Counted from the stretch's first letter, positions 1-51,511 are shown. The stretch: 51,511 nt of DNA from Candidatus Woesearchaeota archaeon (GCA_016180085.1 JACPBX010000011.1:1-51511); one strand, 5' to 3'. Program-made: numbers and translations. Notes: generated from the sequence alone by a model not told the origin.

Positions 1-2
1 CT

Positions 3-344
3 GCTGGTGTGGGGCTGAGCGGGCTGCTGATACTCTATTACGACTTTTTCCATCTCCTGCCCAAGAGGTTCGCTTTCACCATCTCCTCATCGCTTGCTGT
101 CAACCTTACAGCTTACCTGGCAATAGTGTTTATCTACACGAACCTGGCAATAGACTGGTACACGCTATTTGCATCGCTTATGCTTTTCCTGATTGCAGCG
201 GCTTTCTTTGCCGTAATTCGCAGGATAGAGCCAAAGCCTGCAGAGCGTTACTACATAAGCAGAGCCGAGCGCATAGTCAGCTCAGTATTGAGGCCGCTTG
301 AGAAGGAGCAGGAAAAGAAAAAATGGAAAGGCAAAAAGAAGTAA
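3..344 (+). CDS. Hypothetical membrane protein, 5'-truncated by the window edge
   Basis: Frame is open to the window start; about 3 hydrophobic segments followed by a basic tail (KKKWKGKKK). Confidence 0.6.
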   Translation, partial: AGVGLSGLLILYYDFFHLLPKRFAFTISSSLAVNLTAYLAIVFIYTNLAIDWYTLFASLMLFLIAAAFFAVIRRIEPKPAERYYISRAERIVSSVLRPLEKEQEKKKWKGKKK

Positions 345-361
345 GGCGTTCACATCACAGC

Positions 362-1363
362 TTATGAACCAGCATACCTTGAATAAGCCGCTTTTGCCTC
401 TTCGGCAGAGCCAGCTTTTACAATCGCCCTTCCGTCCTTGAAGAAAGTGATGTTCCTGAAGCTTACGCACTCTCCAAAGTCAGTGATATTCTCTCCTATC
501 CGCTGCAGCCGTTTCTTCAGCTTTTCCAAGTCAACTGGCTTACCTTTTATCTGGTAAGAATTCCTTCCGCACAGGGTTATGATTTTTGAGCCTTTTTTTC
601 CACTCAGATATTCATAGCTGCTGTTGCTGTTGCAACTGCTGCAGTAGGGATTCTTTTTAACTTGCAATTCAATTAAGTTTGGCTGCCACAAGTTAAGCCG
701 CAGCAACGTGCTTGTTGTTTTTTCTCCGGTAATTATTTTAAGGGCTTCAGTCGCCTGCATTGCCGCTATCGTAATTGTAGCTGAGGCAAGCACCCCGACG
801 GTATCGCATGTTTCTTCAGCAGCTGATTTTCCAAAGACGCATGCGAAACAGGGCGCATTTTTGTTGCCGTTGCTACCGCGAAAATCAAAAGTCATCAGTT
901 GCGCCGTTTCCCTTATTGCTGCGGCATGAATCCACTGCAGCTTGTTTTTCAGGCAATATTCATTTAGCAGGAATCGCGTTTCAAGGTTGTCGGTGCAGTC
1001 CAGCACAACATCAGGAGTTCCAATGAGCTTTGCAATATTTTTGCAGTCAATATCCGCGGCAGCAGCCACAATCTTTATTCCAGAATTTATTTTTCCCAAT
1101 CTCTCGGCAGCAGCCGATGCTTTTGGCTTGCCAACATCACTTTCGTCATACAGCAGCTGGCGTTGCAAGTCAGTCAATTCAACGATATCCCTGTCAATAA
1201 TAACGAGTTTGCCCACGCCGCTGCGTGCCAGAATCTCAGCAGCCACTGTGCCGAGGGCGCCCATTCCAACAATGACTGCCGCGCTTTTCAATAGTTGTTG
1301 CTGCCCTCTTTTGCCGATAAAAGGGAGCAATTCCTGCCTGTTGTAGCGTGAAATTTCTGCCAT
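362..1363 (-). CDS. ThiF/MoeB/HesA family E1-like adenylyltransferase
   Basis: Likely start MAEISRYNRQ at 1363; GMGALG nucleotide-binding loop, DRDIVELTDLQRQ, VLDCTDN, PCFAC and CSSC zinc motifs. Confidence 0.9.
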   Translation of the reverse strand: MAEISRYNRQELLPFIGKRGQQQLLKSAAVIVGMGALGTVAAEILARSGVGKLVIIDRDIVELTDLQRQLLYDESDVGKPKASAAAERLGKINSGIKIVAAAADIDCKNIAKLIGTPDVVLDCTDNLETRFLLNEYCLKNKLQWIHAAAIRETAQLMTFDFRGSNGNKNAPCFACVFGKSAAEETCDTVGVLASATITIAAMQATEALKIITGEKTTSTLLRLNLWQPNLIELQVKKNPYCSSCNSNSSYEYLSGKKGSKIITLCGRNSYQIKGKPVDLEKLKKRLQRIGENITDFGECVSFRNITFFKDGRAIVKAGSAEEAKAAYSRYAGS

Positions 1364-1418
1364 TTCAGGGCGTGGAGGTTGCAAACATTTATTAACCTTC
1401 TCAGTTTGCCTCTTCACA

Positions 1419-2473
1419 ATGAACTCCCGTATAGTGCAGCATGCGAAAGCGCCGGCAGAAAAGGCTGAAACACCTAAAGAAGCCGTATTTCTCTACTCTG
1501 TCCCAACTGCCGTGTTCCTGTTTGACGCCAATATCAAGCTGCTCCAGAAAATGAAGGTCGCCAGCCCGGAAGCCGCTGTTGCCGCCCTCACAAAAGGAGC
1601 GTGGCTCCCTGAGGAAACCGCAGCAATCAAAAAAATCGTGGCAGAAGGAAAAACAGCAATTGTTCTTGGCTTCAAGAAGGAAAGGATGGCTGAGGTTTCA
1701 TTCTCCCAGGACGCAAGGAAGCTGGCAGCAGCCTCTGCTGCAGCAGAAGAAGAGTTCAAAAAGCTGCGCGATATTGTCATAAGCTTCACAAAAAAAGCTG
1801 TTGCTGCATCTGTAAGCGATGACAACCTCATCATACAGGCGTCATCGGCAATTTCCGAGATTAACAAGGCAGCGAACATGCTTGTCAAGCGGCTCAGGGA
1901 GTGGTATGAGCTCTACTGCCCTGAAATTTCTAAGGACATGACAGAGCACGAAGCTTTTGTAAGCGAGATTCTTGGCAGCAGCAAAGCAGAGCTTCTAAAA
2001 AAGCTGAAAATAAGCGAAAAGGAAAGCATGGGCGCCAGTATCGGCAAAAGCGATACAGATAAAATTCTCGCCTTCGCCGCAGCGGTAAAGCAGCTTTACG
2101 AAAAAAGGAAAGACTTGGCCGATTATTTGGCCGTTGTTATGAAAAGGCACTGCCCCAACATTGCGGCAGTTGCAGGCCCTTCCACAGGCGCAGAGCTCAT
2201 GGTTCAGGCAGGCTCGCTCCAGAGGCTGGCGATGCTGCCTTCCTCAACAATACAGCTTCTCCTAAGGCAGGCGTGCTTCACAGCCACCCATTCGTTACAG
2301 CAGCGCCGAGGCAGCAGCAGGGAAGGATAGCAAAGCTTCTGGCAGACAAGATATCAATAGCGGCAAGGGTTGACTATTTCAAGGGCAAATTCGTTGGCGA
2401 CAAACTTCTGGATGAGTTAAAGCAAAAATTGCAGCAACAAAAGCAAAAGCACAGCAAAAGTGAGACCTCATGA
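1419..2473 (+). CDS. nop5: Nop5/Nop56-58 C/D-box RNP protein, interrupted by a frameshifting deletion at about 2258-2261
   Basis: LREWYELYCPE, CPNIAAVAG and LPSSTIQLL lie in one frame; PKAGVLHSHP..GRIAKLLADKISIAARVDYF continues in another. The stop overlaps the fibrillarin ATG. Confidence 0.88.
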
Positions 2474-3123
2474 AGCAAATATTCCAGGGCGTTTTCGCGG
2501 AAGGCAGGAAGCTGTACACGCTAAACAGCACGCTGCAGCAAACATTGTTTGACGAGGAACTCGCTGTGGCTGACGGGAAGGAGTACCGTGGCTGGAATCC
2601 TCTCAGGAGCAAGCTCGCGGCAGCGATAGTGAAGGGGTTAGCGCAGCTGCCAATAGCCAGGAACTCAAAAATCCTTTACCTGGGGGCTGCTCACGGCTAC
2701 ACGCCTTCATTCATTTCAGACATGGCATCAGAAGGCATTGTTTTTGCAGTTGATTTTGCGCCCAGGGTTGTCAGGGACCTGGTGTTCGTTGCCGAAAAAA
2801 GAAAAAACATAATCCCTGTGCTGGCTGATGCAAACCATCCCGAAGCATACTACAACCTTATTGGCGCTGTGGACATAGTTTACCAAGATGTTGCGCAGAA
2901 GAACCAGATTGAAATCTTTGCCAAGAACTGCGGCCTTTTCCTGAAGCCAGGCGGCTATGGCATGCTCGCATTAAAAGCCAGAAGCGTTGACGTGCTGCAG
3001 CAGCCCCAGGGCATATTCCTTACAGCCAAAAAGGAGCTTGAAAAGAAATTTGCAGTTATTGACTACCGGCTTCTTTCGCCGCTGCAGAAGGACCACGCGT
3101 TTTTTGTTTGCCAGAAAGTTTAA
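2470..3123 (+). CDS. flpA: Fibrillarin-like rRNA/tRNA 2'-O-methyltransferase
   Basis: YRGWNPLRSKLAAAI, ILYLGAAHGYT, YQDVAQKNQ and KARSVD motifs; canonical nop5-flpA order. Confidence 0.95.
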   Translation: MKQIFQGVFAEGRKLYTLNSTLQQTLFDEELAVADGKEYRGWNPLRSKLAAAIVKGLAQLPIARNSKILYLGAAHGYTPSFISDMASEGIVFAVDFAPRVVRDLVFVAEKRKNIIPVLADANHPEAYYNLIGAVDIVYQDVAQKNQIEIFAKNCGLFLKPGGYGMLALKARSVDVLQQPQGIFLTAKKELEKKFAVIDYRLLSPLQKDHAFFVCQKV

Positions 3124-3149
3124 AAGCAGCCGTAGCAGAGGAAATCAAG

Positions 3150-4559
3150 ATGCTGCAGCTTCACAACACGCTCACGAGGAAAACAGGGCCATTCAAGCCG
3201 CTTAAAGGCAAAAAAGTCGGGCTTTACTCTTGCGGGCCCACAACCTATAATTATCCACACATCGGCAACTACCGGGCTTATGTCTTCGTTGACCTGCTGA
3301 AGCGCTACCTTCTTTACCGCGGCTACATGGTGAAGCATATCATGAACATTACAGACGTTGATGACAAGACAATAAAAGGCTCAATGGAAGAAGGCGTAAG
3401 CCTGAGTGAGTTCACGGCAAAATACGAAAAGGCGTTCTTTGATGACCTGAAGGCACTCAACATTTTGCCAGCCAACAAATACCCTAAGGCAACCGAACAC
3501 ATCAGGGAAATGGTTGCAATAACAAAAGCGCTTATGAAAAAAGGGCTTGCCTACAAGGGCGAGGACGGCTCGATATACTACAACATCCGCAAATTCAAGG
3601 ATTACGGCAGGCTTGCCAACATAGACATCACAAAGCTGAAGGCAGGGGCATCAGGCAGGGTGAAGAAGGACGAATACACCAAGGACGACGTGCAGGATTT
3701 CGCGCTGTGGAAAGCCTATGATAAAGCTGACGGCAATGTCTTTTGGGAAACCAGTGCAGGGAAAGGGAGACCGGGCTGGCACATAGAGTGCTCAGCCATG
3801 TCAATCAAGAACCTTGGCAAAACTTTTGACATCCACTGCGGTGGTGTAGACCTAATATTCCCGCATCACCAGAACGAGATAGCCCAGTCTGAGGGCTGGA
3901 CCGGCAAGAAGTTTGTCAACTACTGGCTGCATAACGAATGGCTGCTTGTCAACGGCCAAAAGATGTCTAAAAGTCTTGGCAATTTCTTCACGCTCAGGGA
4001 TGTTTTGGCGAAGGGATTTCCTGCTGTTGCCATACGCTACCTGTTGCTGTCAACCCACTACCGCCAGCAGCTGAACTTCACTTTTGAGGGCATTGATGCA
4101 GCAAAGGCGTCTGTGGAGCGGCTGAATGAGCTGATTAGGAAGCTTGGAGGCGTTAAAGGCAGCAGCAAAAGCAGCGTTTTGATTAAAAAAGAGATTTCTG
4201 CCGCGTCAACTGCTTTTGAAAAGGCGATGGACGACGACCTCAACATCAGCGAGGCACTTGCAGCAGTATTTGAATTCGTGAGGCAGATGAACTACCACCT
4301 TGACAACAGCACGATTGACAAAATATCCGCAGCAGCCGCAATCAATTTTCTAAAAAAAGTCGATTCTGTTCTTGGCGTAATGAGCTTTGAGGCAGAGGAA
4401 AAGCTGCCAAAAGAGCTTATGAGGCTGGTTGAGCAGCGAGAAAAATTGAGAGAAGAAAAGAAATTCGCTGAGGCGGATAAAATCCGCGCTCAGCTAAGGG
4501 AGAAAGGCATCCAGCTTGACGACACGGCAGAGGGTGTGAAGTGGAAAAAGATAGTCTGA
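3150..4559 (+). CDS. cysS: Cysteine--tRNA ligase
   Basis: Start [11 protein letters not shown] at 3150; [36 protein letters not shown] and KMSKS motifs. Confidence 0.97.
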
Positions 4560-4565
4560 CTTTAT

Positions 4566-6359
4566 TCAATGAAGGTTTCTTTGTTTTGGCAGCGTGAAGC
4601 TGAATGTTGAGCCTTTGCCAATGCTTGAGCGCACGCCTATCTCCCCGCCATGCCGTTCTATGATGTATTTGCAGATTGAGAGGCCAAGGCCTGTGCCGCC
4701 TGTTTTCCTGTTTGACTGGCTGTCAATCTGGTAGAACTTCTGGAACAGCTTCGGAATGTCCTTCTTGGCTATGCCTATGCCGTTGTCCCTGACATCCACT
4801 TGGATGTAATCCCTTTCGTTGCTGGCTTTTAGCACAATCCTTGGCTTTGGCTGGGAAAATTTCAAGGCATTCCCAACAAGGTTCATGAACACCTGCTTTA
4901 CCTTGTCCTCGTCAGCCCTGATTACAGGCAGGTTGTCCGGGCACAATATGGCAATTATGGCGTTATTGTCCTTCTCAAGCTTCACCAACTCCTTCTTGTA
5001 GCCATTCAGGAAAGCAGTCAGGCTGAAATCCGTGAAGTTGAAAGGCATCTTTCCTGATTCAATCTTCTGGATGTCAAGCAGGTCGCTTATAAGGTCGGTA
5101 AGCCTTTCGTTTTCCTTGTTGACTATGCCGAGAAACTCCTTCTGCTGCTCGTTGACAGGGCCAACGTCTCCGTCAAGTACAAGCGAGACATAGCCTTTTA
5201 TGCTGGTCAATGGAGTCCTGAGCTCGTGCGAGACAGTGCTGACAAAATCTGATTTTATCCTGTTAAGCATTGTCAGCTCCTCATTCGCCTCTTTGAGGCT
5301 TTTCGTCGCAAGGGCTATCCTCTTTTTCAAAAGCTCATTGAAGCCGGCGATTTTGGAGTAAAGCTCGGCGTTTTTAATTGCGACAGAGGCCTGCTCGGCA
5401 AGGGCGGATGCAAAAAGAAGGTCATCGTTGTCAAAGGCATTGGGCCTGTTGCTTTCTATGTTGAAAACGCCTATGACCTTGCCCCGGTATTTTATTGGCA
5501 CGGCCATTTCTGATATGATGTTTGGGTGCTTCATTACAGGAATGTACGAAGGATGCCTGGTGACGTCGCTGATTACTGCGGGTTTGCCTGTCTTTGCGAC
5601 CCCGCCCACAATGCCCTCGCCCACTTTTGCAGAGTAGCTTCTTATCTCTTCCTTAGTCAGGCCTATGGCAGCTTTAATGAAAAGCCTGTTCCTCTTTATG
5701 GGGGATATCGTGGTGTACTCGTAATCAAGCTCCTTTGCTGCCAGCTGAAGTATGGTATTCAGAACAGTTCCCAGGTTCAGGCTTGAATTGATTGTCTTGC
5801 CTGACTCATAAAGGTTTTCCAGCCTTTTAACAGCGCTCGCTTGGGAGTTGTAAAGCCTTGCATTCTCGATTGCTATCACGAGCTGGTCTGCTATTGCAGA
5901 CATTATCCTGATATCTTCTTTGCTGAAGTCGTTCTTGGTCTTGCTTTCTATGCTGTACACGCCTATGACCCTGTTCCTCGATTTCAGGGGCACGGCTATC
6001 TCAGACTTATTGCCGGGGACTATGGTTATGTAAAAAGGGATTTTTGAAATGTCATTGATTATCAAAGGCTTCCCGCTCTTTGCAACCCTGCCTGTAACGC
6101 CTGTGCCAATTGGTATTTTGAAGTTGTGGAACTTTTTCCTGTCATAGCCGTAGCCGTCCTTTACCACGAGGCTGTTTCCCTCGACCAGCAGAAGGCTGCA
6201 GTTGTGGTAATGGAATTTCTTAATCGTGGCATTAACAACGTACTTGAGAATCTTGTCAACGTCAAAAGTCGAGTTTATCTTTTTGCCAGTCTCGTAAAGT
6301 ATGGACAGAACCTGGGACATGCTCCTGGCCATGTTTCGGTGCTGGTGGCTGCTTAGCAT
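4566..6359 (-). CDS. Soluble sensor histidine kinase (GAF-GAF-HisKA-HATPase)
   Basis: Two GAF repeats (SEIAVPLK..VIGV, SEMAVPIK..VIGV); H-box SHELRTPLTSI, N-box NLVGNALKF, DNGIGI, GGTGLGLSI. Confidence 0.95.
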   Translation of the reverse strand: MLSSHQHRNMARSMSQVLSILYETGKKINSTFDVDKILKYVVNATIKKFHYHNCSLLLVEGNSLVVKDGYGYDRKKFHNFKIPIGTGVTGRVAKSGKPLIINDISKIPFYITIVPGNKSEIAVPLKSRNRVIGVYSIESKTKNDFSKEDIRIMSAIADQLVIAIENARLYNSQASAVKRLENLYESGKTINSSLNLGTVLNTILQLAAKELDYEYTTISPIKRNRLFIKAAIGLTKEEIRSYSAKVGEGIVGGVAKTGKPAVISDVTRHPSYIPVMKHPNIISEMAVPIKYRGKVIGVFNIESNRPNAFDNDDLLFASALAEQASVAIKNAELYSKIAGFNELLKKRIALATKSLKEANEELTMLNRIKSDFVSTVSHELRTPLTSIKGYVSLVLDGDVGPVNEQQKEFLGIVNKENERLTDLISDLLDIQKIESGKMPFNFTDFSLTAFLNGYKKELVKLEKDNNAIIAILCPDNLPVIRADEDKVKQVFMNLVGNALKFSQPKPRIVLKASNERDYIQVDVRDNGIGIAKKDIPKLFQKFYQIDSQSNRKTGGTGLGLSICKYIIERHGGEIGVRSSIGKGSTFSFTLPKQRNLH

Positions 6360-6451
6360 GCCTTCAGCAGGCTCTGCAACGATTATTTAAACCCTTCGCA
6401 AAGGTTTATAAGCAGACCCTGACTTCCACTACTTATAAGTGACATGAAAAA

Positions 6452-7621
6452 ATGACGCGGCAGTTGCAAGGCACAAGTGCACCTTTGGAGGCAAGGCTTG
6501 CCCAATTAGCGAATAGATATCTCACTAGCAGGGATATGAATCTCGGGTTAGCTCCAGTAAGCATTGCAGCTGTTTCAGCAGCCCTGCCCCAGCTGAGAAA
6601 TGACTTTATCGGGCTAAACGTCAGCGGCTCGGCCCTCAAAGGCGAGTCTTTGGAACATCTGGCTGAAGCACTGGCCCTTTTGTCCGGGGCAGGCGTTACT
6701 GTTTTCGTTCATTATGGCGCTCAGGAGCAGATTGATGAATTTGTAAGGGAAAGCCCTGAGCTGGGTGAAGAGGTAAGGCTGCTATCGGCTATAAAGGTCG
6801 GCGGGAAGCGTTACACACCCACTGAGCTAATGCCACATCTTGTTAAAATAGCTGATATGAACGGCGCAGGACTCATGAATTCTGTTTTAAGAAACGGGGG
6901 AAACGCGCAAGCTTTCGGAAGTTCACTTTTTATGGGCCGCCTTGACAAGAGCACAGAGTTTGAAGATCCGGAAACAGGACAGCCACTCGGCAATAGTTGT
7001 TACGCCACCCTGCCTGTTGACCCAAGACTGGAAGTGAAGACGGAAAAACTGCGGCAAATGACAGACTACCTTACAGGCAAACGTTATCATAATGGCAGCA
7101 GCGCAAAAGGCCGCATTGTCATCAGGACGTTTATGGTAACGTACCGAGGTCCTAATGGCGAGGAAAGGGCAGCCAATGGCGATAAGGATAACGTTGGAGA
7201 TGCCATGGCATACTGGGCGATCAGAAGGCCAATTAGTCCGGTCATGTTAGACAGTGGGGAGTACGAATTAAGGACGCCTGAACGGCTTCACGCCATTACT
7301 GTAACCCCCAGCAGCGGGTTGAGAAAAGGACCTGCGCGTTACATGCGGCTAATTGAGACAGTAACCTCTCCAGAAGACTTGAGCAGGTATAATATAGAGG
7401 ACGGGATGTATGTCAAGATGCGTTCAAAATGGCAGCTGGCTGTGCAAGCAACAAAGCGGGGAGCACGTCTCATGGCAAATGTTATCGGGGTGGAAGACTT
7501 TCTGCCTTCACTGTTTACAAGCCAGGTTGCTTTTGGCACCACAATTGCCCCTCAAGGCGTTGAAAGGCTTACCAGACAGTTTTACGGCCAAGACTTGGCC
7601 ACAGAAGTTAGATTAAGGTAA
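6452..7621 (+). CDS. Divergent amino-acid-kinase (ArgB/ArgA AAK-fold) protein 1, probably non-catalytic
   Basis: LNVSG (first Lys replaced), VHYGAQEQID (resembles the ArgA kinase-like domain), GKRYT, GMYVK, C-terminal LFT..FGTTI. Confidence 0.7.
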   Translation: MTRQLQGTSAPLEARLAQLANRYLTSRDMNLGLAPVSIAAVSAALPQLRNDFIGLNVSGSALKGESLEHLAEALALLSGAGVTVFVHYGAQEQIDEFVRESPELGEEVRLLSAIKVGGKRYTPTELMPHLVKIADMNGAGLMNSVLRNGGNAQAFGSSLFMGRLDKSTEFEDPETGQPLGNSCYATLPVDPRLEVKTEKLRQMTDYLTGKRYHNGSSAKGRIVIRTFMVTYRGPNGEERAANGDKDNVGDAMAYWAIRRPISPVMLDSGEYELRTPERLHAITVTPSSGLRKGPARYMRLIETVTSPEDLSRYNIEDGMYVKMRSKWQLAVQATKRGARLMANVIGVEDFLPSLFTSQVAFGTTIAPQGVERLTRQFYGQDLATEVRLR

Positions 7622-7651
7622 CGTTATTTACAAAGCAGCCATGATATTGTA

Positions 7652-8752
7652 ATGGGAAAGGTAAGGGAGAAGATGATGGAGGACATTAAGGATATTGGTA
7701 GCAGGCGAGTAGACGCCCTCGAGCGGATAGTTGCAAGCCATCGGGAAATAACGATGGAGTCTGCTTTGCCGATGATTCGGCGATACAGGCATCGTGTGCC
7801 GTTTGCCGTTGTTAAAATGAGTGGTGAGTACTTTGTTGAAGGAAGGATTCAACGAAGCGCCCGGGATTTGGCTGATTTATCGCTGCTGTTACCGATAATG
7901 TTGGCGCTTGGAAGCGGCGAGCCCCTCAGTGAGAGGCTTGGCTATACCAACAAATACCGCGGGATAAGGATAACAAAGCCTGAAGAGATGCCCACGGTAG
8001 TACAAGTGGCCGAAGAGCTAACGCGTGACCTTGTTCAACGAATTGAAGCTTACAACGGGAGGGCAGAGGCTGTCATTCCCACTCCCGCCAATCCCATTTT
8101 TAATTTTGACTGGCTAGAGCATATAAAGGACGATGAGGGGAGACCGTTCTACGTTGGAGAGGTTGGCATTGCGCCAATCGGAGAGGAAGCAAGGTGCATG
8201 AACGTAGAAGATGCCAGGAGCTTAGTGGCGACTGTTGGGGAAGGGCGTATGCCTGTTATCAGCCCTATCGTATACCACGCTTTAAGGTCCACGCTTGGAG
8301 TGCCTTCTAAGGTCCGCAAGCCCTTGAATCCCGACGCTGATGACATTGCACGCGTAGTTACGGACTTTACAGGGCCGGAATGGCTTGTCTTTGTGACAGA
8401 AAATGCTGGCAGCCTCAGCATAGATTTGGAGAAAGCAAAATGGTACGCCGAAAAACAATACACCATGGAGCTAATAAAACAGCTTTTTCCCGAGAGTCCT
8501 AAACTTCAGGAGCACTACAGGAACGCGGATTGGAAAGTCGAAGCAGCTATAAGTATGGCTCTGAATGGGCATAAAGTTGCAGTTGTGGACTATCAAAACT
8601 TATTGCCATTTTTGTTAAGTAGGGGTAAAAACAGTGAGCGTTATAGCCGTGCAGTCCTGAATGAAAGTTTCGGGAAGCAACTAAGACTGGCACGATTAAG
8701 GCGAGCGGAAGAAGTGAGGAGGCTGGAAACTCCCCCCTATCGTCCTCATTAG
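7652..8752 (+). CDS. Divergent amino-acid-kinase (ArgB-like) protein 2
   Basis: FAVVKMSG, LALGSGE, GIRIT, MPVISPI, LNPDAD, LVFVTE, DWKVEAA. Confidence 0.72.
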   Translation: MGKVREKMMEDIKDIGSRRVDALERIVASHREITMESALPMIRRYRHRVPFAVVKMSGEYFVEGRIQRSARDLADLSLLLPIMLALGSGEPLSERLGYTNKYRGIRITKPEEMPTVVQVAEELTRDLVQRIEAYNGRAEAVIPTPANPIFNFDWLEHIKDDEGRPFYVGEVGIAPIGEEARCMNVEDARSLVATVGEGRMPVISPIVYHALRSTLGVPSKVRKPLNPDADDIARVVTDFTGPEWLVFVTENAGSLSIDLEKAKWYAEKQYTMELIKQLFPESPKLQEHYRNADWKVEAAISMALNGHKVAVVDYQNLLPFLLSRGKNSERYSRAVLNESFGKQLRLARLRRAEEVRRLETPPYRPH

Positions 8753-8853
8753 TTTGGTTCAAATTTCGGGAGACAATTACCGGAAGCACAGGATTGTTGC
8801 AGATACAAGGCAAAGGTAGCTTTCACTGCCAAAACAAAAATTAAAGTGACAAA

Positions 8854-9909
8854 ATGCCGCCAAAAACCTCTCTTTCTCACAGGCCTGACTTGGAGTTTCA
8901 AGTGGCTGGTTCCCCTGCACAAACCTCACTCAGGCAGCTTGCAGGGAAGTATGACTTTGACATTCCAGCGACGGTTGATTGGCTGAATCACTACCGGAGC
9001 AAGGTTCCTGACTTTCTGCTGAAGATAAGCGGAGCCTGCCTAACACCAGACATGGCAGAGGACATAGCCCTCCTTTCAAAAGTTATTCCACTGGCAGTTG
9101 TAGTTGGAGGTGGTGATGAGATAACAGTCAGGTGTAACCAGCTTGACATTCCGGTAGAGAAGTACGGGCCATGGCGCGTTACAACAAAGAAGGTGTTGGA
9201 GGTTGTTGTCGATGTCATGACAAGGATGGCGAATTACTTTTCCGGGCTGATTAATAAGTACGGCGGCAAAGCCTTTCCGTTGGTAGGCACACCAACAAGG
9301 CCATTAATATTTGCCAACAAGCTCGAGAGATTTCCAGTAAATATAGAAGGAAAGGAAATAGAAGCAGGCTATTTCGGTGTCATTCCTGAAGCCCAGGTAA
9401 AGAAGTATTTGGGCAGCAGTTTACTCGAAAGAATAGTGAATGCCGAGCCCGATGAAGTCCCTGTTGTAGCAGCACTTGGGCATCAGTACGAGCCAGCCAT
9501 GCCTGACGGCGGTTACCAGGCTCTCAACATTGACGGTGACGATGCTGTGAAGCTGATTGCGAACCATGTCCCTGCTCAAGAGGTTTTTATTGTCACGCCA
9601 AGCGGCGGTGTGAAGGAGCAGAGGCAGGGGACGGCACCTGACATTGTGCCGCTGTTGCCATATTCCGAGTTCATGGCAAGAAGGAGCGGCTTGCTGATAG
9701 ACGAAGGGATGGACTGGAAGCTAAAAGCAGCATTCAGGATACTTAATTACGGCAGGGCAGGAGTGGCACTTTTATCTCCCGCAGATTTTGTGCCTTATCT
9801 GCTCGACAGAGATGAAAGGATGTCTTTTGATAATGTTCCCGGACTCAGAGGCTTGCCCCCTCACCGTAACGGCTTCTACGGCACAACGCTGGTCTCATCT
9901 GAAACCTAA
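8854..9909 (+). CDS. Divergent amino-acid-kinase (ArgB-like) protein 3, the most intact motif set
   Basis: LLKISG, VVVGGG, WRVTT, PVVAALG, LNIDGD, GMDWKLKAA, GTTLV. Confidence 0.78.
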   Translation: MPPKTSLSHRPDLEFQVAGSPAQTSLRQLAGKYDFDIPATVDWLNHYRSKVPDFLLKISGACLTPDMAEDIALLSKVIPLAVVVGGGDEITVRCNQLDIPVEKYGPWRVTTKKVLEVVVDVMTRMANYFSGLINKYGGKAFPLVGTPTRPLIFANKLERFPVNIEGKEIEAGYFGVIPEAQVKKYLGSSLLERIVNAEPDEVPVVAALGHQYEPAMPDGGYQALNIDGDDAVKLIANHVPAQEVFIVTPSGGVKEQRQGTAPDIVPLLPYSEFMARRSGLLIDEGMDWKLKAAFRILNYGRAGVALLSPADFVPYLLDRDERMSFDNVPGLRGLPPHRNGFYGTTLVSSET

Positions 9910-9946
9910 CAAGAAATACGATTGAGAAATGGTCAAAATGTATGGC

Positions 9947-10315
9947 TTACTCAAGGCACTCCTCAACCTTCTCAAGAAGCTCCTGCTTGTCAAAAGGCTT
10001 CGTAACGTAGTCCATCGCGCCAGAGTCTATGCCTTTCATCTTGTCCTCAAACTGCGCTTTGGAGCTCAGCATGAGTATTGGAATCGCCCTTGTTGCGGCA
10101 TTTGCCCTTATCTTCTTGGCAGCCTCAAACCCGTCCATCCCTGGCATCATCACGTCAAGGATTATAAGGCCCGGCTTTTCATTCTTCAGCTTTTCAAGGC
10201 ACTCTGAACCGCTGCTTGCCTCTATTGCCTCATAGCCGTTGCTTTTCAGAATGAAGGAAACAAGTTTCAGTATGTTCGGCTCATCGTCAACAACCAGAAT
10301 TTTCTTCCCAGCCAT
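9947..10315 (-). CDS. Single-domain response regulator (REC)
   Basis: Start MAGKKILVVDDEP at 10315; ILDVMMPGMDG phospho-Asp, LSSK, YVTKPF. Confidence 0.95.
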   Translation of the reverse strand: MAGKKILVVDDEPNILKLVSFILKSNGYEAIEASSGSECLEKLKNEKPGLIILDVMMPGMDGFEAAKKIRANAATRAIPILMLSSKAQFEDKMKGIDSGAMDYVTKPFDKQELLEKVEECLE

Positions 10316-10451
10316 AAAATCCCACCAGAAGCCAAGGCTGTCTCTTTGCATATAAAAGTCTTTTGCTTCGCCGCAGGATAAACAAAAACATTAATAAACC
10401 AGTCTCACTCTGGCTTGGTGAGAGGCAGGAATTAAAAAAGGGGTGTAGATT

Positions 10452-10970
10452 TTGAAAAGGGTGCTGGCTGCGCTTGTTGCTGTGCTTGTTCTTGGCATAT
10501 TTGGCTATGCGCTCATAGAAAAAATGCCGTTTGCAGACGCAACGTTATCGGCAGTCTCTGTAATGACAACAACAGGAATTCCGGAGAGCCTGAGCGCGTC
10601 GGGCAAGCTTTTCACGGCAGCTCTCATTATCGCGTCAATCAGCATAGTAGTTGCTGCCTTGGTTAAGTTTTTCAGCCCGCCAGCCGGGGGCGGGGATGAT
10701 ATGCTTACGAACTTTTTTGGCTCTTCTCCACAGGACCAGGGCCTGATTATGAAGGAGGTTAAAGTCAGGAGCGGAAGCTCACTGGCCGGGCTGCAGAAGT
10801 CCCAGATTATCCAAAGGCATGGCGTGGTTGTTGTTGGCGTGAAGCACAAGGGTGGCTTTGACATAAACGCGCCGTTAAGCATGAGGGTAAAAGCAGGCTC
10901 AACAGTGCTCATTCTTGGAACTCCTGCGACGGCAATGGCTGTTGAGAGAAAAAAGAAAGCCGGCAGATAA
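10452..10970 (+). CDS. Two-TM pore-loop channel-like domain fused to a TrkA-C (RCK_C) domain
   Basis: TM1, pore helix (FADATLSAVSVMTTTG), TM2, then EVKVRSGSSLAG..VVVGVK..GSTVLILG. Confidence 0.8.
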   Translation: MKRVLAALVAVLVLGIFGYALIEKMPFADATLSAVSVMTTTGIPESLSASGKLFTAALIIASISIVVAALVKFFSPPAGGGDDMLTNFFGSSPQDQGLIMKEVKVRSGSSLAGLQKSQIIQRHGVVVVGVKHKGGFDINAPLSMRVKAGSTVLILGTPATAMAVERKKKAGR

Positions 10971-10984
10971 AAGGTAGATAAAAG

Positions 10985-13450
10985 TCACAGGGAAGGCATT
11001 ATCTTCTGCATTGCGGCATACGATAGGGACATGTAAGCGGCAATTGCTGCCAGGGCTGACGGGAACCCGAGCAAGACTGTTGCCGGCACTGCCAACCCCG
11101 AATCTTTATAAGGCGACGGCTTCGGATGCAAAATCTCATTAATTGTTCTTTTTGGCGAGAAGCTGAGGAGAAACTCCTGCCAGTAGCTTTTCTGGGTTAT
11201 TTCGTGTCGCAGGTAAGCGATGCCTGGTATCAACAGCGGCCTTATTTCGCTCTCAAGTTGCTGTTGCTGCCCTTTCTCTTTTAGTATTGACTCGTTTTCC
11301 AAATCGGTAAGCATTTCTTCAAGCGTCTGCCTTGCTTCCCTGGCGAGGGGTTTCGGAAAAAGGCTTGGAGTGTGCCTAATTGCTTCAACCAGATGCATCC
11401 TTGCCATGAGGTGATGGTAAATCTGCGCCCTGAGGTTTTCAGGGTTTGTGGCAGTGTCCCTGCTCCTGTAGCCGACAAGCTCAAGATGCCTCAGGACAGC
11501 GGCTGCTTCATAGCGCATTTTCAGGATTTTCCTGTTGACGCGCTGATGCGTTCCTTTCTCTAACCTGCCGATAAAATACTCTGTTAACTCCTTATGAGCG
11601 ACTGGACCAATGTGTGGCCCATAGAACTCCAGAATGTTCACAAGCTCAAAAAACACAGGCAATATTCTTACCTGCTCCCAGTCAACCTTTCCGCAAAGGT
11701 TTCCATGTAAGCCACCAAATATCGGATTTCGCTGCGTCCAATCAGTATAAACAGCCCATGTTGAAGGGTCCTGCAGCAGCACGAAACCAAGGCCGGCAGT
11801 GCCCTCCAGCACGCTGTTGGCGAACTTCTCGCTGAAGTCCACGCCGTTTGAGGCCTGCACCCTCGAAATAAACAAATCAAATATTCTATGCATAAAGTAT
11901 ACTGAAAACCCCTGCGCTGTGTTGGGCTGCTCGGGATTTACCCCTTCTTTTCTGAACTGTTCGGCTACTGATGGCACGTTAGCAATAGAATATGAGTATG
12001 TCGCAGCCGCGGCTGGCTCGGCAACCTTGATCTTGCCTTCCTTCCTGAGTTTCTCTCCCGCAACAATCACTTTCACAAGCAAATCAAGGACAGCCTTTAC
12101 GTCAGAACGGCTCAAGGTGCCATTGATTGCCTTTTGCAGCATGGTTGCGCTACCCATGCTTTCAAGCTCAATGTAGTGGTACTGGCCATCAAAGCCCTGC
12201 CTGACAACCCTTGGCAGCATTCCAGGCAGCTCCCGCGAAAAAGCAATTATGTTTTCTACTTCCTCATCCAGCGATGCCTTGTTCCTGCTGCGCTTTATGT
12301 ACAGCTCCCCATCCGGGTCGACAAGCACCTCATTCCTTGATTCACCCACAGCTGCAAAAGCCAGGCTGGGGTCCTGCCTGAGAAGCCCGGAATAAATGTG
12401 CATCTCAAGATTCGCTGCAGCCTCATTTCCGGTTGCCTCAAAGAACAGCGCCCTTATCCTGCGCAGCTGCCTGTTTCTCGGCTCGGCAGCAGCCGCCTGC
12501 GCCAACAGGGAATTCGCGGCAGCCAGGTTTCCGCCAGCAAACTCGTGCATTGCCTTTTGAACCCTGGTGTAAATTCCTTCTTCAGCGCTGCTGCCACGAT
12601 AAGACCTTCTCACCTTTCTTCTAATCAGCCAGTCAGAAATCCCTCGTGAATCGTCCTGCCGGGCAGCCGCCCTCAGCATTCTCTTATAAGCGTTCATTGC
12701 CTCAGCGCTTTGCCCGGCTTTCATGTAGGCATCGCCAAGCCGCAGCAGGACTGCTTTTTCTTTTTCTTTGGAATGTGGAACATTGGCAAGGCGCTCAAGG
12801 TGGCTTATCGCCTTCCCGGGCTTCCCGGTTATTTTGTCAAATTTAACAGCCACAATATGCGCTGCAGTGGCCAGGCTTTCAGAATGCAGAAGTCTTTCCA
12901 AGCCGCTGAGCAGGACATAAGCGCCCAGGCCATTAACCACGCTGAAGGCAATCTCGGGAGTAAGGTTTGGCAGCTGCTGGAATAGTCCTGAATAAAAGCC
13001 GCTGAAGTCGCTGCTTAAATCAACCTGCCTTTTGTAGAGGTCGTAGCTGACTGAGCCTGCAAGCGCTGTTGCAAATGAGATTGCCGAAAAAACCGGCTTG
13101 AACTGGAACAGCCTGTTGTAAATTCCGGCAGCAGTCTCAGTTCCGAGGCCCTGGTGCTCTATACGCTTGTCATTCGCAGCTATTCGCGCTGCCTTGTCTG
13201 CAAGAATGTAAGTTAATGCACCGACAGCCACAGGCGTGTAAGCCGGATTTCCAGGAATGGAAAGCGCCGCATTCGCAACAGCTGCCGCAGCCGGCATTTT
13301 TTCCATAAGCCGCTGCTGAAGAGTGGGCTTTTCCTTTCCTCGCTGCCGCAAAGCAACTTGCGCAGTGTCGAAAGAAACGGTTTGCCTGAGGCTTTGCTCT
13401 ATAAGCTCTTCGAGGCTTTGGCCACCATCAGGGCTGCCTTTCTCATGCAT
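10985..13450 (-). CDS. Membrane protein with TPR repeats and an APH/protein-kinase-like phosphotransferase domain
   Basis: N-terminal hydrophobic helices; TPR-like LRLGDAYMKAGQSAEAMNAY; kinase-like YIKR..EEVE, YTDWTQRN and VDWE; C-terminal TM. Confidence 0.65.
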   Translation of the reverse strand: MHEKGSPDGGQSLEELIEQSLRQTVSFDTAQVALRQRGKEKPTLQQRLMEKMPAAAAVANAALSIPGNPAYTPVAVGALTYILADKAARIAANDKRIEHQGLGTETAAGIYNRLFQFKPVFSAISFATALAGSVSYDLYKRQVDLSSDFSGFYSGLFQQLPNLTPEIAFSVVNGLGAYVLLSGLERLLHSESLATAAHIVAVKFDKITGKPGKAISHLERLANVPHSKEKEKAVLLRLGDAYMKAGQSAEAMNAYKRMLRAAARQDDSRGISDWLIRRKVRRSYRGSSAEEGIYTRVQKAMHEFAGGNLAAANSLLAQAAAAEPRNRQLRRIRALFFEATGNEAAANLEMHIYSGLLRQDPSLAFAAVGESRNEVLVDPDGELYIKRSRNKASLDEEVENIIAFSRELPGMLPRVVRQGFDGQYHYIELESMGSATMLQKAINGTLSRSDVKAVLDLLVKVIVAGEKLRKEGKIKVAEPAAAATYSYSIANVPSVAEQFRKEGVNPEQPNTAQGFSVYFMHRIFDLFISRVQASNGVDFSEKFANSVLEGTAGLGFVLLQDPSTWAVYTDWTQRNPIFGGLHGNLCGKVDWEQVRILPVFFELVNILEFYGPHIGPVAHKELTEYFIGRLEKGTHQRVNRKILKMRYEAAAVLRHLELVGYRSRDTATNPENLRAQIYHHLMARMHLVEAIRHTPSLFPKPLAREARQTLEEMLTDLENESILKEKGQQQQLESEIRPLLIPGIAYLRHEITQKSYWQEFLLSFSPKRTINEILHPKPSPYKDSGLAVPATVLLGFPSALAAIAAYMSLSYAAMQKIMPSL

Positions 13451-13507
13451 GAAGCCTAAATTAAGAACTCAGAATAAATATTTTGCCAAACCTTATTGGT
13501 CACCGCG

Positions 13508-13894
13508 CTATTTAACGAACTCTACACCTTCCATGTCTTTAAACTGCATGTCGCCGGTGAGGAATCTGATTCCCTTTTCAACTGCAAAAATGTATCCGAC
13601 ACAATCAACATAACTAAGGTCTCTGCCCTTATTTTGGGCCTTGAACAGCATAGCTCTTTTTATTGTTGCATCGTCGACATAAATGCAAAATTCCTTATAC
13701 CTGTCATAGTAGCGTTCTGCGGCATCAATGCCGGAAGTGACAAGAAGCCGGTAATATAATTCCATAAGATTCAATCTCGTAATGGCAATACCCCTATCGG
13801 TTATGTATGGCGAGTAATTTTTGTTGCCTTTGGCGATTTCAAAAAGGGCGTAGGTATCGTAAAAGAACGCCTTTTCCTCTGCTGCTTTCGCCAT
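13508..13894 (-). CDS. vapC: PIN-domain (VapC) toxin
   Basis: FYDTYALFE, LSYVDC, FLTGD acidic PIN motifs; lies downstream of an AbrB-type gene. Confidence 0.9.
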   Translation of the reverse strand: MAKAAEEKAFFYDTYALFEIAKGNKNYSPYITDRGIAITRLNLMELYYRLLVTSGIDAAERYYDRYKEFCIYVDDATIKRAMLFKAQNKGRDLSYVDCVGYIFAVEKGIRFLTGDMQFKDMEGVEFVK

Positions 13895-13906
13895 GCGTTA
13901 CGCCTC

Positions 13907-14137
13907 TCACGCCTCATCAGAGGAACTCTTCCATCCTTTCCTGGCAAGATTCTTGAATTCCTGGCCGGTCATCTCTGTTTTTAATTTGCCAAAAACGTCT
14001 TCTAAATTTCCCCTTTTGAACACGCTTACCACCATGTCATCGCCTTCCTTAATCCCCTGGCTCTTTACAGTATCCTTTGGGAGTATGATCCCGATTGAGT
14101 TCCCCCATTTTTTTGCAAACACCATTCGCACAATCAC
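13907..14137 (-). CDS. vapB: AbrB/MazE/SpoVT-family antitoxin
   Basis: KKWGNSIGIILPK...IKEGD motif; 76 aa. Confidence 0.9.
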   Translation of the reverse strand: MIVRMVFAKKWGNSIGIILPKDTVKSQGIKEGDDMVVSVFKRGNLEDVFGKLKTEMTGQEFKNLARKGWKSSSDEA

Positions 14138-14160
14138 CGCACCCAGTTTAGTTATACTTT

Positions 14161-14190
14161 AAGTTAACTAAAAGTTAACTCATATATAAA
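14161..14190 (-). promoter_or_regulatory. vapBC promoter with two palindromic operator boxes
   Basis: Minus-strand TTTATATA (14183-14190) followed by AGTTAACT palindromes at 14173-14180 and 14162-14169. Confidence 0.6.
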
Positions 14191-14223
14191 TGTTGCGAAA
14201 CATCGCGCCTGCAATCACCCACA

Positions 14224-14880
14224 TCAGTTATTTGTATTCCTGCGTTGAGCATAAGATTCTATAAAACGCTGAAGGGTGTTGGAGGCTTCTGCGCCGAGCC
14301 TGCCTAAAACATGCTGCAGCGCAGCCTGGCCTGAGCTTAATACATCATCAAGCTCTGACAGCACAAGATATCTTAGCGAGACAACATTTGCCGAAATATT
14401 GCGCCAGGAGCCGTTGCTTGGCGGCACATTGGCGCCTGGTGCGAAAAACACATCCCTCTGACCTGGTGGGGTTTGTACTGTTATCTTAACAGAGTACGGC
14501 TGAGGCTCACATTCCACTTTGGCGCCAAAAAACTCCTGCACTTTTGGTATGTCTGCAACCAGCTGCCGGAAGAACGGAACCAATTGCATAGCCTTTTGCT
14601 TAGCTAGCTGCTCTTCAGCTTCAGAGCGTGGCCTCTGATAGTGCGAAGTCAAGCTTTGCACAGCTCTTTGCTCAGCCGGCTGCCCTTCTACAGCCTTTTC
14701 AAGCCCACTTCCTCCCTCTTCAATATGCTCAAGCGCCCTCTCAGCAGTGTAGTGCATTGCCGCATTTGCCACAACGAACTGTAGCACTTCCGAAGGCACA
14801 GGCGGCTGCCACAGCTTACGATGCGCTTCTGTCAACTCCGTCAATTCTGCTGCCATCTTTAACACTTCCTCTTGCAGCAA
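14224..14880 (-). CDS. Hypothetical protein
   Basis: 218-aa ORF with protein-like composition (start TTG 14880 or ATG 14856); minus-strand TATA-like CTTTAATA at 14897-14904. Confidence 0.65.
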   Translation of the reverse strand: MLQEEVLKMAAELTELTEAHRKLWQPPVPSEVLQFVVANAAMHYTAERALEHIEEGGSGLEKAVEGQPAEQRAVQSLTSHYQRPRSEAEEQLAKQKAMQLVPFFRQLVADIPKVQEFFGAKVECEPQPYSVKITVQTPPGQRDVFFAPGANVPPSNGSWRNISANVVSLRYLVLSELDDVLSSGQAALQHVLGRLGAEASNTLQRFIESYAQRRNTNN

Positions 14881-15201
14881 TACTGTTAGTAAGCTGTATT
14901 AAAGGATTTTTCGGCGGAAAAGCCGCAAATCTTCTCTGCGCCATTGAAAAATTTACGCCAGTGCCGGAAATCTATCAAAAAACCTGCTTATTTTTGAAAA
15001 ATTTCCGAAACAACCGAAAGCTTTTTGCATTGTTTTTGGCGGGGCTTCGGCACGGCCGGGTTAGATGCCTTCCAAGATTATGATCTTTAAGACCATAATC
15101 ACCATCTGTTTCGTATCTTTTATTTATCTTCCATAAGCCCATACGGCTTATTTTCAGAGACATGCAAACCTTAGAAGCTGCTTAGAATAAAAACGCTAAA
15201 G

Positions 15202-15717
15202 TCACTGTTGCTTTATTGTGCAATCCGTCGGGTTTATCCCAACTGCGGCGTATAGGCGTTTAAGGAATCGGTTTATCCGTGCTGCTTCGGTGGGGTCCTC
15301 TTCAGCCTTTGTTAAAGATTGGGGAGTAGTCCAAAAGCTTTTCACAACAGCATCACACCCGCTTGTTGCTTTAAATGGCACAGAATCGTTTGTGCCCTTT
15401 TCCACGTTAAGCACAACAAAACGATATTGGGGTGGGACAACAAGGGCGCCTTTAACTCCGCTCTGCAGAAATTCGACATAATAATAGGGTATTCCATTCA
15501 CTCTAAACTCGAAATCAACTTTAGGCGTATACCCGTCACCGCTAGTTCTTTTTGTTACGCGAACATAATCCTGCTCTACAGTAGCCTCAAGCATTGGCGT
15601 TGGGATATTTGTCAGCTGTGGTGATGGTGCCTGATTTGTGCAGGCAGCAGCCACAGCTAAAGCTAACACTGCAGCTGTTGTTATGTACTTCGGCCTTAAC
15701 ATGGTTCTGATGCTCAT
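15202..15717 (-). CDS. Putative secreted lipoprotein
   Basis: Basic N-region, hydrophobic H-region and lipobox-like AAAC; minus-strand GAAAAGA-TTTATATG promoter at about 15743-15757. Confidence 0.7.
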   Translation of the reverse strand: MSIRTMLRPKYITTAAVLALAVAAACTNQAPSPQLTNIPTPMLEATVEQDYVRVTKRTSGDGYTPKVDFEFRVNGIPYYYVEFLQSGVKGALVVPPQYRFVVLNVEKGTNDSVPFKATSGCDAVVKSFWTTPQSLTKAEEDPTEAARINRFLKRLYAAVGINPTDCTIKQQ

Positions 15718-15802
15718 TGCATCGCAGTGTCATCTTTCTCTACATATAAATCTTTTCATAGTAGTAACAAAAACGTGGTGAAGAATTGATGCAAAAGGGA
15801 TG

Positions 15803-15962
15803 GGCAGTTCACAACCTGCCTTCCGCCAAGCCCTGCTCGCTAAAGAGTAATGCTGCGATCAGGACAATCGCATAGGCTGCCCGGGGCAGGAAAGCAGGGA
15901 TGGCAATAAGTACAGCTTAGTGTCTGGAACTGTGCCTTTGGAACAAATGATAAAAGGCGGGA
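15803..15962 (+). ncRNA. Candidate structured non-coding RNA (unassigned)
   Basis: Six mutually compatible stems found by eye; G-U pairs favour the + strand; no convincing ORF. Confidence 0.35.
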
Positions 15963-16013
15963 TAGTTACTGACGTGCCGCTGCTGAAGCACTAGGCGTAT
16001 TTCAGAGCTTTTT

Positions 16014-16030
16014 CCGAAAAACTTATATAA
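16014..16030 (+). promoter_or_regulatory. Archaeal BRE-TATA promoter of the pilin-like locus
   Basis: CCGAAAA-A-CTTATATAA ending about 22 nt before ATG 16052, consistent with a leaderless mRNA. Confidence 0.6.
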
Positions 16031-16051
16031 GCACCTTCCAATAATTCTCGT

Positions 16052-16210
16052 ATGGCTTTGCCTATTGCTGTGACAGGGAAAAAAGGCACAATCATACTGT
16101 CAAAAGTGCTGATGGCGAGCGTGCTTGTCCTGGCTTCGGCAGTAATACTTTTTCTTGTAATAAGAACAGTCTTGTGCAGGACAGGAGCATGGTCTGGCGG
16201 TGTTTGCTGA
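16052..16210 (+). CDS. 52-aa micro-pilin-like protein (not in the ORF track)
   Basis: MALPIAVTGKKG/TIILSKVLMASVLVLASAVILFLVIRTVLCRTGAWSGGVC; its stop abuts the next ATG. Confidence 0.7.
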   Translation: MALPIAVTGKKGTIILSKVLMASVLVLASAVILFLVIRTVLCRTGAWSGGVC

Positions 16211-17254
16211 ATGTCAAAACAGAAATTGACAGCGCAGGGGAAAAAAGGGCTCACCCAATCGCAGACTGTAGGGATGCTGGCTGTTTTGGGCCTTGGCATC
16301 CTGCTGCTGCAGTTTACCAAGCCGCTTGTATCAGTTGCTAACGCCCAGAGCATTATTGAGGACTGTAAGTTCAGTGTTGGCCTGTCAAGCTGGCAGCTGA
16401 ACTTCAACAACTGGGTTAAGGACATCAACGTCGTAGACAGCCCTTTCAGGCTTAATTGCAAGACAATATTTACAGAAATAACCAAAGAGAGCATAAACCG
16501 GGCAGACGACAAGATAAAGCTGAGTAACGACCCAACCGAAAGGGTTGATCAGCTAAAAGAGGCTATTATGAAAAACATGAGGGAATGCTGGTATATGTAT
16601 GGTGAAGGCAAGGTGAAAATTCAGCAGACAGGGCTTTTCGAGAACGGCGAAACATCGTGCCTTGTTTGCTCGGAGATAGTGCCAAATCAAGAGTTCATAG
16701 ACAAGTTTGGCAACAAGAATCCTCTTGATGCGATGTACACTTACGCTGTAAATTCAAGGATTCCTCCTAAGGACGAAAAAAGTTACATGAATTATTTGCT
16801 TGAAGGCGCTGATCCTAGGCCAACTGGCTATCCTGACAGATCTGTTGTGCTGGACAGGCAGTATTCTGTGGTTTTTGCTGTGCATTCCAAGGAAGACGTT
16901 GATTCTGTGGGCGAAAAGGTTACTAAGAAGGTTTTCGGGTGGGATAGCAAAGCTAATACAAGCGCAGGCATCGTTGACTGCTACGTTGGCGGTGAGGGTA
17001 AGCTTACTGGCGATGAAGCTGAGGAGATTGGCTGTGACAGCAGCGGCAATAATCCTGGCCTGATTTTCGGGAAGGTTGTTGATGGCGGCACGAATGTTGA
17101 GCTGGCAACCTGGAAAAACCTTGTTGTTGGGGTTGCGACCGGAGGGGTTGGCATTTTGATTGGCGGGGATACGTTCAGGCTTAAGACCTACCCGGAGACA
17201 GTTCGCCTTGTTCCCACTGAAAGCCTGGCCAAATACTGCAAACGGCTCTACTAG
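16211..17254 (+). CDS. Class III signal-peptide surface protein (paralog A)
   Basis: KKG/LTQSQ + hydrophobic helix; MRECWYMYGEGK..CLVC. Confidence 0.75.
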   Translation: MSKQKLTAQGKKGLTQSQTVGMLAVLGLGILLLQFTKPLVSVANAQSIIEDCKFSVGLSSWQLNFNNWVKDINVVDSPFRLNCKTIFTEITKESINRADDKIKLSNDPTERVDQLKEAIMKNMRECWYMYGEGKVKIQQTGLFENGETSCLVCSEIVPNQEFIDKFGNKNPLDAMYTYAVNSRIPPKDEKSYMNYLLEGADPRPTGYPDRSVVLDRQYSVVFAVHSKEDVDSVGEKVTKKVFGWDSKANTSAGIVDCYVGGEGKLTGDEAEEIGCDSSGNNPGLIFGKVVDGGTNVELATWKNLVVGVATGGVGILIGGDTFRLKTYPETVRLVPTESLAKYCKRLY

Positions 17255-17265
17255 AACCTACGAGA

Positions 17266-18213
17266 ATGAAGCGCGCATTACATAAAAAAGGTCTTACGAA
17301 CGAAACTATTGTTCTTCTTATTCTTGTGCTGGTGGCTCTTATCTTTTCGGTGTTCCACTTCGGCAAAGGCGTTGGCGAGGCGAGCAACAAGTCTGTGGAG
17401 GTAACGGCATGCAGGGCAAGCGTTGACAGGAATGCCAGGCTGCACATAAACGGCATAGAGTTTCCAACAAGCCTGAACTGCCCGGCGCAGAAGGTGAGGA
17501 TAACAAAGGCTGGCACTGCCGAGGCGCAGGACTCTGCGAAGAAGCTGATAGCTGATGCGATGTACGACTGCTGGTACAAGTACGGCGAGGGAAAACTTAA
17601 CCTTTTCAAGGACGAGGCAACGTTCTGCTCGGTTTGCGCATTCGTCAATATTGAAACAGAGGAGCCTGTTAAGGGCTTGCCAGCTTATCTCATGACCGAG
17701 CAGTCGCCTGACAAAAGCGGGAAGCTTTACTCTGATTACCTTGCAAGCTACAAGACTTCAAAGGCAGAGCAGGTTCTTGGCGCGATAAAGGACACTCCTC
17801 TTCTTGACAGGGCTTCAGGGGCTGAGCTGAAAGGCAAAACCAACTACGCGGTGGTTTTTGTATATGCAAAAGGCAATGATGAGCTGGAAAAGCTGGCAAA
17901 CCACCTGACTGCCCAGACAACAGCAGGCAAGACAGGGCTTATCATAGGCGTTGGGGCTGGCTCGGTTGCCGGAACAACTGCCGCATTGACGCTGGTAAGC
18001 TTTGGAGTTGCCGCAGGCCCTGTCGGCTGGGCTGCTCTCGGAGTTGGTGTTTCAGTCCTGGCTGTTGTTGAGGTTGTTTCATTTTTTGCAAGCCCTGACA
18101 ATGTTCCTGAATGGGCTGCCCTTACCGCATTGAGGGAGTGGAACTCTGCAGAAACCGATAACATACTCAGGGATGACTTTGGCTGCACATATTTCCCGGC
18201 AAAGCTTGAATAG
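17266..18213 (+). CDS. Class III signal-peptide surface protein (paralog B)
   Basis: KKG/LTNE + hydrophobic helix; MYDCWYKYGEGK..CSVC; C-terminal Gly/Ala hydrophobic hairpin. Confidence 0.75.
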   Translation: MKRALHKKGLTNETIVLLILVLVALIFSVFHFGKGVGEASNKSVEVTACRASVDRNARLHINGIEFPTSLNCPAQKVRITKAGTAEAQDSAKKLIADAMYDCWYKYGEGKLNLFKDEATFCSVCAFVNIETEEPVKGLPAYLMTEQSPDKSGKLYSDYLASYKTSKAEQVLGAIKDTPLLDRASGAELKGKTNYAVVFVYAKGNDELEKLANHLTAQTTAGKTGLIIGVGAGSVAGTTAALTLVSFGVAAGPVGWAALGVGVSVLAVVEVVSFFASPDNVPEWAALTALREWNSAETDNILRDDFGCTYFPAKLE

Positions 18214-18291
18214 GAAGGGCTTGGGCGGCAGAGGCAGCGAATAAATATAAATAGCAGCCGTATAGGAAGATAAAAAGAAAAAGGTGTGCAT

Positions 18292-18456
18292 ATGAGTCTT
18301 ACTAGGTTTGGGAAGAAAGGGCAGGAAGCTTCGCCCTGGGGCCATCTTGGAGGCTGGATAATAGCCCTTGCCGTCCTCATCATTTTGGTGGTAGTCATGC
18401 TCTCGGCTTTCGGAATCATTAACCTTGACTTCATAAGGAATGCGAGGTTTGGATAA
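18292..18456 (+). CDS. 54-aa micro-pilin-like protein (not in the ORF track)
   Basis: MSLTRFGKKG/QEASPWGHLGGWIIALAVLIILVVVMLSAFGIINLDFIRNARFG; SD-like AAGGTG upstream; TAATG overlap with the giant gene. Confidence 0.75.
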   Translation: MSLTRFGKKGQEASPWGHLGGWIIALAVLIILVVVMLSAFGIINLDFIRNARFG

Positions 18457-21400
18457 TGCGCACAGGCTTTGGCTCTGGCAAAAGGGGTGCGGGCTGGGGT
18501 TGGCTGCTTGGCGCAGTGCTAATGGCACTTGTCATATTTACTGTTCCTGCTGTAAAAAACATAGCTTACGGTGCTCTTGAAAACACCCTCAAGATTGCCG
18601 GCATTGACATTGGGAATCCCAGGATAGGCGCTTTCTCTGCAAAGCCAGTGGACATAGGCGGTGATGGTAAAATTGAAATGAGGTTTGAATTGTCAGTAGC
18701 CGGCAACAAGGACAGCGCTTATTTGGAGATTTATGAGAGCAAGGCCAGTGATGACAAGACCGCAGCGCAGCTTGAGCCGCCTCCGGCAAAGTTTGGCGAT
18801 GATGACAGGATTTACAGTACCCGGCGAACAGAAGGCAGATTGTCCGAATTGGCTAAGAAAGGGGTTTTTAGTATAAACTGCCCCGGACATGATGAGTGCA
18901 AAGCTTTTGATTACGTGCCTAAGCCCAGGGATGAGTTCAAGCCCGGCCTGTACAGGTTCACTGCTGTTATCAGGAAAGCAAAGGACAACAAGGTTGTGTA
19001 CTCCAAGGATGTTGTTGCTGGGTTTTACGATGAGGAGTATGTTGAGCTTCTTGACAAGCCTGCCGTGGGCTGTCCTGACTGTAACGTTATTGAGTGCAAG
19101 AGAAAGCAGATGGAAACCTTGCTGGAGGAAAAAGACAAGTGCAGTGAAGGCGTTAAGATACTGTACAAGGAGTCTGGGGGAAGGGTTAACGTTGTTGACG
19201 TGAACGGATGCGCCTTCCCAATTGAGCCTGTAAAGCACACTGACCCGCTGACAAACGCAGAGTTCACAGGCTGCTTGGCTTCACAGATAAACCTCATCCA
19301 CTCCCAGACCGTGCTTTCAGCATTCTACAGGATAGCATGTGAGAAGGGAGACGGCATAGGAGCATTGACCGACCTCCCTCTGGCTGAGGACAAGCTTGCC
19401 AAAAAAGGCCTTGGCATAAGCCAGGTAAAGGAGATGGCAAAGGATTTCATGCAGTCCTGCTCAAAGAAGGCGGAAAGTTATCTCAACGGCAAGGGCTGGT
19501 TTAAGGCAGAGACGGCCCAGTCAAGAAGGGCTGCGTATGATGACAAAATAACAAGCTACCTTGATAACAAGGTCATGCCTGGCGTTACAGGCGTAAGCCT
19601 GAACAACGATCAAACCGGCCTTTTGGTCGTCAGCTGGAAAGCCCTGACTGGACAGGCCAAGGTTGGAAAGTTTGTGATAGAGCATGTTGTTACAAAGGCT
19701 ATTGACCCTGAAAGCAAAGAGGTGCAAACCTTTGGCGAGACCTTGGAGAAGCTGCCTAGCGAGCTGACGCCTGCCGTGGATGGCTTCTCTTTTACAATCA
19801 GGCCTGAAAACTCTAACCTTGCGGGCTGGCATGAGTTTATCGTGTCAGCCGTAAGCAAGGATGACCCCGGCTCGAGCTCTGTGAAGAGCTCAAGCGGAAG
19901 GGGCCTTTACAACCTGCGCTTTTTGGAGCTTTACCAGACCCACCCAAAAGGCTGCACTGACGACAAGTGCAACGTCATCAAGAAGAAGAAGGAGATGATC
20001 AAAAGCTCGCCAGGCGCTGACGAGGCTTACATGATTTGGAGTGGCAGGATAAAAAACGCAGGGTGTGTTTACGACGAGAAAAAAGGCATGGACGACTGCC
20101 CTGAGCCGGAAGCAGTTGACATAATGTACAGGGGAATAATCGGGCTCTCGCGTGTTGGTTCTGATTTTGAAAAGGCTGTTGGCATGGAATGTGGTGCCTC
20201 AAACACTCCTGAAGGCAGGGTGTGCTCTGCCAGGAAGGAATTAAAGGCAGAGCTTGAAAAGAGAGGCTGGTTCCAGGTTGTGGTCGAAACTCCGATTGTG
20301 ATAACTCCATCAAATGTCAAGGTTCAGGATTTCAAGGCTGTGGCCAGAGCCGATGGCGGTATTGACGCAGAGTTTGTTGTAAGCGGGAATGTGGCCAAGA
20401 TAAGCGGCTTTGCAGTTGAGCACAGGTTCAACAGGTTCTACCGCGATGACAGCAAGCAGTTTGTCAACCTTCTGCCTATGGAGGTTGCCAAAGACAAGAG
20501 GGAAGTGGTAATTGGACCGTTTGAGGAAAGGTTTGACGGCTATCACAAGTTCAGGCTTAAGGCGGTTGATGATTTGAGCATTGAGCTAAGCTCAAGTGCA
20601 GAAGTCGCTGCCGGTTTTTATACGCAGGGCTATCTTGACTTTTACGATGGCGATGCTGAGAACTGCAAGGGCGATGGCGGCTGCGATGTTGTTGGCAGGA
20701 AGCGGGATTACCTTAAGGAGAAGAGAGATGCTGCGATAGAAGTTTTCGCAAATGACGAGGCAGTTAGGAAAGGCTTGGAATTTTTTGGCTGTAGCATAAA
20801 TGGGCTGGACAGGTGCAGGCCGGAAGGCGTTCAGGCTTTGTTCGCTGCCGTTCTTGGAAAGTTTTACCCGAACACAGACCAGCAGAATGAGCTTTTGACA
20901 AAATGCGAAACAAAAGGGAACCCTTACGTGGATATCTGCAAAGCCAGGAAAAACCTTGAGTCAGCCTTGAAGAGCAACGGCTGGGTTGAAGTTACAAAGC
21001 CAAGAGCAGAAACAAAAGCTGCTTTGCCCACAACAACAGCAGACATCAAGACAGTGCCTGAAAGGCCATTGCCCGGGGAGCTTTTCACCCTGGTTGTGGA
21101 AGCTGCATCTTCCCATGCCATAAGATGGCTTAAGATAGCAGAAGGCAATTCAAAGGAGTGGAAGACTGTGCCTTGTGACTGGCTTAGCAAGACGTGCAAG
21201 CGCGAATGGTCAAGGCTTTACTTTGACCCAAACCCTGTCCCTATAAGAATAGCTGTGGTTGATGCGACCGAGCGTGTTTCTGAGCTTGAGCCTTTTACGC
21301 CAAGTGTTGCCTGGAGCTGCCTTGGCTCAAAAAAGGCTGGTGAAAAATGGGTTGGGTGCAAAACAAACGACCAGGAGGAAGTGCTTTACGAGTGCAACAG

Positions 21401-24400
21401 CGACGGTAGCTTTACAACGCATATTCCCGAGAAAGAGGAAGATAGAAAGCCGTCATCTTTCCTTTGCGGGGGAATAGTTGATTATGGCCAGGCAGAAACA
21501 GGAAGCCAGGGAAACTGCATCTACACATGTAAGTTTGATGCTGAGTGCAGCGCTGTTGGAGGCTCAATAGCTCCCTTTGAGTGCCCTGGCAAAAACACAG
21601 GCATGAGAGGTGTTGAGCTTAAGCAAGTGTGCTGCGAGGTTGGAGCACCGCAAGAGGTAAACCCGAAAACTGTTGGCGTCCTTTCAATCATTACAAACAT
21701 CATGAACGAGAACCTGATAGCGAACTCTGTTGGCGGTTTTTTCTTCGTTTTTGACCTCATCAACCCGGTTAAAATGTTCACGGAAAGCGAGAAAAGTAGG
21801 CAAAGGCAGGATTTGCTGGACATCATGTTAAAGCTTCAGGCTGATGCTGAGCAGGGCACTTCCCTCAGCAGCGTTGTTGGCGCAATGGGCACTTTGAAAA
21901 AGGACGAAAAAGAGAGGAAGAAGTATCTTGACCAGAAATACCAAAGCATCAGCAACCAGTTTTACAGCTACGCGGCAAAGCTGGAGATTGATGCAGGCAG
22001 CGACAACAAGGCCAAACGCGATAGGGCAAGGGCAACATTGGCAGAGCTGAACCCGGTTATTGCCAACTTTAACCTCTACACCCTTCCTCAGCGGGAGTTT
22101 GACGAGCTGGCTATTCGGCACAGCACTGATCCCCTTGTGCTTCAGATAGCAAGGTATGACGCCCTCACCTGGCTTGACGACGACAGGCAGTTTGAGGCTC
22201 TTGATGACATTTACTTCGAGGTTGGGAAAAGCCTGGAAAAAACAAAGGATGAAGGTATGGCTGTTGAGATGTATAACCTTGTGCTGGAAAACTTCCGCGA
22301 GTCTGAGCATGCGCAGGAGTCGAGGGACAGGATAGAACTCCTTCAATCATTTCGCCACAAGGCTGGAACCTTGACTCAGAGCCTCGCGATAGACATATTC
22401 GGAGACCCTACGTTTTACGTGTTTGGCGGTCCAAAAGCTTTGATAAAGGGCGGCCTTACCGCTGTGAGGGTTTTGTCAAAAACTCCGCAAATTGCAGCTC
22501 AGACAGCAAAGCAAGCCGGCAAGGTTTCAGAGCCCCTCCTGAGGGAAGCTCTTGCAAGCTCTGGCGTGAAGAGCAGGGAGATTCTGGAAAAAGCCCCGGG
22601 CATGCTTGTGAGGTCTGGAGGCAAGGTCAGCCAGGAGCTTGTGGAATTGCTTGCAAATGTTCCAAGAGTGATAAAGTCCAGGATGATAAAAACCGTTGTG
22701 GACCGGGAAGGCAGGGTATTTTTTGAAACTACGGCGCTTAAGGGCGGCCAGAAGATAAGGGTGCCTTACCTGGAGAGCTTCAAAACCGCCCTGGCTGTCA
22801 GCTCAGATAAGCTCGGCGAGTTCAAAAAAGCGTATAGGGATTTAATGATTGAGAAAGGCCATCTTTTTGGCAATCCCAACGACCAGAAGCTGGCAATAAG
22901 GCTCCTGCAGAGCGGCTTGGACAAGGATGAAGTAGTTAAGGTCCTTACAAAGGCTGACAAGATTGCTGATGACTATGATCTTCTGACAAAAGTGGTGAAC
23001 AACTTCATGGAGCCCGAGTTCGGCATTACGCAGCCAAGGCTGGTGAGAATGATTTTGGCTGCTAAAGCAACCCCGGCCTCGGTAGAGGATGCCCTGTCCA
23101 TAAAGAGGGCTGCAACCGAGGTCATACTTAAGAATCTGGGCAACAACAGGAACAGGTTCCTTGTCGCCAAAACCCCGGGAGGCCAGGACGTCAAAGTGGC
23201 CCTAAACCGCCAACTGATGAAAGGCGACTTAGCTGGGGAAGTTGAAAAGGCCGGAAGCAAGTACGCTGAAGTCATGAGCAAGTATCCAAATCTGTTGGAC
23301 AATGCCGATGACCAGAAGAGGGTTTTGGACCTTGTCCAGGCTCCTGATTTGGGTGCGGATGACATAGGGCATCTTATCACCCGTAGGGCGAACGCCGACT
23401 CTGCCATAAAGCAGGGCTTCCTTGACAGCTATGTGAAGAAGATTGCACCCACGCTTGACAGGATTAACGACGCTGACGAGATACTGAAAGCCCAGGACTT
23501 TACAGATGCCATAAGGAAGGCGAGAATAGACAGGGCCAAGGTGCTAAAGCAGGCAAACAAGCGCTTCAGGGGAATCGACATTGACATCAAAATGAATGAG
23601 CTGCTTCAGCAAAAGCTAGCCGAGGCTGCTCTTAGAAGCGGAAGGGCAGCGAAAATAGAAGGGGCCATAAGCGGGGACTCTGCTGACTTGTCAAAAACCT
23701 TTTACGGGGCATTCGGGCCAATGGCAGAAGGCAGGGGAGCCGTGGTTGTTCCTGAGCATGTCCCAACATTTTTCAACAGGCTTGTCGCCATTAAAAACAG
23801 TATTTCAGACTTCGCCATAAGTTCTGAGATTATGGCTGGAGTTGCTTCCGAGGAGGCCAAGCTGGTTGTAAAAACACTGCATGCCCATGCCATTGAATAC
23901 GGGGCGCCTGTCGTGAAGCTTGCCAGGGAAAAGGGCTTAAGGCCCCTCAATGCCATTGTTTCGTTTGATATTTCAAAAGCCAGCATGCTCAGCCCTGCCA
24001 AGTTTGCCGAGCTTGACGAAGTTGCAGGAGTTGTTGTGCCTGTGATTGCGCAGGCCCCTGACGGCACAGACGAGCTTGCCTTTGTGGTCTTTGAAAATGG
24101 CGCCATACCTGCAGAAGTCCTGCCACAGACCGACCTGTTATTTCTCCCTGACGGCTCTGCGCCGTACTGCGCATATTACGATGTGGTTGTTGAATGCACT
24201 CTTGACGATGAAGTTTCGAGAAGCGCCATGCCGACCGCTGTTTTCGGCAATAATCTGGAGAAGCAGGTGCTGATAAGCCTGAACATGCGCAACCTTGAGG
24301 GTTTTGAAACTACGAAAGATGACTGGCTTAAGGACAACATTGCTCCTTTGGCTGCAAACGTTGAGGTTAATGATGAAGCGCTTAGTGATGCTGAGGCGGA

Positions 24401-24593
24401 CGCTGCGCTCACAGAAAAGGCTGATGAGCTGCTCGGCAAGGCAGGCACTGCTTACGACACTTCAAAGCAGCTCAGGGCTAATGGCTTGAGCGATGTGGAG
24501 GTTCAGCAGTTCCTTGTTTCGGCAAAAGACTTATCAGCTTTCAATGACTTGAAAGATGTTCCTGTTGAAAGCCTGAGGGTGAGGTTAGGATGA
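18456..24593 (+). CDS. Giant 2045-aa class III signal-peptide surface protein with three internal repeats
   Basis: KRG/AGWGWLL + TM; three beta-sandwich + Cys-rich repeats; Cys-rich module; TPR-like segment; helical C-terminal half. Confidence 0.8.
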   Translation: MRTGFGSGKRGAGWGWLLGAVLMALVIFTVPAVKNIAYGALENTLKIAGIDIGNPRIGAFSAKPVDIGGDGKIEMRFELSVAGNKDSAYLEIYESKASDDKTAAQLEPPPAKFGDDDRIYSTRRTEGRLSELAKKGVFSINCPGHDECKAFDYVPKPRDEFKPGLYRFTAVIRKAKDNKVVYSKDVVAGFYDEEYVELLDKPAVGCPDCNVIECKRKQMETLLEEKDKCSEGVKILYKESGGRVNVVDVNGCAFPIEPVKHTDPLTNAEFTGCLASQINLIHSQTVLSAFYRIACEKGDGIGALTDLPLAEDKLAKKGLGISQVKEMAKDFMQSCSKKAESYLNGKGWFKAETAQSRRAAYDDKITSYLDNKVMPGVTGVSLNNDQTGLLVVSWKALTGQAKVGKFVIEHVVTKAIDPESKEVQTFGETLEKLPSELTPAVDGFSFTIRPENSNLAGWHEFIVSAVSKDDPGSSSVKSSSGRGLYNLRFLELYQTHPKGCTDDKCNVIKKKKEMIKSSPGADEAYMIWSGRIKNAGCVYDEKKGMDDCPEPEAVDIMYRGIIGLSRVGSDFEKAVGMECGASNTPEGRVCSARKELKAELEKRGWFQVVVETPIVITPSNVKVQDFKAVARADGGIDAEFVVSGNVAKISGFAVEHRFNRFYRDDSKQFVNLLPMEVAKDKREVVIGPFEERFDGYHKFRLKAVDDLSIELSSSAEVAAGFYTQGYLDFYDGDAENCKGDGGCDVVGRKRDYLKEKRDAAIEVFANDEAVRKGLEFFGCSINGLDRCRPEGVQALFAAVLGKFYPNTDQQNELLTKCETKGNPYVDICKARKNLESALKSNGWVEVTKPRAETKAALPTTTADIKTVPERPLPGELFTLVVEAASSHAIRWLKIAEGNSKEWKTVPCDWLSKTCKREWSRLYFDPNPVPIRIAVVDATERVSELEPFTPSVAWSCLGSKKAGEKWVGCKTNDQEEVLYECNSDGSFTTHIPEKEEDRKPSSFLCGGIVDYGQAETGSQGNCIYTCKFDAECSAVGGSIAPFECPGKNTGMRGVELKQVCCEVGAPQEVNPKTVGVLSIITNIMNENLIANSVGGFFFVFDLINPVKMFTESEKSRQRQDLLDIMLKLQADAEQGTSLSSVVGAMGTLKKDEKERKKYLDQKYQSISNQFYSYAAKLEIDAGSDNKAKRDRARATLAELNPVIANFNLYTLPQREFDELAIRHSTDPLVLQIARYDALTWLDDDRQFEALDDIYFEVGKSLEKTKDEGMAVEMYNLVLENFRESEHAQESRDRIELLQSFRHKAGTLTQSLAIDIFGDPTFYVFGGPKALIKGGLTAVRVLSKTPQIAAQTAKQAGKVSEPLLREALASSGVKSREILEKAPGMLVRSGGKVSQELVELLANVPRVIKSRMIKTVVDREGRVFFETTALKGGQKIRVPYLESFKTALAVSSDKLGEFKKAYRDLMIEKGHLFGNPNDQKLAIRLLQSGLDKDEVVKVLTKADKIADDYDLLTKVVNNFMEPEFGITQPRLVRMILAAKATPASVEDALSIKRAATEVILKNLGNNRNRFLVAKTPGGQDVKVALNRQLMKGDLAGEVEKAGSKYAEVMSKYPNLLDNADDQKRVLDLVQAPDLGADDIGHLITRRANADSAIKQGFLDSYVKKIAPTLDRINDADEILKAQDFTDAIRKARIDRAKVLKQANKRFRGIDIDIKMNELLQQKLAEAALRSGRAAKIEGAISGDSADLSKTFYGAFGPMAEGRGAVVVPEHVPTFFNRLVAIKNSISDFAISSEIMAGVASEEAKLVVKTLHAHAIEYGAPVVKLAREKGLRPLNAIVSFDISKASMLSPAKFAELDEVAGVVVPVIAQAPDGTDELAFVVFENGAIPAEVLPQTDLLFLPDGSAPYCAYYDVVVECTLDDEVSRSAMPTAVFGNNLEKQVLISLNMRNLEGFETTKDDWLKDNIAPLAANVEVNDEALSDAEADAALTEKADELLGKAGTAYDTSKQLRANGLSDVEVQQFLVSAKDLSAFNDLKDVPVESLRVRLG

Positions 24594-25345
24594 TATACGA
24601 CAGCGGTATTGAAGGCAGTTCTGCCGGTTCGCCTGGCAATCGAAGCGCAAAAGCTTTTCTGGCTGCTGCCGGCATAGTAATAGGGGTTGCTGTTGTCGTG
24701 GCTGCACTTTTCATAATATTTCAGCCTGAAGAAAAAACAATAAAGCTACCGGCTGTTGAAGAAGCCCAGCTGGTTTTTACCTCGCCAACTGACGCCGAGC
24801 AGCAAGCTATTGTAAGAAGCCTTGTTGGCTATGACTGGGCTGTGCTCCTGAACACTCCCCTTGATGACAAAAGGGCCGTGCTTGCAGTGCCTTACCTTGC
24901 AAGTTTGGAACTGGAAACTGCCATTGCGCAGCACAATCTTCTCGACAACTCAGCCAGGTATGTTGGAGCTGGGGCAGTCCAGCTTGTGAAGAATGACTCC
25001 GGCCTTAGGGGCATTTTGGAAAGCCTTGCAGCCATAGAGGATGAGTACTACCGCCTTGGGCTGCCTTCAGGGGTTGTGCATGCCGAAAGGCTCAGGCACC
25101 TTGCCAAAATGCTTGAAGTGTACGGCCCGCCTGCTGGAGAAATAAGGGATTCTGAAACCAGGCAGTTTGCCCAGGACCATCTCGGATTTTCTGTTGACTC
25201 GTACGAGGCGTGGTATACACTTATAAGTATAAGATACGGCAGTTTAATTAAAAACATTGAAAAAACAAAAGACAAAAAGTCTATACTTACTGTTAAGGAA
25301 TATCTGGGAGGAAATCCCCAGAGAAAGGAAGTTTTGACAAGGTGA
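24590..25345 (+). CDS. Single-pass membrane-anchored hypothetical protein
   Basis: One N-terminal TM (FLAAAGIVIGVAVVVAALFIIF); ATGA overlap with the upstream stop. Confidence 0.7.
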   Translation: MIYDSGIEGSSAGSPGNRSAKAFLAAAGIVIGVAVVVAALFIIFQPEEKTIKLPAVEEAQLVFTSPTDAEQQAIVRSLVGYDWAVLLNTPLDDKRAVLAVPYLASLELETAIAQHNLLDNSARYVGAGAVQLVKNDSGLRGILESLAAIEDEYYRLGLPSGVVHAERLRHLAKMLEVYGPPAGEIRDSETRQFAQDHLGFSVDSYEAWYTLISIRYGSLIKNIEKTKDKKSILTVKEYLGGNPQRKEVLTR

Positions 25346-25351
25346 TAAAGC

Positions 25352-25654
25352 ATGGCCGGAAGCGAAAGGAGTGGAAGAAGAAGAGGTTCAAAGAGTGCAG
25401 CAGCTTTGTCGCTGGAAACAATCGCGGTTGCGGCAATAATACTTGTTGTCCTGATAATTGTCCTAGCAATCTTCACAGGAGGGTTTAACAAAGTCAGGTT
25501 TCAGATAGGGAAGGTCAATAATTGTGAGCCTGAAAATGAATGCGTTGAACCAGATGGAACATGCAATGCCGGTGAAAAGATATACGGCCTCGGCTGTGAG
25601 GAAAAATATCCGGGGACAAAAACCTACTGCTGCAAGAAGCAGCCGGATGTCTAG
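25352..25654 (+). CDS. Pilin-like protein with Cys-rich C-terminus (candidate major pilin)
   Basis: Basic leader then ALSLETIAVAAIILVVLIIVLAIF; 6 Cys in the C-terminal half. Confidence 0.72.
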   Translation: MAGSERSGRRRGSKSAAALSLETIAVAAIILVVLIIVLAIFTGGFNKVRFQIGKVNNCEPENECVEPDGTCNAGEKIYGLGCEEKYPGTKTYCCKKQPDV

Positions 25655-26291
25655 TGGAAGGATTGGCGGAATGGGAAGAATGCGGAAAAATAAGAGAGGT
25701 GCGGCACCCACTAGCCTGCTTATGGCCATAGGCTATGCTTTGGGTTTTATCCTGTTTGTTCTAATTCTGCAGATTGCAGGTGGTAAAGTGGGGCTGACTA
25801 TAGGAGGCACGGCTGAGGCAGCTACTGCCATTGACAGGGGCTTTGCCGACCTTACTAAGAAGGCGGAGGAGCTTGAGGACAGTAAGCCGCCGGTTGACTT
25901 TGCCCTGACCGTTGACAAGGACTTTTTCCTGGTAAGCTTCAACAAAGCTCCCGACGTAAAAAACGGCAATGCCGTAAGCCCGCCTGAATGTAACGGTGTA
26001 TCATGCCTTTGCGTTTGCATTGATGACAAGTGCGAGGACATTGACGTCCAAAAGAACAGGGGCAGGGACTGCAGGCCGATATACCAGTATAATGCAATAA
26101 TAGCTGAAGGGGATGACAGCTTTAAATGCAATGATGGCAGCGAGTGCAACAGGGGAGGTAAGCATACAAGCTATAAGTACGTTGATGAGTCAGGCAGTGT
26201 GTCGGATGGCTACTACTTTTACATTAAGGGCGAGAAAACGTTTTCTGCAAAGATTCGGAAAAGCAGCAGCAACCTTTACATAGGGCAGTAA
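25647..26291 (+). CDS. Class III signal-peptide, Cys-rich protein
   Basis: Start probably 25647 or slightly later; KNKRG/AAPTS + TM; CNGVSCLCVC motif. Confidence 0.72.
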   Translation: MSSGRIGGMGRMRKNKRGAAPTSLLMAIGYALGFILFVLILQIAGGKVGLTIGGTAEAATAIDRGFADLTKKAEELEDSKPPVDFALTVDKDFFLVSFNKAPDVKNGNAVSPPECNGVSCLCVCIDDKCEDIDVQKNRGRDCRPIYQYNAIIAEGDDSFKCNDGSECNRGGKHTSYKYVDESGSVSDGYYFYIKGEKTFSAKIRKSSSNLYIGQ

Positions 26292-26342
26292 ACCCTGCCA
26301 TACTTTACCGCAACTAATTTAAATGCCTGTGCAGATTATCCG

Positions 26343-26825
26343 TTGTTGATGCGGAAGCTTGTGCTGGGAAAAAGAGGGGCTGAAGCGACAACAGTCGAGG
26401 TGTGGTTTGTCGTTATCGGGCTGATACTTGCCGCGCTGGTAACCACCGGCCTTTTGAAAAAGACAGTTGACGACATCAAAGGAAAAACCCTGGAGAAGAA
26501 CTACATTGCCAGGGACATTGCCCTTGCGCTGGACGCTGTTTACGCCGCCCCCGGCGATGTGGAGTACACCTATTCCCTCAAGAAATATAAATTTGTCGTT
26601 GAGATAAAAGACTCCAAGGTTTTTGTCAAGGACTCTCTGGGAGAGAAAGACGCTACCGCCGGCATTTACGATTATTTCGGGGACCCTGACAGTAAGCTGA
26701 GCGTGAGGATAACGCCTCTGCCCGACGACCCTAGGCCAATGCTGGTTACGTTAGGCAACAGGAATGATGTTTTGCTTGTAAAAGCCGAGAATGCGTTTTT
26801 GGAAGAAGATGTGGCATTTACCTGA
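26343..26825 (+). CDS. Class III signal-peptide (minor pilin-like) protein
   Basis: GKRG/AEATTVEVWF + TM; YIARDIALALDAVYAAPG. Confidence 0.75.
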   Translation: MLMRKLVLGKRGAEATTVEVWFVVIGLILAALVTTGLLKKTVDDIKGKTLEKNYIARDIALALDAVYAAPGDVEYTYSLKKYKFVVEIKDSKVFVKDSLGEKDATAGIYDYFGDPDSKLSVRITPLPDDPRPMLVTLGNRNDVLLVKAENAFLEEDVAFT

Positions 26826-27387
26826 CAGTCTGGTTTATTTGGCTCTGCTGGCAAGGAGCAAGAGAGGCCTCGCCATATCAGACAAGATGCTGCTGTGGAT
26901 TCCAAGGTTTATTTTTACAGTGATAGTTGTCGGGCTGACTTTTTACATCATACTTTCGTTTATAATCACTAAAACAAACGTTTCCGAGGCAGAGTCAAAC
27001 ATACTTACGGACGTTGCTTACTATTCCGGTGATGGCTTCTCTTTTGTTGATAAGGATACGAACAGGGTTTATGCCGGTGTTATAGACGGGTCAAAGTTCA
27101 GCGACGCCCAGCTTGGAGCGCTGCTTAGCAATGACAAGCCGTTGCTTGTTGGCAGGTTTGTAAGGCGGCAGACTATTATTGATTACCTTTTGCATCCCCA
27201 AACAGATGCGGTAGCTTACACCGATAAAGCAAGGTATGGGCAGTGGCAGCCCATAGCGCAGCTGAAAGGGGAAGGCGAGGGAGGCAAGACGCCTTATTCA
27301 GAGGTCAGGTATGTTGCCGTGCGCAATCCGGCAACAGGCAATTCAAAAGGAGCGGTGGTCGAAACCGTTTTCATAGCTTCGAACTGA
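26791..27387 (+). CDS. Class III signal-peptide (minor pilin-like) protein
   Basis: SKRG/LAISDKML + TM. Confidence 0.72.
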   Translation: MRFWKKMWHLPDSLVYLALLARSKRGLAISDKMLLWIPRFIFTVIVVGLTFYIILSFIITKTNVSEAESNILTDVAYYSGDGFSFVDKDTNRVYAGVIDGSKFSDAQLGALLSNDKPLLVGRFVRRQTIIDYLLHPQTDAVAYTDKARYGQWQPIAQLKGEGEGGKTPYSEVRYVAVRNPATGNSKGAVVETVFIASN

Positions 27388-27397
27388 GGATGGAAAG

Positions 27398-28192
27398 ATG
27401 GTAATGTTCAGGGCAATGCTAAAAAGCAGGAAAGGGCTGGACTTTTGGGACATTTTCTTTTACCTGTTCTATTTTCTGGTAGCTTTCATAATAATATTTC
27501 TGCTTAACATTGCAGGATGCGTGATTAAGGATAAGGAAGCCAGGGCTGGAATCGGCGCTGACGTCAGCCTCGCGGCAGTCATAAGGGCTGACGCGCAGCT
27601 TGACAGCTATTTGAGGACACAGATGCCTGGCAAAGAAGAGCTGCTTGAAAAGATGGGCTGGGTGGAGAAGAATAAAAACGCGAAATACATCAAGGGCCTT
27701 GTCAAAGAGATTGACTTCAACTTTGGAAAGGTCGAGGATTTTCTCAACAAGCATCCTGAGGTTTACTCTGACAGGGACTACTCAGGCTTCATAAGCGGCC
27801 TGCACCCCTTTTACGTCTCCGGAAGCAAAAAGGACAAGGAAGATTCTGAAAGGGTTTTCAAGGCCGTAACTGCGGTTATGTTCATCAGGGCTGTGATTGA
27901 TTACCCGAAAAAGGGCGATTACATGTTCTATCTTTTGCCTTTGGGCGTTGATTTTGGCCCTTCTGACCTGAAACCGAGCAGTAAGGAAGACATGTGCAAA
28001 TCATCCTACGAATTGTGCGCGCAATACCTCCCTCCGGAAGTTGTTCCCAGCCTGAAAGACCCTTTAATCTATGTCTCGCCAGTAAGGTTTTCAAGCCAGG
28101 CCATCCAGATTATTCCTCTGGCAGACGCAACACTGGCAAAGGTTGAGTTCAGGTATTATCCGGAGTTTAAATCGAGGCTGCCGCAGCCGTGA
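27398..28192 (+). CDS. Class III signal-peptide (minor pilin-like) protein
   Basis: SRKG/LDFWDIFF + TM. Confidence 0.72.
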   Translation: MVMFRAMLKSRKGLDFWDIFFYLFYFLVAFIIIFLLNIAGCVIKDKEARAGIGADVSLAAVIRADAQLDSYLRTQMPGKEELLEKMGWVEKNKNAKYIKGLVKEIDFNFGKVEDFLNKHPEVYSDRDYSGFISGLHPFYVSGSKKDKEDSERVFKAVTAVMFIRAVIDYPKKGDYMFYLLPLGVDFGPSDLKPSSKEDMCKSSYELCAQYLPPEVVPSLKDPLIYVSPVRFSSQAIQIIPLADATLAKVEFRYYPEFKSRLPQP

Positions 28193-28201
28193 GGTAAGGT
28201 T

Positions 28202-29368
28202 ATGACCACGCCAACAAAGCCGATGAAGCTGTTATCAGGAAACAAGCGGGGGATGGATTATTACGTTTTTATAGTCTCGCTTGTTGGCGTGCTTATGCTC
28301 AGCTTCATAACATTCAGCCTTTTCACCAAGCAATACAGCCTTAGCTCAGGGCTTTCTACCGGCACAGAGCAGTTCAGGGTGCTGAAAACATACGCCGCAG
28401 CCGAAAAAGCCCTGCTCTTCGCTGACGATGCTGCAAGGCTGGCTTTGGAGCAGGCTGCTTACAAGTACGGGAAAAGCGGGTTTTACTATTCGGGTGCCCC
28501 ATGCGGCAGCAATGGCGGCTACAACTATTGGGCAAAGGATGAAATTCTCCAGAAGAATGACTGCGTGCCTCAGCCAGCGAATCCTTCCGGGTGCTATCCT
28601 GACGAGCCCATGATGAAGTGGACTCTTTCAACTTTTTTCTACTACGATTTCTACAAATTCGTTTCAAAATTCAATAGCATCAGCGAGGTTAAGATTCCTT
28701 TTAATTACGAACCGTTCGGCGTAGCGACAGGCAGCACACAGATTATTGGCATATCGAAAGACCCAATAACAATAAGCATTCCTAACGTTAAGTACGAAGT
28801 CAAGCCGGGCTTCAGGGAAAGCATAAACCGGGATCTAATTGGCGATGGCAGTTCTGTTGTTGCGGTTGCCAAGCAGCTTGCCGGTAAAAGCGAGAAGGAG
28901 GCAAAGAAAATAGTTTCTTCAGCTGATAGCAGTGATGCAGGCAGCCTTGATTGGAATGAAAAGTTTGCCTACAGCAAGGCAAAAAATTCCTGCCTTTACG
29001 CCATTGGCTCATGCACATGCTGCGAAACCATTGAAACGTGCGAGGAGTATGAGTTTGACGAAGAAGGCAACCCTGTCCTGGATGATGATGGAAAAATTAT
29101 TTGCAAGAAAAAAGGCACTTCAGAGGTTCCTGTAGGTGATGGCACAGAATACAGGACAATACCTTACGACAGCTTTGACATCCCGATGAGCGTCAGGGTC
29201 AACGACCCTGCTTCAGGCACAAGCCATAAGCAGTATTTAGTTTATGATGAGGCAGCAAAAAAGGAGGTGCTGAAAGAGCTCGAGTACAACTTCGCAGTAA
29301 ACTGGATAGAGGACCACCCCGAAGACTCAACAACCTCCTGCTCCTGCGGCACAGGACATCCATGCTGA
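28202..29368 (+). CDS. Class III signal-peptide, Cys-rich surface protein
   Basis: NKRG/MDYY + TM; several Cys clusters; acidic loop EFDEEGNPVLDDDG. Confidence 0.72.
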   Translation: MTTPTKPMKLLSGNKRGMDYYVFIVSLVGVLMLSFITFSLFTKQYSLSSGLSTGTEQFRVLKTYAAAEKALLFADDAARLALEQAAYKYGKSGFYYSGAPCGSNGGYNYWAKDEILQKNDCVPQPANPSGCYPDEPMMKWTLSTFFYYDFYKFVSKFNSISEVKIPFNYEPFGVATGSTQIIGISKDPITISIPNVKYEVKPGFRESINRDLIGDGSSVVAVAKQLAGKSEKEAKKIVSSADSSDAGSLDWNEKFAYSKAKNSCLYAIGSCTCCETIETCEEYEFDEEGNPVLDDDGKIICKKKGTSEVPVGDGTEYRTIPYDSFDIPMSVRVNDPASGTSHKQYLVYDEAAKKEVLKELEYNFAVNWIEDHPEDSTTSCSCGTGHPC

Positions 29369-29389
29369 ACTGAAAAGCCAACAGGGTGC

Positions 29390-29445
29390 AGTCAACTCTT
29401 GTCAGGAAAGTTGACTTTATCAGTCAACAACAAACTATTTATATT
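29390..29445 (+). promoter_or_regulatory. rpa promoter with three alternating AGTCAAC/AGTTGACT boxes
   Basis: AGTCAACT 29390-29397, AGTTGACT 29409-29416, AGTCAACA 29422-29429, then TTTATATT 29438-29445. Confidence 0.45.
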
Positions 29446-29474
29446 AGCCGCTGTCGTAAGCCGTTCTGGTAAAA

Positions 29475-30554
29475 ATGATTCGCTTGTCCTACGATGAGAT
29501 TATTGCCAAGATTAAGGAGAAAAGCAGCCTGAGCGAGAGCGAGCTTTCCGGGAAAATCAGCGGCAAGATGTCTCAGCTCGCAGGTCTCGTAAGTAAGGAA
29601 GGGGCTGCTCATATTGTTGCTTCGGAGCTTGGGATAAAGCTCGTTGACCAGCTTTCCGGCAGGTTACAGATAAAAAATATCCTGAATGGAATGAGGGATG
29701 TTGAGACTGTTGGCAAGGTTATGCAGGTTTTTGACGAGCGCCAGTTCAGCAGCAACGGGAGGGAGGGGAAAGTGGCAAGTTTGCAGCTGGCTGACGAAAC
29801 CAGCTCTATAAGGGCTGTCCTGTGGAATGAGCAGGCTGCTAACGTGAAAGGCATCAACGTTGGCGATGTCGTTAAGGTCAAGAGCGCTTATGTCCGCGAA
29901 CGCAACGGATTAAAGGAGCTTCACCTTAACGACAGGAGCGTGGTAATAGTGAACCCTCCGGGCGAAACGGTGGATGTTGCTGTTCCTGCAGCGGCTGCAA
30001 CTGTAACTTCACAGCGCCAGCAGAAAGCCATTAGGAAAAAGCTGTCTGAGCTGAACGAAAGCGACGCGATGGCCGAGGTCCTTGGCACGATTGTCCAGGC
30101 GTTTGACATAAAGTTCTTCGAGGTCTGCCCTGAATGCGGCAAGAGGGCGAGGCAGTCGCAGCCTGACAGCAGCTTTGTCTGCAATGACCACGGCGCAACA
30201 GCAAAGCCTTCATACTCATACGTGCTGAACACTGTGATTGATGATGGCACTGAAACAATGAGGCTTGTCCTCTTCAGGAGGATGGTTGAAAGGCTGCTGA
30301 ACAAGACGGAACAGGAAGTGCTGGCTTACCGCTCGCAGCCTGACTCTTTCCAGCAGGTTAAGAACGACATCTTGGGGAACTTTGTGAAGGCTGTGGTGAG
30401 GGTTAACAAGAACGAGCTTTTTGACAGGCTTGAGTTAGTTGCCCAGGAGATTCATGAGGCAAACCCTGATGATGAGATAACAAGGCTTAATGGCGAGCTT
30501 GCCGCTTTGCAGAAGCCCCAGCCTGCCCGGACTGAAGAAATGAACATGCAATGA
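29475..30554 (+). CDS. rpa: Replication factor A (OB folds + zinc finger)
   Basis: VSKEGAAHIVA, LADETSSIRAVLWNEQ OB fold, CPECGK..CNDHG zinc finger, IDDGTETMR. Confidence 0.92.
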   Translation: MIRLSYDEIIAKIKEKSSLSESELSGKISGKMSQLAGLVSKEGAAHIVASELGIKLVDQLSGRLQIKNILNGMRDVETVGKVMQVFDERQFSSNGREGKVASLQLADETSSIRAVLWNEQAANVKGINVGDVVKVKSAYVRERNGLKELHLNDRSVVIVNPPGETVDVAVPAAAATVTSQRQQKAIRKKLSELNESDAMAEVLGTIVQAFDIKFFEVCPECGKRARQSQPDSSFVCNDHGATAKPSYSYVLNTVIDDGTETMRLVLFRRMVERLLNKTEQEVLAYRSQPDSFQQVKNDILGNFVKAVVRVNKNELFDRLELVAQEIHEANPDDEITRLNGELAALQKPQPARTEEMNMQ

Positions 30555-30560
30555 TGCTCA

Positions 30561-31028
30561 ATGATGTTTCTGACTCACCTCGCCGGTGGAATATTTGCGG
30601 CAGTTTATTTCGGCAACTTTTTGGGGATTAGCTACAGCAGCAATGAAAAGATTATCACAATTGTAGTGGCTGCTGTTTTTGCCCTGCTTCCGGACATCGA
30701 TATGGTAAAATCGAAATTGGGAAGGAAGCTGCAGCCGTTTTCTAACGTTCTTGCAGTGTTGTTCAGGCACCGCGGCTTCCTTCACAGCTTTATTTTTGCA
30801 GCACTTGTTTATTTTGCAATGCTGTATCTTTTTTCAACAGTTATTGCTGCAGCAGCAGTTTTAGGGTATTCCTCGCACTTGCTGCTTGACATGGCTACAA
30901 AGGAGGGTATAATGCCGCTTTCGCCGCTGTCAAAGATGAAAATAAGGGGCTTTGTAAGGACGGGCGGGATTCTGGAGAAGGCAGCCACTGCCGCGCTATT
31001 TGTTCTTATAATTCTCAAACTGGTTTGA
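30561..31028 (+). CDS. Membrane-bound metal-dependent hydrolase (YdjM-like)
   Basis: TH, LLPDID, HRGFLHS and SHLLLD motifs within hydrophobic helices. Confidence 0.88.
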   Translation: MMFLTHLAGGIFAAVYFGNFLGISYSSNEKIITIVVAAVFALLPDIDMVKSKLGRKLQPFSNVLAVLFRHRGFLHSFIFAALVYFAMLYLFSTVIAAAAVLGYSSHLLLDMATKEGIMPLSPLSKMKIRGFVRTGGILEKAATAALFVLIILKLV

Positions 31029-31158
31029 AAAGTTTCCGGAAAACAGCATATGATCCACTGGACACTGGACAACTGCCCGGCTAGGGTATATAAAGGGGAA
31101 CTTTTCTAATAGTGTACGCGCTTACGGGAGGCGACAAGAAAGGATAAGGTGAAATGAG

Positions 31159-31506
31159 ATGAATGAATTGGAAAGTGTGTATGGAAGGGATTATGGAAGC
31201 AAGGGCGTAGCAGCTGCTGGTGCTACCAGTGCGGTGGAAACTGGAGCAGAAACAAGGGCAAATGCTGCAATCCAGAACTTGCCTGACAAGAAGTTCAAGG
31301 CCGGAGGCATAACGGCAACTGTCTGGAAGGGAATTTCCCCGAAAGGCACGGCTTACTTTAATGTTCAGCTTGGCAGGAGCTACAAGGACAACAACTGGAA
31401 GAATACCAGCTCGCTGAGGGAGAATGACGTGCCAAAGGCGATGGTTCTGCTGCAGAAGGCGTATGAGTACGTTATACTGCAAACTACAAACGCTGTGCTT
31501 AATTAG
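31159..31506 (+). CDS. Small PC4/whirly-like putative ssDNA-binding protein
   Basis: [39 protein letters not shown] beta-rich pattern; sits between rpa and radA. Confidence 0.55.
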
Positions 31507-31538
31507 GCAACAGCGGCTTATGCTATTATGCAACCGAT

Positions 31539-32609
31539 ATGCAAAAAAATTTAAACAATGAGGTGATTGCGGTGAGGAGGAAACAGGAGCAGGAATCGGT
31601 TTTGGTTGGGGAAGAGAGCATAGTTGAGGGGGAAGATGCTGTGAAGTCTGCTGAGAAGCCTGTAGATGGCACTGAGAGGGGCTCTGAGCTTGAGCAGCTG
31701 CCTGGTGTTGGCGCAGCCACGGCTGAGAAGCTTGCCTTGGGTGGTTATGATACCTTGCTTGGCGTAGCGGTAGCTACCCCTGGCGAGCTTGTTGAGCTGA
31801 CTGGCGTTACCGAGCTTGCTGCCAGGAAGATGATTCAATTCGCTCGAGACAAATTAGAGATGGGATTTGTGTCTGCTGAGGATGTTTTGGTGAAAAGGCA
31901 GGGGATTGGCAAGATAAATTCAGGCAGTACTGCTCTTGACAACCTGCTTGGTGGGGGTTTTGAGACAGGAGCAATTACGGAAGCATATGGCGCGTATGGC
32001 GCCGGAAAAAGCCAGCTTGCCCATAGCCTTGCTGTTAACTGCCTAAGACAATTCCCGGATTCCTATGTTGTCTTCATCGACACAGAATCTACCTTCAGGC
32101 CCGAAAGGATAATTGACATTGCGAAAGCGCAGGGCCTTGAGCCTGAAAAAGTTCTTAAGCAGATTAAAGTGGCCCGTGCCTTTAATTCAGACCACCAGAT
32201 GCTGCTGGCTGAGAAGATTGATGACCTAATAAAGAAGCAGGGGCTTAATGTCAAGCTGGTTGTTGTTGATTCGCTCACGGCACATTTCAGGGCAGAGTTC
32301 ATCGGCCGGGGAACGCTGGCTGACAGGCAGCAAAAGATTAACAAGCACATGCACACGCTGATGCGGCTGGCTGAGCTTAACAACCTGTGCGTTTACGTTA
32401 CTAACCAGGTCATGGCGAAGCCTGACATGTTCTTTGGCGATCCCACTGAGGCAATTGGGGGGCACATCGTCGCACACGCCTCCACATACCGCCTGTATCT
32501 AAGGAGGGGCAAGAAGGGAACCAGGGTTGCGAAGATGATTGACAGCCCAAGCCTGCCGGAAGGAGAGGCAACCTTCGTGCTTGATACAGCCGGTGTCAGG
32601 GACGTGTGA
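31539..32609 (+). CDS. radA: DNA repair and recombination protein RadA
   Basis: Hh[13 protein letters not shown], Walker [35 protein letters not shown]; no intein. Confidence 0.97.
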
Positions 32610-32625
32610 TGTAGCCGTGCCATCG

Positions 32626-32673
32626 TGTGGGTAGAAAACTTTAAATACCCACAAATTTACTATTTTACCCACA
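32626..32673 (+). promoter_or_regulatory. vapBC promoter flanked by TGTGGGTA/TACCCACA operator boxes
   Basis: TGTGGGTA 32626-32633, GAAAACTTTAAA, TACCCACA 32646-32653 and 32666-32673. Confidence 0.65.
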
Positions 32674-32948
32674 TGAAGACCGCATATACCGATGGGAGAG
32701 GACGGATTACACTGGGCTTGAAGATGGTAAATAAACACGGCAATAAATTTGCTGTTGTCAGCCACGGGAAGGAAATTATCCTGGTGCCTATAGCCAAGGA
32801 CCCGCTTGCTGAGCTCAGGAACATTTGGAAAGGCAGCGGAATAGACAAGTATACGATTAAAGAGCTTCGGGAAATGGCGCTTAAAGAAGCTGAAAAAGAG
32901 GCAATGGGAAATGTTCGCAGACACAGACTTTCTTCTCGCCCTGATTAA
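32673..32948 (+). CDS. vapB: AbrB/MazE-family antitoxin
   Basis: Start MKTAYTDGRGRITLG at 32673 (D.RGRI.L motif); overlaps the PIN gene. Confidence 0.8.
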   Translation: MKTAYTDGRGRITLGLKMVNKHGNKFAVVSHGKEIILVPIAKDPLAELRNIWKGSGIDKYTIKELREMALKEAEKEAMGNVRRHRLSSRPD

Positions 32949-33288
32949 GAAATCAGATTGGCTAAAGCAAAATGCTCTTATAGTCTCGGAAAAGCATAAA
33001 GGCCACATACGCGCTTCTATGTCTGTCCTGATTGAACTGGCATTGCTTTGCGTTAGGATGAAAAGGCCGCTTCTATCTACATTCGCCAACATTCTTGAAT
33101 TTGCAGAGGTAGATGAAGCTACATACTCTATCTGCCTAACTGCAGGTGCATACGTGGATAAAAACAATGTTAACGTTTTTGATGCTTTCCATGCCGCTTA
33201 CTGCGGCAACGACATTATCATAAGCTCTGACGCGGCATACGACAAGTTAGGTTTGGAGAGAATAAAATTGGAGAAAGTGCCGAGTTAA
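32911..33288 (+). CDS. vapC: PIN-domain (VapC) toxin
   Basis: FADTDFLLAL, FDAFHAA, IISSDAAYD. Confidence 0.9.
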   Translation: MFADTDFLLALIKKSDWLKQNALIVSEKHKGHIRASMSVLIELALLCVRMKRPLLSTFANILEFAEVDEATYSICLTAGAYVDKNNVNVFDAFHAAYCGNDIIISSDAAYDKLGLERIKLEKVPS

Positions 33289-33451
33289 ACGAACCTTTTG
33301 TAGAAACTTTTAAATAGACAAAAACGATTCTTGGTGTTGCTGATGCGGTTTTTTAAGGATGCAGGGATTAGAAATTGGGGTCCTCTTTCTGCATTTCTAA
33401 ACTGCAGCTTTTCAGGCAAGGCAGCGAATAAACCATATTGGAGGTAGCACT

Positions 33452-33856
33452 ATGCGCAGTGGAGGGTTTGGAGGAGGAAGGGGTTTCAGGGGAGGGGGAA
33501 GCAGGGATTTTGACCAGAAGGCTGCCCCCGTCAGAGTGGGTGAGGAGGTCGACGTTACGATAGAGGCTGTTGGCGCAAAGGGCGATGGCATAGCCAAGAA
33601 AGAAGGCTTTGTCATTTTCGTGCCAAACACGAGCACCGGTGACAACGTAAAAATAAGGATAACCAAGGTTCTCAGCAACGTGGCTTTTGCCGAAGTGGCT
33701 GGCAAGGGCGGTGAAGCTTCGCAGCAAAGAAAAGAGAGGCAACAGGAAGGAAGCGGCGAAGGCGGGGAGGAAGGTGAAGGCGGCGAAGGCGTTAGCAAGC
33801 CTGAGCCTGAAGAGCAGCCTGTTGACACTGAAGACTTCGGCGAAGAGGAACGTTAA
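33452..33856 (+). CDS. TRAM-domain RNA-binding protein
   Basis: PVRVGEEVDVTIEAVGAKGDGIAKKEGFVIFVP; RGG-rich N-terminus and acidic tail; SD GGAGGT. Confidence 0.93.
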   Translation: MRSGGFGGGRGFRGGGSRDFDQKAAPVRVGEEVDVTIEAVGAKGDGIAKKEGFVIFVPNTSTGDNVKIRITKVLSNVAFAEVAGKGGEASQQRKERQQEGSGEGGEEGEGGEGVSKPEPEEQPVDTEDFGEEER

Positions 33857-33931
33857 GAGCGGTAAAGATAGTAGCAGCCGATTGTTCTTTTTCTCATAAT
33901 TTTTTTATATCAGGTTGCTGTAGTCATTGGA

Positions 33932-34471
33932 ATGCGGACATTTATCGCCGTTGATTTGCCAGAGGAAGTAAAGGACGAACTTGCAAATGCGCAGAGGCAG
34001 CTTTCTTCAGCAGTTGCGGCAGCCGCAAAGATGAGCCTTGCCCACGACTTTCATCTGACTTTAAAATTTCTTGGGGAAATAACGCCCGCGAAAATGGAAG
34101 TTGTAAAGGGCTGTTTGGGCAATGTTAAATTCAAAAGCTTCTCGGCAGCTGTTTCGGGCATTGGCGTTTTCCCAAGCGAAAACTACGTCAGGGTGGTTTG
34201 GATTGGCATAGAGCCGGAAGACGGTTTTATCCGGCTGCAGAAACAGGTTGATGATGCCCTTGAAAAAGAGTTCCCGAAAGACAAGAATTTTAAGCCGCAC
34301 CTGACCTTGGCAAGGGTTAAGTTTGTTTCTGACAAAAGCGCCTTTTTACAGCAGCTGCAGCAAATACAGATAAAAAAAGTAAAATTTGCTGTTGAGAAAT
34401 TCAAGCTGAAGAAAAGCACGCTCTCAAGGGAAGGGGCTGTTTACGAGGATTTGGCGGTTTACTTTGCCTGA
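33932..34471 (+). CDS. thpR: RNA 2',3'-cyclic phosphodiesterase (2H family)
   Basis: MRTFIAVDL, two HLTL motifs, FPS..RVVWIG. Confidence 0.93.
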   Translation: MRTFIAVDLPEEVKDELANAQRQLSSAVAAAAKMSLAHDFHLTLKFLGEITPAKMEVVKGCLGNVKFKSFSAAVSGIGVFPSENYVRVVWIGIEPEDGFIRLQKQVDDALEKEFPKDKNFKPHLTLARVKFVSDKSAFLQQLQQIQIKKVKFAVEKFKLKKSTLSREGAVYEDLAVYFA

Positions 34472-35731
34472 ATTGCAGCAAGTTTTGAGATTAAGCCGTC
34501 GGTTGTAACGCGGGCTTCGACTAGTTGCTGCTGCGAGAAGTGGCCACGCGCTTCTTCCAAGTGTTTTTTGTAAGTAGCTTCATCCGCCCTTGATATGCAT
34601 TCTCCTAAAGCAGCAGCTGATGTGCTGAAGACATAGTCGTGTGGTTTCACTGTTGCTAATCATATTGCGAAGGAATGTTTCAAAGCCGCGACCAAACACG
34701 GCATGGGTCATAAGAGACAATATCTCGTAAGGTGGGCTTTTGAATGCCAAATTTTCGCTGGGGTTAATGCCAAGGACTGCCCACGTTATACCTTTTGCTA
34801 TTAGGCTTGTCTGCGAGTTTAAATTATCCTTAAAGTCAAGCTTTTTGCCAAACAATGCTTCAAGCGTTTCTTCCGCCTCTCTTATTTTGTCTCTTCCAAG
34901 GTAATCCCTCGGCGCTCCAGCAAAGCCTCGCAGGTGGCTTAGAGCTGCTTTGCTGTCCCTTGCCATTATTGAAAACTGCATAAGACCATGAAGCGATTCA
35001 ACGTATTCCCTAACCTGTCTTCGCGCTTCTGGATTTTCGACCGCAATGCCAGTATAAACATCAAGGTTTTGTGACAATAGGCGCTGTGTCATTAATGCTT
35101 TCAAATCATCAATAGGGTTCTGGTAAGTTGGGTGAGCGCTAGGGGTTATACCAAGCCTGCGCCACGCATCACCCATAGTAAAGAGTGTAAAGTGAGTAAG
35201 AACCTGCGTATCTGCAGTTATTTTATCATGTTCATCAGAGGAAGTTAAGTAAACAACTTTTGGGCCAAGGGGTCTTAAAAGCTCTTCCAGCTTTTTGGTT
35301 GTTGAATCCCCTTCGACTCTTACAGGCACTAGAATAAAAGTCTGGTTCTTTGGATCTAAGCTGGGGCCATGCATCGGGTGCATGCTCACTATTTGCACCC
35401 CAGAGGGGGCATACTGTTGTAATGCTGCAACCTCTTTGGTCTTAACTGAAGTAAATCCTCCAACTATAGAGCCCGGCTTGACTGCTCCAATGCATTCCTT
35501 GATGACTTGGTCAATGCTGCCAAGAGGAGTTATTGAGTAAATAAGCAAATCGCTTCTTCTGGCAACGTCCTGATTTGTTGGCATGATGACTATGTTCTGT
35601 ACCCCTTCGTAAGCCTTGTGCAGATCGCTAACATTTCTATCAGAAACAAACACGGTGTGCCCAAGAGTCGCAAAACGGCTTGCGTAAGCCTTTCCCATCC
35701 CCCCGGCCGCCCCAACAATGCCTATGTTCAT
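34459..35731 (-). CDS. tyrA: Prephenate/arogenate dehydrogenase (TyrA family, fungal Tyr1-like), frameshifted at about 34651-34660
   Basis: Rossmann GAAGGMG, HPMHGP, HDKITADTQVLTH; the C-terminal helix bundle continues in the 34459-34650 frame. Confidence 0.8.
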
Positions 35732-35847
35732 AGCAAGCAGCTACAAGAGCACATATATAAATTTATCTCTTTTTAGTAGTGAAAAACAAGGCAGCTTATT
35801 GGCTGCTACGAAAAAGGTTTTTAAACAAACCAAGCCACCAAAGCAGA

Positions 35848-36684
35848 ATGGTAAACTACGGCGCGGCGTTCAAGCTTCCTTTTACTAACTGGCGCAGGCT
35901 GGGTGCCCTTTTCTTATTGGTGTTAGTTGCTGGTTTGCCATCAATCCTGTTGCAGATGTTCAAAAAGGATGCCATTTCTCTGGTGTTGACTTCTGGCTGG
36001 GCAGGCTTAATTGCCTTTTACCTCGCCTTTTTTCTTGTTTCCATGTTCCTTTACATGGCAATCAGTGGCTATTCAATCAGGATAGCCAGACATGCTGCCC
36101 ATGGGAAAAACGCCCTGCCGCCTTTTGAAAAATTCCTCTCGCTGTTTGCAGCAGGGTTCAAGTACTCTGTTGCATTGTTAATCTATTCGTTACCGCTTGT
36201 CTTATTGCTCGTGTTGTCGGTATTTTTGCTTTACACCTCTTTCAGGCTTTTTGGGATTCTGTTGCTTGTTATCGCAATGCCTTTCGCGGTTTTGTGGATG
36301 TTTTTCATAATGTACTCGGGCCCTATGCTGATGGCCCATTTTGCTTACGAGAACCGCTTTGCAGCGTTTTTCGAGCTTGGCAGGATTCTCAAGTACTCTT
36401 TCACAATGGCTTATTTCGTGCCTTGGATTGTTGCTTTGGGCTATTCGATAGCGCTATTCATACCATATTTTGTCATCGTAATGATTGTGGCGCTTATTTC
36501 CTACGCCAACCCATCTAGCGCGGCAGCAAATGTTTTGATGTCGGTGTTAAGCGGGCTCTACACGGTTATTTTAACGCCTACTGTGATGAACCTTTACGGC
36601 CAGGCATACCATGATGTGAAGGCTGCTTCTCCTGCAGCGGCACCTGCAAAGGCGAAAGGGCACGCAAAAAGTAAATCTTTATAA
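35848..36684 (+). CDS. DUF4013-like integral membrane protein
   Basis: Start MVNYGAAFKLPF at 35848; ISGYSIRIAR..LPPFE; about 6 TM helices. Confidence 0.75.
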   Translation: MVNYGAAFKLPFTNWRRLGALFLLVLVAGLPSILLQMFKKDAISLVLTSGWAGLIAFYLAFFLVSMFLYMAISGYSIRIARHAAHGKNALPPFEKFLSLFAAGFKYSVALLIYSLPLVLLLVLSVFLLYTSFRLFGILLLVIAMPFAVLWMFFIMYSGPMLMAHFAYENRFAAFFELGRILKYSFTMAYFVPWIVALGYSIALFIPYFVIVMIVALISYANPSSAAANVLMSVLSGLYTVILTPTVMNLYGQAYHDVKAASPAAAPAKAKGHAKSKSL

Positions 36685-36875
36685 GCAACCTGCTGGTTCT
36701 GCAGTGCTATTGCCCAGACACCCTATTGTGGGTGTTGTCTGCATCCGGGCGATAATAGGTTGCAGTTCAAGCGGTTTCTTGGACTGACAATTGACAAAAG
36801 TTAAAGTTCGTTTTGACAGCTGCTGCGATAATTCGTTGCTGCTGTTGCTGAAGGCGAATACGAAACGGTGATTGA

Positions 36876-37478
36876 ATGACTGAAGTGGAGCAGTTTTTGG
36901 TGCCTCAGGACTCTTACCTGAAGGCTGGGATTCACATAGGGACAAAGTTCAGGACAAAGTACATGAGCCAGTTCATTTACAAGACCAGGCCGGATGGCTT
37001 GTCTGTCCTTAACCTGCAGAAGATTGACGAAAGGATAAAGCTTGCAGCAAACTTCCTGTCAAAGTACAAGCCTGAAGACATTATTATCGTTGGGAAAAGG
37101 GAGAACAGCTGGAAGGCGATAAAGGCTTTTAACAGGTGCACCGGCATAAGGATTTTTGCCGGAAGGTACCTTCCCGGAATTCTGACAAACCCTGCTCTTG
37201 ATAGGTACATTGAGGCAAAGCTGGTGATGGTTACTGACCCGTGGCCTGACCGCAACGTCATAGATGATGCAATGATAAGGGGCATACCGGTTATTGCGCT
37301 TTGCGACACAAACAACCAGGCGAACAACATCGATCTGGTTGTGCCTTGCAACAACAAGGGAAAGAAGAGCCTGGGCCTGCTTTTCTGGATACTGGCAAGG
37401 GAATACCTGAAAAGCAGGGGCGAAGTCAAGAGCGATGAGGACTTCAAGGCGCCTTTGGAAGATTTTACGGAAGAGTAG
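36876..37478 (+). CDS. rps2: 30S ribosomal protein S2 (uS2)
   Basis: YLKAGIHIGTK, RPDGL, GRYLPGILTN, IPVIALCDTNN, PCNNKG. Confidence 0.97.
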   Translation: MTEVEQFLVPQDSYLKAGIHIGTKFRTKYMSQFIYKTRPDGLSVLNLQKIDERIKLAANFLSKYKPEDIIIVGKRENSWKAIKAFNRCTGIRIFAGRYLPGILTNPALDRYIEAKLVMVTDPWPDRNVIDDAMIRGIPVIALCDTNNQANNIDLVVPCNNKGKKSLGLLFWILAREYLKSRGEVKSDEDFKAPLEDFTEE

Positions 37479-37977
37479 TTCCCCCTATCGTTCGCCCGCT
37501 GGAAGCGTAAAGCACTTCATAAGGAGGAGTTGCATGGCCGCGGGCTGGGGCAGGCGCTTCAACCAAGGCATCCAAATCAGGGTCTTTTCCAGCTTCCGCC
37601 CATACCTCTTTCACAGTAATTCTCATGCTTCTTGCCAATTGCCAAATCTTGTGGTGCCCTCTAAAAAGTTTTGTGGAAGACCTGATGCCATTGTCTACGA
37701 TGAATATTCTGAGGTCGTCTCGAGTGAAATAGTTTTTCCAGTCAAGCCCGAAATACTCAGCCAAGGTTGCCACAGGACCATTTCTTGGCAAACGTGCTCT
37801 TTCCTCAAAAGGAAGCCCGCGTATCAAATCATCGAGTTCAGATGGCTCGATTTTTGGTTTTAGCTCAGAGGGACTTCTGGTTGGCGTTAACGTGTAAAGA
37901 ACTCTGCCATAGGCTATAACAGGGGTTTCTTTGGGAACCGCCGCTTCCGATGATATGTATCTGCTGGGTCTGCTCAT
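37465..37977 (-). CDS. Hypothetical protein
   Basis: ORF convergent with rps2; likely start MSRPSRY at 37977; no recognised motif. Confidence 0.55.
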   Translation of the reverse strand: MSRPSRYISSEAAVPKETPVIAYGRVLYTLTPTRSPSELKPKIEPSELDDLIRGLPFEERARLPRNGPVATLAEYFGLDWKNYFTRDDLRIFIVDNGIRSSTKLFRGHHKIWQLARSMRITVKEVWAEAGKDPDLDALVEAPAPARGHATPPYEVLYASSGRTIGGTTLP

Positions 37978-38060
37978 ACGGCATTGGTATGCGATGACAG
38001 TATTTAAATTATGCTGCAGGAATAGTGCCAATTAATTGAAACAAGACAGAATCCGCCTGC

Positions 38061-38186
38061 TTACTCCTCAAAATCAGAGTCGTAGCCGAGCATGAATCCT
38101 TCTTCGGCCGCGTCAAGCTCGTCGTCGTCCAACAATCCCGCAACGCCGTTCTCTTCGTATACGTCCATCTCCAAGTCTTCGTCCAT
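38061..38186 (-). CDS. 41-aa hyper-acidic micro-protein (not in the ORF track)
   Basis: MDEDLEMDVYEENGVAGLLDDDELDAAEEGFMLGYDSDFEE; its antisense explains the poly-Ser ORF at 38092. Confidence 0.7.
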   Translation of the reverse strand: MDEDLEMDVYEENGVAGLLDDDELDAAEEGFMLGYDSDFEE

Positions 38187-38361
38187 TTTGCTAATCAGTT
38201 GGAAGGGAAAAATATTAATATATATGCTTATGCCCTATATTTCATATATGCTATACTTTAAGGGAAAAACTATATTATTAATATTTTAAAATTTATATAA
38301 ATGGTTTGGGTAAGGTCGTTTTTGATTGACCTTTTCCTAAAAGGTCATGCGGGTGGTTTGA

Positions 38362-39315
38362 TTGACTGAATTCAGGAAGCTTATGGCGTTTGGCAACTCG
38401 TCTTACGTCGTTTCTGTGCCTAAGGCCTGGGTGGAGAAGAACAGGCTGAAGAAGGGCGACGTCCTTGTTGTTGAGGAAAGGCCGAATGAGCTGATTTTTG
38501 CTTCCAAGGATTCGGAAGAGAGGCGCAAATTCAGGGAGGCAGCTATTAGCGCTGTGAACAAGGGTGAGCAGGAGCTTAAGACAGAGGTCACATCGCTGTA
38601 CATCAACAATTTCGACATTATCACCGTTACCGATGTTGGCCATGCCGCCAGGGAGGTCAAGGGCATATTCCACAGCCTTGTTGGCATGGAGATTGTTGAG
38701 GAGACCACAACAAAGGTTGTTGCAAAGGACCTGCTGGACGTCCAGGAGGTATCCATGAGCAACATTGTCAGGAGGGTTGACATTATACTGAGGTCTATGC
38801 TTGAGGACTCAAAGGCTTTTTCCGGCAGTGAGGCTGAGAGCGTTTACGAGAGGGATAAGGAAGTGAACAGGCTTACGCTTCTTGGCTTCAGGACGGCAAG
38901 GGCTGCTGCCGATAACCCCAGGCTGCTTCGCCTGTTTGGGACAACCTACTGGAACATCATGGTATCCAAGCAGATTTTGTCGCATCTTGAGAGGCTTGGC
39001 GACCAGCTTAAGAGGCTTCTGAGGTTTGCGAAGGAAAAGGAAAAAGGTACTGAGCTTAACAGGTTCAAGGAGTTCAAGGGGCTTTTCGCTGACATTGCAA
39101 GGCATTATGAGTCTGTTATGAAGATTTACTACAACAGGGACAAAAGCCAGGCTTTCAAGACCGAGACAAACTCGAAAAACCTGCTCAAGGAATGCGACCG
39201 CCTGCTTGAAAAGTATAATTCTGTCGCGGCAGCGAGGATGATTGAGTACTTCAAGTACATGATAATCTCAGTCAGCGGAATCCTGAGGAACAGCATGGAG
39301 CAGGAGGAGCAGTAA
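38362..39315 (+). CDS. phoU: Archaeal phosphate uptake regulator (AbrB-like N-domain + PhoU)
   Basis: RKLMAFGNSSYVVSVPKAW; PhoU-like DKEVNRL and LERLGD. Confidence 0.85.
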   Translation: MTEFRKLMAFGNSSYVVSVPKAWVEKNRLKKGDVLVVEERPNELIFASKDSEERRKFREAAISAVNKGEQELKTEVTSLYINNFDIITVTDVGHAAREVKGIFHSLVGMEIVEETTTKVVAKDLLDVQEVSMSNIVRRVDIILRSMLEDSKAFSGSEAESVYERDKEVNRLTLLGFRTARAAADNPRLLRLFGTTYWNIMVSKQILSHLERLGDQLKRLLRFAKEKEKGTELNRFKEFKGLFADIARHYESVMKIYYNRDKSQAFKTETNSKNLLKECDRLLEKYNSVAAARMIEYFKYMIISVSGILRNSMEQEEQ

Positions 39316-39854
39316 TGTTTTGGAGTGACTCTGACAGGTGGGACTTTTTGGCTGATGCCGAAAGTCGGATTGCTCGTAGTGAGGTAAAGGAACTCAGGGC
39401 TCTTGTGAATGCTGCGCGCATGCTTCCTGATTGGCACACCAAACTGTCAAGGAATCGAACAGCTGACCAGGACTCTTATGTGCCCCAGGCTATACGTATA
39501 CTTGAAATGGCCGTAAGGCTTGTAAAGGGCGCGAGGCAGTATGAGGATGGGATAAGAAAACGCGCAAAGTCTGTTCTCGATGTAATGGAGCGGTCTAAGA
39601 TTGTTGTGAGTGAAGATGATGCGCTTATGCTCGGGGAGGCGCAAAAAATTGAGGGAAAGCTAACGCAAATAATTACGCTGCTTGAAAGTGTAAAAAAATA
39701 TTGCAAGGACGCATTAGATGGCAAGCGACGTATTGATGTTGGTGTGGTGCATGATAAAGGTGTGTCGAAGGCGTGGATGGAAATCAAGGGGATTATTCGG
39801 GAAACTGCTTACCTTATTCATTTAGAAATGCTGTTAGAGCAAAGAAGGTTATAG
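39315..39854 (+). CDS. Hypothetical alpha-helical protein
   Basis: TAATG coupling to phoU; 179 aa. Confidence 0.6.
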   Translation: MFWSDSDRWDFLADAESRIARSEVKELRALVNAARMLPDWHTKLSRNRTADQDSYVPQAIRILEMAVRLVKGARQYEDGIRKRAKSVLDVMERSKIVVSEDDALMLGEAQKIEGKLTQIITLLESVKKYCKDALDGKRRIDVGVVHDKGVSKAWMEIKGIIRETAYLIHLEMLLEQRRL

Positions 39855-39891
39855 CAGTTTTGGCTTGCGTGGCGCAAATTTGCAACTGAAG

Positions 39892-40578
39892 CTAAACCTC
39901 TTCAAAACCCCCTTTTTTTATCCTGAAGGTGATTTCTGTATTTGGGATGCTGCGGTGCTTGGTGAGCATCGCGGTCCTTGTCCCGTTGCCGTTGATTTTC
40001 AGCTCAACAAGGCATTTGCTGCTGTATCTCAGGATATCCCCGCCCACTATTTTAATTTTGGTTTTGTCTGCGAAGTCTGAGTATACAGGTGTTGTCACGA
40101 CAACCGGGATGTCCTTTGTCCGGGCGATTGCCAGAAGGGTGGAAAGCTGCTTTCCCAGTTCCCGGTTGAGGCTGGCGTTGTCCTCGCCTCTTTCAACCCT
40201 GTAAAGGGATGATATCGTGTCGCATATGATGAGGCATATCTTTGCGCTTATCTGCTCTGCCAGGGTTTCAAGGGCTTTTTTCTGCTCCGTAAAGTTTGTG
40301 ACTTTGAGCAGCATTATCCTTTCAAGGACCTTTTTTGCTTCTTTATCATCGCCGACCAGCTGCTGCAGCCTCTCGGTTGAGAATCCGCCCTCTGTGTCGA
40401 TGAATACGACTTTTTTATCCCTGTTTTCCTTTGCTGTTGCTGCACTGACTGCTGCGAGAAGGCAGGTTGTTGTCTTGCCAGAGCCGGCAGGGCCGTAAAT
40501 GGCTGTTATGACATCTGTCTCATAGCCCCCTTCCAGCAACTTGTCAAGGACGTCTGAGCCGCTGCCAACCTTCGCCAT
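39892..40578 (-). CDS. radB: DNA repair protein RadB
   Basis: GPAGSGKT, FIDTEGGFS, C-terminal KHR motif; lacks the RadA N-domain. Confidence 0.92.
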   Translation of the reverse strand: MAKVGSGSDVLDKLLEGGYETDVITAIYGPAGSGKTTTCLLAAVSAATAKENRDKKVVFIDTEGGFSTERLQQLVGDDKEAKKVLERIMLLKVTNFTEQKKALETLAEQISAKICLIICDTISSLYRVERGEDNASLNRELGKQLSTLLAIARTKDIPVVVTTPVYSDFADKTKIKIVGGDILRYSSKCLVELKINGNGTRTAMLTKHRSIPNTEITFRIKKGGFEEV

Positions 40579-40691
40579 GCTGGGCAGCTGTTCGCTTGCA
40601 TTATTTAAAGGTTTTATCCTAAACTAAGTGCGAAACGTTTTTAAAGCGCCTTCCAAACCTTTTGCGTGTTTCTGTGGACGGTGGAAATGTT

Positions 40692-41018
40692 ATGGAAACT
40701 GTGCTTGATGAGATAAAGGGCGCCGAAAAAGAGGCTGACAGGTTAGTTGAAGAGGCTGAAAGGCAGAAGCAGAAAATAATGGCGGATTCCAGGCTGAGGG
40801 CAGCGCAGTTTCTTAAGGACCGGGAAGCCGAGTTGGCTGAGGGCAAGGTTCAGGCGGTTGAGCGCCAGAAAGAGAAGATTGCGGCTGGCAGGGAGAAAAT
40901 TCTGGGAGAGGGCGTGAGTGAGCTTAAGTCAATAAGGAGAAATGCCGAGAAGAGGGCTAACGACGCCATCGATTTGGTCCTTGAGGCGTTTGAGAAAGAG
41001 ATTTTGCAGATGCGGTAA
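40692..41018 (+). CDS. atpH: A/V-type ATP synthase subunit H/G
   Basis: METVLDEIKGAEKEA coiled coil at the head of the operon. Confidence 0.8.
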   Translation: METVLDEIKGAEKEADRLVEEAERQKQKIMADSRLRAAQFLKDREAELAEGKVQAVERQKEKIAAGREKILGEGVSELKSIRRNAEKRANDAIDLVLEAFEKEILQMR

Positions 41019-41021
41019 AAA

Positions 41022-42905
41022 TTGAAAATGTTTGCTCCTGAAAGGATGAAGAGGGTGACAGTAGTAGGGCCAATGTCTGTTATGGACAGGGCTGTAAAGG
41101 AGCTTTACGGGCTGAAGGCTGTTCACATCACCGACCATTCAAGGGGCGATCTTGAGCTTGACATTGGCAGCCCTTTAGAGAGGGCTGACAGGCTTTCAGA
41201 GCTTCTGGTAACTGTCAGGGCGATTTCCTCGGCGCTTGGCGTTTCTGGCAAAAAGGAGCTTATGAACGGCTTCAGGGCTGTCGGCATGAAAAACCTGGCC
41301 GGGCTTAACAAGGCAATTAAAAGGCTTAACTTGGAAGTCAACACCATTCTGGCTGATTTGAAGGAAGCTGAGGAAAAGTTGAAAAAGCTCGGCATGAAGA
41401 AAAGCCAGCTGGAATTTGTTCAGAAACTCGGCCTTGGCCTTGATGCCTTTTTTGATTACAGGTCACTGGCTTGTTTTGTTGGCACAGTTAAGGACGCCCA
41501 GAAGCTGAGGAAGGCTCTTCTTGTGGTAACGGACAAGTTTGAGCTTTTCTCTGCCGAGGAGAAGGAAAAGTCCGGCTTTATTGTTGCGCTGTTCGTTGAA
41601 TCAGGTAAAAAAGCCGAGGCTGCAGAGGTTCTGGCTTCAGCTGGGTTTGCCGAGATGCCGTTGGCAGAGGTGAAGGGGCTGAGCAACCCCGTATCTACTG
41701 CTATTGAGGCAGCGAATAAGGAAAAAAGCAGGCTTGAAAAGCGGATTGAGACAGACGGGAAGGCTCTGGCAAGGCTTAGCGTGAAGTGGAATGATTTTCT
41801 GCTGTTGAGCGAGCAGCTTCTTGCTGTTGAGCTTGAGAAGGCCGAAGCTCCATTGAGGTTTGCCGTGAGCAAAAGCGCTTTTGTAATTCGGGGGTGGGTC
41901 CCTGCAGGCGAGGTCGAAACGCTTGAGGTGACGTTGAACAAGGCGACAGGGGAGAGGATTTTTGTCGGGGCAGAGCCCCCCCACCACAGCGAGAAGGTGC
42001 CTGTGAAGCTTGCAAACCCCAAGCCCGCAAAGCCATTCGAGTTTTTTATGAGGCTTTACTCCCTGCCCAGGTATGATGAGATTGACCCGACAGTGTTCAC
42101 GTTCATAACATTTCCCTTGTTTTTCGGTTTCATCCTGGGCGATGTCGGCTATGGCCTTGTCACATTTTTCCTGCTGTTCTGGCTTAAGGAAAAATTTCCT
42201 TCCGCCTCAAGGCTTGTTAATGTCCTGATACCGGCTGCGGTCTCTTCAATTATTTTCGGGTTTCTTTTCGGAGAGGTTTTCGGTTTCGAGGCAGCGTTTG
42301 GCATGGAGTTCCCAAGGCTGATTGGCAGGGCTCATGCTGTTAATGAGATGATGATTATTGCTGTGATTATCGGCATGGTTCACATCAACCTTGGCTTTGT
42401 GCTTGGCTTCCTGAATGAGCTTCACCACAAGGGCTTTTTCAAGGCGTTCAGCGCAAAGCTCAGCTGGATCGCCCTGGAGCTCAGCGCAGCCCTTGCTGCC
42501 CTGTCATTCACGGGAAAAATCAGTCTGCCTGTTTATGTTGGCGGTGTTGCAGCGGCTTTTTTCGCTGCCATGATAACAATGGCTGAAGGATTCAGGGGCC
42601 CTATAGAGATACCCGGGCTTTTGAGCAACTTCATGTCTTATGCAAGGCTGGCAGCTGTGGGGCTTTCCTCAGTAATCCTTGCTGTTGTTGTCAATGACCT
42701 GGCCAAGGAAATGGCAGGCTCAGGGATTGTTGGGATGGCTGGTGCGGTGATTACCCTTTTCGTGGGGCACACGATAAACCTTGCCCTTGGCCTGCTGGGC
42801 GGCTTCCTGCACAGCCTTAGGCTGCACTATGTTGAGTTTTTTACAAAGTTTTTTGAAGGGGGGGCGATTCCATTCAGGCCGTTTGGTTCAAAAACGCAGG
42901 AGTAA
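41022..42905 (+). CDS. atpI: A/V-type ATP synthase subunit I (a)
   Basis: PERMKRV, IDPT..FPLFFGFILGDVGYG, SYARLAAVGL, HSLRLHYVEFF. Confidence 0.95.
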   Translation: MKMFAPERMKRVTVVGPMSVMDRAVKELYGLKAVHITDHSRGDLELDIGSPLERADRLSELLVTVRAISSALGVSGKKELMNGFRAVGMKNLAGLNKAIKRLNLEVNTILADLKEAEEKLKKLGMKKSQLEFVQKLGLGLDAFFDYRSLACFVGTVKDAQKLRKALLVVTDKFELFSAEEKEKSGFIVALFVESGKKAEAAEVLASAGFAEMPLAEVKGLSNPVSTAIEAANKEKSRLEKRIETDGKALARLSVKWNDFLLLSEQLLAVELEKAEAPLRFAVSKSAFVIRGWVPAGEVETLEVTLNKATGERIFVGAEPPHHSEKVPVKLANPKPAKPFEFFMRLYSLPRYDEIDPTVFTFITFPLFFGFILGDVGYGLVTFFLLFWLKEKFPSASRLVNVLIPAAVSSIIFGFLFGEVFGFEAAFGMEFPRLIGRAHAVNEMMIIAVIIGMVHINLGFVLGFLNELHHKGFFKAFSAKLSWIALELSAALAALSFTGKISLPVYVGGVAAAFFAAMITMAEGFRGPIEIPGLLSNFMSYARLAAVGLSSVILAVVVNDLAKEMAGSGIVGMAGAVITLFVGHTINLALGLLGGFLHSLRLHYVEFFTKFFEGGAIPFRPFGSKTQE

Positions 42906-42963
42906 TTATTGATAATGGTGAGCTAAATAAAGGCAAAAAATGAAAATCAGGAGGTAAGGAAAA

Positions 42964-43185
42964 ATGGCAGAAGTAGGTTTGGTTGCGATTGGCGCAGGGC
43001 TGGCAATAGGTTTAACCGCCATAGCAGCGGGAATTGCTGAGAAGGAGATAGGCTCGGCTGCTGTTGGTGCAATGGCTGAGAAGGAGGAGGTTTTCGGCAA
43101 GGGCCTTATACTGACGGTAATTCCGGAAACGCTTGTAATCTTCGGCCTCGTTGTTGCAATCCTGATACTGGGCTTGGCAAAGTAA
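42964..43185 (+). CDS. atpK: A/V-type ATP synthase subunit K (c), single hairpin
   Basis: 73 aa; conserved PET carboxylate. Confidence 0.95.
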   Translation: MAEVGLVAIGAGLAIGLTAIAAGIAEKEIGSAAVGAMAEKEEVFGKGLILTVIPETLVIFGLVVAILILGLAK

Positions 43186-43260
43186 ATTGCTGGGCGGGGC
43201 AGTAGTGGCAGCGGCAATGAATGTGCATCATTAAGATACTGCTTTGTAAGGTAGGCTTGG

Positions 43261-43842
43261 ATGGGACTTGAAAAGGTTAAGCAGGAAATACTGGAGAAAG
43301 CCGGGAAAGCTGCTGCGGGGATTGTTGCTGAAGCCCAGGCAGAGGCGAAGGCTGTGATGAGGGCTGCTGAGAAGCAGATGCAGAACTACGAGCGCCTTGT
43401 TGAGGAGGATATCGGCAGGTCTGTTGAGCAGATGAAGAGGAGAGAGCTTGCCTCGGCAGAGCTTGAGTTGCAGAAACAGGTCCTGGCTGCAAAGAATGAG
43501 CTTATTGAAAGCGTTTTTTCGGAAACCGGGAAGAGGCTTGCCCAGCTGAGTGACAAGAGGAGGGAAGCCCACGTCAAAGCACTCCTGGATATGGCAAGGA
43601 AGGAAATGAGCGTGGCTGTTGTCCAGTGCAACAGCAAGGATGCAAGGTTTTTGGAAGGCGGCACAGGCAATAGCAATAACACAGGGGAGTTGAAAGTTAT
43701 CAAAAACGACAGCATATCCGGCGGTATAGTGGCAGAAAGCCCCGACAGGAGGCTGAAGGTTGACTACAGCTATGAATCCGTGCTCGGGCAGACAAAATCA
43801 AAGGTGTTAAGCGATGTTGCAAGGCTCTTATTCGGGAAGTAG
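43261..43842 (+). CDS. atpE: A/V-type ATP synthase subunit E
   Basis: MGLEKVKQEIL, ISGGIVAES..VDYSYE. Confidence 0.92.
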   Translation: MGLEKVKQEILEKAGKAAAGIVAEAQAEAKAVMRAAEKQMQNYERLVEEDIGRSVEQMKRRELASAELELQKQVLAAKNELIESVFSETGKRLAQLSDKRREAHVKALLDMARKEMSVAVVQCNSKDARFLEGGTGNSNNTGELKVIKNDSISGGIVAESPDRRLKVDYSYESVLGQTKSKVLSDVARLLFGK

Positions 43843-43870
43843 AAGCGGCAGTGGAGTGGAGGGGAAGCTC

Positions 43871-44908
43871 ATGCTTGGGAAATACCCATACACTTACGCA
43901 AGGGTCAGCGTTATGAGGTCTTCCCTGCTCAGGAAAGATGACTATAACAAGCTCATGAAGATGAACGTGAACGAAATGATAGGCTACCTTGAAAATTCTC
44001 AGTACAAAAAAGAAATTGATGAGCTGGCTGTTCAGTTTAAGGGCGTGCAGCTTATGGAACTGGCTCTTAGCCGCAACCTGGCAAACACGTGGACAAAGCT
44101 TAAGCGCATTTCGCCGCCCAGCCTGAGAGCCTTGATAGCAATATACCTGCTAAGGGTGGATGTCTGGAACGTCAAGACAATTATTAGGGCAAAATACACA
44201 AAGCTTGATGCCGCCCAGCTTCAGGCGATGCTGCTTCCTTCCGGCTTTCTCACGGAAAAAAGGCTTGCTGAGCTTGTCAAGAAGGAATCAGTGGATGACA
44301 TCCTCAAGTCGCTGGAATTTGTCGGCTTCAGCCATTTTGCAGCAGCAGTTGACAGGTTTAAGGAAACAAAATCGGTTTCGGAGATTGAAAACGCCCTTGA
44401 CAGGTTTTACTATTCTGCGATGCAGGAGTTTTCCAGGAGGCTCCCGAATGAGGGCAGGCTTTTCAGGGAGTTCCTCGAATCCGAGCTTGTGATTTCAACT
44501 GTTATAAACATTTTAAGGCTGAAAAGGGCCGGCACAGCAGCAAAGGATGTTGAGCGTTACGTTATAGTGCCGGAGTCCTGCAGGGCTCTCGCCAAAAAAA
44601 TGGTTGCTGCAGCAACAGCCGAGGACGGTGCAAAGCTGCTTGAGCAGAGCCGCTTTAAGGCGGTCGCTGAAACTGGCGTGAGGGAATTTTTGGCCAGCAG
44701 GAGCCTGATAAGGCTTGAGCTGGACCTTTACAGGCAGCTTTTGAAGCGCTCTGTCCTGCTCATACACCAGCACCCCCTGACTGTTGATGTGATACTCGGC
44801 TACATGTTCGCAAAGGAGCTTGAGGCAAGGAATCTCAAGCTGCTGCTGAAGGCAAAGCAGCTCGGCCTCGGCAATGAGTTCGTTGAGCAGCAGATAATAA
44901 CAATGTAA
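43871..44908 (+). CDS. atpC: A/V-type ATP synthase subunit C
   Basis: YPYTYARV, DVWNVKTIIRAK, KELEARNLK. Confidence 0.92.
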   Translation: MLGKYPYTYARVSVMRSSLLRKDDYNKLMKMNVNEMIGYLENSQYKKEIDELAVQFKGVQLMELALSRNLANTWTKLKRISPPSLRALIAIYLLRVDVWNVKTIIRAKYTKLDAAQLQAMLLPSGFLTEKRLAELVKKESVDDILKSLEFVGFSHFAAAVDRFKETKSVSEIENALDRFYYSAMQEFSRRLPNEGRLFREFLESELVISTVINILRLKRAGTAAKDVERYVIVPESCRALAKKMVAAATAEDGAKLLEQSRFKAVAETGVREFLASRSLIRLELDLYRQLLKRSVLLIHQHPLTVDVILGYMFAKELEARNLKLLLKAKQLGLGNEFVEQQIITM

Positions 44909-44957
44909 CACTAATGTAATATGTGATGCGAAGAGTAATACGAAGAAGTGATGGTGC

Positions 44958-45248
44958 ATGGAACTCGCTGTAATCGGGAAGGAGGATTTTTGCCTGGGCT
45001 TCAGCCTTGCAGGCGTGAGGAACATCTTTGAGACAGAAAGCCCGGCCGAGGCGCTGAAAAAGGTCTCAGACGACCCTGAAATAGGCGTTGTTGTTTTCGA
45101 TGAATCGCTGCTGGAAAAAGTCGACGAGTTTGAAAAGGCAAGGCTTGAAGGCAGCATCAGGCCTGTCTTCGTAACGCTCTCTCTAAAGGAAGAGAGCGAT
45201 GCCCTGAAAAAAATGATAAAGAAATCGATTGGCGTTGAGTTGTGGTAA
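44958..45248 (+). CDS. atpF: A/V-type ATP synthase subunit F
   Basis: LAVIGKEDFCLGFSLAGV, IKKSIGVEL. Confidence 0.93.
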   Translation: MELAVIGKEDFCLGFSLAGVRNIFETESPAEALKKVSDDPEIGVVVFDESLLEKVDEFEKARLEGSIRPVFVTLSLKEESDALKKMIKKSIGVELW

Positions 45249-45283
45249 GGGCCGGATTATTGTGAAAATTGTGGTGAATAATT

Positions 45284-47011
45284 ATGGTTAAGACTGGGAA
45301 AATATACCGTGTTGCCGGGCCTGTTGTTGTTGCCGAGCTTGAGGCGAGGATGTATGATGTCTGCAAGGTCGGCAGGGAAAAGCTGCTTGGTGAGGTAATC
45401 CAGATTAATGGGGGCAGGTGCACAATCCAGGTTTACGAGGACACAACAGGAATAAAGCCTGGCGAGGATGTTGAGAACACTGAGCAGCCGCTTGTTGTTG
45501 AATTGGGCCCTGGCCTTTTATCTTCGATATACGACGGCATCCAGAGGCCGCTTCAGGTTCTTAGGGGAATGACCGGCGACTTCATCATGAGGGGCGCTTC
45601 AGCGCCTGGCCTTGACAGGAAGAAGAAGTGGGATTTCAAGGCAATTGTGAAGCAGGGCGCGGTTGTAAAAGGCGGCGATGCGATTGGCACTGTCAAGGAA
45701 AGCGAGACTGTTGTGCACAAGGTTCTTGTTCCACCAAACGTTTCTGGTAAGATTGCCAGCATCACAGATGGCAGCTATACGGTCGCTGATGCTGTAGGCA
45801 GGCTTGACAACGGTACCGAGTTGAAGCTGATGCAGCTGTGGCCTGTGAGAAAGCCGAGGCCTGTTAAGGAAAAGCTGCTGCCAAAAATCCCGCTCATAAC
45901 AGGCCAGAGGGTTTTTGATTCCCTGTTCCCATTAGCAAAGGGAGGCGTGGCCGCCATACCAGGGCCGTTTGGCAGCGGGAAAACGGTTTCCCAGCAACAA
46001 TTAGCGAAATGGTCGGATGCGGATATTGTTGTTTACGTTGGCTGCGGCGAGAGAGGCAATGAAATGACCGAGGTTCTCACAGAATTCCCTGAGCTTACTG
46101 ACCCGAAAACAGGCAAGCCGCTGATGCAGCGCACTATTTTGATTGCAAACACATCGAATATGCCGGTAGCTGCAAGGGAGGCTTCTGTTTACACGGGAAT
46201 CACGCTGGCAGAGTATTACAGGGACATGGGCTACTCTGTTGCACTGATGGCTGATTCAACTTCAAGGTGGGCTGAGGCCATGAGGGAAATCTCGTCCAGG
46301 CTTGAGGAGATGCCTGGCGAGGAGGGCTATCCTGCTTACCTGTCAACAAGGCTCTCTGAGTTTTACGAACGAGCCGGAAGGGTTAACACGCTTGCCGGTT
46401 CAGAGGGCTCTGTAAGCGTCATAGGCGCGGTCTCGCCTCCGGGCGGTGACTTCTCAGAGCCTGTAACCCAGGGCACTTTGAGGGTCATAAAGACATTCTG
46501 GGCACTGGACGCCAAGTTGGCGCAAAGGAGGCACTTTCCATCAATAAACTGGCTCACATCCTATTCGCTGTACCTTGATTCGCTCTCGCAATGGTACGAG
46601 GAAAATGTTGCCCCTGACTGGGTTGAGCACATCAGCAGGACCAGGCTGATTTTGCAGGAAGAAGAGAAGCTGATGGAGATTGTGCAGCTTGTCGGCTCAG
46701 ACGCCCTGCCTGAGAGGGAGCAGGTTACTTTGCTTGTCGCGAGGATGTTCAGGGAGTCCCTTCTCCAGCAAAACGCATACCATCCGGTTGATACGTACAG
46801 CGAGCCGAGGAAGACCTATCTTATCATGAAAACAATTTTGCATTTTGCTGACCTGGCGAAGACTGCCCTGGACTCGGGAATAAGGGCACAGAGGGTTGTT
46901 GCGATGAAGTCGAAGGACAGTGTATCCCTGGTGAAGTTTGAGAAGGACTATGAAAGCTTTCTTAATGGCGTGAATAAGGACATGGAGAAGGAGTTCGCGC
47001 AGTTGAAGTGA
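45284..47011 (+). CDS. atpA: A/V-type ATP synthase subunit A
   Basis: [36 protein letters not shown]; no intein. Confidence 0.97.
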
Positions 47012-47052
47012 AAATGCAAAACGAAAAAATTGTTGCTGATGGTGACTGAGGG

Positions 47053-48329
47053 ATGAAGGAATACAAAACAATAACCAGGATTGCAGGGCCATTGATTTTT
47101 GTTGAGAAGACAGAGCCGGTTGGCTACGGTGAGCTGGTTAAGATTACGCTGCCAGATGGCGAGGTTAAGTCTGGCCAGGTCCTTGACACCAGCGGGGAAA
47201 TCGTTGTTGTGCAGGTCTTTGAAGGCACATCAGGGATTGACCTCAACTCTGGAGTGAAGTTCCTTGGTGAGACGATAAAGCTTCCTGTCTCGGAAGAGCT
47301 TTTGGGAAGGATACTGAATGGCGCTGGCAAGCCTATTGATGGCGGGCCTGATGTCGTTCCTGATGAGATGATGGAGATAACAGGCACAGCGATCAACCCT
47401 TATGCAAGAGCCAGCCCTTCTGATTTTATCCAGACCGGCATTTCCACAATTGATGGAACCAACACGCTGGTCAGGGGCCAGAAGCTGCCCTTGTTCTCAG
47501 GCTCAGGCCTGCCCCATAATGAGATAGCCTTGCAGTTATTTCAGAGTTTGAGGAAACCGGCGCTTTGAAAAGGGCTGTCGTTTTCCTTAACCTTGCTGAT
47601 GACCCTGCTGTTGAAAGGCTGATTACCCCGAGGATGGCCCTGACAGCCGCAGAATACCTTGCTTTCAGGAAGGAGATGCACGTTCTTGTCATCCTCACAG
47701 ATATGACTAATTATTGCGAAAGCCTCAGGGAAATTGGGGCTGCAAGGTCTGAGATTCCTGGAAGGAGGGGCTATCCGGGTTATACTTACACCGACTTAGC
47801 CATGCTGTATGAGCGCGCAGGGATTATCAAGGGAAAGAAGGGCAGTATTACGCAGCTCCCGATACTTACAATGCCTGGCGACGACATAACCCATCCGATT
47901 CCGGACCTTACAGGCTACATCACCGAAGGGCAGATTGTCCTGAGCAGGGAGCTTCACAGCCGCAACGTATACCCGCCGATTGACGTTCTCCCGTCTCTAA
48001 GCAGGCTGATGAACCTCGGCATAGGCCCTGGCAAGACCCGGGAAGACCACAAGCAGGTTTCTGACCAGATGTATGCGCTTTATGCAGAGGGAAAAGACCT
48101 TCGCGGCCTGGTTGCGATTGTTGGCGAGGAGTCGCTCTCTGAGAGGGAAAGGAAGGTTTTGAAATTTGCAGCTGATTTTGAGGCGAGGTTTGTTAAGCAG
48201 AGCCGCAACGAGGACCGTGACATAGAAAAAACGCTTGATACGGGCTGGCACCTGCTTTCCGAGCTTCCCGAGAATGAGCTGACGAGGATAAGCCCTGAGT
48301 TCAGGAAGAAGCACTATGGCAAGCATTAA
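47053..48329 (+). CDS. atpB: A/V-type ATP synthase subunit B, interrupted by a frameshifting deletion at about 47535
   Basis: [20 protein letters not shown] in one frame; [32 protein letters not shown] in another. Confidence 0.92.
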
Positions 48330-48942
48330 TGTTAAGCCGACAAGGTCTGAGCTTTTGCTTCTCAAGAAGAAGATAAAGCTGGCCAAGACAGGCCATAACC
48401 TGCTTAAGAAGAAGCGGGATGGCCTTATCCTTGAATTCTTTAACGTGCTGAAACTGGCAAAGGACATCAGGAAGGACCTGGTTGCAGCCTATTCGGCAGC
48501 GTTGCAGAAGGTTAACATTGCCAGGGCAATTGACGGAGACCTTGCAATCAGGTCCATCTCGCTGGCGCTCAAAAGCCTGCCTGTTGTTGAAGTCGCAACG
48601 AAAAACATCATGGGAGTAAAGGTTCCGAAAATCAGCTTTCCGGAGTTCAAAAAAAGCGTGTTCGAGAGGGGCTACGGCATTCTTTCAGCGACCTCAAAGA
48701 TAGACGAAGCGGCAATGGCCTATGAAATCGTTCTGGAGAAAGTAGTGGCGGCAGCGGAGATTGAACTTACGCTTAAAAAGCTGCTGCGGGAGATTGAAAA
48801 GACAAAGAGAAAGGTGAATGCCTTGGAGCTCCTCACCATCCCGAACCTTGAAAAAACTGCCGCATATATCAGGTTCAGGCTTGAGGAGATGGAAAGGGAG
48901 AACTTCTCAAGGCTCAAGAGGATGAAGACTATAAAGGTGTAA
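48316..48942 (+). CDS. atpD: A/V-type ATP synthase subunit D
   Basis: [30 protein letters not shown]. Confidence 0.95.
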
Positions 48943-49139
48943 TGGCTTTGATAGTATAGTCTGTATCTAAGATTTCCTATATTCTGGAACATATATGTTC
49001 TATAAAAGTAGGTGATTAGTTATTAGCTATGCTTTATTTGAGTAGCCTAAAAGTTTGACTTTCCAGGACTTCGATTACTTCTCGGACAAAATCTAATCTA
49101 TACCAAAATATTTAAAGTCGTAATTGACTGGCATAGTCC

Positions 49140-50204
49140 ATGGTTCATTATATTGGGATAGATACTCGTCGGTTCTATAGAAGTTCGATTAAATTTGATG
49201 GAACCACTGGCACTTTTGAATCTGTAATTGGCGTTGCCGCCATCACAAGTAATTTTGAAAACTTCGATAGATCGTATGTCGATGCAATAGACTACGCTTT
49301 TAAAAAAGTAGGCATTAACGTAGATTACAAGTACTATTGTTCTCACGACTTATCGAAACTTAAAGAGAAAAACCTTATTGAAGACGCTTTTATTGAGAAG
49401 ATAAGTCTTGCTCTTGATGCCGTAACAGTATTCTATACGCTATTTTCCCCGCGACAATTGAGCGACGTTAAAGTTTATGGAAGAATGTCCAAGAGACTAA
49501 AAATAGGGTTGTCTAGCCCAATTATGGATTATAGAGAACTTCTTTCCAAACATTTGACACAGTGCTTTCCTGTGATTTGTGCATGGAAATTGGCTGCATT
49601 TTATCAACCGATGACTGCCCAATTTCATCTAGACTCTTACGAAGGTCACATAAACGAGGCACAAGAGGAATTTGACCAAGCGAATTTGTCTCGGTTTATT
49701 TATCCTCATGGAGATTGTTCAAACCCTTTAATATCTACTGCCGATTTGCTAGCGAGTTCTTTAGACCGAAGACTTTTGGCAGCCAGAAAAACTTTAATTT
49801 TTGAGAACATACGGCCCGCATTTCCAGAGTTTGCTATGTTAGGCGAAAAATTCCGCGCTTTTCCAATCTTGAATCAGCATCTTCCAAAAATCACCCCGCT
49901 TGACAAGATTCCAATAGATACTTCACCATATCTTAAACATCCGGTTTTTTGGGTTTTCAAAAATGATCCAATGATTGCGCTCGAGTTTATCAAAGAAAGC
50001 GAACCCTACAGAAGACTAATCGATCTTGCAGCTTCTGCCGGAGGTGTAGTCAAAGCTTTCGATAAAAGAACTGACTACAACTATCTTCAAGCAGGCGATA
50101 GGGGTGTTTATTTTAACTCTTCGGGATTGGAAACAATCCAATCATTTAACAAATTTGGAAAAGGTTTAACTCCTTTTAAATTAGATATAATGATATCAAA
50201 ATGA
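49140..50204 (+). CDS. AT-rich hypothetical protein, possible RNase H-fold (DUF3800-like) nuclease
   Basis: YIGID first strand, central HLDSYE, late ISTADLLA helix; lower GC than the flanks. Confidence 0.5.
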   Translation: MVHYIGIDTRRFYRSSIKFDGTTGTFESVIGVAAITSNFENFDRSYVDAIDYAFKKVGINVDYKYYCSHDLSKLKEKNLIEDAFIEKISLALDAVTVFYTLFSPRQLSDVKVYGRMSKRLKIGLSSPIMDYRELLSKHLTQCFPVICAWKLAAFYQPMTAQFHLDSYEGHINEAQEEFDQANLSRFIYPHGDCSNPLISTADLLASSLDRRLLAARKTLIFENIRPAFPEFAMLGEKFRAFPILNQHLPKITPLDKIPIDTSPYLKHPVFWVFKNDPMIALEFIKESEPYRRLIDLAASAGGVVKAFDKRTDYNYLQAGDRGVYFNSSGLETIQSFNKFGKGLTPFKLDIMISK

Positions 50205-50403
50205 AACATATATAAAGAAGACTACAAATGCTTAAATACTTTATAATACTTACATAGTTTACGACATTAACCGTTAGGTTATGTCTACATCGTACGCTGA
50301 TAACCTCATACTTCTACATTTTATAAAGGGAAAAAATCCCCTATATAACTATAACTCATTTGAATTAAGCGCAAATAAATCAACGATAGAGATGAATTGA
50401 AAA

Positions 50404-50574
50404 ATGACAACCAAATCCGGATGGGAAATTGCTTTAATTATTCTTGGAGTTATAGCTCTTATAAACACCATAGCTCCTTGGATACAATCATTAGAAAAAT
50501 CTCAAGGGCCACTAACCTCACTTATCGTCTTCGTAGTTATCTTATACCTTCTCTTTAGTAAGTGGAAAACGTAA
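50404..50574 (+). CDS. 56-aa two-TM small membrane protein (not in the ORF track)
   Basis: MTTKSGWEIALIILGVIALINTIAPWIQSLEKSQGPLTSLIVFVVILYLLFSKWKT. Confidence 0.55.
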   Translation: MTTKSGWEIALIILGVIALINTIAPWIQSLEKSQGPLTSLIVFVVILYLLFSKWKT

Positions 50575-50622
50575 TGGCGTAATGGGCAAGTTTTTTATAC
50601 TAAGGCGTTTCTCACCCCTCTT

Positions 50623-50775
50623 ATGGCAGACGAACGCATCAGCATGCCGGCTTCCCAGGGCGGCTTGGTTAGGTATTACAACGAGTACAAGAGCAAGATC
50701 CAGATTAAGCCAATTCACGTCGTTGCCTTTGCCATTGCGGTAATAGTTTTGGAGCTTCTCATCAGGATTTTCTGA
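50623..50775 (+). CDS. secG: Preprotein translocase subunit Sec61beta/SecG (not in the ORF track)
   Basis: MPASQGGLVRYYNE..KIQIKP + TM. Confidence 0.92.
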   Translation: MADERISMPASQGGLVRYYNEYKSKIQIKPIHVVAFAIAVIVLELLIRIF

Positions 50776-50846
50776 GCCAATGCCGATGTAAGGCACAGCA
50801 TAAAAAAGCAACATTTAATAACAGAATCAGCTGTCTTTTTCTTTCT

Positions 50847-51203
50847 ATGTTTCCCGGGATGGACAAAAGAGCTATGGAAGCTGCGATGCGCAAGCTGGGG
50901 GTGCAGCAGCAGCCAATTGACGCAGAGGAGGTCGTGATAAAGCTGAAAGGCAGCAACAGCGAGATAGTGATAGCCAATCCTTCGGTTACGAAAGTCAGCA
51001 TGATGGGACAGAACACGTTCCAGATTGCGGGTGAGTATGCTGAACGGCCTCAATCATCGCGGCAGCCGCAACTATTTAACGACGACGATGTGAAAACTGT
51101 TGTTGGCCAAACCGGCGCATCTGAGGCTGAGGCAAAGGCCGCCCTTGCCAGTGTAAATGGCGACTTGGCGGCAGCTATATTGTTCCTTAATGATAAAAAG
51201 TAA
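50847..51203 (+). CDS. nac: Nascent polypeptide-associated complex protein
   Basis: AMRKLGVQQQPIDAEEVVI; C-terminal UBA-like DDVKTVVGQTG..GDLAAAIL. Confidence 0.93.
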   Translation: MFPGMDKRAMEAAMRKLGVQQQPIDAEEVVIKLKGSNSEIVIANPSVTKVSMMGQNTFQIAGEYAERPQSSRQPQLFNDDDVKTVVGQTGASEAEAKAALASVNGDLAAAILFLNDKK

Positions 51204-51289
51204 AAAAGAGGCGGTCACGGCTGTTGCCATTGTTGCCATTTGAACCGCAGTGGGTAACGTTTATATAATTAACTCACTATACCAATCGC

Positions 51290-51511
51290 ATGGAGAGGTT
51301 CCAGGAGGAGTTGTCAGCCGGTAGGCAGCAGCTGATGACAGCAGACCACCTGGTTTCAATAACATTCCCTCTTGTGAAGGATAATAAGCTTTTGCTTACG
51401 GCCATTGAGAGCCTTTTCGCTGCGGCAAAAAGCCTGATGGCTTCGCTGCTTCATTACGAGAGCGCGTTCAAAAGGCTGCCAAGGTTCAAGGAAGATTATG
51501 ACTCAATGATT
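51290..51511 (+). CDS. Conserved-looking hypothetical helical protein, 3'-truncated
   Basis: MERFQEELSAGRQQLMTADHLVSITFPLVKDNKLLL...; TTTATATA promoter upstream. Confidence 0.7.
   Translation, partial: MERFQEELSAGRQQLMTADHLVSITFPLVKDNKLLLTAIESLFAAAKSLMASLLHYESAFKRLPRFKEDYDSMI

Follow-up and report, generated by a model that had tools for sequence, protein, structure and literature searches.

Twelve adjacent genes of a woesearchaeotal genome, g01 to g12, are best explained as an operon encoding the subunits of a divergent type IV filament (T4F)-like surface machine that is conserved across its class, a reading to which we give a probability of about 0.6. The locus is a genuine operon of pilus-subunit-like surface proteins, and the cluster looks like the subunit half, split off from the rest, of a T4F-like machine that has escaped annotation. 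We infer both filament formation and host contact by this machine, and the cluster is a good candidate for the means by which this tiny groundwater archaeon grips other cells. To our knowledge, the Woesearchaeota and Pacearchaeota have no cultivated member.

Within the window (the whole 51,511-nt stretch of DNA analyzed), positions 16052 to 29368 on the + strand of contig C42 hold twelve tightly packed open reading frames (ORFs) of 52 to 2,045 aa, with spacings of −35 to +72 bp between neighboring genes. A promoter-like element read from the sequence lies close enough to the first start codon to imply a leaderless or short-leader operon transcript. The next gene has a TATA-like box of its own, separate from this element. 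The features are as follows.

16017 to 16032, + strand: BRE/TATA-like promoter element gaaaaacttatataag, ~22 bp 5' of the g01 ATG.
16052 to 16210, + strand: g01, 52 aa, KKG leader, one helix, CxxxxxxxxxC tail; orthologues in genomes G006 and G008; candidate Flp/EpdE-like small subunit.
16211 to 17254, + strand: g02, 347 aa, KKG leader, Cys-rich ectodomain, Gly-rich hydrophobic segment at the C terminus.
17266 to 18213, + strand: g03, 315 aa, KKG leader, six conserved Cys (alignments A1 and A5).
18286 to 18456, + strand: g04, 56 aa, KKG leader with Q at +1; ATGA overlap with g05 (translational coupling); candidate small filament subunit.
18456 to 24593, + strand: g05, 2045 aa, KRG leader, single N-terminal anchor.
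24590 to 25345, + strand: g06, 251 aa, AKA leader, N-terminal anchor.
25352 to 25654, + strand: g07, 100 aa, KSA leader, C-terminal 6-Cys knot.
About 25671 to 26291, + strand: g08, ~206 aa, KRG leader, 8 Cys; start codon picked from the orthologue alignment.
26349 to 26825, + strand: g09, 158 aa, KRG leader, no Cys; conserved class-wide (alignment A3).
26791 to 27387, + strand: g10, 198 aa, KRG leader (alignment A2).
27398 to 28192, + strand: g11, 264 aa, RKG leader; G followed across the putative cut by QFG in most orthologues.
28202 to 29368, + strand: g12, 388 aa, KRG leader, 12 Cys at conserved positions (alignment A4).

From g01 to g12, the proteins contain 2, 8, 6, 0, 36, 0, 6, 8, 0, 0, 3, and 12 Cys residues, many of which are invariant in orthologue alignments. 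g02 and g03 are paralogues (hhalign probability, 99.5%); g03 is the signature family of the cluster, and its residues ~220 to 275 form a Gly/Ala-rich hydrophobic segment kept class-wide. Homologues of g04 of ~50 aa occupy the same position in distant genomes. The giant protein described earlier as part of the set is the variable surface protein g05, in which 34 of the 36 Cys fall in residues 142 to 1060. Its sequence contains no repeats and no N-X-S/T sequons, and it found no match in Pfam, NCBIfam, the PDB, or the ESM Atlas. The g05 slot is hypervariable, with orthologues of 321 to 2,090 aa at 24 to 59% identity. Orthologues of g06 occur within the taxonomic family only, and [KR]A precedes the anchor in 4 of 4; the g07 leader is of the K-S/K-A type, and relatives carry one to three copies of this gene; g12 grows to 694 to 1,338 aa in some relatives.

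A hydrophobic helix follows the leader motif in every one of the twelve genes, and in ten of them the motif is a strict [KR][KR]G, the exceptions being g07 (KSA) and g06 (AKA). The 13-kb run of same-strand genes with pilin-type leaders reported in a preliminary description of the window therefore stands, as twelve ORFs with the strict motif in 10. Genome-wide, 31 of 1,162 greedy ORFs (2.7%) have the strict motif, and the cluster accounts for ten of them; the chance of finding it in ten of twelve neighbors is ~1e-14. Eighteen of the 31 lie in the cluster or beside T4F ATPase or platform genes, and the motif also marks pilin-like genes beside the canonical ATPase/TadC loci, in keeping with the earlier proposal that it is tied to T4F. 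An N-K-K-G consensus leader is present in 156 of 177 orthologues, with the form N(−4) K(−3) K/R(−2) G/A(−1); the commonest +1 residue is Gln (35 of the 156 leaders, mostly those of g04, g07, and g09 to g11). Moreover, K7 and G9 are the sole invariant N-terminal columns of the g03 alignment, a pattern suggesting that the leaders act like class III signals, as had been proposed.

By motif only, 11 to 12 of the 12 genes carry a class III-type leader. Agreement with FlaFind is partial: the short basic leader and the helix are present, but at +1 to +4 most of the leaders depart from its strict requirements. The hydrophobic stretch of g04 and g10 begins 12 to 14 residues past the putative cut. The pilin N-terminal models PF04021 and PF07790 match none of the cluster leaders, and their only matches in the genome are to genes on contigs C35 and C29, all below threshold. 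Given this misfit and the lack of PF04021 and PF07790 matches, the accurate term for these leaders is "class III-like."

Rather than being peculiar to this organism, the locus is a module conserved throughout the class that holds the Woesearchaeota and Pacearchaeota. Gene order is kept in related genomes: eight from the genus and family show complete g01 to g12 synteny, and the core module is found in 15 distant genomes. Of 301 class genomes, 137 have a match to the g03 profile; among the 204 of high quality, the figure is 128.

Profile searches found no T2SSE, T2SSF, or A24 genes in the window or on contig C42, in agreement with the earlier statement that the window lacks an assembly ATPase, a platform, and a prepilin peptidase. 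When homologues of pibD, tadA, and tadC were sought elsewhere, the genome was found to contain an A24 peptidase, three T2SSE ATPases, and platform proteins, so that missing machinery cannot be held against the proposal. The single A24 prepilin peptidase (C17:130-510; PF01478 match, 51.6 bits) has 294 aa, ~6 to 7 hydrophobic segments, and intact Asp motifs (AIND and GGGD). One ATPase gene lies on C35, another, intein-split, on C29, and the third, for a 767-aa protein, on C7. The C29 and C35 loci are canonical, each with one ATPase gene and two T2SSF (PF00482) genes, and each is flanked by its own pilin-like genes. On C7, the gene for the divergent 767-aa ATPase has as its partner one for a 742-aa T2SSF-like membrane protein, which every annotation calls "hypothetical." The ATPase has an N-terminal extension of ~300 aa and resembles, among PDB entries, Archaeoglobus fulgidus GspE (8.7e-30), CpaF (6e-20), and FlaI (1.7e-14). 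The 742-aa protein has ~9 to 10 transmembrane segments and shows moderate homology to the T2SSF proteins of its own genome (hhalign probability, 78.7%; E, 1.7e-5). Its closest ESM Atlas clusters are GspF/T2SSF, and its relatives give sub-threshold Pfam matches, with two weak T2SSF stretches in genome G049.

Relatives connect the cluster to this divergent pair. In four genomes (G193, G286, G248, and G334), an uninterrupted run starts with the ATPase gene, continues with the platform gene, and goes on to g03 and the remaining cluster genes; at least 59 genomes of other families have the pair directly beside the cluster, with a 742-aa-type platform no more than 7 kb from g03, and at least 27 genomes encode an A24 peptidase 2.6 to 14 kb away from their g03 homologue. 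The notion that the locus is by nature devoid of machinery was thus not borne out, since other families join it to the divergent ATPase/platform pair. Among the 204 high-quality genomes, 198 encode an A24 peptidase and 203 a 742-aa-type protein. In five genomes with completeness of at least 97%, the cluster and a peptidase are present and the C7-type pair supplies the sole T2SSF-like platform. In the taxonomic order studied here, the locus is split, with the proposed motor on C7 and the cluster on C42; because the motor sits on another contig, the pairing of the two rests on relatives.

Profile searches of Pfam and NCBIfam gave no match for any of the 10 cluster proteins searched, and searches of the PDB gave none for the cluster. 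Membership of Epd-type or curated archaeal pilin families was not found in Pfam or NCBIfam, and Pfam showed no Flp-family pilin or TadE/F pseudopilin domains. The AlphaFold (AF2) model of g10 (pLDDT, 86) has a long helix at the N terminus and, after it, a compact alpha/beta domain, for which the top structural matches, PDC/Cache-like sensor domains, are weak (Z, 6.5). The AF2 model of g03 (pLDDT, 70.7) has no fold match above a Z of 4, and neither model convincingly matches a solved pilin fold.

If the cluster encodes the subunits of a T4F-like machine, a single leaderless-type transcript would yield the twelve proteins, and their N-K-K-G leaders would be cut by the A24 peptidase encoded on C17. 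An assembly ATPase, working with a polytopic platform, would then pull the freed hydrophobic N-terminal helices out of the membrane and stack them; judging from adjacency in other families, the likeliest motor would be the 767-aa ATPase with the 742-aa T2SSF-like protein. g01 and g04 (~50 aa) are candidates for the fiber core, and g07 to g12 may be minor-pilin-like initiator, tip, or adaptor subunits. The extra Gly/Ala-rich hydrophobic segments of g02 and g03 would hinder extraction into a fiber; a simpler reading of them than the membrane-inserting, host-directed subunits envisaged earlier is that g02 and g03 remain in the membrane of their own cell, where they could form a retained base. The hypervariable, disulfide-rich, sequon-free g05 may be the displayed adhesin that determines specificity. 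A bolder version, which we offer tentatively and would not bet on, is that nearly every member of the class has an unannotated T4F-like organelle with its own ATPase and 742-aa platform and with g01 to g12 as subunits, that this is the host-contact device of Woesearchaeota and Pacearchaeota, and that g05 sets the host range and is left without glycans because the machine has to thread or extract it.

The strongest competing explanation, though an unlikely one in our judgment, is a non-filament anchored complex resembling a pseudopilus or the bindosome of Sulfolobus. Class III-type N termini would oligomerize and anchor large ectodomains (g05, g12, and g02/g03) at the membrane or S-layer as a short stalk or patch, still using the peptidase and the ATPase/platform. 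Such a complex would suit the fact that most subunits carry sizeable, unrelated globular domains and have only the N terminus in common, as well as the class-wide conservation of the membrane-type extra segments of g02 and g03 and the lack of a clear major pilin among g01 to g12; a precedent is provided by the sugar-binding proteins of Sulfolobus, which bear class III signals (PMC13705601). However, g01 and g04 are Flp/EpdE-sized and sit at fixed, conserved positions, as expected of fiber-forming pilins, and pili-like appendages, without gene assignment, have been imaged on ultrasmall groundwater cells in a study that is apparently the source of related genomes (PMC7906910). In the bindosome (Bas system) itself, class III signals are likewise carried by large globular surface proteins, and these need a T4F-type ATPase/platform, but no substrate-binding protein domains and no adjacent ABC transporter are found here.

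It is improbable that the cluster instead supplies accessory or minor pilins to a canonical type IV pilus machine on C29 or C35, with the C7 pair uninvolved. Both loci do exist with an ATPase and two T2SSF genes, and a 2026 survey found DPANN pilins scattered away from ATPase/platform genes (PMC13705601); nevertheless, each locus already has adjacent pilin-like genes, near-complete relatives hold the cluster without canonical T2SSF, and where other families have the cluster, it directly adjoins the divergent pair and not canonical loci. Least probable of all is that these are ordinary uncleaved signal-anchor (type II) membrane proteins whose basic residues reflect the positive-inside rule with no T4F link, as the lack of matches to pilin families or folds and the departure from the FlaFind pattern might suggest, since the invariant −1 Gly/Ala and the conserved N-K-K-G exceed a charge bias, the strict motif is found in only 31 of the 257 N-terminally anchored ORFs of the genome, most of them at T4F loci, and relatives link the cluster to a peptidase, an ATPase, and a platform.

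Read as T4F-like subunits, the cluster resembles several known systems in part. The Epd pilus locus of Methanococcus maripaludis (archaeal T4F "system 1"/Makarova clade 1) is likewise a multigene operon of diverse class III-signal proteins, with very small core pilins that have no globular domain, frequent +1 Gln after the cut site (putative in the cluster), and a dedicated peptidase often encoded nearby (here, in relatives). Unlike Epd, the cluster has no detectable sequence kinship to curated pilin models; it includes Cys-rich proteins, membrane-hairpin members, and a giant variable protein; its platform is probably one 742-aa protein in place of two TadC proteins; the C7 ATPase has its ~300-aa extension; and the locus is split in this order. 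In subunit size and in its CpaF-like ATPase (6e-20), and in these respects only, the system resembles the bacterial Tad/Flp pilus (CpaF, TadB/C, Flp, and TadE/F), with ~50-aa candidate core subunits beside a larger pseudopilin-like set; an A24-type peptidase is also present. It differs in its archaeal single-membrane setting without a secretin, in the absence of Flp or TadE family matches, and in having a giant adhesin inside the subunit operon.

Makarova, Wolf, and Koonin argued in 2019 that DPANN "dark matter" signal-peptide genes beside FlaI/TadC-type genes are probably diverse pilins (PMC6393860), and our reasoning from unannotated signal-peptide proteins near pilus genes is the same. As far as their Fig. 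2A goes, it is a general example, and the family content, the class-wide module, the 742-aa platform, and the split arrangement go beyond it. The 2026 archaeal T4F survey assigned Epd-like pilins to many DPANN genomes, called DPANN loci "unordered," and left their functionality open (PMC13705601). The present analysis ties twelve wholly unannotated conserved families to a specific divergent ATPase/platform pair and a prepilin peptidase, and the scattered look of DPANN loci would follow from the splitting of an ancestrally contiguous locus. By analogy, four to six pilin-like genes in a row with one large, nonrepetitive adhesin suggest a tip or priming complex like that of type IVa minor pilins and PilY1. 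No homology to that complex was detected, and, unlike PilY1, g05 itself bears a pilin-like N terminus and differs six-fold in length among close relatives; this hypervariable giant is singled out as a candidate host-specificity factor.

The cluster comprises twelve abutting or overlapping ORFs (g01 to g12; gaps of −35 to +72 bp) on the plus strand at positions 16052-29368, encoding proteins of 52 to 2,045 aa, the largest of which is g05 (18456-24593). The preliminary description had recognized here a run of consecutive same-strand genes with prepilin-like leaders, and this was confirmed: 10 of the 12 proteins open with a short leader whose last three residues are [KR][KR]G, and a hydrophobic helix comes next. 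The exceptions are g07, with KSA, and g06, with AKA; all g06 orthologues have [KR]A before the helix. Members g02, g03, g05, g07, g08, and g12 are Cys rich, with conserved Cys positions. Two promoter-like boxes, each lying 22 to 30 bp from its ATG, bracket the operon.

16017-16032: BRE/TATA-like element, ~22 bp 5′ of the g01 ATG
29433-29445: BRE/TATA-like box, before the ATG of the RPA-like gene next downstream

The spacing from box to ATG is consistent with leaderless g01 and RPA-like transcripts. Because both g01 and the next downstream gene have promoter boxes of their own, g01 to g12 look like one transcription unit. Of 1,162 greedy ORFs genome-wide, 31 carry the strict leader motif, 10 of them in the cluster, 7 beside the two canonical T4P loci, and 1 upstream of a third ATPase, a clustering far beyond chance.

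The assembly is 1.0 Mb in 45 contigs and 82.8% complete, with the window as its contig C42. In database comparisons, the nearest proteins were those of “Candidatus Woesearchaeota” and Nanoarchaeota MAGs, and every one is named “hypothetical protein.” Housekeeping genes flank the cluster (encoding an RPA-like OB-fold protein, YdjM, and RadA), and base composition and GC content are uniform, indicating that the cluster is core chromosome and not an island; a mobile-island origin was rejected on these grounds and on that of conserved chromosomal position. Eight genomes from the genus and family share the complete g01 to g12 order and have the same three housekeeping genes after it; identity in them was 24 to 75% for the cluster proteins, compared to 72 to 92% for the neighboring RPA-like protein. 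Synteny, which had been proposed as a check, held, as a module, also in 15 distant genomes that were fetched. There, the module consists of g02/g03, a g04-like miniprotein, a variable Cys-rich protein, g07 (one to three copies), g08, g09, g10, and g11-like and g12-like proteins, nearly all with MNKKG-type leaders. Across 156 orthologues, the leader consensus was N(−4), K(−3), K/R(−2), G/A(−1), and Gln was the commonest +1 residue, chiefly in g04, g07, and g09 to g11. Of the 301 genomes sampled from the class, 137 have profile homologues of g03 (128 of the 204 high-quality genomes; 100 of 177 genera).

Searches of Pfam and NCBIfam gave no significant match for any of the ten cluster proteins tested. 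No cluster protein was matched by PF04021 or PF07790, the models for archaeal pilin N termini, whose subthreshold contacts in the genome were confined to genes on contigs C35 and C29. PDB sequence and profile searches with the g03, g10, and g12 alignments, g05, and A6 were empty, and the ESM Atlas had no usable match for g05. An AlphaFold model of g10 (pLDDT, 86) has a long N-terminal helix and then a compact alpha/beta domain, whose best structural neighbors (Foldseek, VIA) are PDC/Cache-type sensor domains at a Z score of 6.5, too weak to name the fold; the g03 model (pLDDT, 70.7) had no structural neighbor above a Z score of 4 (Foldseek, VIA). Pilins were absent from the match lists of both models, an absence that is no argument against a pilin fold. 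All-against-all hhalign comparison of the twelve families identified g02 and g03 as the sole paralogue pair, both with a Gly/Ala-rich hydrophobic segment near the C terminus that is kept even in distant homologues. The remaining similarities between families were limited to the leader and helix, which is the usual situation among pilin families.

As the preliminary description had stated, the window itself contains no assembly ATPase, platform, or prepilin peptidase; all three were found elsewhere in the genome, where it had suggested looking. A single A24 prepilin peptidase, with both Asp motifs, lies on contig C17. The two canonical loci, on C35 and C29, each have a T2SSE ATPase, two T2SSF genes, and their own adjoining pilin-like genes. 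The C29 ATPase gene (locus L040, 5416-8462) is split by an intein that contains a LAGLIDADG domain and appears as a pair of ORFs, of 382 and 622 aa, with a PilB3_C domain at the end of the latter. The third T2SSE ATPase, ATPase767 (767 aa), has an N-terminal extension of ~300 aa and, as its closest solved relatives, Archaeoglobus fulgidus GspE, CpaF, and FlaI.

L041 2531-7115 (contig C7), minus strand: ATPase767 and then the 742-aa polytopic protein

The 742-aa protein had no Pfam match, and every source calls it “hypothetical.” Of the 301 genomes of the class, 293 have it (203 of 204 high-quality genomes), at 38 to 61% identity. It aligned with the T2SSF proteins of its own genome at 78.7% probability, its nearest ESM Atlas clusters were GspF/T2SSF, and homologues in four relatives gave subthreshold T2SSF matches. 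From these sequence comparisons, it looks like an unrecognized T2SSF-type platform family.

Four genomes (G193, G286, G248, and G334) have an uninterrupted order of ATPase767-like, 742-like, and g03-like genes and the rest of the cluster, with the peptidase inside the same 20 kb in several of them. Comparing the coordinates of the g03 and 742-aa homologue searches, we found the two within 7 kb of each other in at least 59 genomes, directly adjacent in 24 of these; in at least 27 genomes, the peptidase is 2.6 to 14 kb away from a g03 homologue. Since nearly every genome has both the peptidase and the 742-aa protein, correlating presence and absence with either of them gives no information. Within the order to which the present genome belongs, the cluster and motor halves are apart: by 24 kb in G332, by 65 to 190 kb in G049, G230, and G040, and on separate contigs here. 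Several genomes of this order that are at least 97% complete keep the cluster and peptidase and have no canonical T2SSF (PF00482 at an E value of ≤1e−5), leaving the divergent ATPase/742-aa pair as the only candidate motor there; dependence of the cluster on canonical T2SSF platforms was rejected for this reason.

On the simplest account, the locus encodes subunits of a divergent type IV filament-like machine, and the motor genes of that machine have become detached from the locus in this lineage. In such a machine, g01 and g04 would form a Flp/EpdE-like core, g07 to g12 may be minor-pilin-like subunits, g02 and g03 could provide a membrane base, and g05 would be a variable adhesin. The sequence is compatible with either a long fiber or a short anchored complex as the product; we hold the latter, nonfilament variant to be the less likely. 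That the proteins are accessory pilins for the canonical loci is disfavored, since both the linkage data and the conservation of the motif count against it. The same observations speak against plain signal anchors, which are likewise disfavored.

In 2019, Makarova, Wolf, and Koonin argued that, in some DPANN genomes, the unannotated signal-peptide proteins next to T4P genes are pilins of diverse kinds (PMC6393860). A 2026 MacSyFinder2 survey found DPANN ATPase and platform genes adjacent and pilins scattered, and assigned Epd-like pilins to many DPANN genomes, leaving function open (PMC13705601). Pili-like appendages were imaged on ultrasmall groundwater cells by He et al. in 2021, with genes not assigned (PMC7906910). 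To this, the present analysis adds the family content of the cluster in this lineage, its class-wide distribution as a module, an apparent ancestral state in which the locus adjoined one particular divergent ATPase and a T2SSF-like platform that had gone unannotated, the splitting of the locus in this order, putative membrane-hairpin subunits, and a hypervariable giant lacking sequons.

Only three relatives have a full-length g05 (59%, 42%, and ~40% identity); in others, the slot is filled by proteins of 321 to 1,139 aa with only the N-terminal region in common. Self-BLAST found no internal repeats in g05, and 34 of its 36 Cys residues fall within residues 142 to 1060. It contains no N-X-S/T sequons, compared to 8.2 expected, a count of zero reached by none of 2,000 shuffles, and nine orthologues (L027, L029, L031, and L033 to L038) have 3 in total, compared to ~47 expected. 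Sequons are enriched 1.49-fold over the whole genome and two- to threefold in other giant ORFs. This pattern suggests selection keeping g05, as a putative surface giant, unglycosylated. Elsewhere in the same genome, a 10,656-aa ORF has 491 sequons (214 expected) and 74 Cys residues, and a 994-aa ORF has 128 Cys residues and zero sequons. In some relatives, it is the g12-family protein, rather than the g05 slot, that is enlarged and Cys rich (a giant of 1,338 aa at L063, 11786-15802, on contig C3 of G273; 694 aa at L055, 9451-11535, on contig C1 of G049), so that the “giant” role shifts between cluster positions.

Follow-up and report, generated by a model that had tools for sequence, protein, structure and literature searches.

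The window analysed here, a stretch of 51,511 nucleotides from a Candidatus Woesearchaeota archaeon, encodes on its + strand a giant protein of 2045 residues (P0001, 18456-24593; the ORF check gave an uninterrupted translation), which is best read as a modular pilin-like adhesin bearing an accessory, probably membrane-engaging distal unit together with a cognate partner protein, working by a mechanism that we infer. With a probability of roughly one half, this protein is a large modular subunit of a pilin-leader surface apparatus, and its long form is an accessory cell-contact allele and not a cassette-swapping toxin. The surface apparatus is conserved in a Woesearchaeota-like family of DPANN, tiny symbiotic archaea, and, as judged from sequence searches, the C-terminal add-on is rare and matches no known family. 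According to the preferred reading, the N-terminal helix would serve as an anchor, fixing the protein either to the membrane or to the tip of a structure resembling a type IV filament, and the repeats may act as a stalk or an adhesin. Through its exposed aromatic loop, its second semi-hydrophobic patch with G-D-P and its basic stretch, the distal module would engage a membrane or an envelope, which most plausibly belongs to a host cell, and the outward-facing domain of the partner might dock this module or shield the producer from it.

A modular protein in a pilin-leader gene cluster

The giant holds a fixed place as the fifth gene in a collinear cluster of some 11 genes on the + strand (16052..29368), in which ten neighbouring ORFs begin, like the giant itself, with [KR][KR]G and then a hydrophobic stretch. 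These are two micro-ORFs with a pilin-type leader (16052-16210 and 18292-18456, the TAA of the latter sharing 1 nt with the ATG of the giant) and eight further ORFs starting at 16211, 17266, 25352, ~25680, ~26349, 26791, 27398 and 28202. The gene order of the cluster is the same in L001, L002, G408 and G367, and its last gene is present in 25/25 family genomes. The proteins from 16211 and 17266 have hydrophobic segments at the C-terminus too, which is easier to reconcile with a complex embedded in the membrane than with a filament and counts against the preferred reading. Genes for a type IV filament machinery were found on other contigs, namely a Peptidase_A24 prepilin peptidase (PF01478, 51.6 bits, contig C17), a T2SSE ATPase (PF00437, 133.7 bits on C35, with two more matches above cut-off) and a T2SSF platform protein (PF00482, on C29 and C35); none of them adjoins the cluster, and the distance of the ATPase and platform genes speaks against the preferred reading.

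The protein starts with a class III-type, prepilin-like leader (residues 1-41, 18456..18578), as had been claimed in an earlier note on this DNA: KRG is found at residues 9-11 and is followed by a hydrophobic helix, whose Kyte-Doolittle hydropathy reaches 2.24 in the 19-aa window of residues 15-33. Most orthologue leaders keep [KR]G; those of P0019, G408 and G414 lack it, which again counts against the preferred reading. Behind the leader, pairwise BLASTP confirmed three diverged repeats (residues 42-365, 366-612 and 613-850; 18579..21005), each composed of a beta-rich part and then a Cys-paired helical part with a GW end. Repeats 2 and 3 are clearly related (E 2.7e-18, 27% identity over 218 aa), and repeat 1 matches repeats 2 and 3 with E 2e-4 and 4e-4, respectively. 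They are followed by a beta-rich domain (residues 851-950, 21006..21305; 60-70% identity in orthologues) that is presumed to be Ig-like from its sequence only, and the Pfam search gave no match for the stretch in question (residues ~869-942). Next comes a Cys-dense knot (residues 951-1062, 21306..21641), in which ten Cys lie within residues 955-1060 and the last ones form the VCC end that the earlier note had reported. AF2 modelled the knot as short strands (pLDDT ~60-70), and from residue 1002 onward it aligns with the distant DPANN protein P0009, Cys positions included. Nearly all features listed in that note proved to be real.

The long form, its C-terminal region and the partner gene

In most relatives, gene 5 encodes ~600-700 aa, consisting of the leader and two repeats. 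Among the short orthologues, four that are complete (599-696 aa) stop right behind repeat 2; the frame of a fifth, 559 aa, is truncated by the end of its locus. The long form is present in 4/25 family genomes, the source genome included, and adds the third repeat, the beta domain, the Cys knot, a helical module of ~285 aa and a region of ~700 aa. The proposed division into an N-half rich in repeats with a pilin leader and a separable C-half is retained.

The C-terminal region of ~700 aa (22491..24590) contains one pair of Cys and no sequons, and ends in the acidic tail previously described (net charge −14 for residues 1761-1960 and −8 for 1961-2045). Its predicted structure is largely helical and includes small beta elements, but confidence in the prediction of the C-half is low (mean pLDDT 50.7); these poor models, for which there was no fold match, are a further point against the preferred reading. 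Among 1.84 billion representatives at 50% identity, the ~700-aa region was found only in P0001, P0005, P0007, P0011 and P0019, to which P0002-P0004 are added; P0005 aligned over the entire C-half at 41% identity. When identity to P0002-P0004 was calculated per 100 aa, it amounted to 56-73% for residues 1101-2000 and to 29-34% for residues 1-200. The polymorphic-toxin signature expected earlier, a kept N-half with a varying C-terminus, is therefore reversed among full-length orthologues.

The C-half had also been called toxin- or ejection-protein-like, a likeness that neither family nor structure searches bore out: no toxin, pre-toxin or ejection protein was matched in Pfam, PHROGs, NCBIfam, PDB sequences, Foldseek, VIA or Atlas. 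The whole giant gave 0 Pfam families at E <= 0.01, with no Tox-*, PT-VENN, PT-TG or PT-HINT domain among the Pfam results, and residues 1-1057 and 1058-2045 gave 0 PHROGs families at E <= 0.1, and the resemblance to pre-toxin and phage ejection segments is not supported. NCBIfam at E <= 0.1 returned, for both halves, only a sub-threshold YbgF TPR match.

The partner gene (24590..25345, + strand) is inserted directly behind the giant, its ATG overlapping the TGA of the latter (ATGA), and encodes a single-pass membrane protein of 251 aa in which a single transmembrane helix separates a short N-terminus from a C-terminal domain of ~200 aa that lacks Cys. This gene is present in 4/4 long-form genomes and in 0/21 others of the 25-genome family, and the extension is always accompanied by this one extra gene, which is translationally coupled to it. 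In addition, a homologue of the partner adjoins the gene of P0009 (25% identity, E 6e-13), and the suggestion that the 24590 gene co-varies with the C-half was accordingly upheld. The partner is conserved at 50-71% identity in the alignment and, by prediction, its C-terminal domain faces outward, unlike a variable cytosolic immunity protein.

These observations could also be accommodated by a passive structural extension, in which a helical stalk or sheath is tied to the producer membrane via the partner; the resulting fibre or canopy would be fastened at either end and would play no membrane-active or delivery role. The conservation of the C-half in orthologues, its mostly helical prediction, the position of the partner in the producer membrane with a domain facing outward, and the neighbours 16211 and 17266, which look anchored at both ends, are all consistent with this alternative. 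However, it offers no explanation for the conserved aromatic loop, for the G-D-P patch or for the basic stretch, the unit is dispensable in 21/25 relatives, and elsewhere the module is joined to enzyme-like C-termini; we thus regard a purely passive role as unlikely.

The shared module and the location of the C-half

The part of the extension that reaches beyond the family is the module of residues 1063-1345 (21642..22490), defined by alignments with P0009, P0010, P0012 and P0018. P0009 has in common with the giant only residues ~1000-1345, and the other three are bacterial, CPR-like proteins. The module opens with a long helix and an aromatic/hydrophobic loop; next comes a helical domain of ~200 aa with the motifs YD, AxExYN and LxSxxHKA, and then an FGDP...GGP patch and a basic stretch. 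Its AF2 model has a pTM of 0.62, with pLDDT 70-90 over model residues 105-300. The loop (residues 1087-1105, 21714..21770), which contains the hydrophobic segment GGFFFVFDLI pointed out earlier, has a hydropathy of 1.5, under the usual transmembrane threshold of 1.6. Its GGFFFVFD stretch is placed between two predicted long helices at low confidence (AF2, pLDDT <50), and the distant homologues read TGFGV(I)xW(F/L)N in the aligned loop.

The candidate TPR/MIT-like helical hairpins (residues ~1224-1311, 22125..22388) gave IpgC as the best VIA match (Z 8.3, 62 residues aligned, rmsd 2.2) and further TPR rows with Z 7-8, values that are within the noise for helical folds. Atlas TPR rows stayed below TM 0.55, the YbgF match of NCBIfam was weak (E 0.032 and 14.8 bits, where the cut-off is 90), and Pfam found no TPR in the giant. 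The TPR-like part noted before is a tentative assignment, with VIA matches to TPR/MIT hairpins at Z ~8 and YbgF at E 0.03. The second semi-hydrophobic patch, G-D-P followed by the basic stretch (residues 1306-1340, 22371..22475), is present, the DIFGDP...GGP pattern lying at 22392-22470. In the four-sequence alignment, G1316, D1317 and P1318 do not vary, and every distant homologue retains the Asp, in the form D-P or D-N. Hydropathy of the patch is <1.0 in P0001, 1.0-1.15 in orthologues and 1.3-1.5 in P0009, P0010, P0012 and P0018.

Behind the module, the distant proteins differ from the giant and from one another. The C-termini of P0010 and P0018 are HD-like (Pfam HD, E 0.005-0.008, below cut-off), and P0009 and P0012 have a common domain of no known family, among whose nearest Atlas rows are families of ADP-ribosyltransferase toxins, at sub-threshold scores (0.81-0.86, TM 0.43-0.48). 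The idea of a variable C-terminus therefore survives for distant module-bearing proteins but not for full-length orthologues, which conserve the C-half.

Such differing C-termini would be expected of a contact-dependent effector, in which the module is a translocation or pre-toxin unit, the ~700-aa part is released, perhaps at G-D-P, and enters the host, and the downstream protein is the immunity factor. The sub-threshold ADP-ribosyltransferase rows point the same way, as does the strict co-occurrence of the downstream gene with the C-half. All regions downstream of the module are Cys-free, as proteins that cross membranes unfolded usually are. Nevertheless, the better conservation of the orthologue C-half than of the N-tip, the lack of orphan cassettes behind the gene in the loci compared, the failure to match any toxin, pre-toxin or ejection family, and a partner that faces outward and is 50-71% identical all argue against it. 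Moreover, the variable cargo rests on just three known C-terminal architectures behind the module, from very few proteins, and we consider this effector quite improbable. A related and equally doubtful proposal is that the module and its membrane partner constitute an undescribed, horizontally mobile unit for engagement of, or delivery into, the host membrane. This unit would be attached to a pilin-leader or cohesin anchor, would carry interchangeable cargo (an HD-like part, possibly an ART-like one, or the helical region of 700 aa) and would be common to ultra-small episymbionts, both DPANN archaea and CPR-like bacteria; if true, it would represent a new contact-dependent effector system.

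The distribution of Cys bears on the compartment of the C-half. The giant has 34 Cys in residues 1-1060, 0 in residues 1061-1904 and one pair at 1905/1914, so that 844 residues, mostly helical by low-confidence prediction, are Cys-free (~9.8 Cys expected at the genome average of 1.16%), where the earlier note had put the helical residues without Cys at about 500. The pair C1905/C1914 lies in a predicted beta-hairpin (24168..24197), is invariant in the four-sequence alignment and is kept in 5/5 full-length homologues, and P0009, P0012 and P0018 have a conserved C-x7-C pair directly behind the second patch; wherever Cys occur in the C-half, or in the module of the distant homologues, they come as conserved pairs. 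Sequons (N-x-S/T) are absent from each half of the giant (0 against 4.1 expected in each, 8.2 in total) and from the C-halves of all five homologues (3-4 expected in each), and other giant ORFs of the same genome are rich in them. Because Cys appear as conserved pairs and sequons are absent in both halves, the whole chain, C-half included, is probably outside the cytoplasm. The switch from Cys-rich to Cys-free sequence at ~1060 is real, but its reading as two compartments is weakened by the paired Cys and the absent sequons.

That switch would have a ready explanation if one semi-hydrophobic patch were a second transmembrane helix, with residues ~35-1070 (or up to 1305) as ectodomain and a cytoplasmic C-half, making the giant a transmembrane link or signalling protein. 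The hydropathy of 1.5 at residues 1087-1105 lends itself to this topology, as do the values of 1.3-1.5 that P0009, P0010, P0012 and P0018 reach at the second patch; the strongly basic stretch behind the second patch is what the positive-inside rule predicts, and an HD-like domain, as in P0010/P0018, is ordinary in the cytoplasm. On the other hand, both patches stay under 1.6, the usual threshold, and have Asp, Asn or Glu among their residues, and the better candidate patch differs between the two family branches, so that homologous modules would have opposite topologies. The conserved C-x7-C and 1905/1914 pairs and the sequon-free C-halves of the five homologues also disagree with a cytoplasmic location, and we consider a second membrane passage quite improbable as well. 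Still, the basic stretch past the second patch and the HD-like domain of P0010/P0018 are compatible with a cytoplasmic C-part, which counts against the preferred reading.

Comparison with known systems

The giant recalls the modular type IV pilins, such as PilB and PilC of Streptococcus sanguinis, CofB of ETEC and GspK, with which it has in common a leader, a hydrophobic helix and bulky modules. They too are encoded among small pilin-like genes, with an expected tip or adhesion role like that proposed for the giant. Bacteria are known to have modular pilins whose bulky grafts can be accommodated only at the filament tip (PMC8179133), a precedent for the preferred reading. The giant differs in being archaeal and in its 2045 aa, against 860 aa for the largest modular pilin in the bacterial survey (PMC8179133). 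None of its grafted modules belongs to a known family, its accessory C-half has a dedicated partner gene, and the genes for the ATPase and the platform protein lie on other contigs.

Polymorphic toxin and contact-dependent inhibition proteins, including CdiA, Rhs and MafB, are reportedly the subject of Zhang et al. 2012. Like the giant, they are large surface proteins with trafficking elements and repeats at the N-terminus; they have a junction module before differing C-termini, as do the distant homologues of the giant, and a small downstream gene that tracks the C-part, as the partner at 24590 does. In contrast, the giant conserves its C-terminus among orthologues and has neither a recognisable toxin or pre-toxin domain nor orphan cassettes, and its partner is predicted to be an outward-facing membrane protein conserved as much as the module.

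The module and its partner may resemble alpha-helical binary pore-forming toxins (XaxAB/YaxAB, ClyA), which combine long helical hairpins bearing a hydrophobic tip with dependence on a second protein. However, there is no sequence similarity, and the partner would be membrane-anchored in the producer. Foldseek gave only non-significant matches to XaxA (E 1.1) and YaxA (E 1.2-1.6), with TM below 0.2, and no XaxA, YaxA or ClyA row was among the VIA top 50.

Finally, Saccharibacteria use type IV pili for episymbiosis (PMC9894109, PMC11623550). These studies concern canonical T4P pilins, and no homology to the giant or the module is known from them (PMC9894109, PMC11623550), but the parallel lies in an ultra-small episymbiont that makes pilin-based contact with its host, and the module is found in CPR-like bacterial proteins as well.

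The giant pilin-leader protein and its gene cluster

The ORF that the earlier note had placed at 18456–24593 (+) was open throughout and encodes a protein of 2045 aa (P0001, hereafter the giant). Its class III leader (KRG and then a strongly hydrophobic helix, hydropathy 2.24, at the N-terminus), three repeats (repeat 2 vs 3, E 2.7e-18; repeat 1 vs the other two, E ~1e-4), switch from Cys-rich to Cys-free sequence (34 Cys in residues 1–1060, 0 over the next 844 and then a pair at 1905/1914; genome-average Cys content, 1.16%), FGDP...GGP patch, which is invariant in the alignment, and acidic tail were all recovered as that note had described them. The hydrophobic segment was also located, at residues 1087–1105, as only semi-hydrophobic sequence (hydropathy 1.5). 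Support for a TPR-like part was at noise level in VIA and NCBIfam, and residues ~869–942 are a presumed Ig-like domain. BLAST found no internal repeats within residues 1340–2045.

The window encodes RadA, RPA, fibrillarin/Nop and A-type ATPase subunits, and the organism is a DPANN archaeon with a genome assembly of ~1.0 Mb, 83% complete; the closest named homologues of the giant carry the annotation ‘Candidatus Woesearchaeota archaeon’. The giant is gene 5 of a cluster at 16052–29368, in which all forward-strand ORFs except the partner gene at 24590 start with [KR][KR]G and a hydrophobic helix. Its order is a micro-ORF, ~345 aa, ~320 aa, a second micro-ORF (both micro-ORFs ~53 aa), gene 5, ~95, ~200, ~155, ~185, ~262 and ~365 aa, followed by RPA, YdjM and RadA. 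The cluster was collinear in four other genomes and its last gene was present in 25/25 family genomes. Within this conserved cluster the position of the giant, itself a pilin-leader protein, is constant. Other contigs of the genome encode a prepilin peptidase (Peptidase_A24), T2SSF platform proteins and several ATPases of the T2SSE type; type-4-filament systems are uncommon in DPANN according to a recent survey (PMC13705601).

Some further features of this neighbourhood were recorded. Upstream of the giant, the two pilin-leader proteins at 16211–18213 are paralogues by tblastn cross-hits, and both may be double-anchored because they terminate in Gly/Ala-rich hydrophobic segments. The cluster is flanked by an 821-aa protein with weak TPR matches at 10985–13450 (−), which belongs to the conserved neighbourhood since its counterparts in the related loci L001 and L002 (838 and 804 aa, weak APH matches) keep the same position. 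RadA of a related genome (L001:23860–26165) harbours an intein bearing a LAGLIDADG endonuclease, and RadA of the window (31539–32609) is intein-free. The A-type ATPase B subunit (47053–48329) consists of two overlapping ORFs, 47053–47568 and 47565–48329, bearing the N-terminal and C-terminal Pfam domains, respectively; this could be a true gene split or the product of a frameshift or assembly error.

Short and long forms of the giant and its partner gene

By searching with the giant, the full-length long form was found in 4/25 family genomes (G000, the genome of the window, G409, G406 and G096), which span two genera, and five other family genomes have ORFs of 559–696 aa in its position, 4/5 of them complete; these counts rest on related and partly incomplete genomes. 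The complete short orthologues consist of the leader and two repeats, ending just past the GW motif that closes the repeat. The remaining cluster is intact in two genomes of the window's genus, G408 and G367, and compared to them the locus is longer by ~4.9 kb, which corresponds to 1376 extra codons plus one gene. That gene, the partner (24590–25345 (+), 251 aa), encodes a protein in which a single transmembrane helix separates a short N-terminus from a Cys-free domain of ~200 aa, and its ATG overlaps the TGA of the giant. The earlier note had proposed to examine whether it co-varies as an immunity partner, and it does track the C-half (~residues 1060–2045), being present in exactly the 4/4 long-form genomes and in 0/21 other family genomes. 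Since the partner is confined to long-form genomes and the length gap fits both, the C-half and the partner are gained or lost as one unit. The giant has a repeat-built basic form and an optional distal unit bringing its own membrane partner.

Identities to the window were discordant within the cluster (loci L018, L019, L028 and L033): G409 has 59% identity in the giant but only 41% in the last cluster gene, and G406 has 42% in the giant but 56% in the last gene. This pattern suggests recombination or allele exchange inside the locus.

A module shared with distant archaeal and bacterial proteins

An exhaustive phmmer search with residues 1100–2045 against 1.84 billion representatives returned nine proteins, of which P0009 (DPANN), P0010 and P0012 (both bacterial) share only residues ~1000–1345 with the giant, the rest being orthologues and fragments; bacterial P0018 was added later to the module-sharing proteins. 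For this module (residues 1063–1345), a profile search with a longer setting found three proteins, as did a search with the module region of P0009. The module is rare: whole-genome search found it in 2/401 genomes sampled from the phylum, a scan of genome contigs matched only P0009's own genome, and a scan of metagenome contigs gave no match. It comprises a long helix; an aromatic loop (GGFFFVFD in the giant, TGFGVxxW(F/L)N in P0009, P0010 and P0018, more divergent in P0012); a helical domain of ~200 aa with the motifs YD, AxExY and LxSxxHK; and a second semi-hydrophobic patch, which has a conserved Asp within D-P or D-N and precedes a basic stretch.

P0009 is a 1458-aa protein that has a KG-type leader of its own and is preceded by a small pilin-like gene; it is encoded on an archaeal contig together with NurA and DUF1512. 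It is adjoined in convergent orientation by a partner homologue of 269 aa (25% identity over 215 aa, E 5.6e-13), so the partner accompanies the module even over large evolutionary distances. A short motif, DQK..L.LLQ.GL..DEV...L, recurs in the giant at residues 1473–1497, 1616–1641 and 2004–2025, and a similar motif, KAGYSKEAIKQELINGGY, lies at the N-terminus of P0009's partner protein (L012:12328–13134).

In bacterial proteins the module occurs with other anchors and other C-termini (44–53% identity). P0010, P0012 and P0018, from bacteria that would be CPR-like, have in common an N-terminal anchor and a cohesin-like domain and are located after Cys-rich proteins bearing dockerin-like repeats; the contig that encodes P0012 is bacterial and also carries RF-1 and bacterial L31. 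At two bacterial loci (L013:196–1179 and L014:2–1048), the cohesin-like N-domain of the module protein and a preceding Cys-rich dockerin-like-repeat protein were observed, and this arrangement suggests a putative cohesin-dockerin surface complex. Because the P0009 module is far closer to that of bacterial P0018 (53% identity) than to that of the giant (only 24%), transfer of the module between domains is hinted at.

Library and structure searches did not place the module in a known class. Pfam, PHROGs and NCBIfam gave no usable match for the giant, its halves, the partner or the neighbours, a PDB sequence profile search gave just a chance zinc-finger row (E 0.6), and an ESM Atlas feature search with residues 1340–2045 gave nothing usable. 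All alignments were shallow (4–10 sequences). The AF2 model of residues 1060–2045 (9 sequences; mean pLDDT 50.7) was too poor for fold assignment, and VIA matched only TPR/MIT-like hairpins to it. The model of residues 1000–1345, built from a more diverse alignment of 10 sequences, reached pTM 0.62, with pLDDT 70–90 for the helical domain and the aromatic stretch as a low-confidence loop flanked by two long helices. Foldseek against PDB gave no row at E ≤ 0.001 for this model (top rows F-BAR, XaxA, YaxA and TcA, E > 0.1), VIA-wide reached at most Z 8.3 with TPR-like rows, and Atlas TM ≤ 0.29 by query. Complex prediction of the module with the partner ectodomain scored 0.00 and returned no verdict, counting neither for nor against binding.

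Location and possible function of the C-half

The earlier note had suggested that the two halves of the giant lie in different compartments, with the C-half entering a host cell. Both semi-hydrophobic patches are below the usual transmembrane threshold. The giants have their better transmembrane candidate in the first patch, and P0009, P0010, P0012 and P0018 in the second; for homologous modules, such switching between branches is difficult to square with a second span that is always in the membrane. Beyond the Cys-dense knot, all Cys residues belong to conserved pairs (C1905/C1914 in each of the five full-length proteins, C-x22-C within the module of distant homologues and C-x7-C after the second patch). 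The whole giant lacks N-x-S/T sequons (0 observed vs 8.2 expected), and so do all five homologues in their C-halves; elsewhere in the genome, giant ORFs are sequon-rich and large cytoplasmic-type ORFs are near expectation. These indirect signs speak against the two-compartment suggestion and suggest that both halves reside in the same extracytoplasmic environment. A bitopic protein with a cytoplasmic C-half is an unlikely alternative: the two sub-threshold patches and the branch-dependent candidate count against it, and the basic stretch after the second patch and the HD-like relatives described below would fit it.

The other giant ORFs of the genome, C29:4078–36045, C14:39529–52371 and C36:21653–29134, encode 10656, 4281 and 2494 aa, respectively, and several giant ORFs were strongly enriched in N-x-S/T (for instance, 491 observed vs 214 expected).

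The polymorphic-toxin signature anticipated for the C-half, a retained N-half with a variable C-terminus, proved to be reversed: full-length orthologues diverge most in their first 200 residues (29–34% identity) and least in the C-half (56–73%), and P0005, one of these homologues, aligns to the giant end to end at 41% identity. The proposed likeness to pre-toxin and phage ejection segments likewise found no counterpart, with 0 toxin, pre-toxin or phage family matches in Pfam, PHROGs and NCBIfam, and there were no orphan cassettes 3′ of the giant gene. At a deeper level, different C-termini follow the module, and the three architectures known, that of the giant included, keep a delivered effector as a minority explanation. 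P0010 and P0018 have an HD-like region after the module (Pfam HD E 0.005–0.008, below cut-off). A C-terminal domain downstream of the module is common to P0009 (L012:11209–11841) and P0012 (L013:2950–3660), and its nearest ESM Atlas rows include, below threshold, ADP-ribosyltransferase toxin families (Tse2, Tox-ART-HYD1, DarT and Scabin-like); since Pfam gave no match for the isolated domain, the ART fold stays a weak lead. Against the conservation among orthologues and the empty toxin searches, three architectures leave delivery of an effector rather unlikely.

We give a probability of about one half to the reading as a whole, in which the giant is an anchored repeat stalk or adhesin with an envelope-engaging module and a docking or shielding partner. 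The N-terminal helix would anchor the giant either in the membrane or to the tip of a filament, by analogy with bacterial modular pilins (PMC8179133), and the repeats would serve as stalk or adhesin. The aromatic loop, the G-D-P patch and the basic stretch of the module may engage a membrane or envelope, most plausibly that of the host, and the outward-facing domain of the partner would dock the module or shield the producer from it. A passive stalk anchored at both ends is a much less likely possibility, slightly ahead of the delivered effector and the bitopic protein, which are rated equally.

The locus is a concrete candidate for a contact apparatus: a family-wide pilin-leader cluster whose largest subunit has a short and a long allele, the latter adding an unclassified module and a dedicated partner gene. 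For DPANN archaea and CPR bacteria, which live in attachment to other cells, the molecules that establish and exploit this contact are to our knowledge largely unknown. Should the module contact or traverse host membranes, it would offer a way into the question of how episymbionts establish a link with their host cells; should it be nothing more than a stalk, the locus would still show cleanly how an archaeal pilin-like adhesin grows by adding modules. Modular pilin-like adhesins are a known kind, and the variant represented by the giant was absent from the libraries searched. The bacterial modular pilins surveyed so far are far smaller than this archaeal protein of 2045 aa, which has short and long alleles and an unclassified module-plus-partner unit shared with bacterial proteins.
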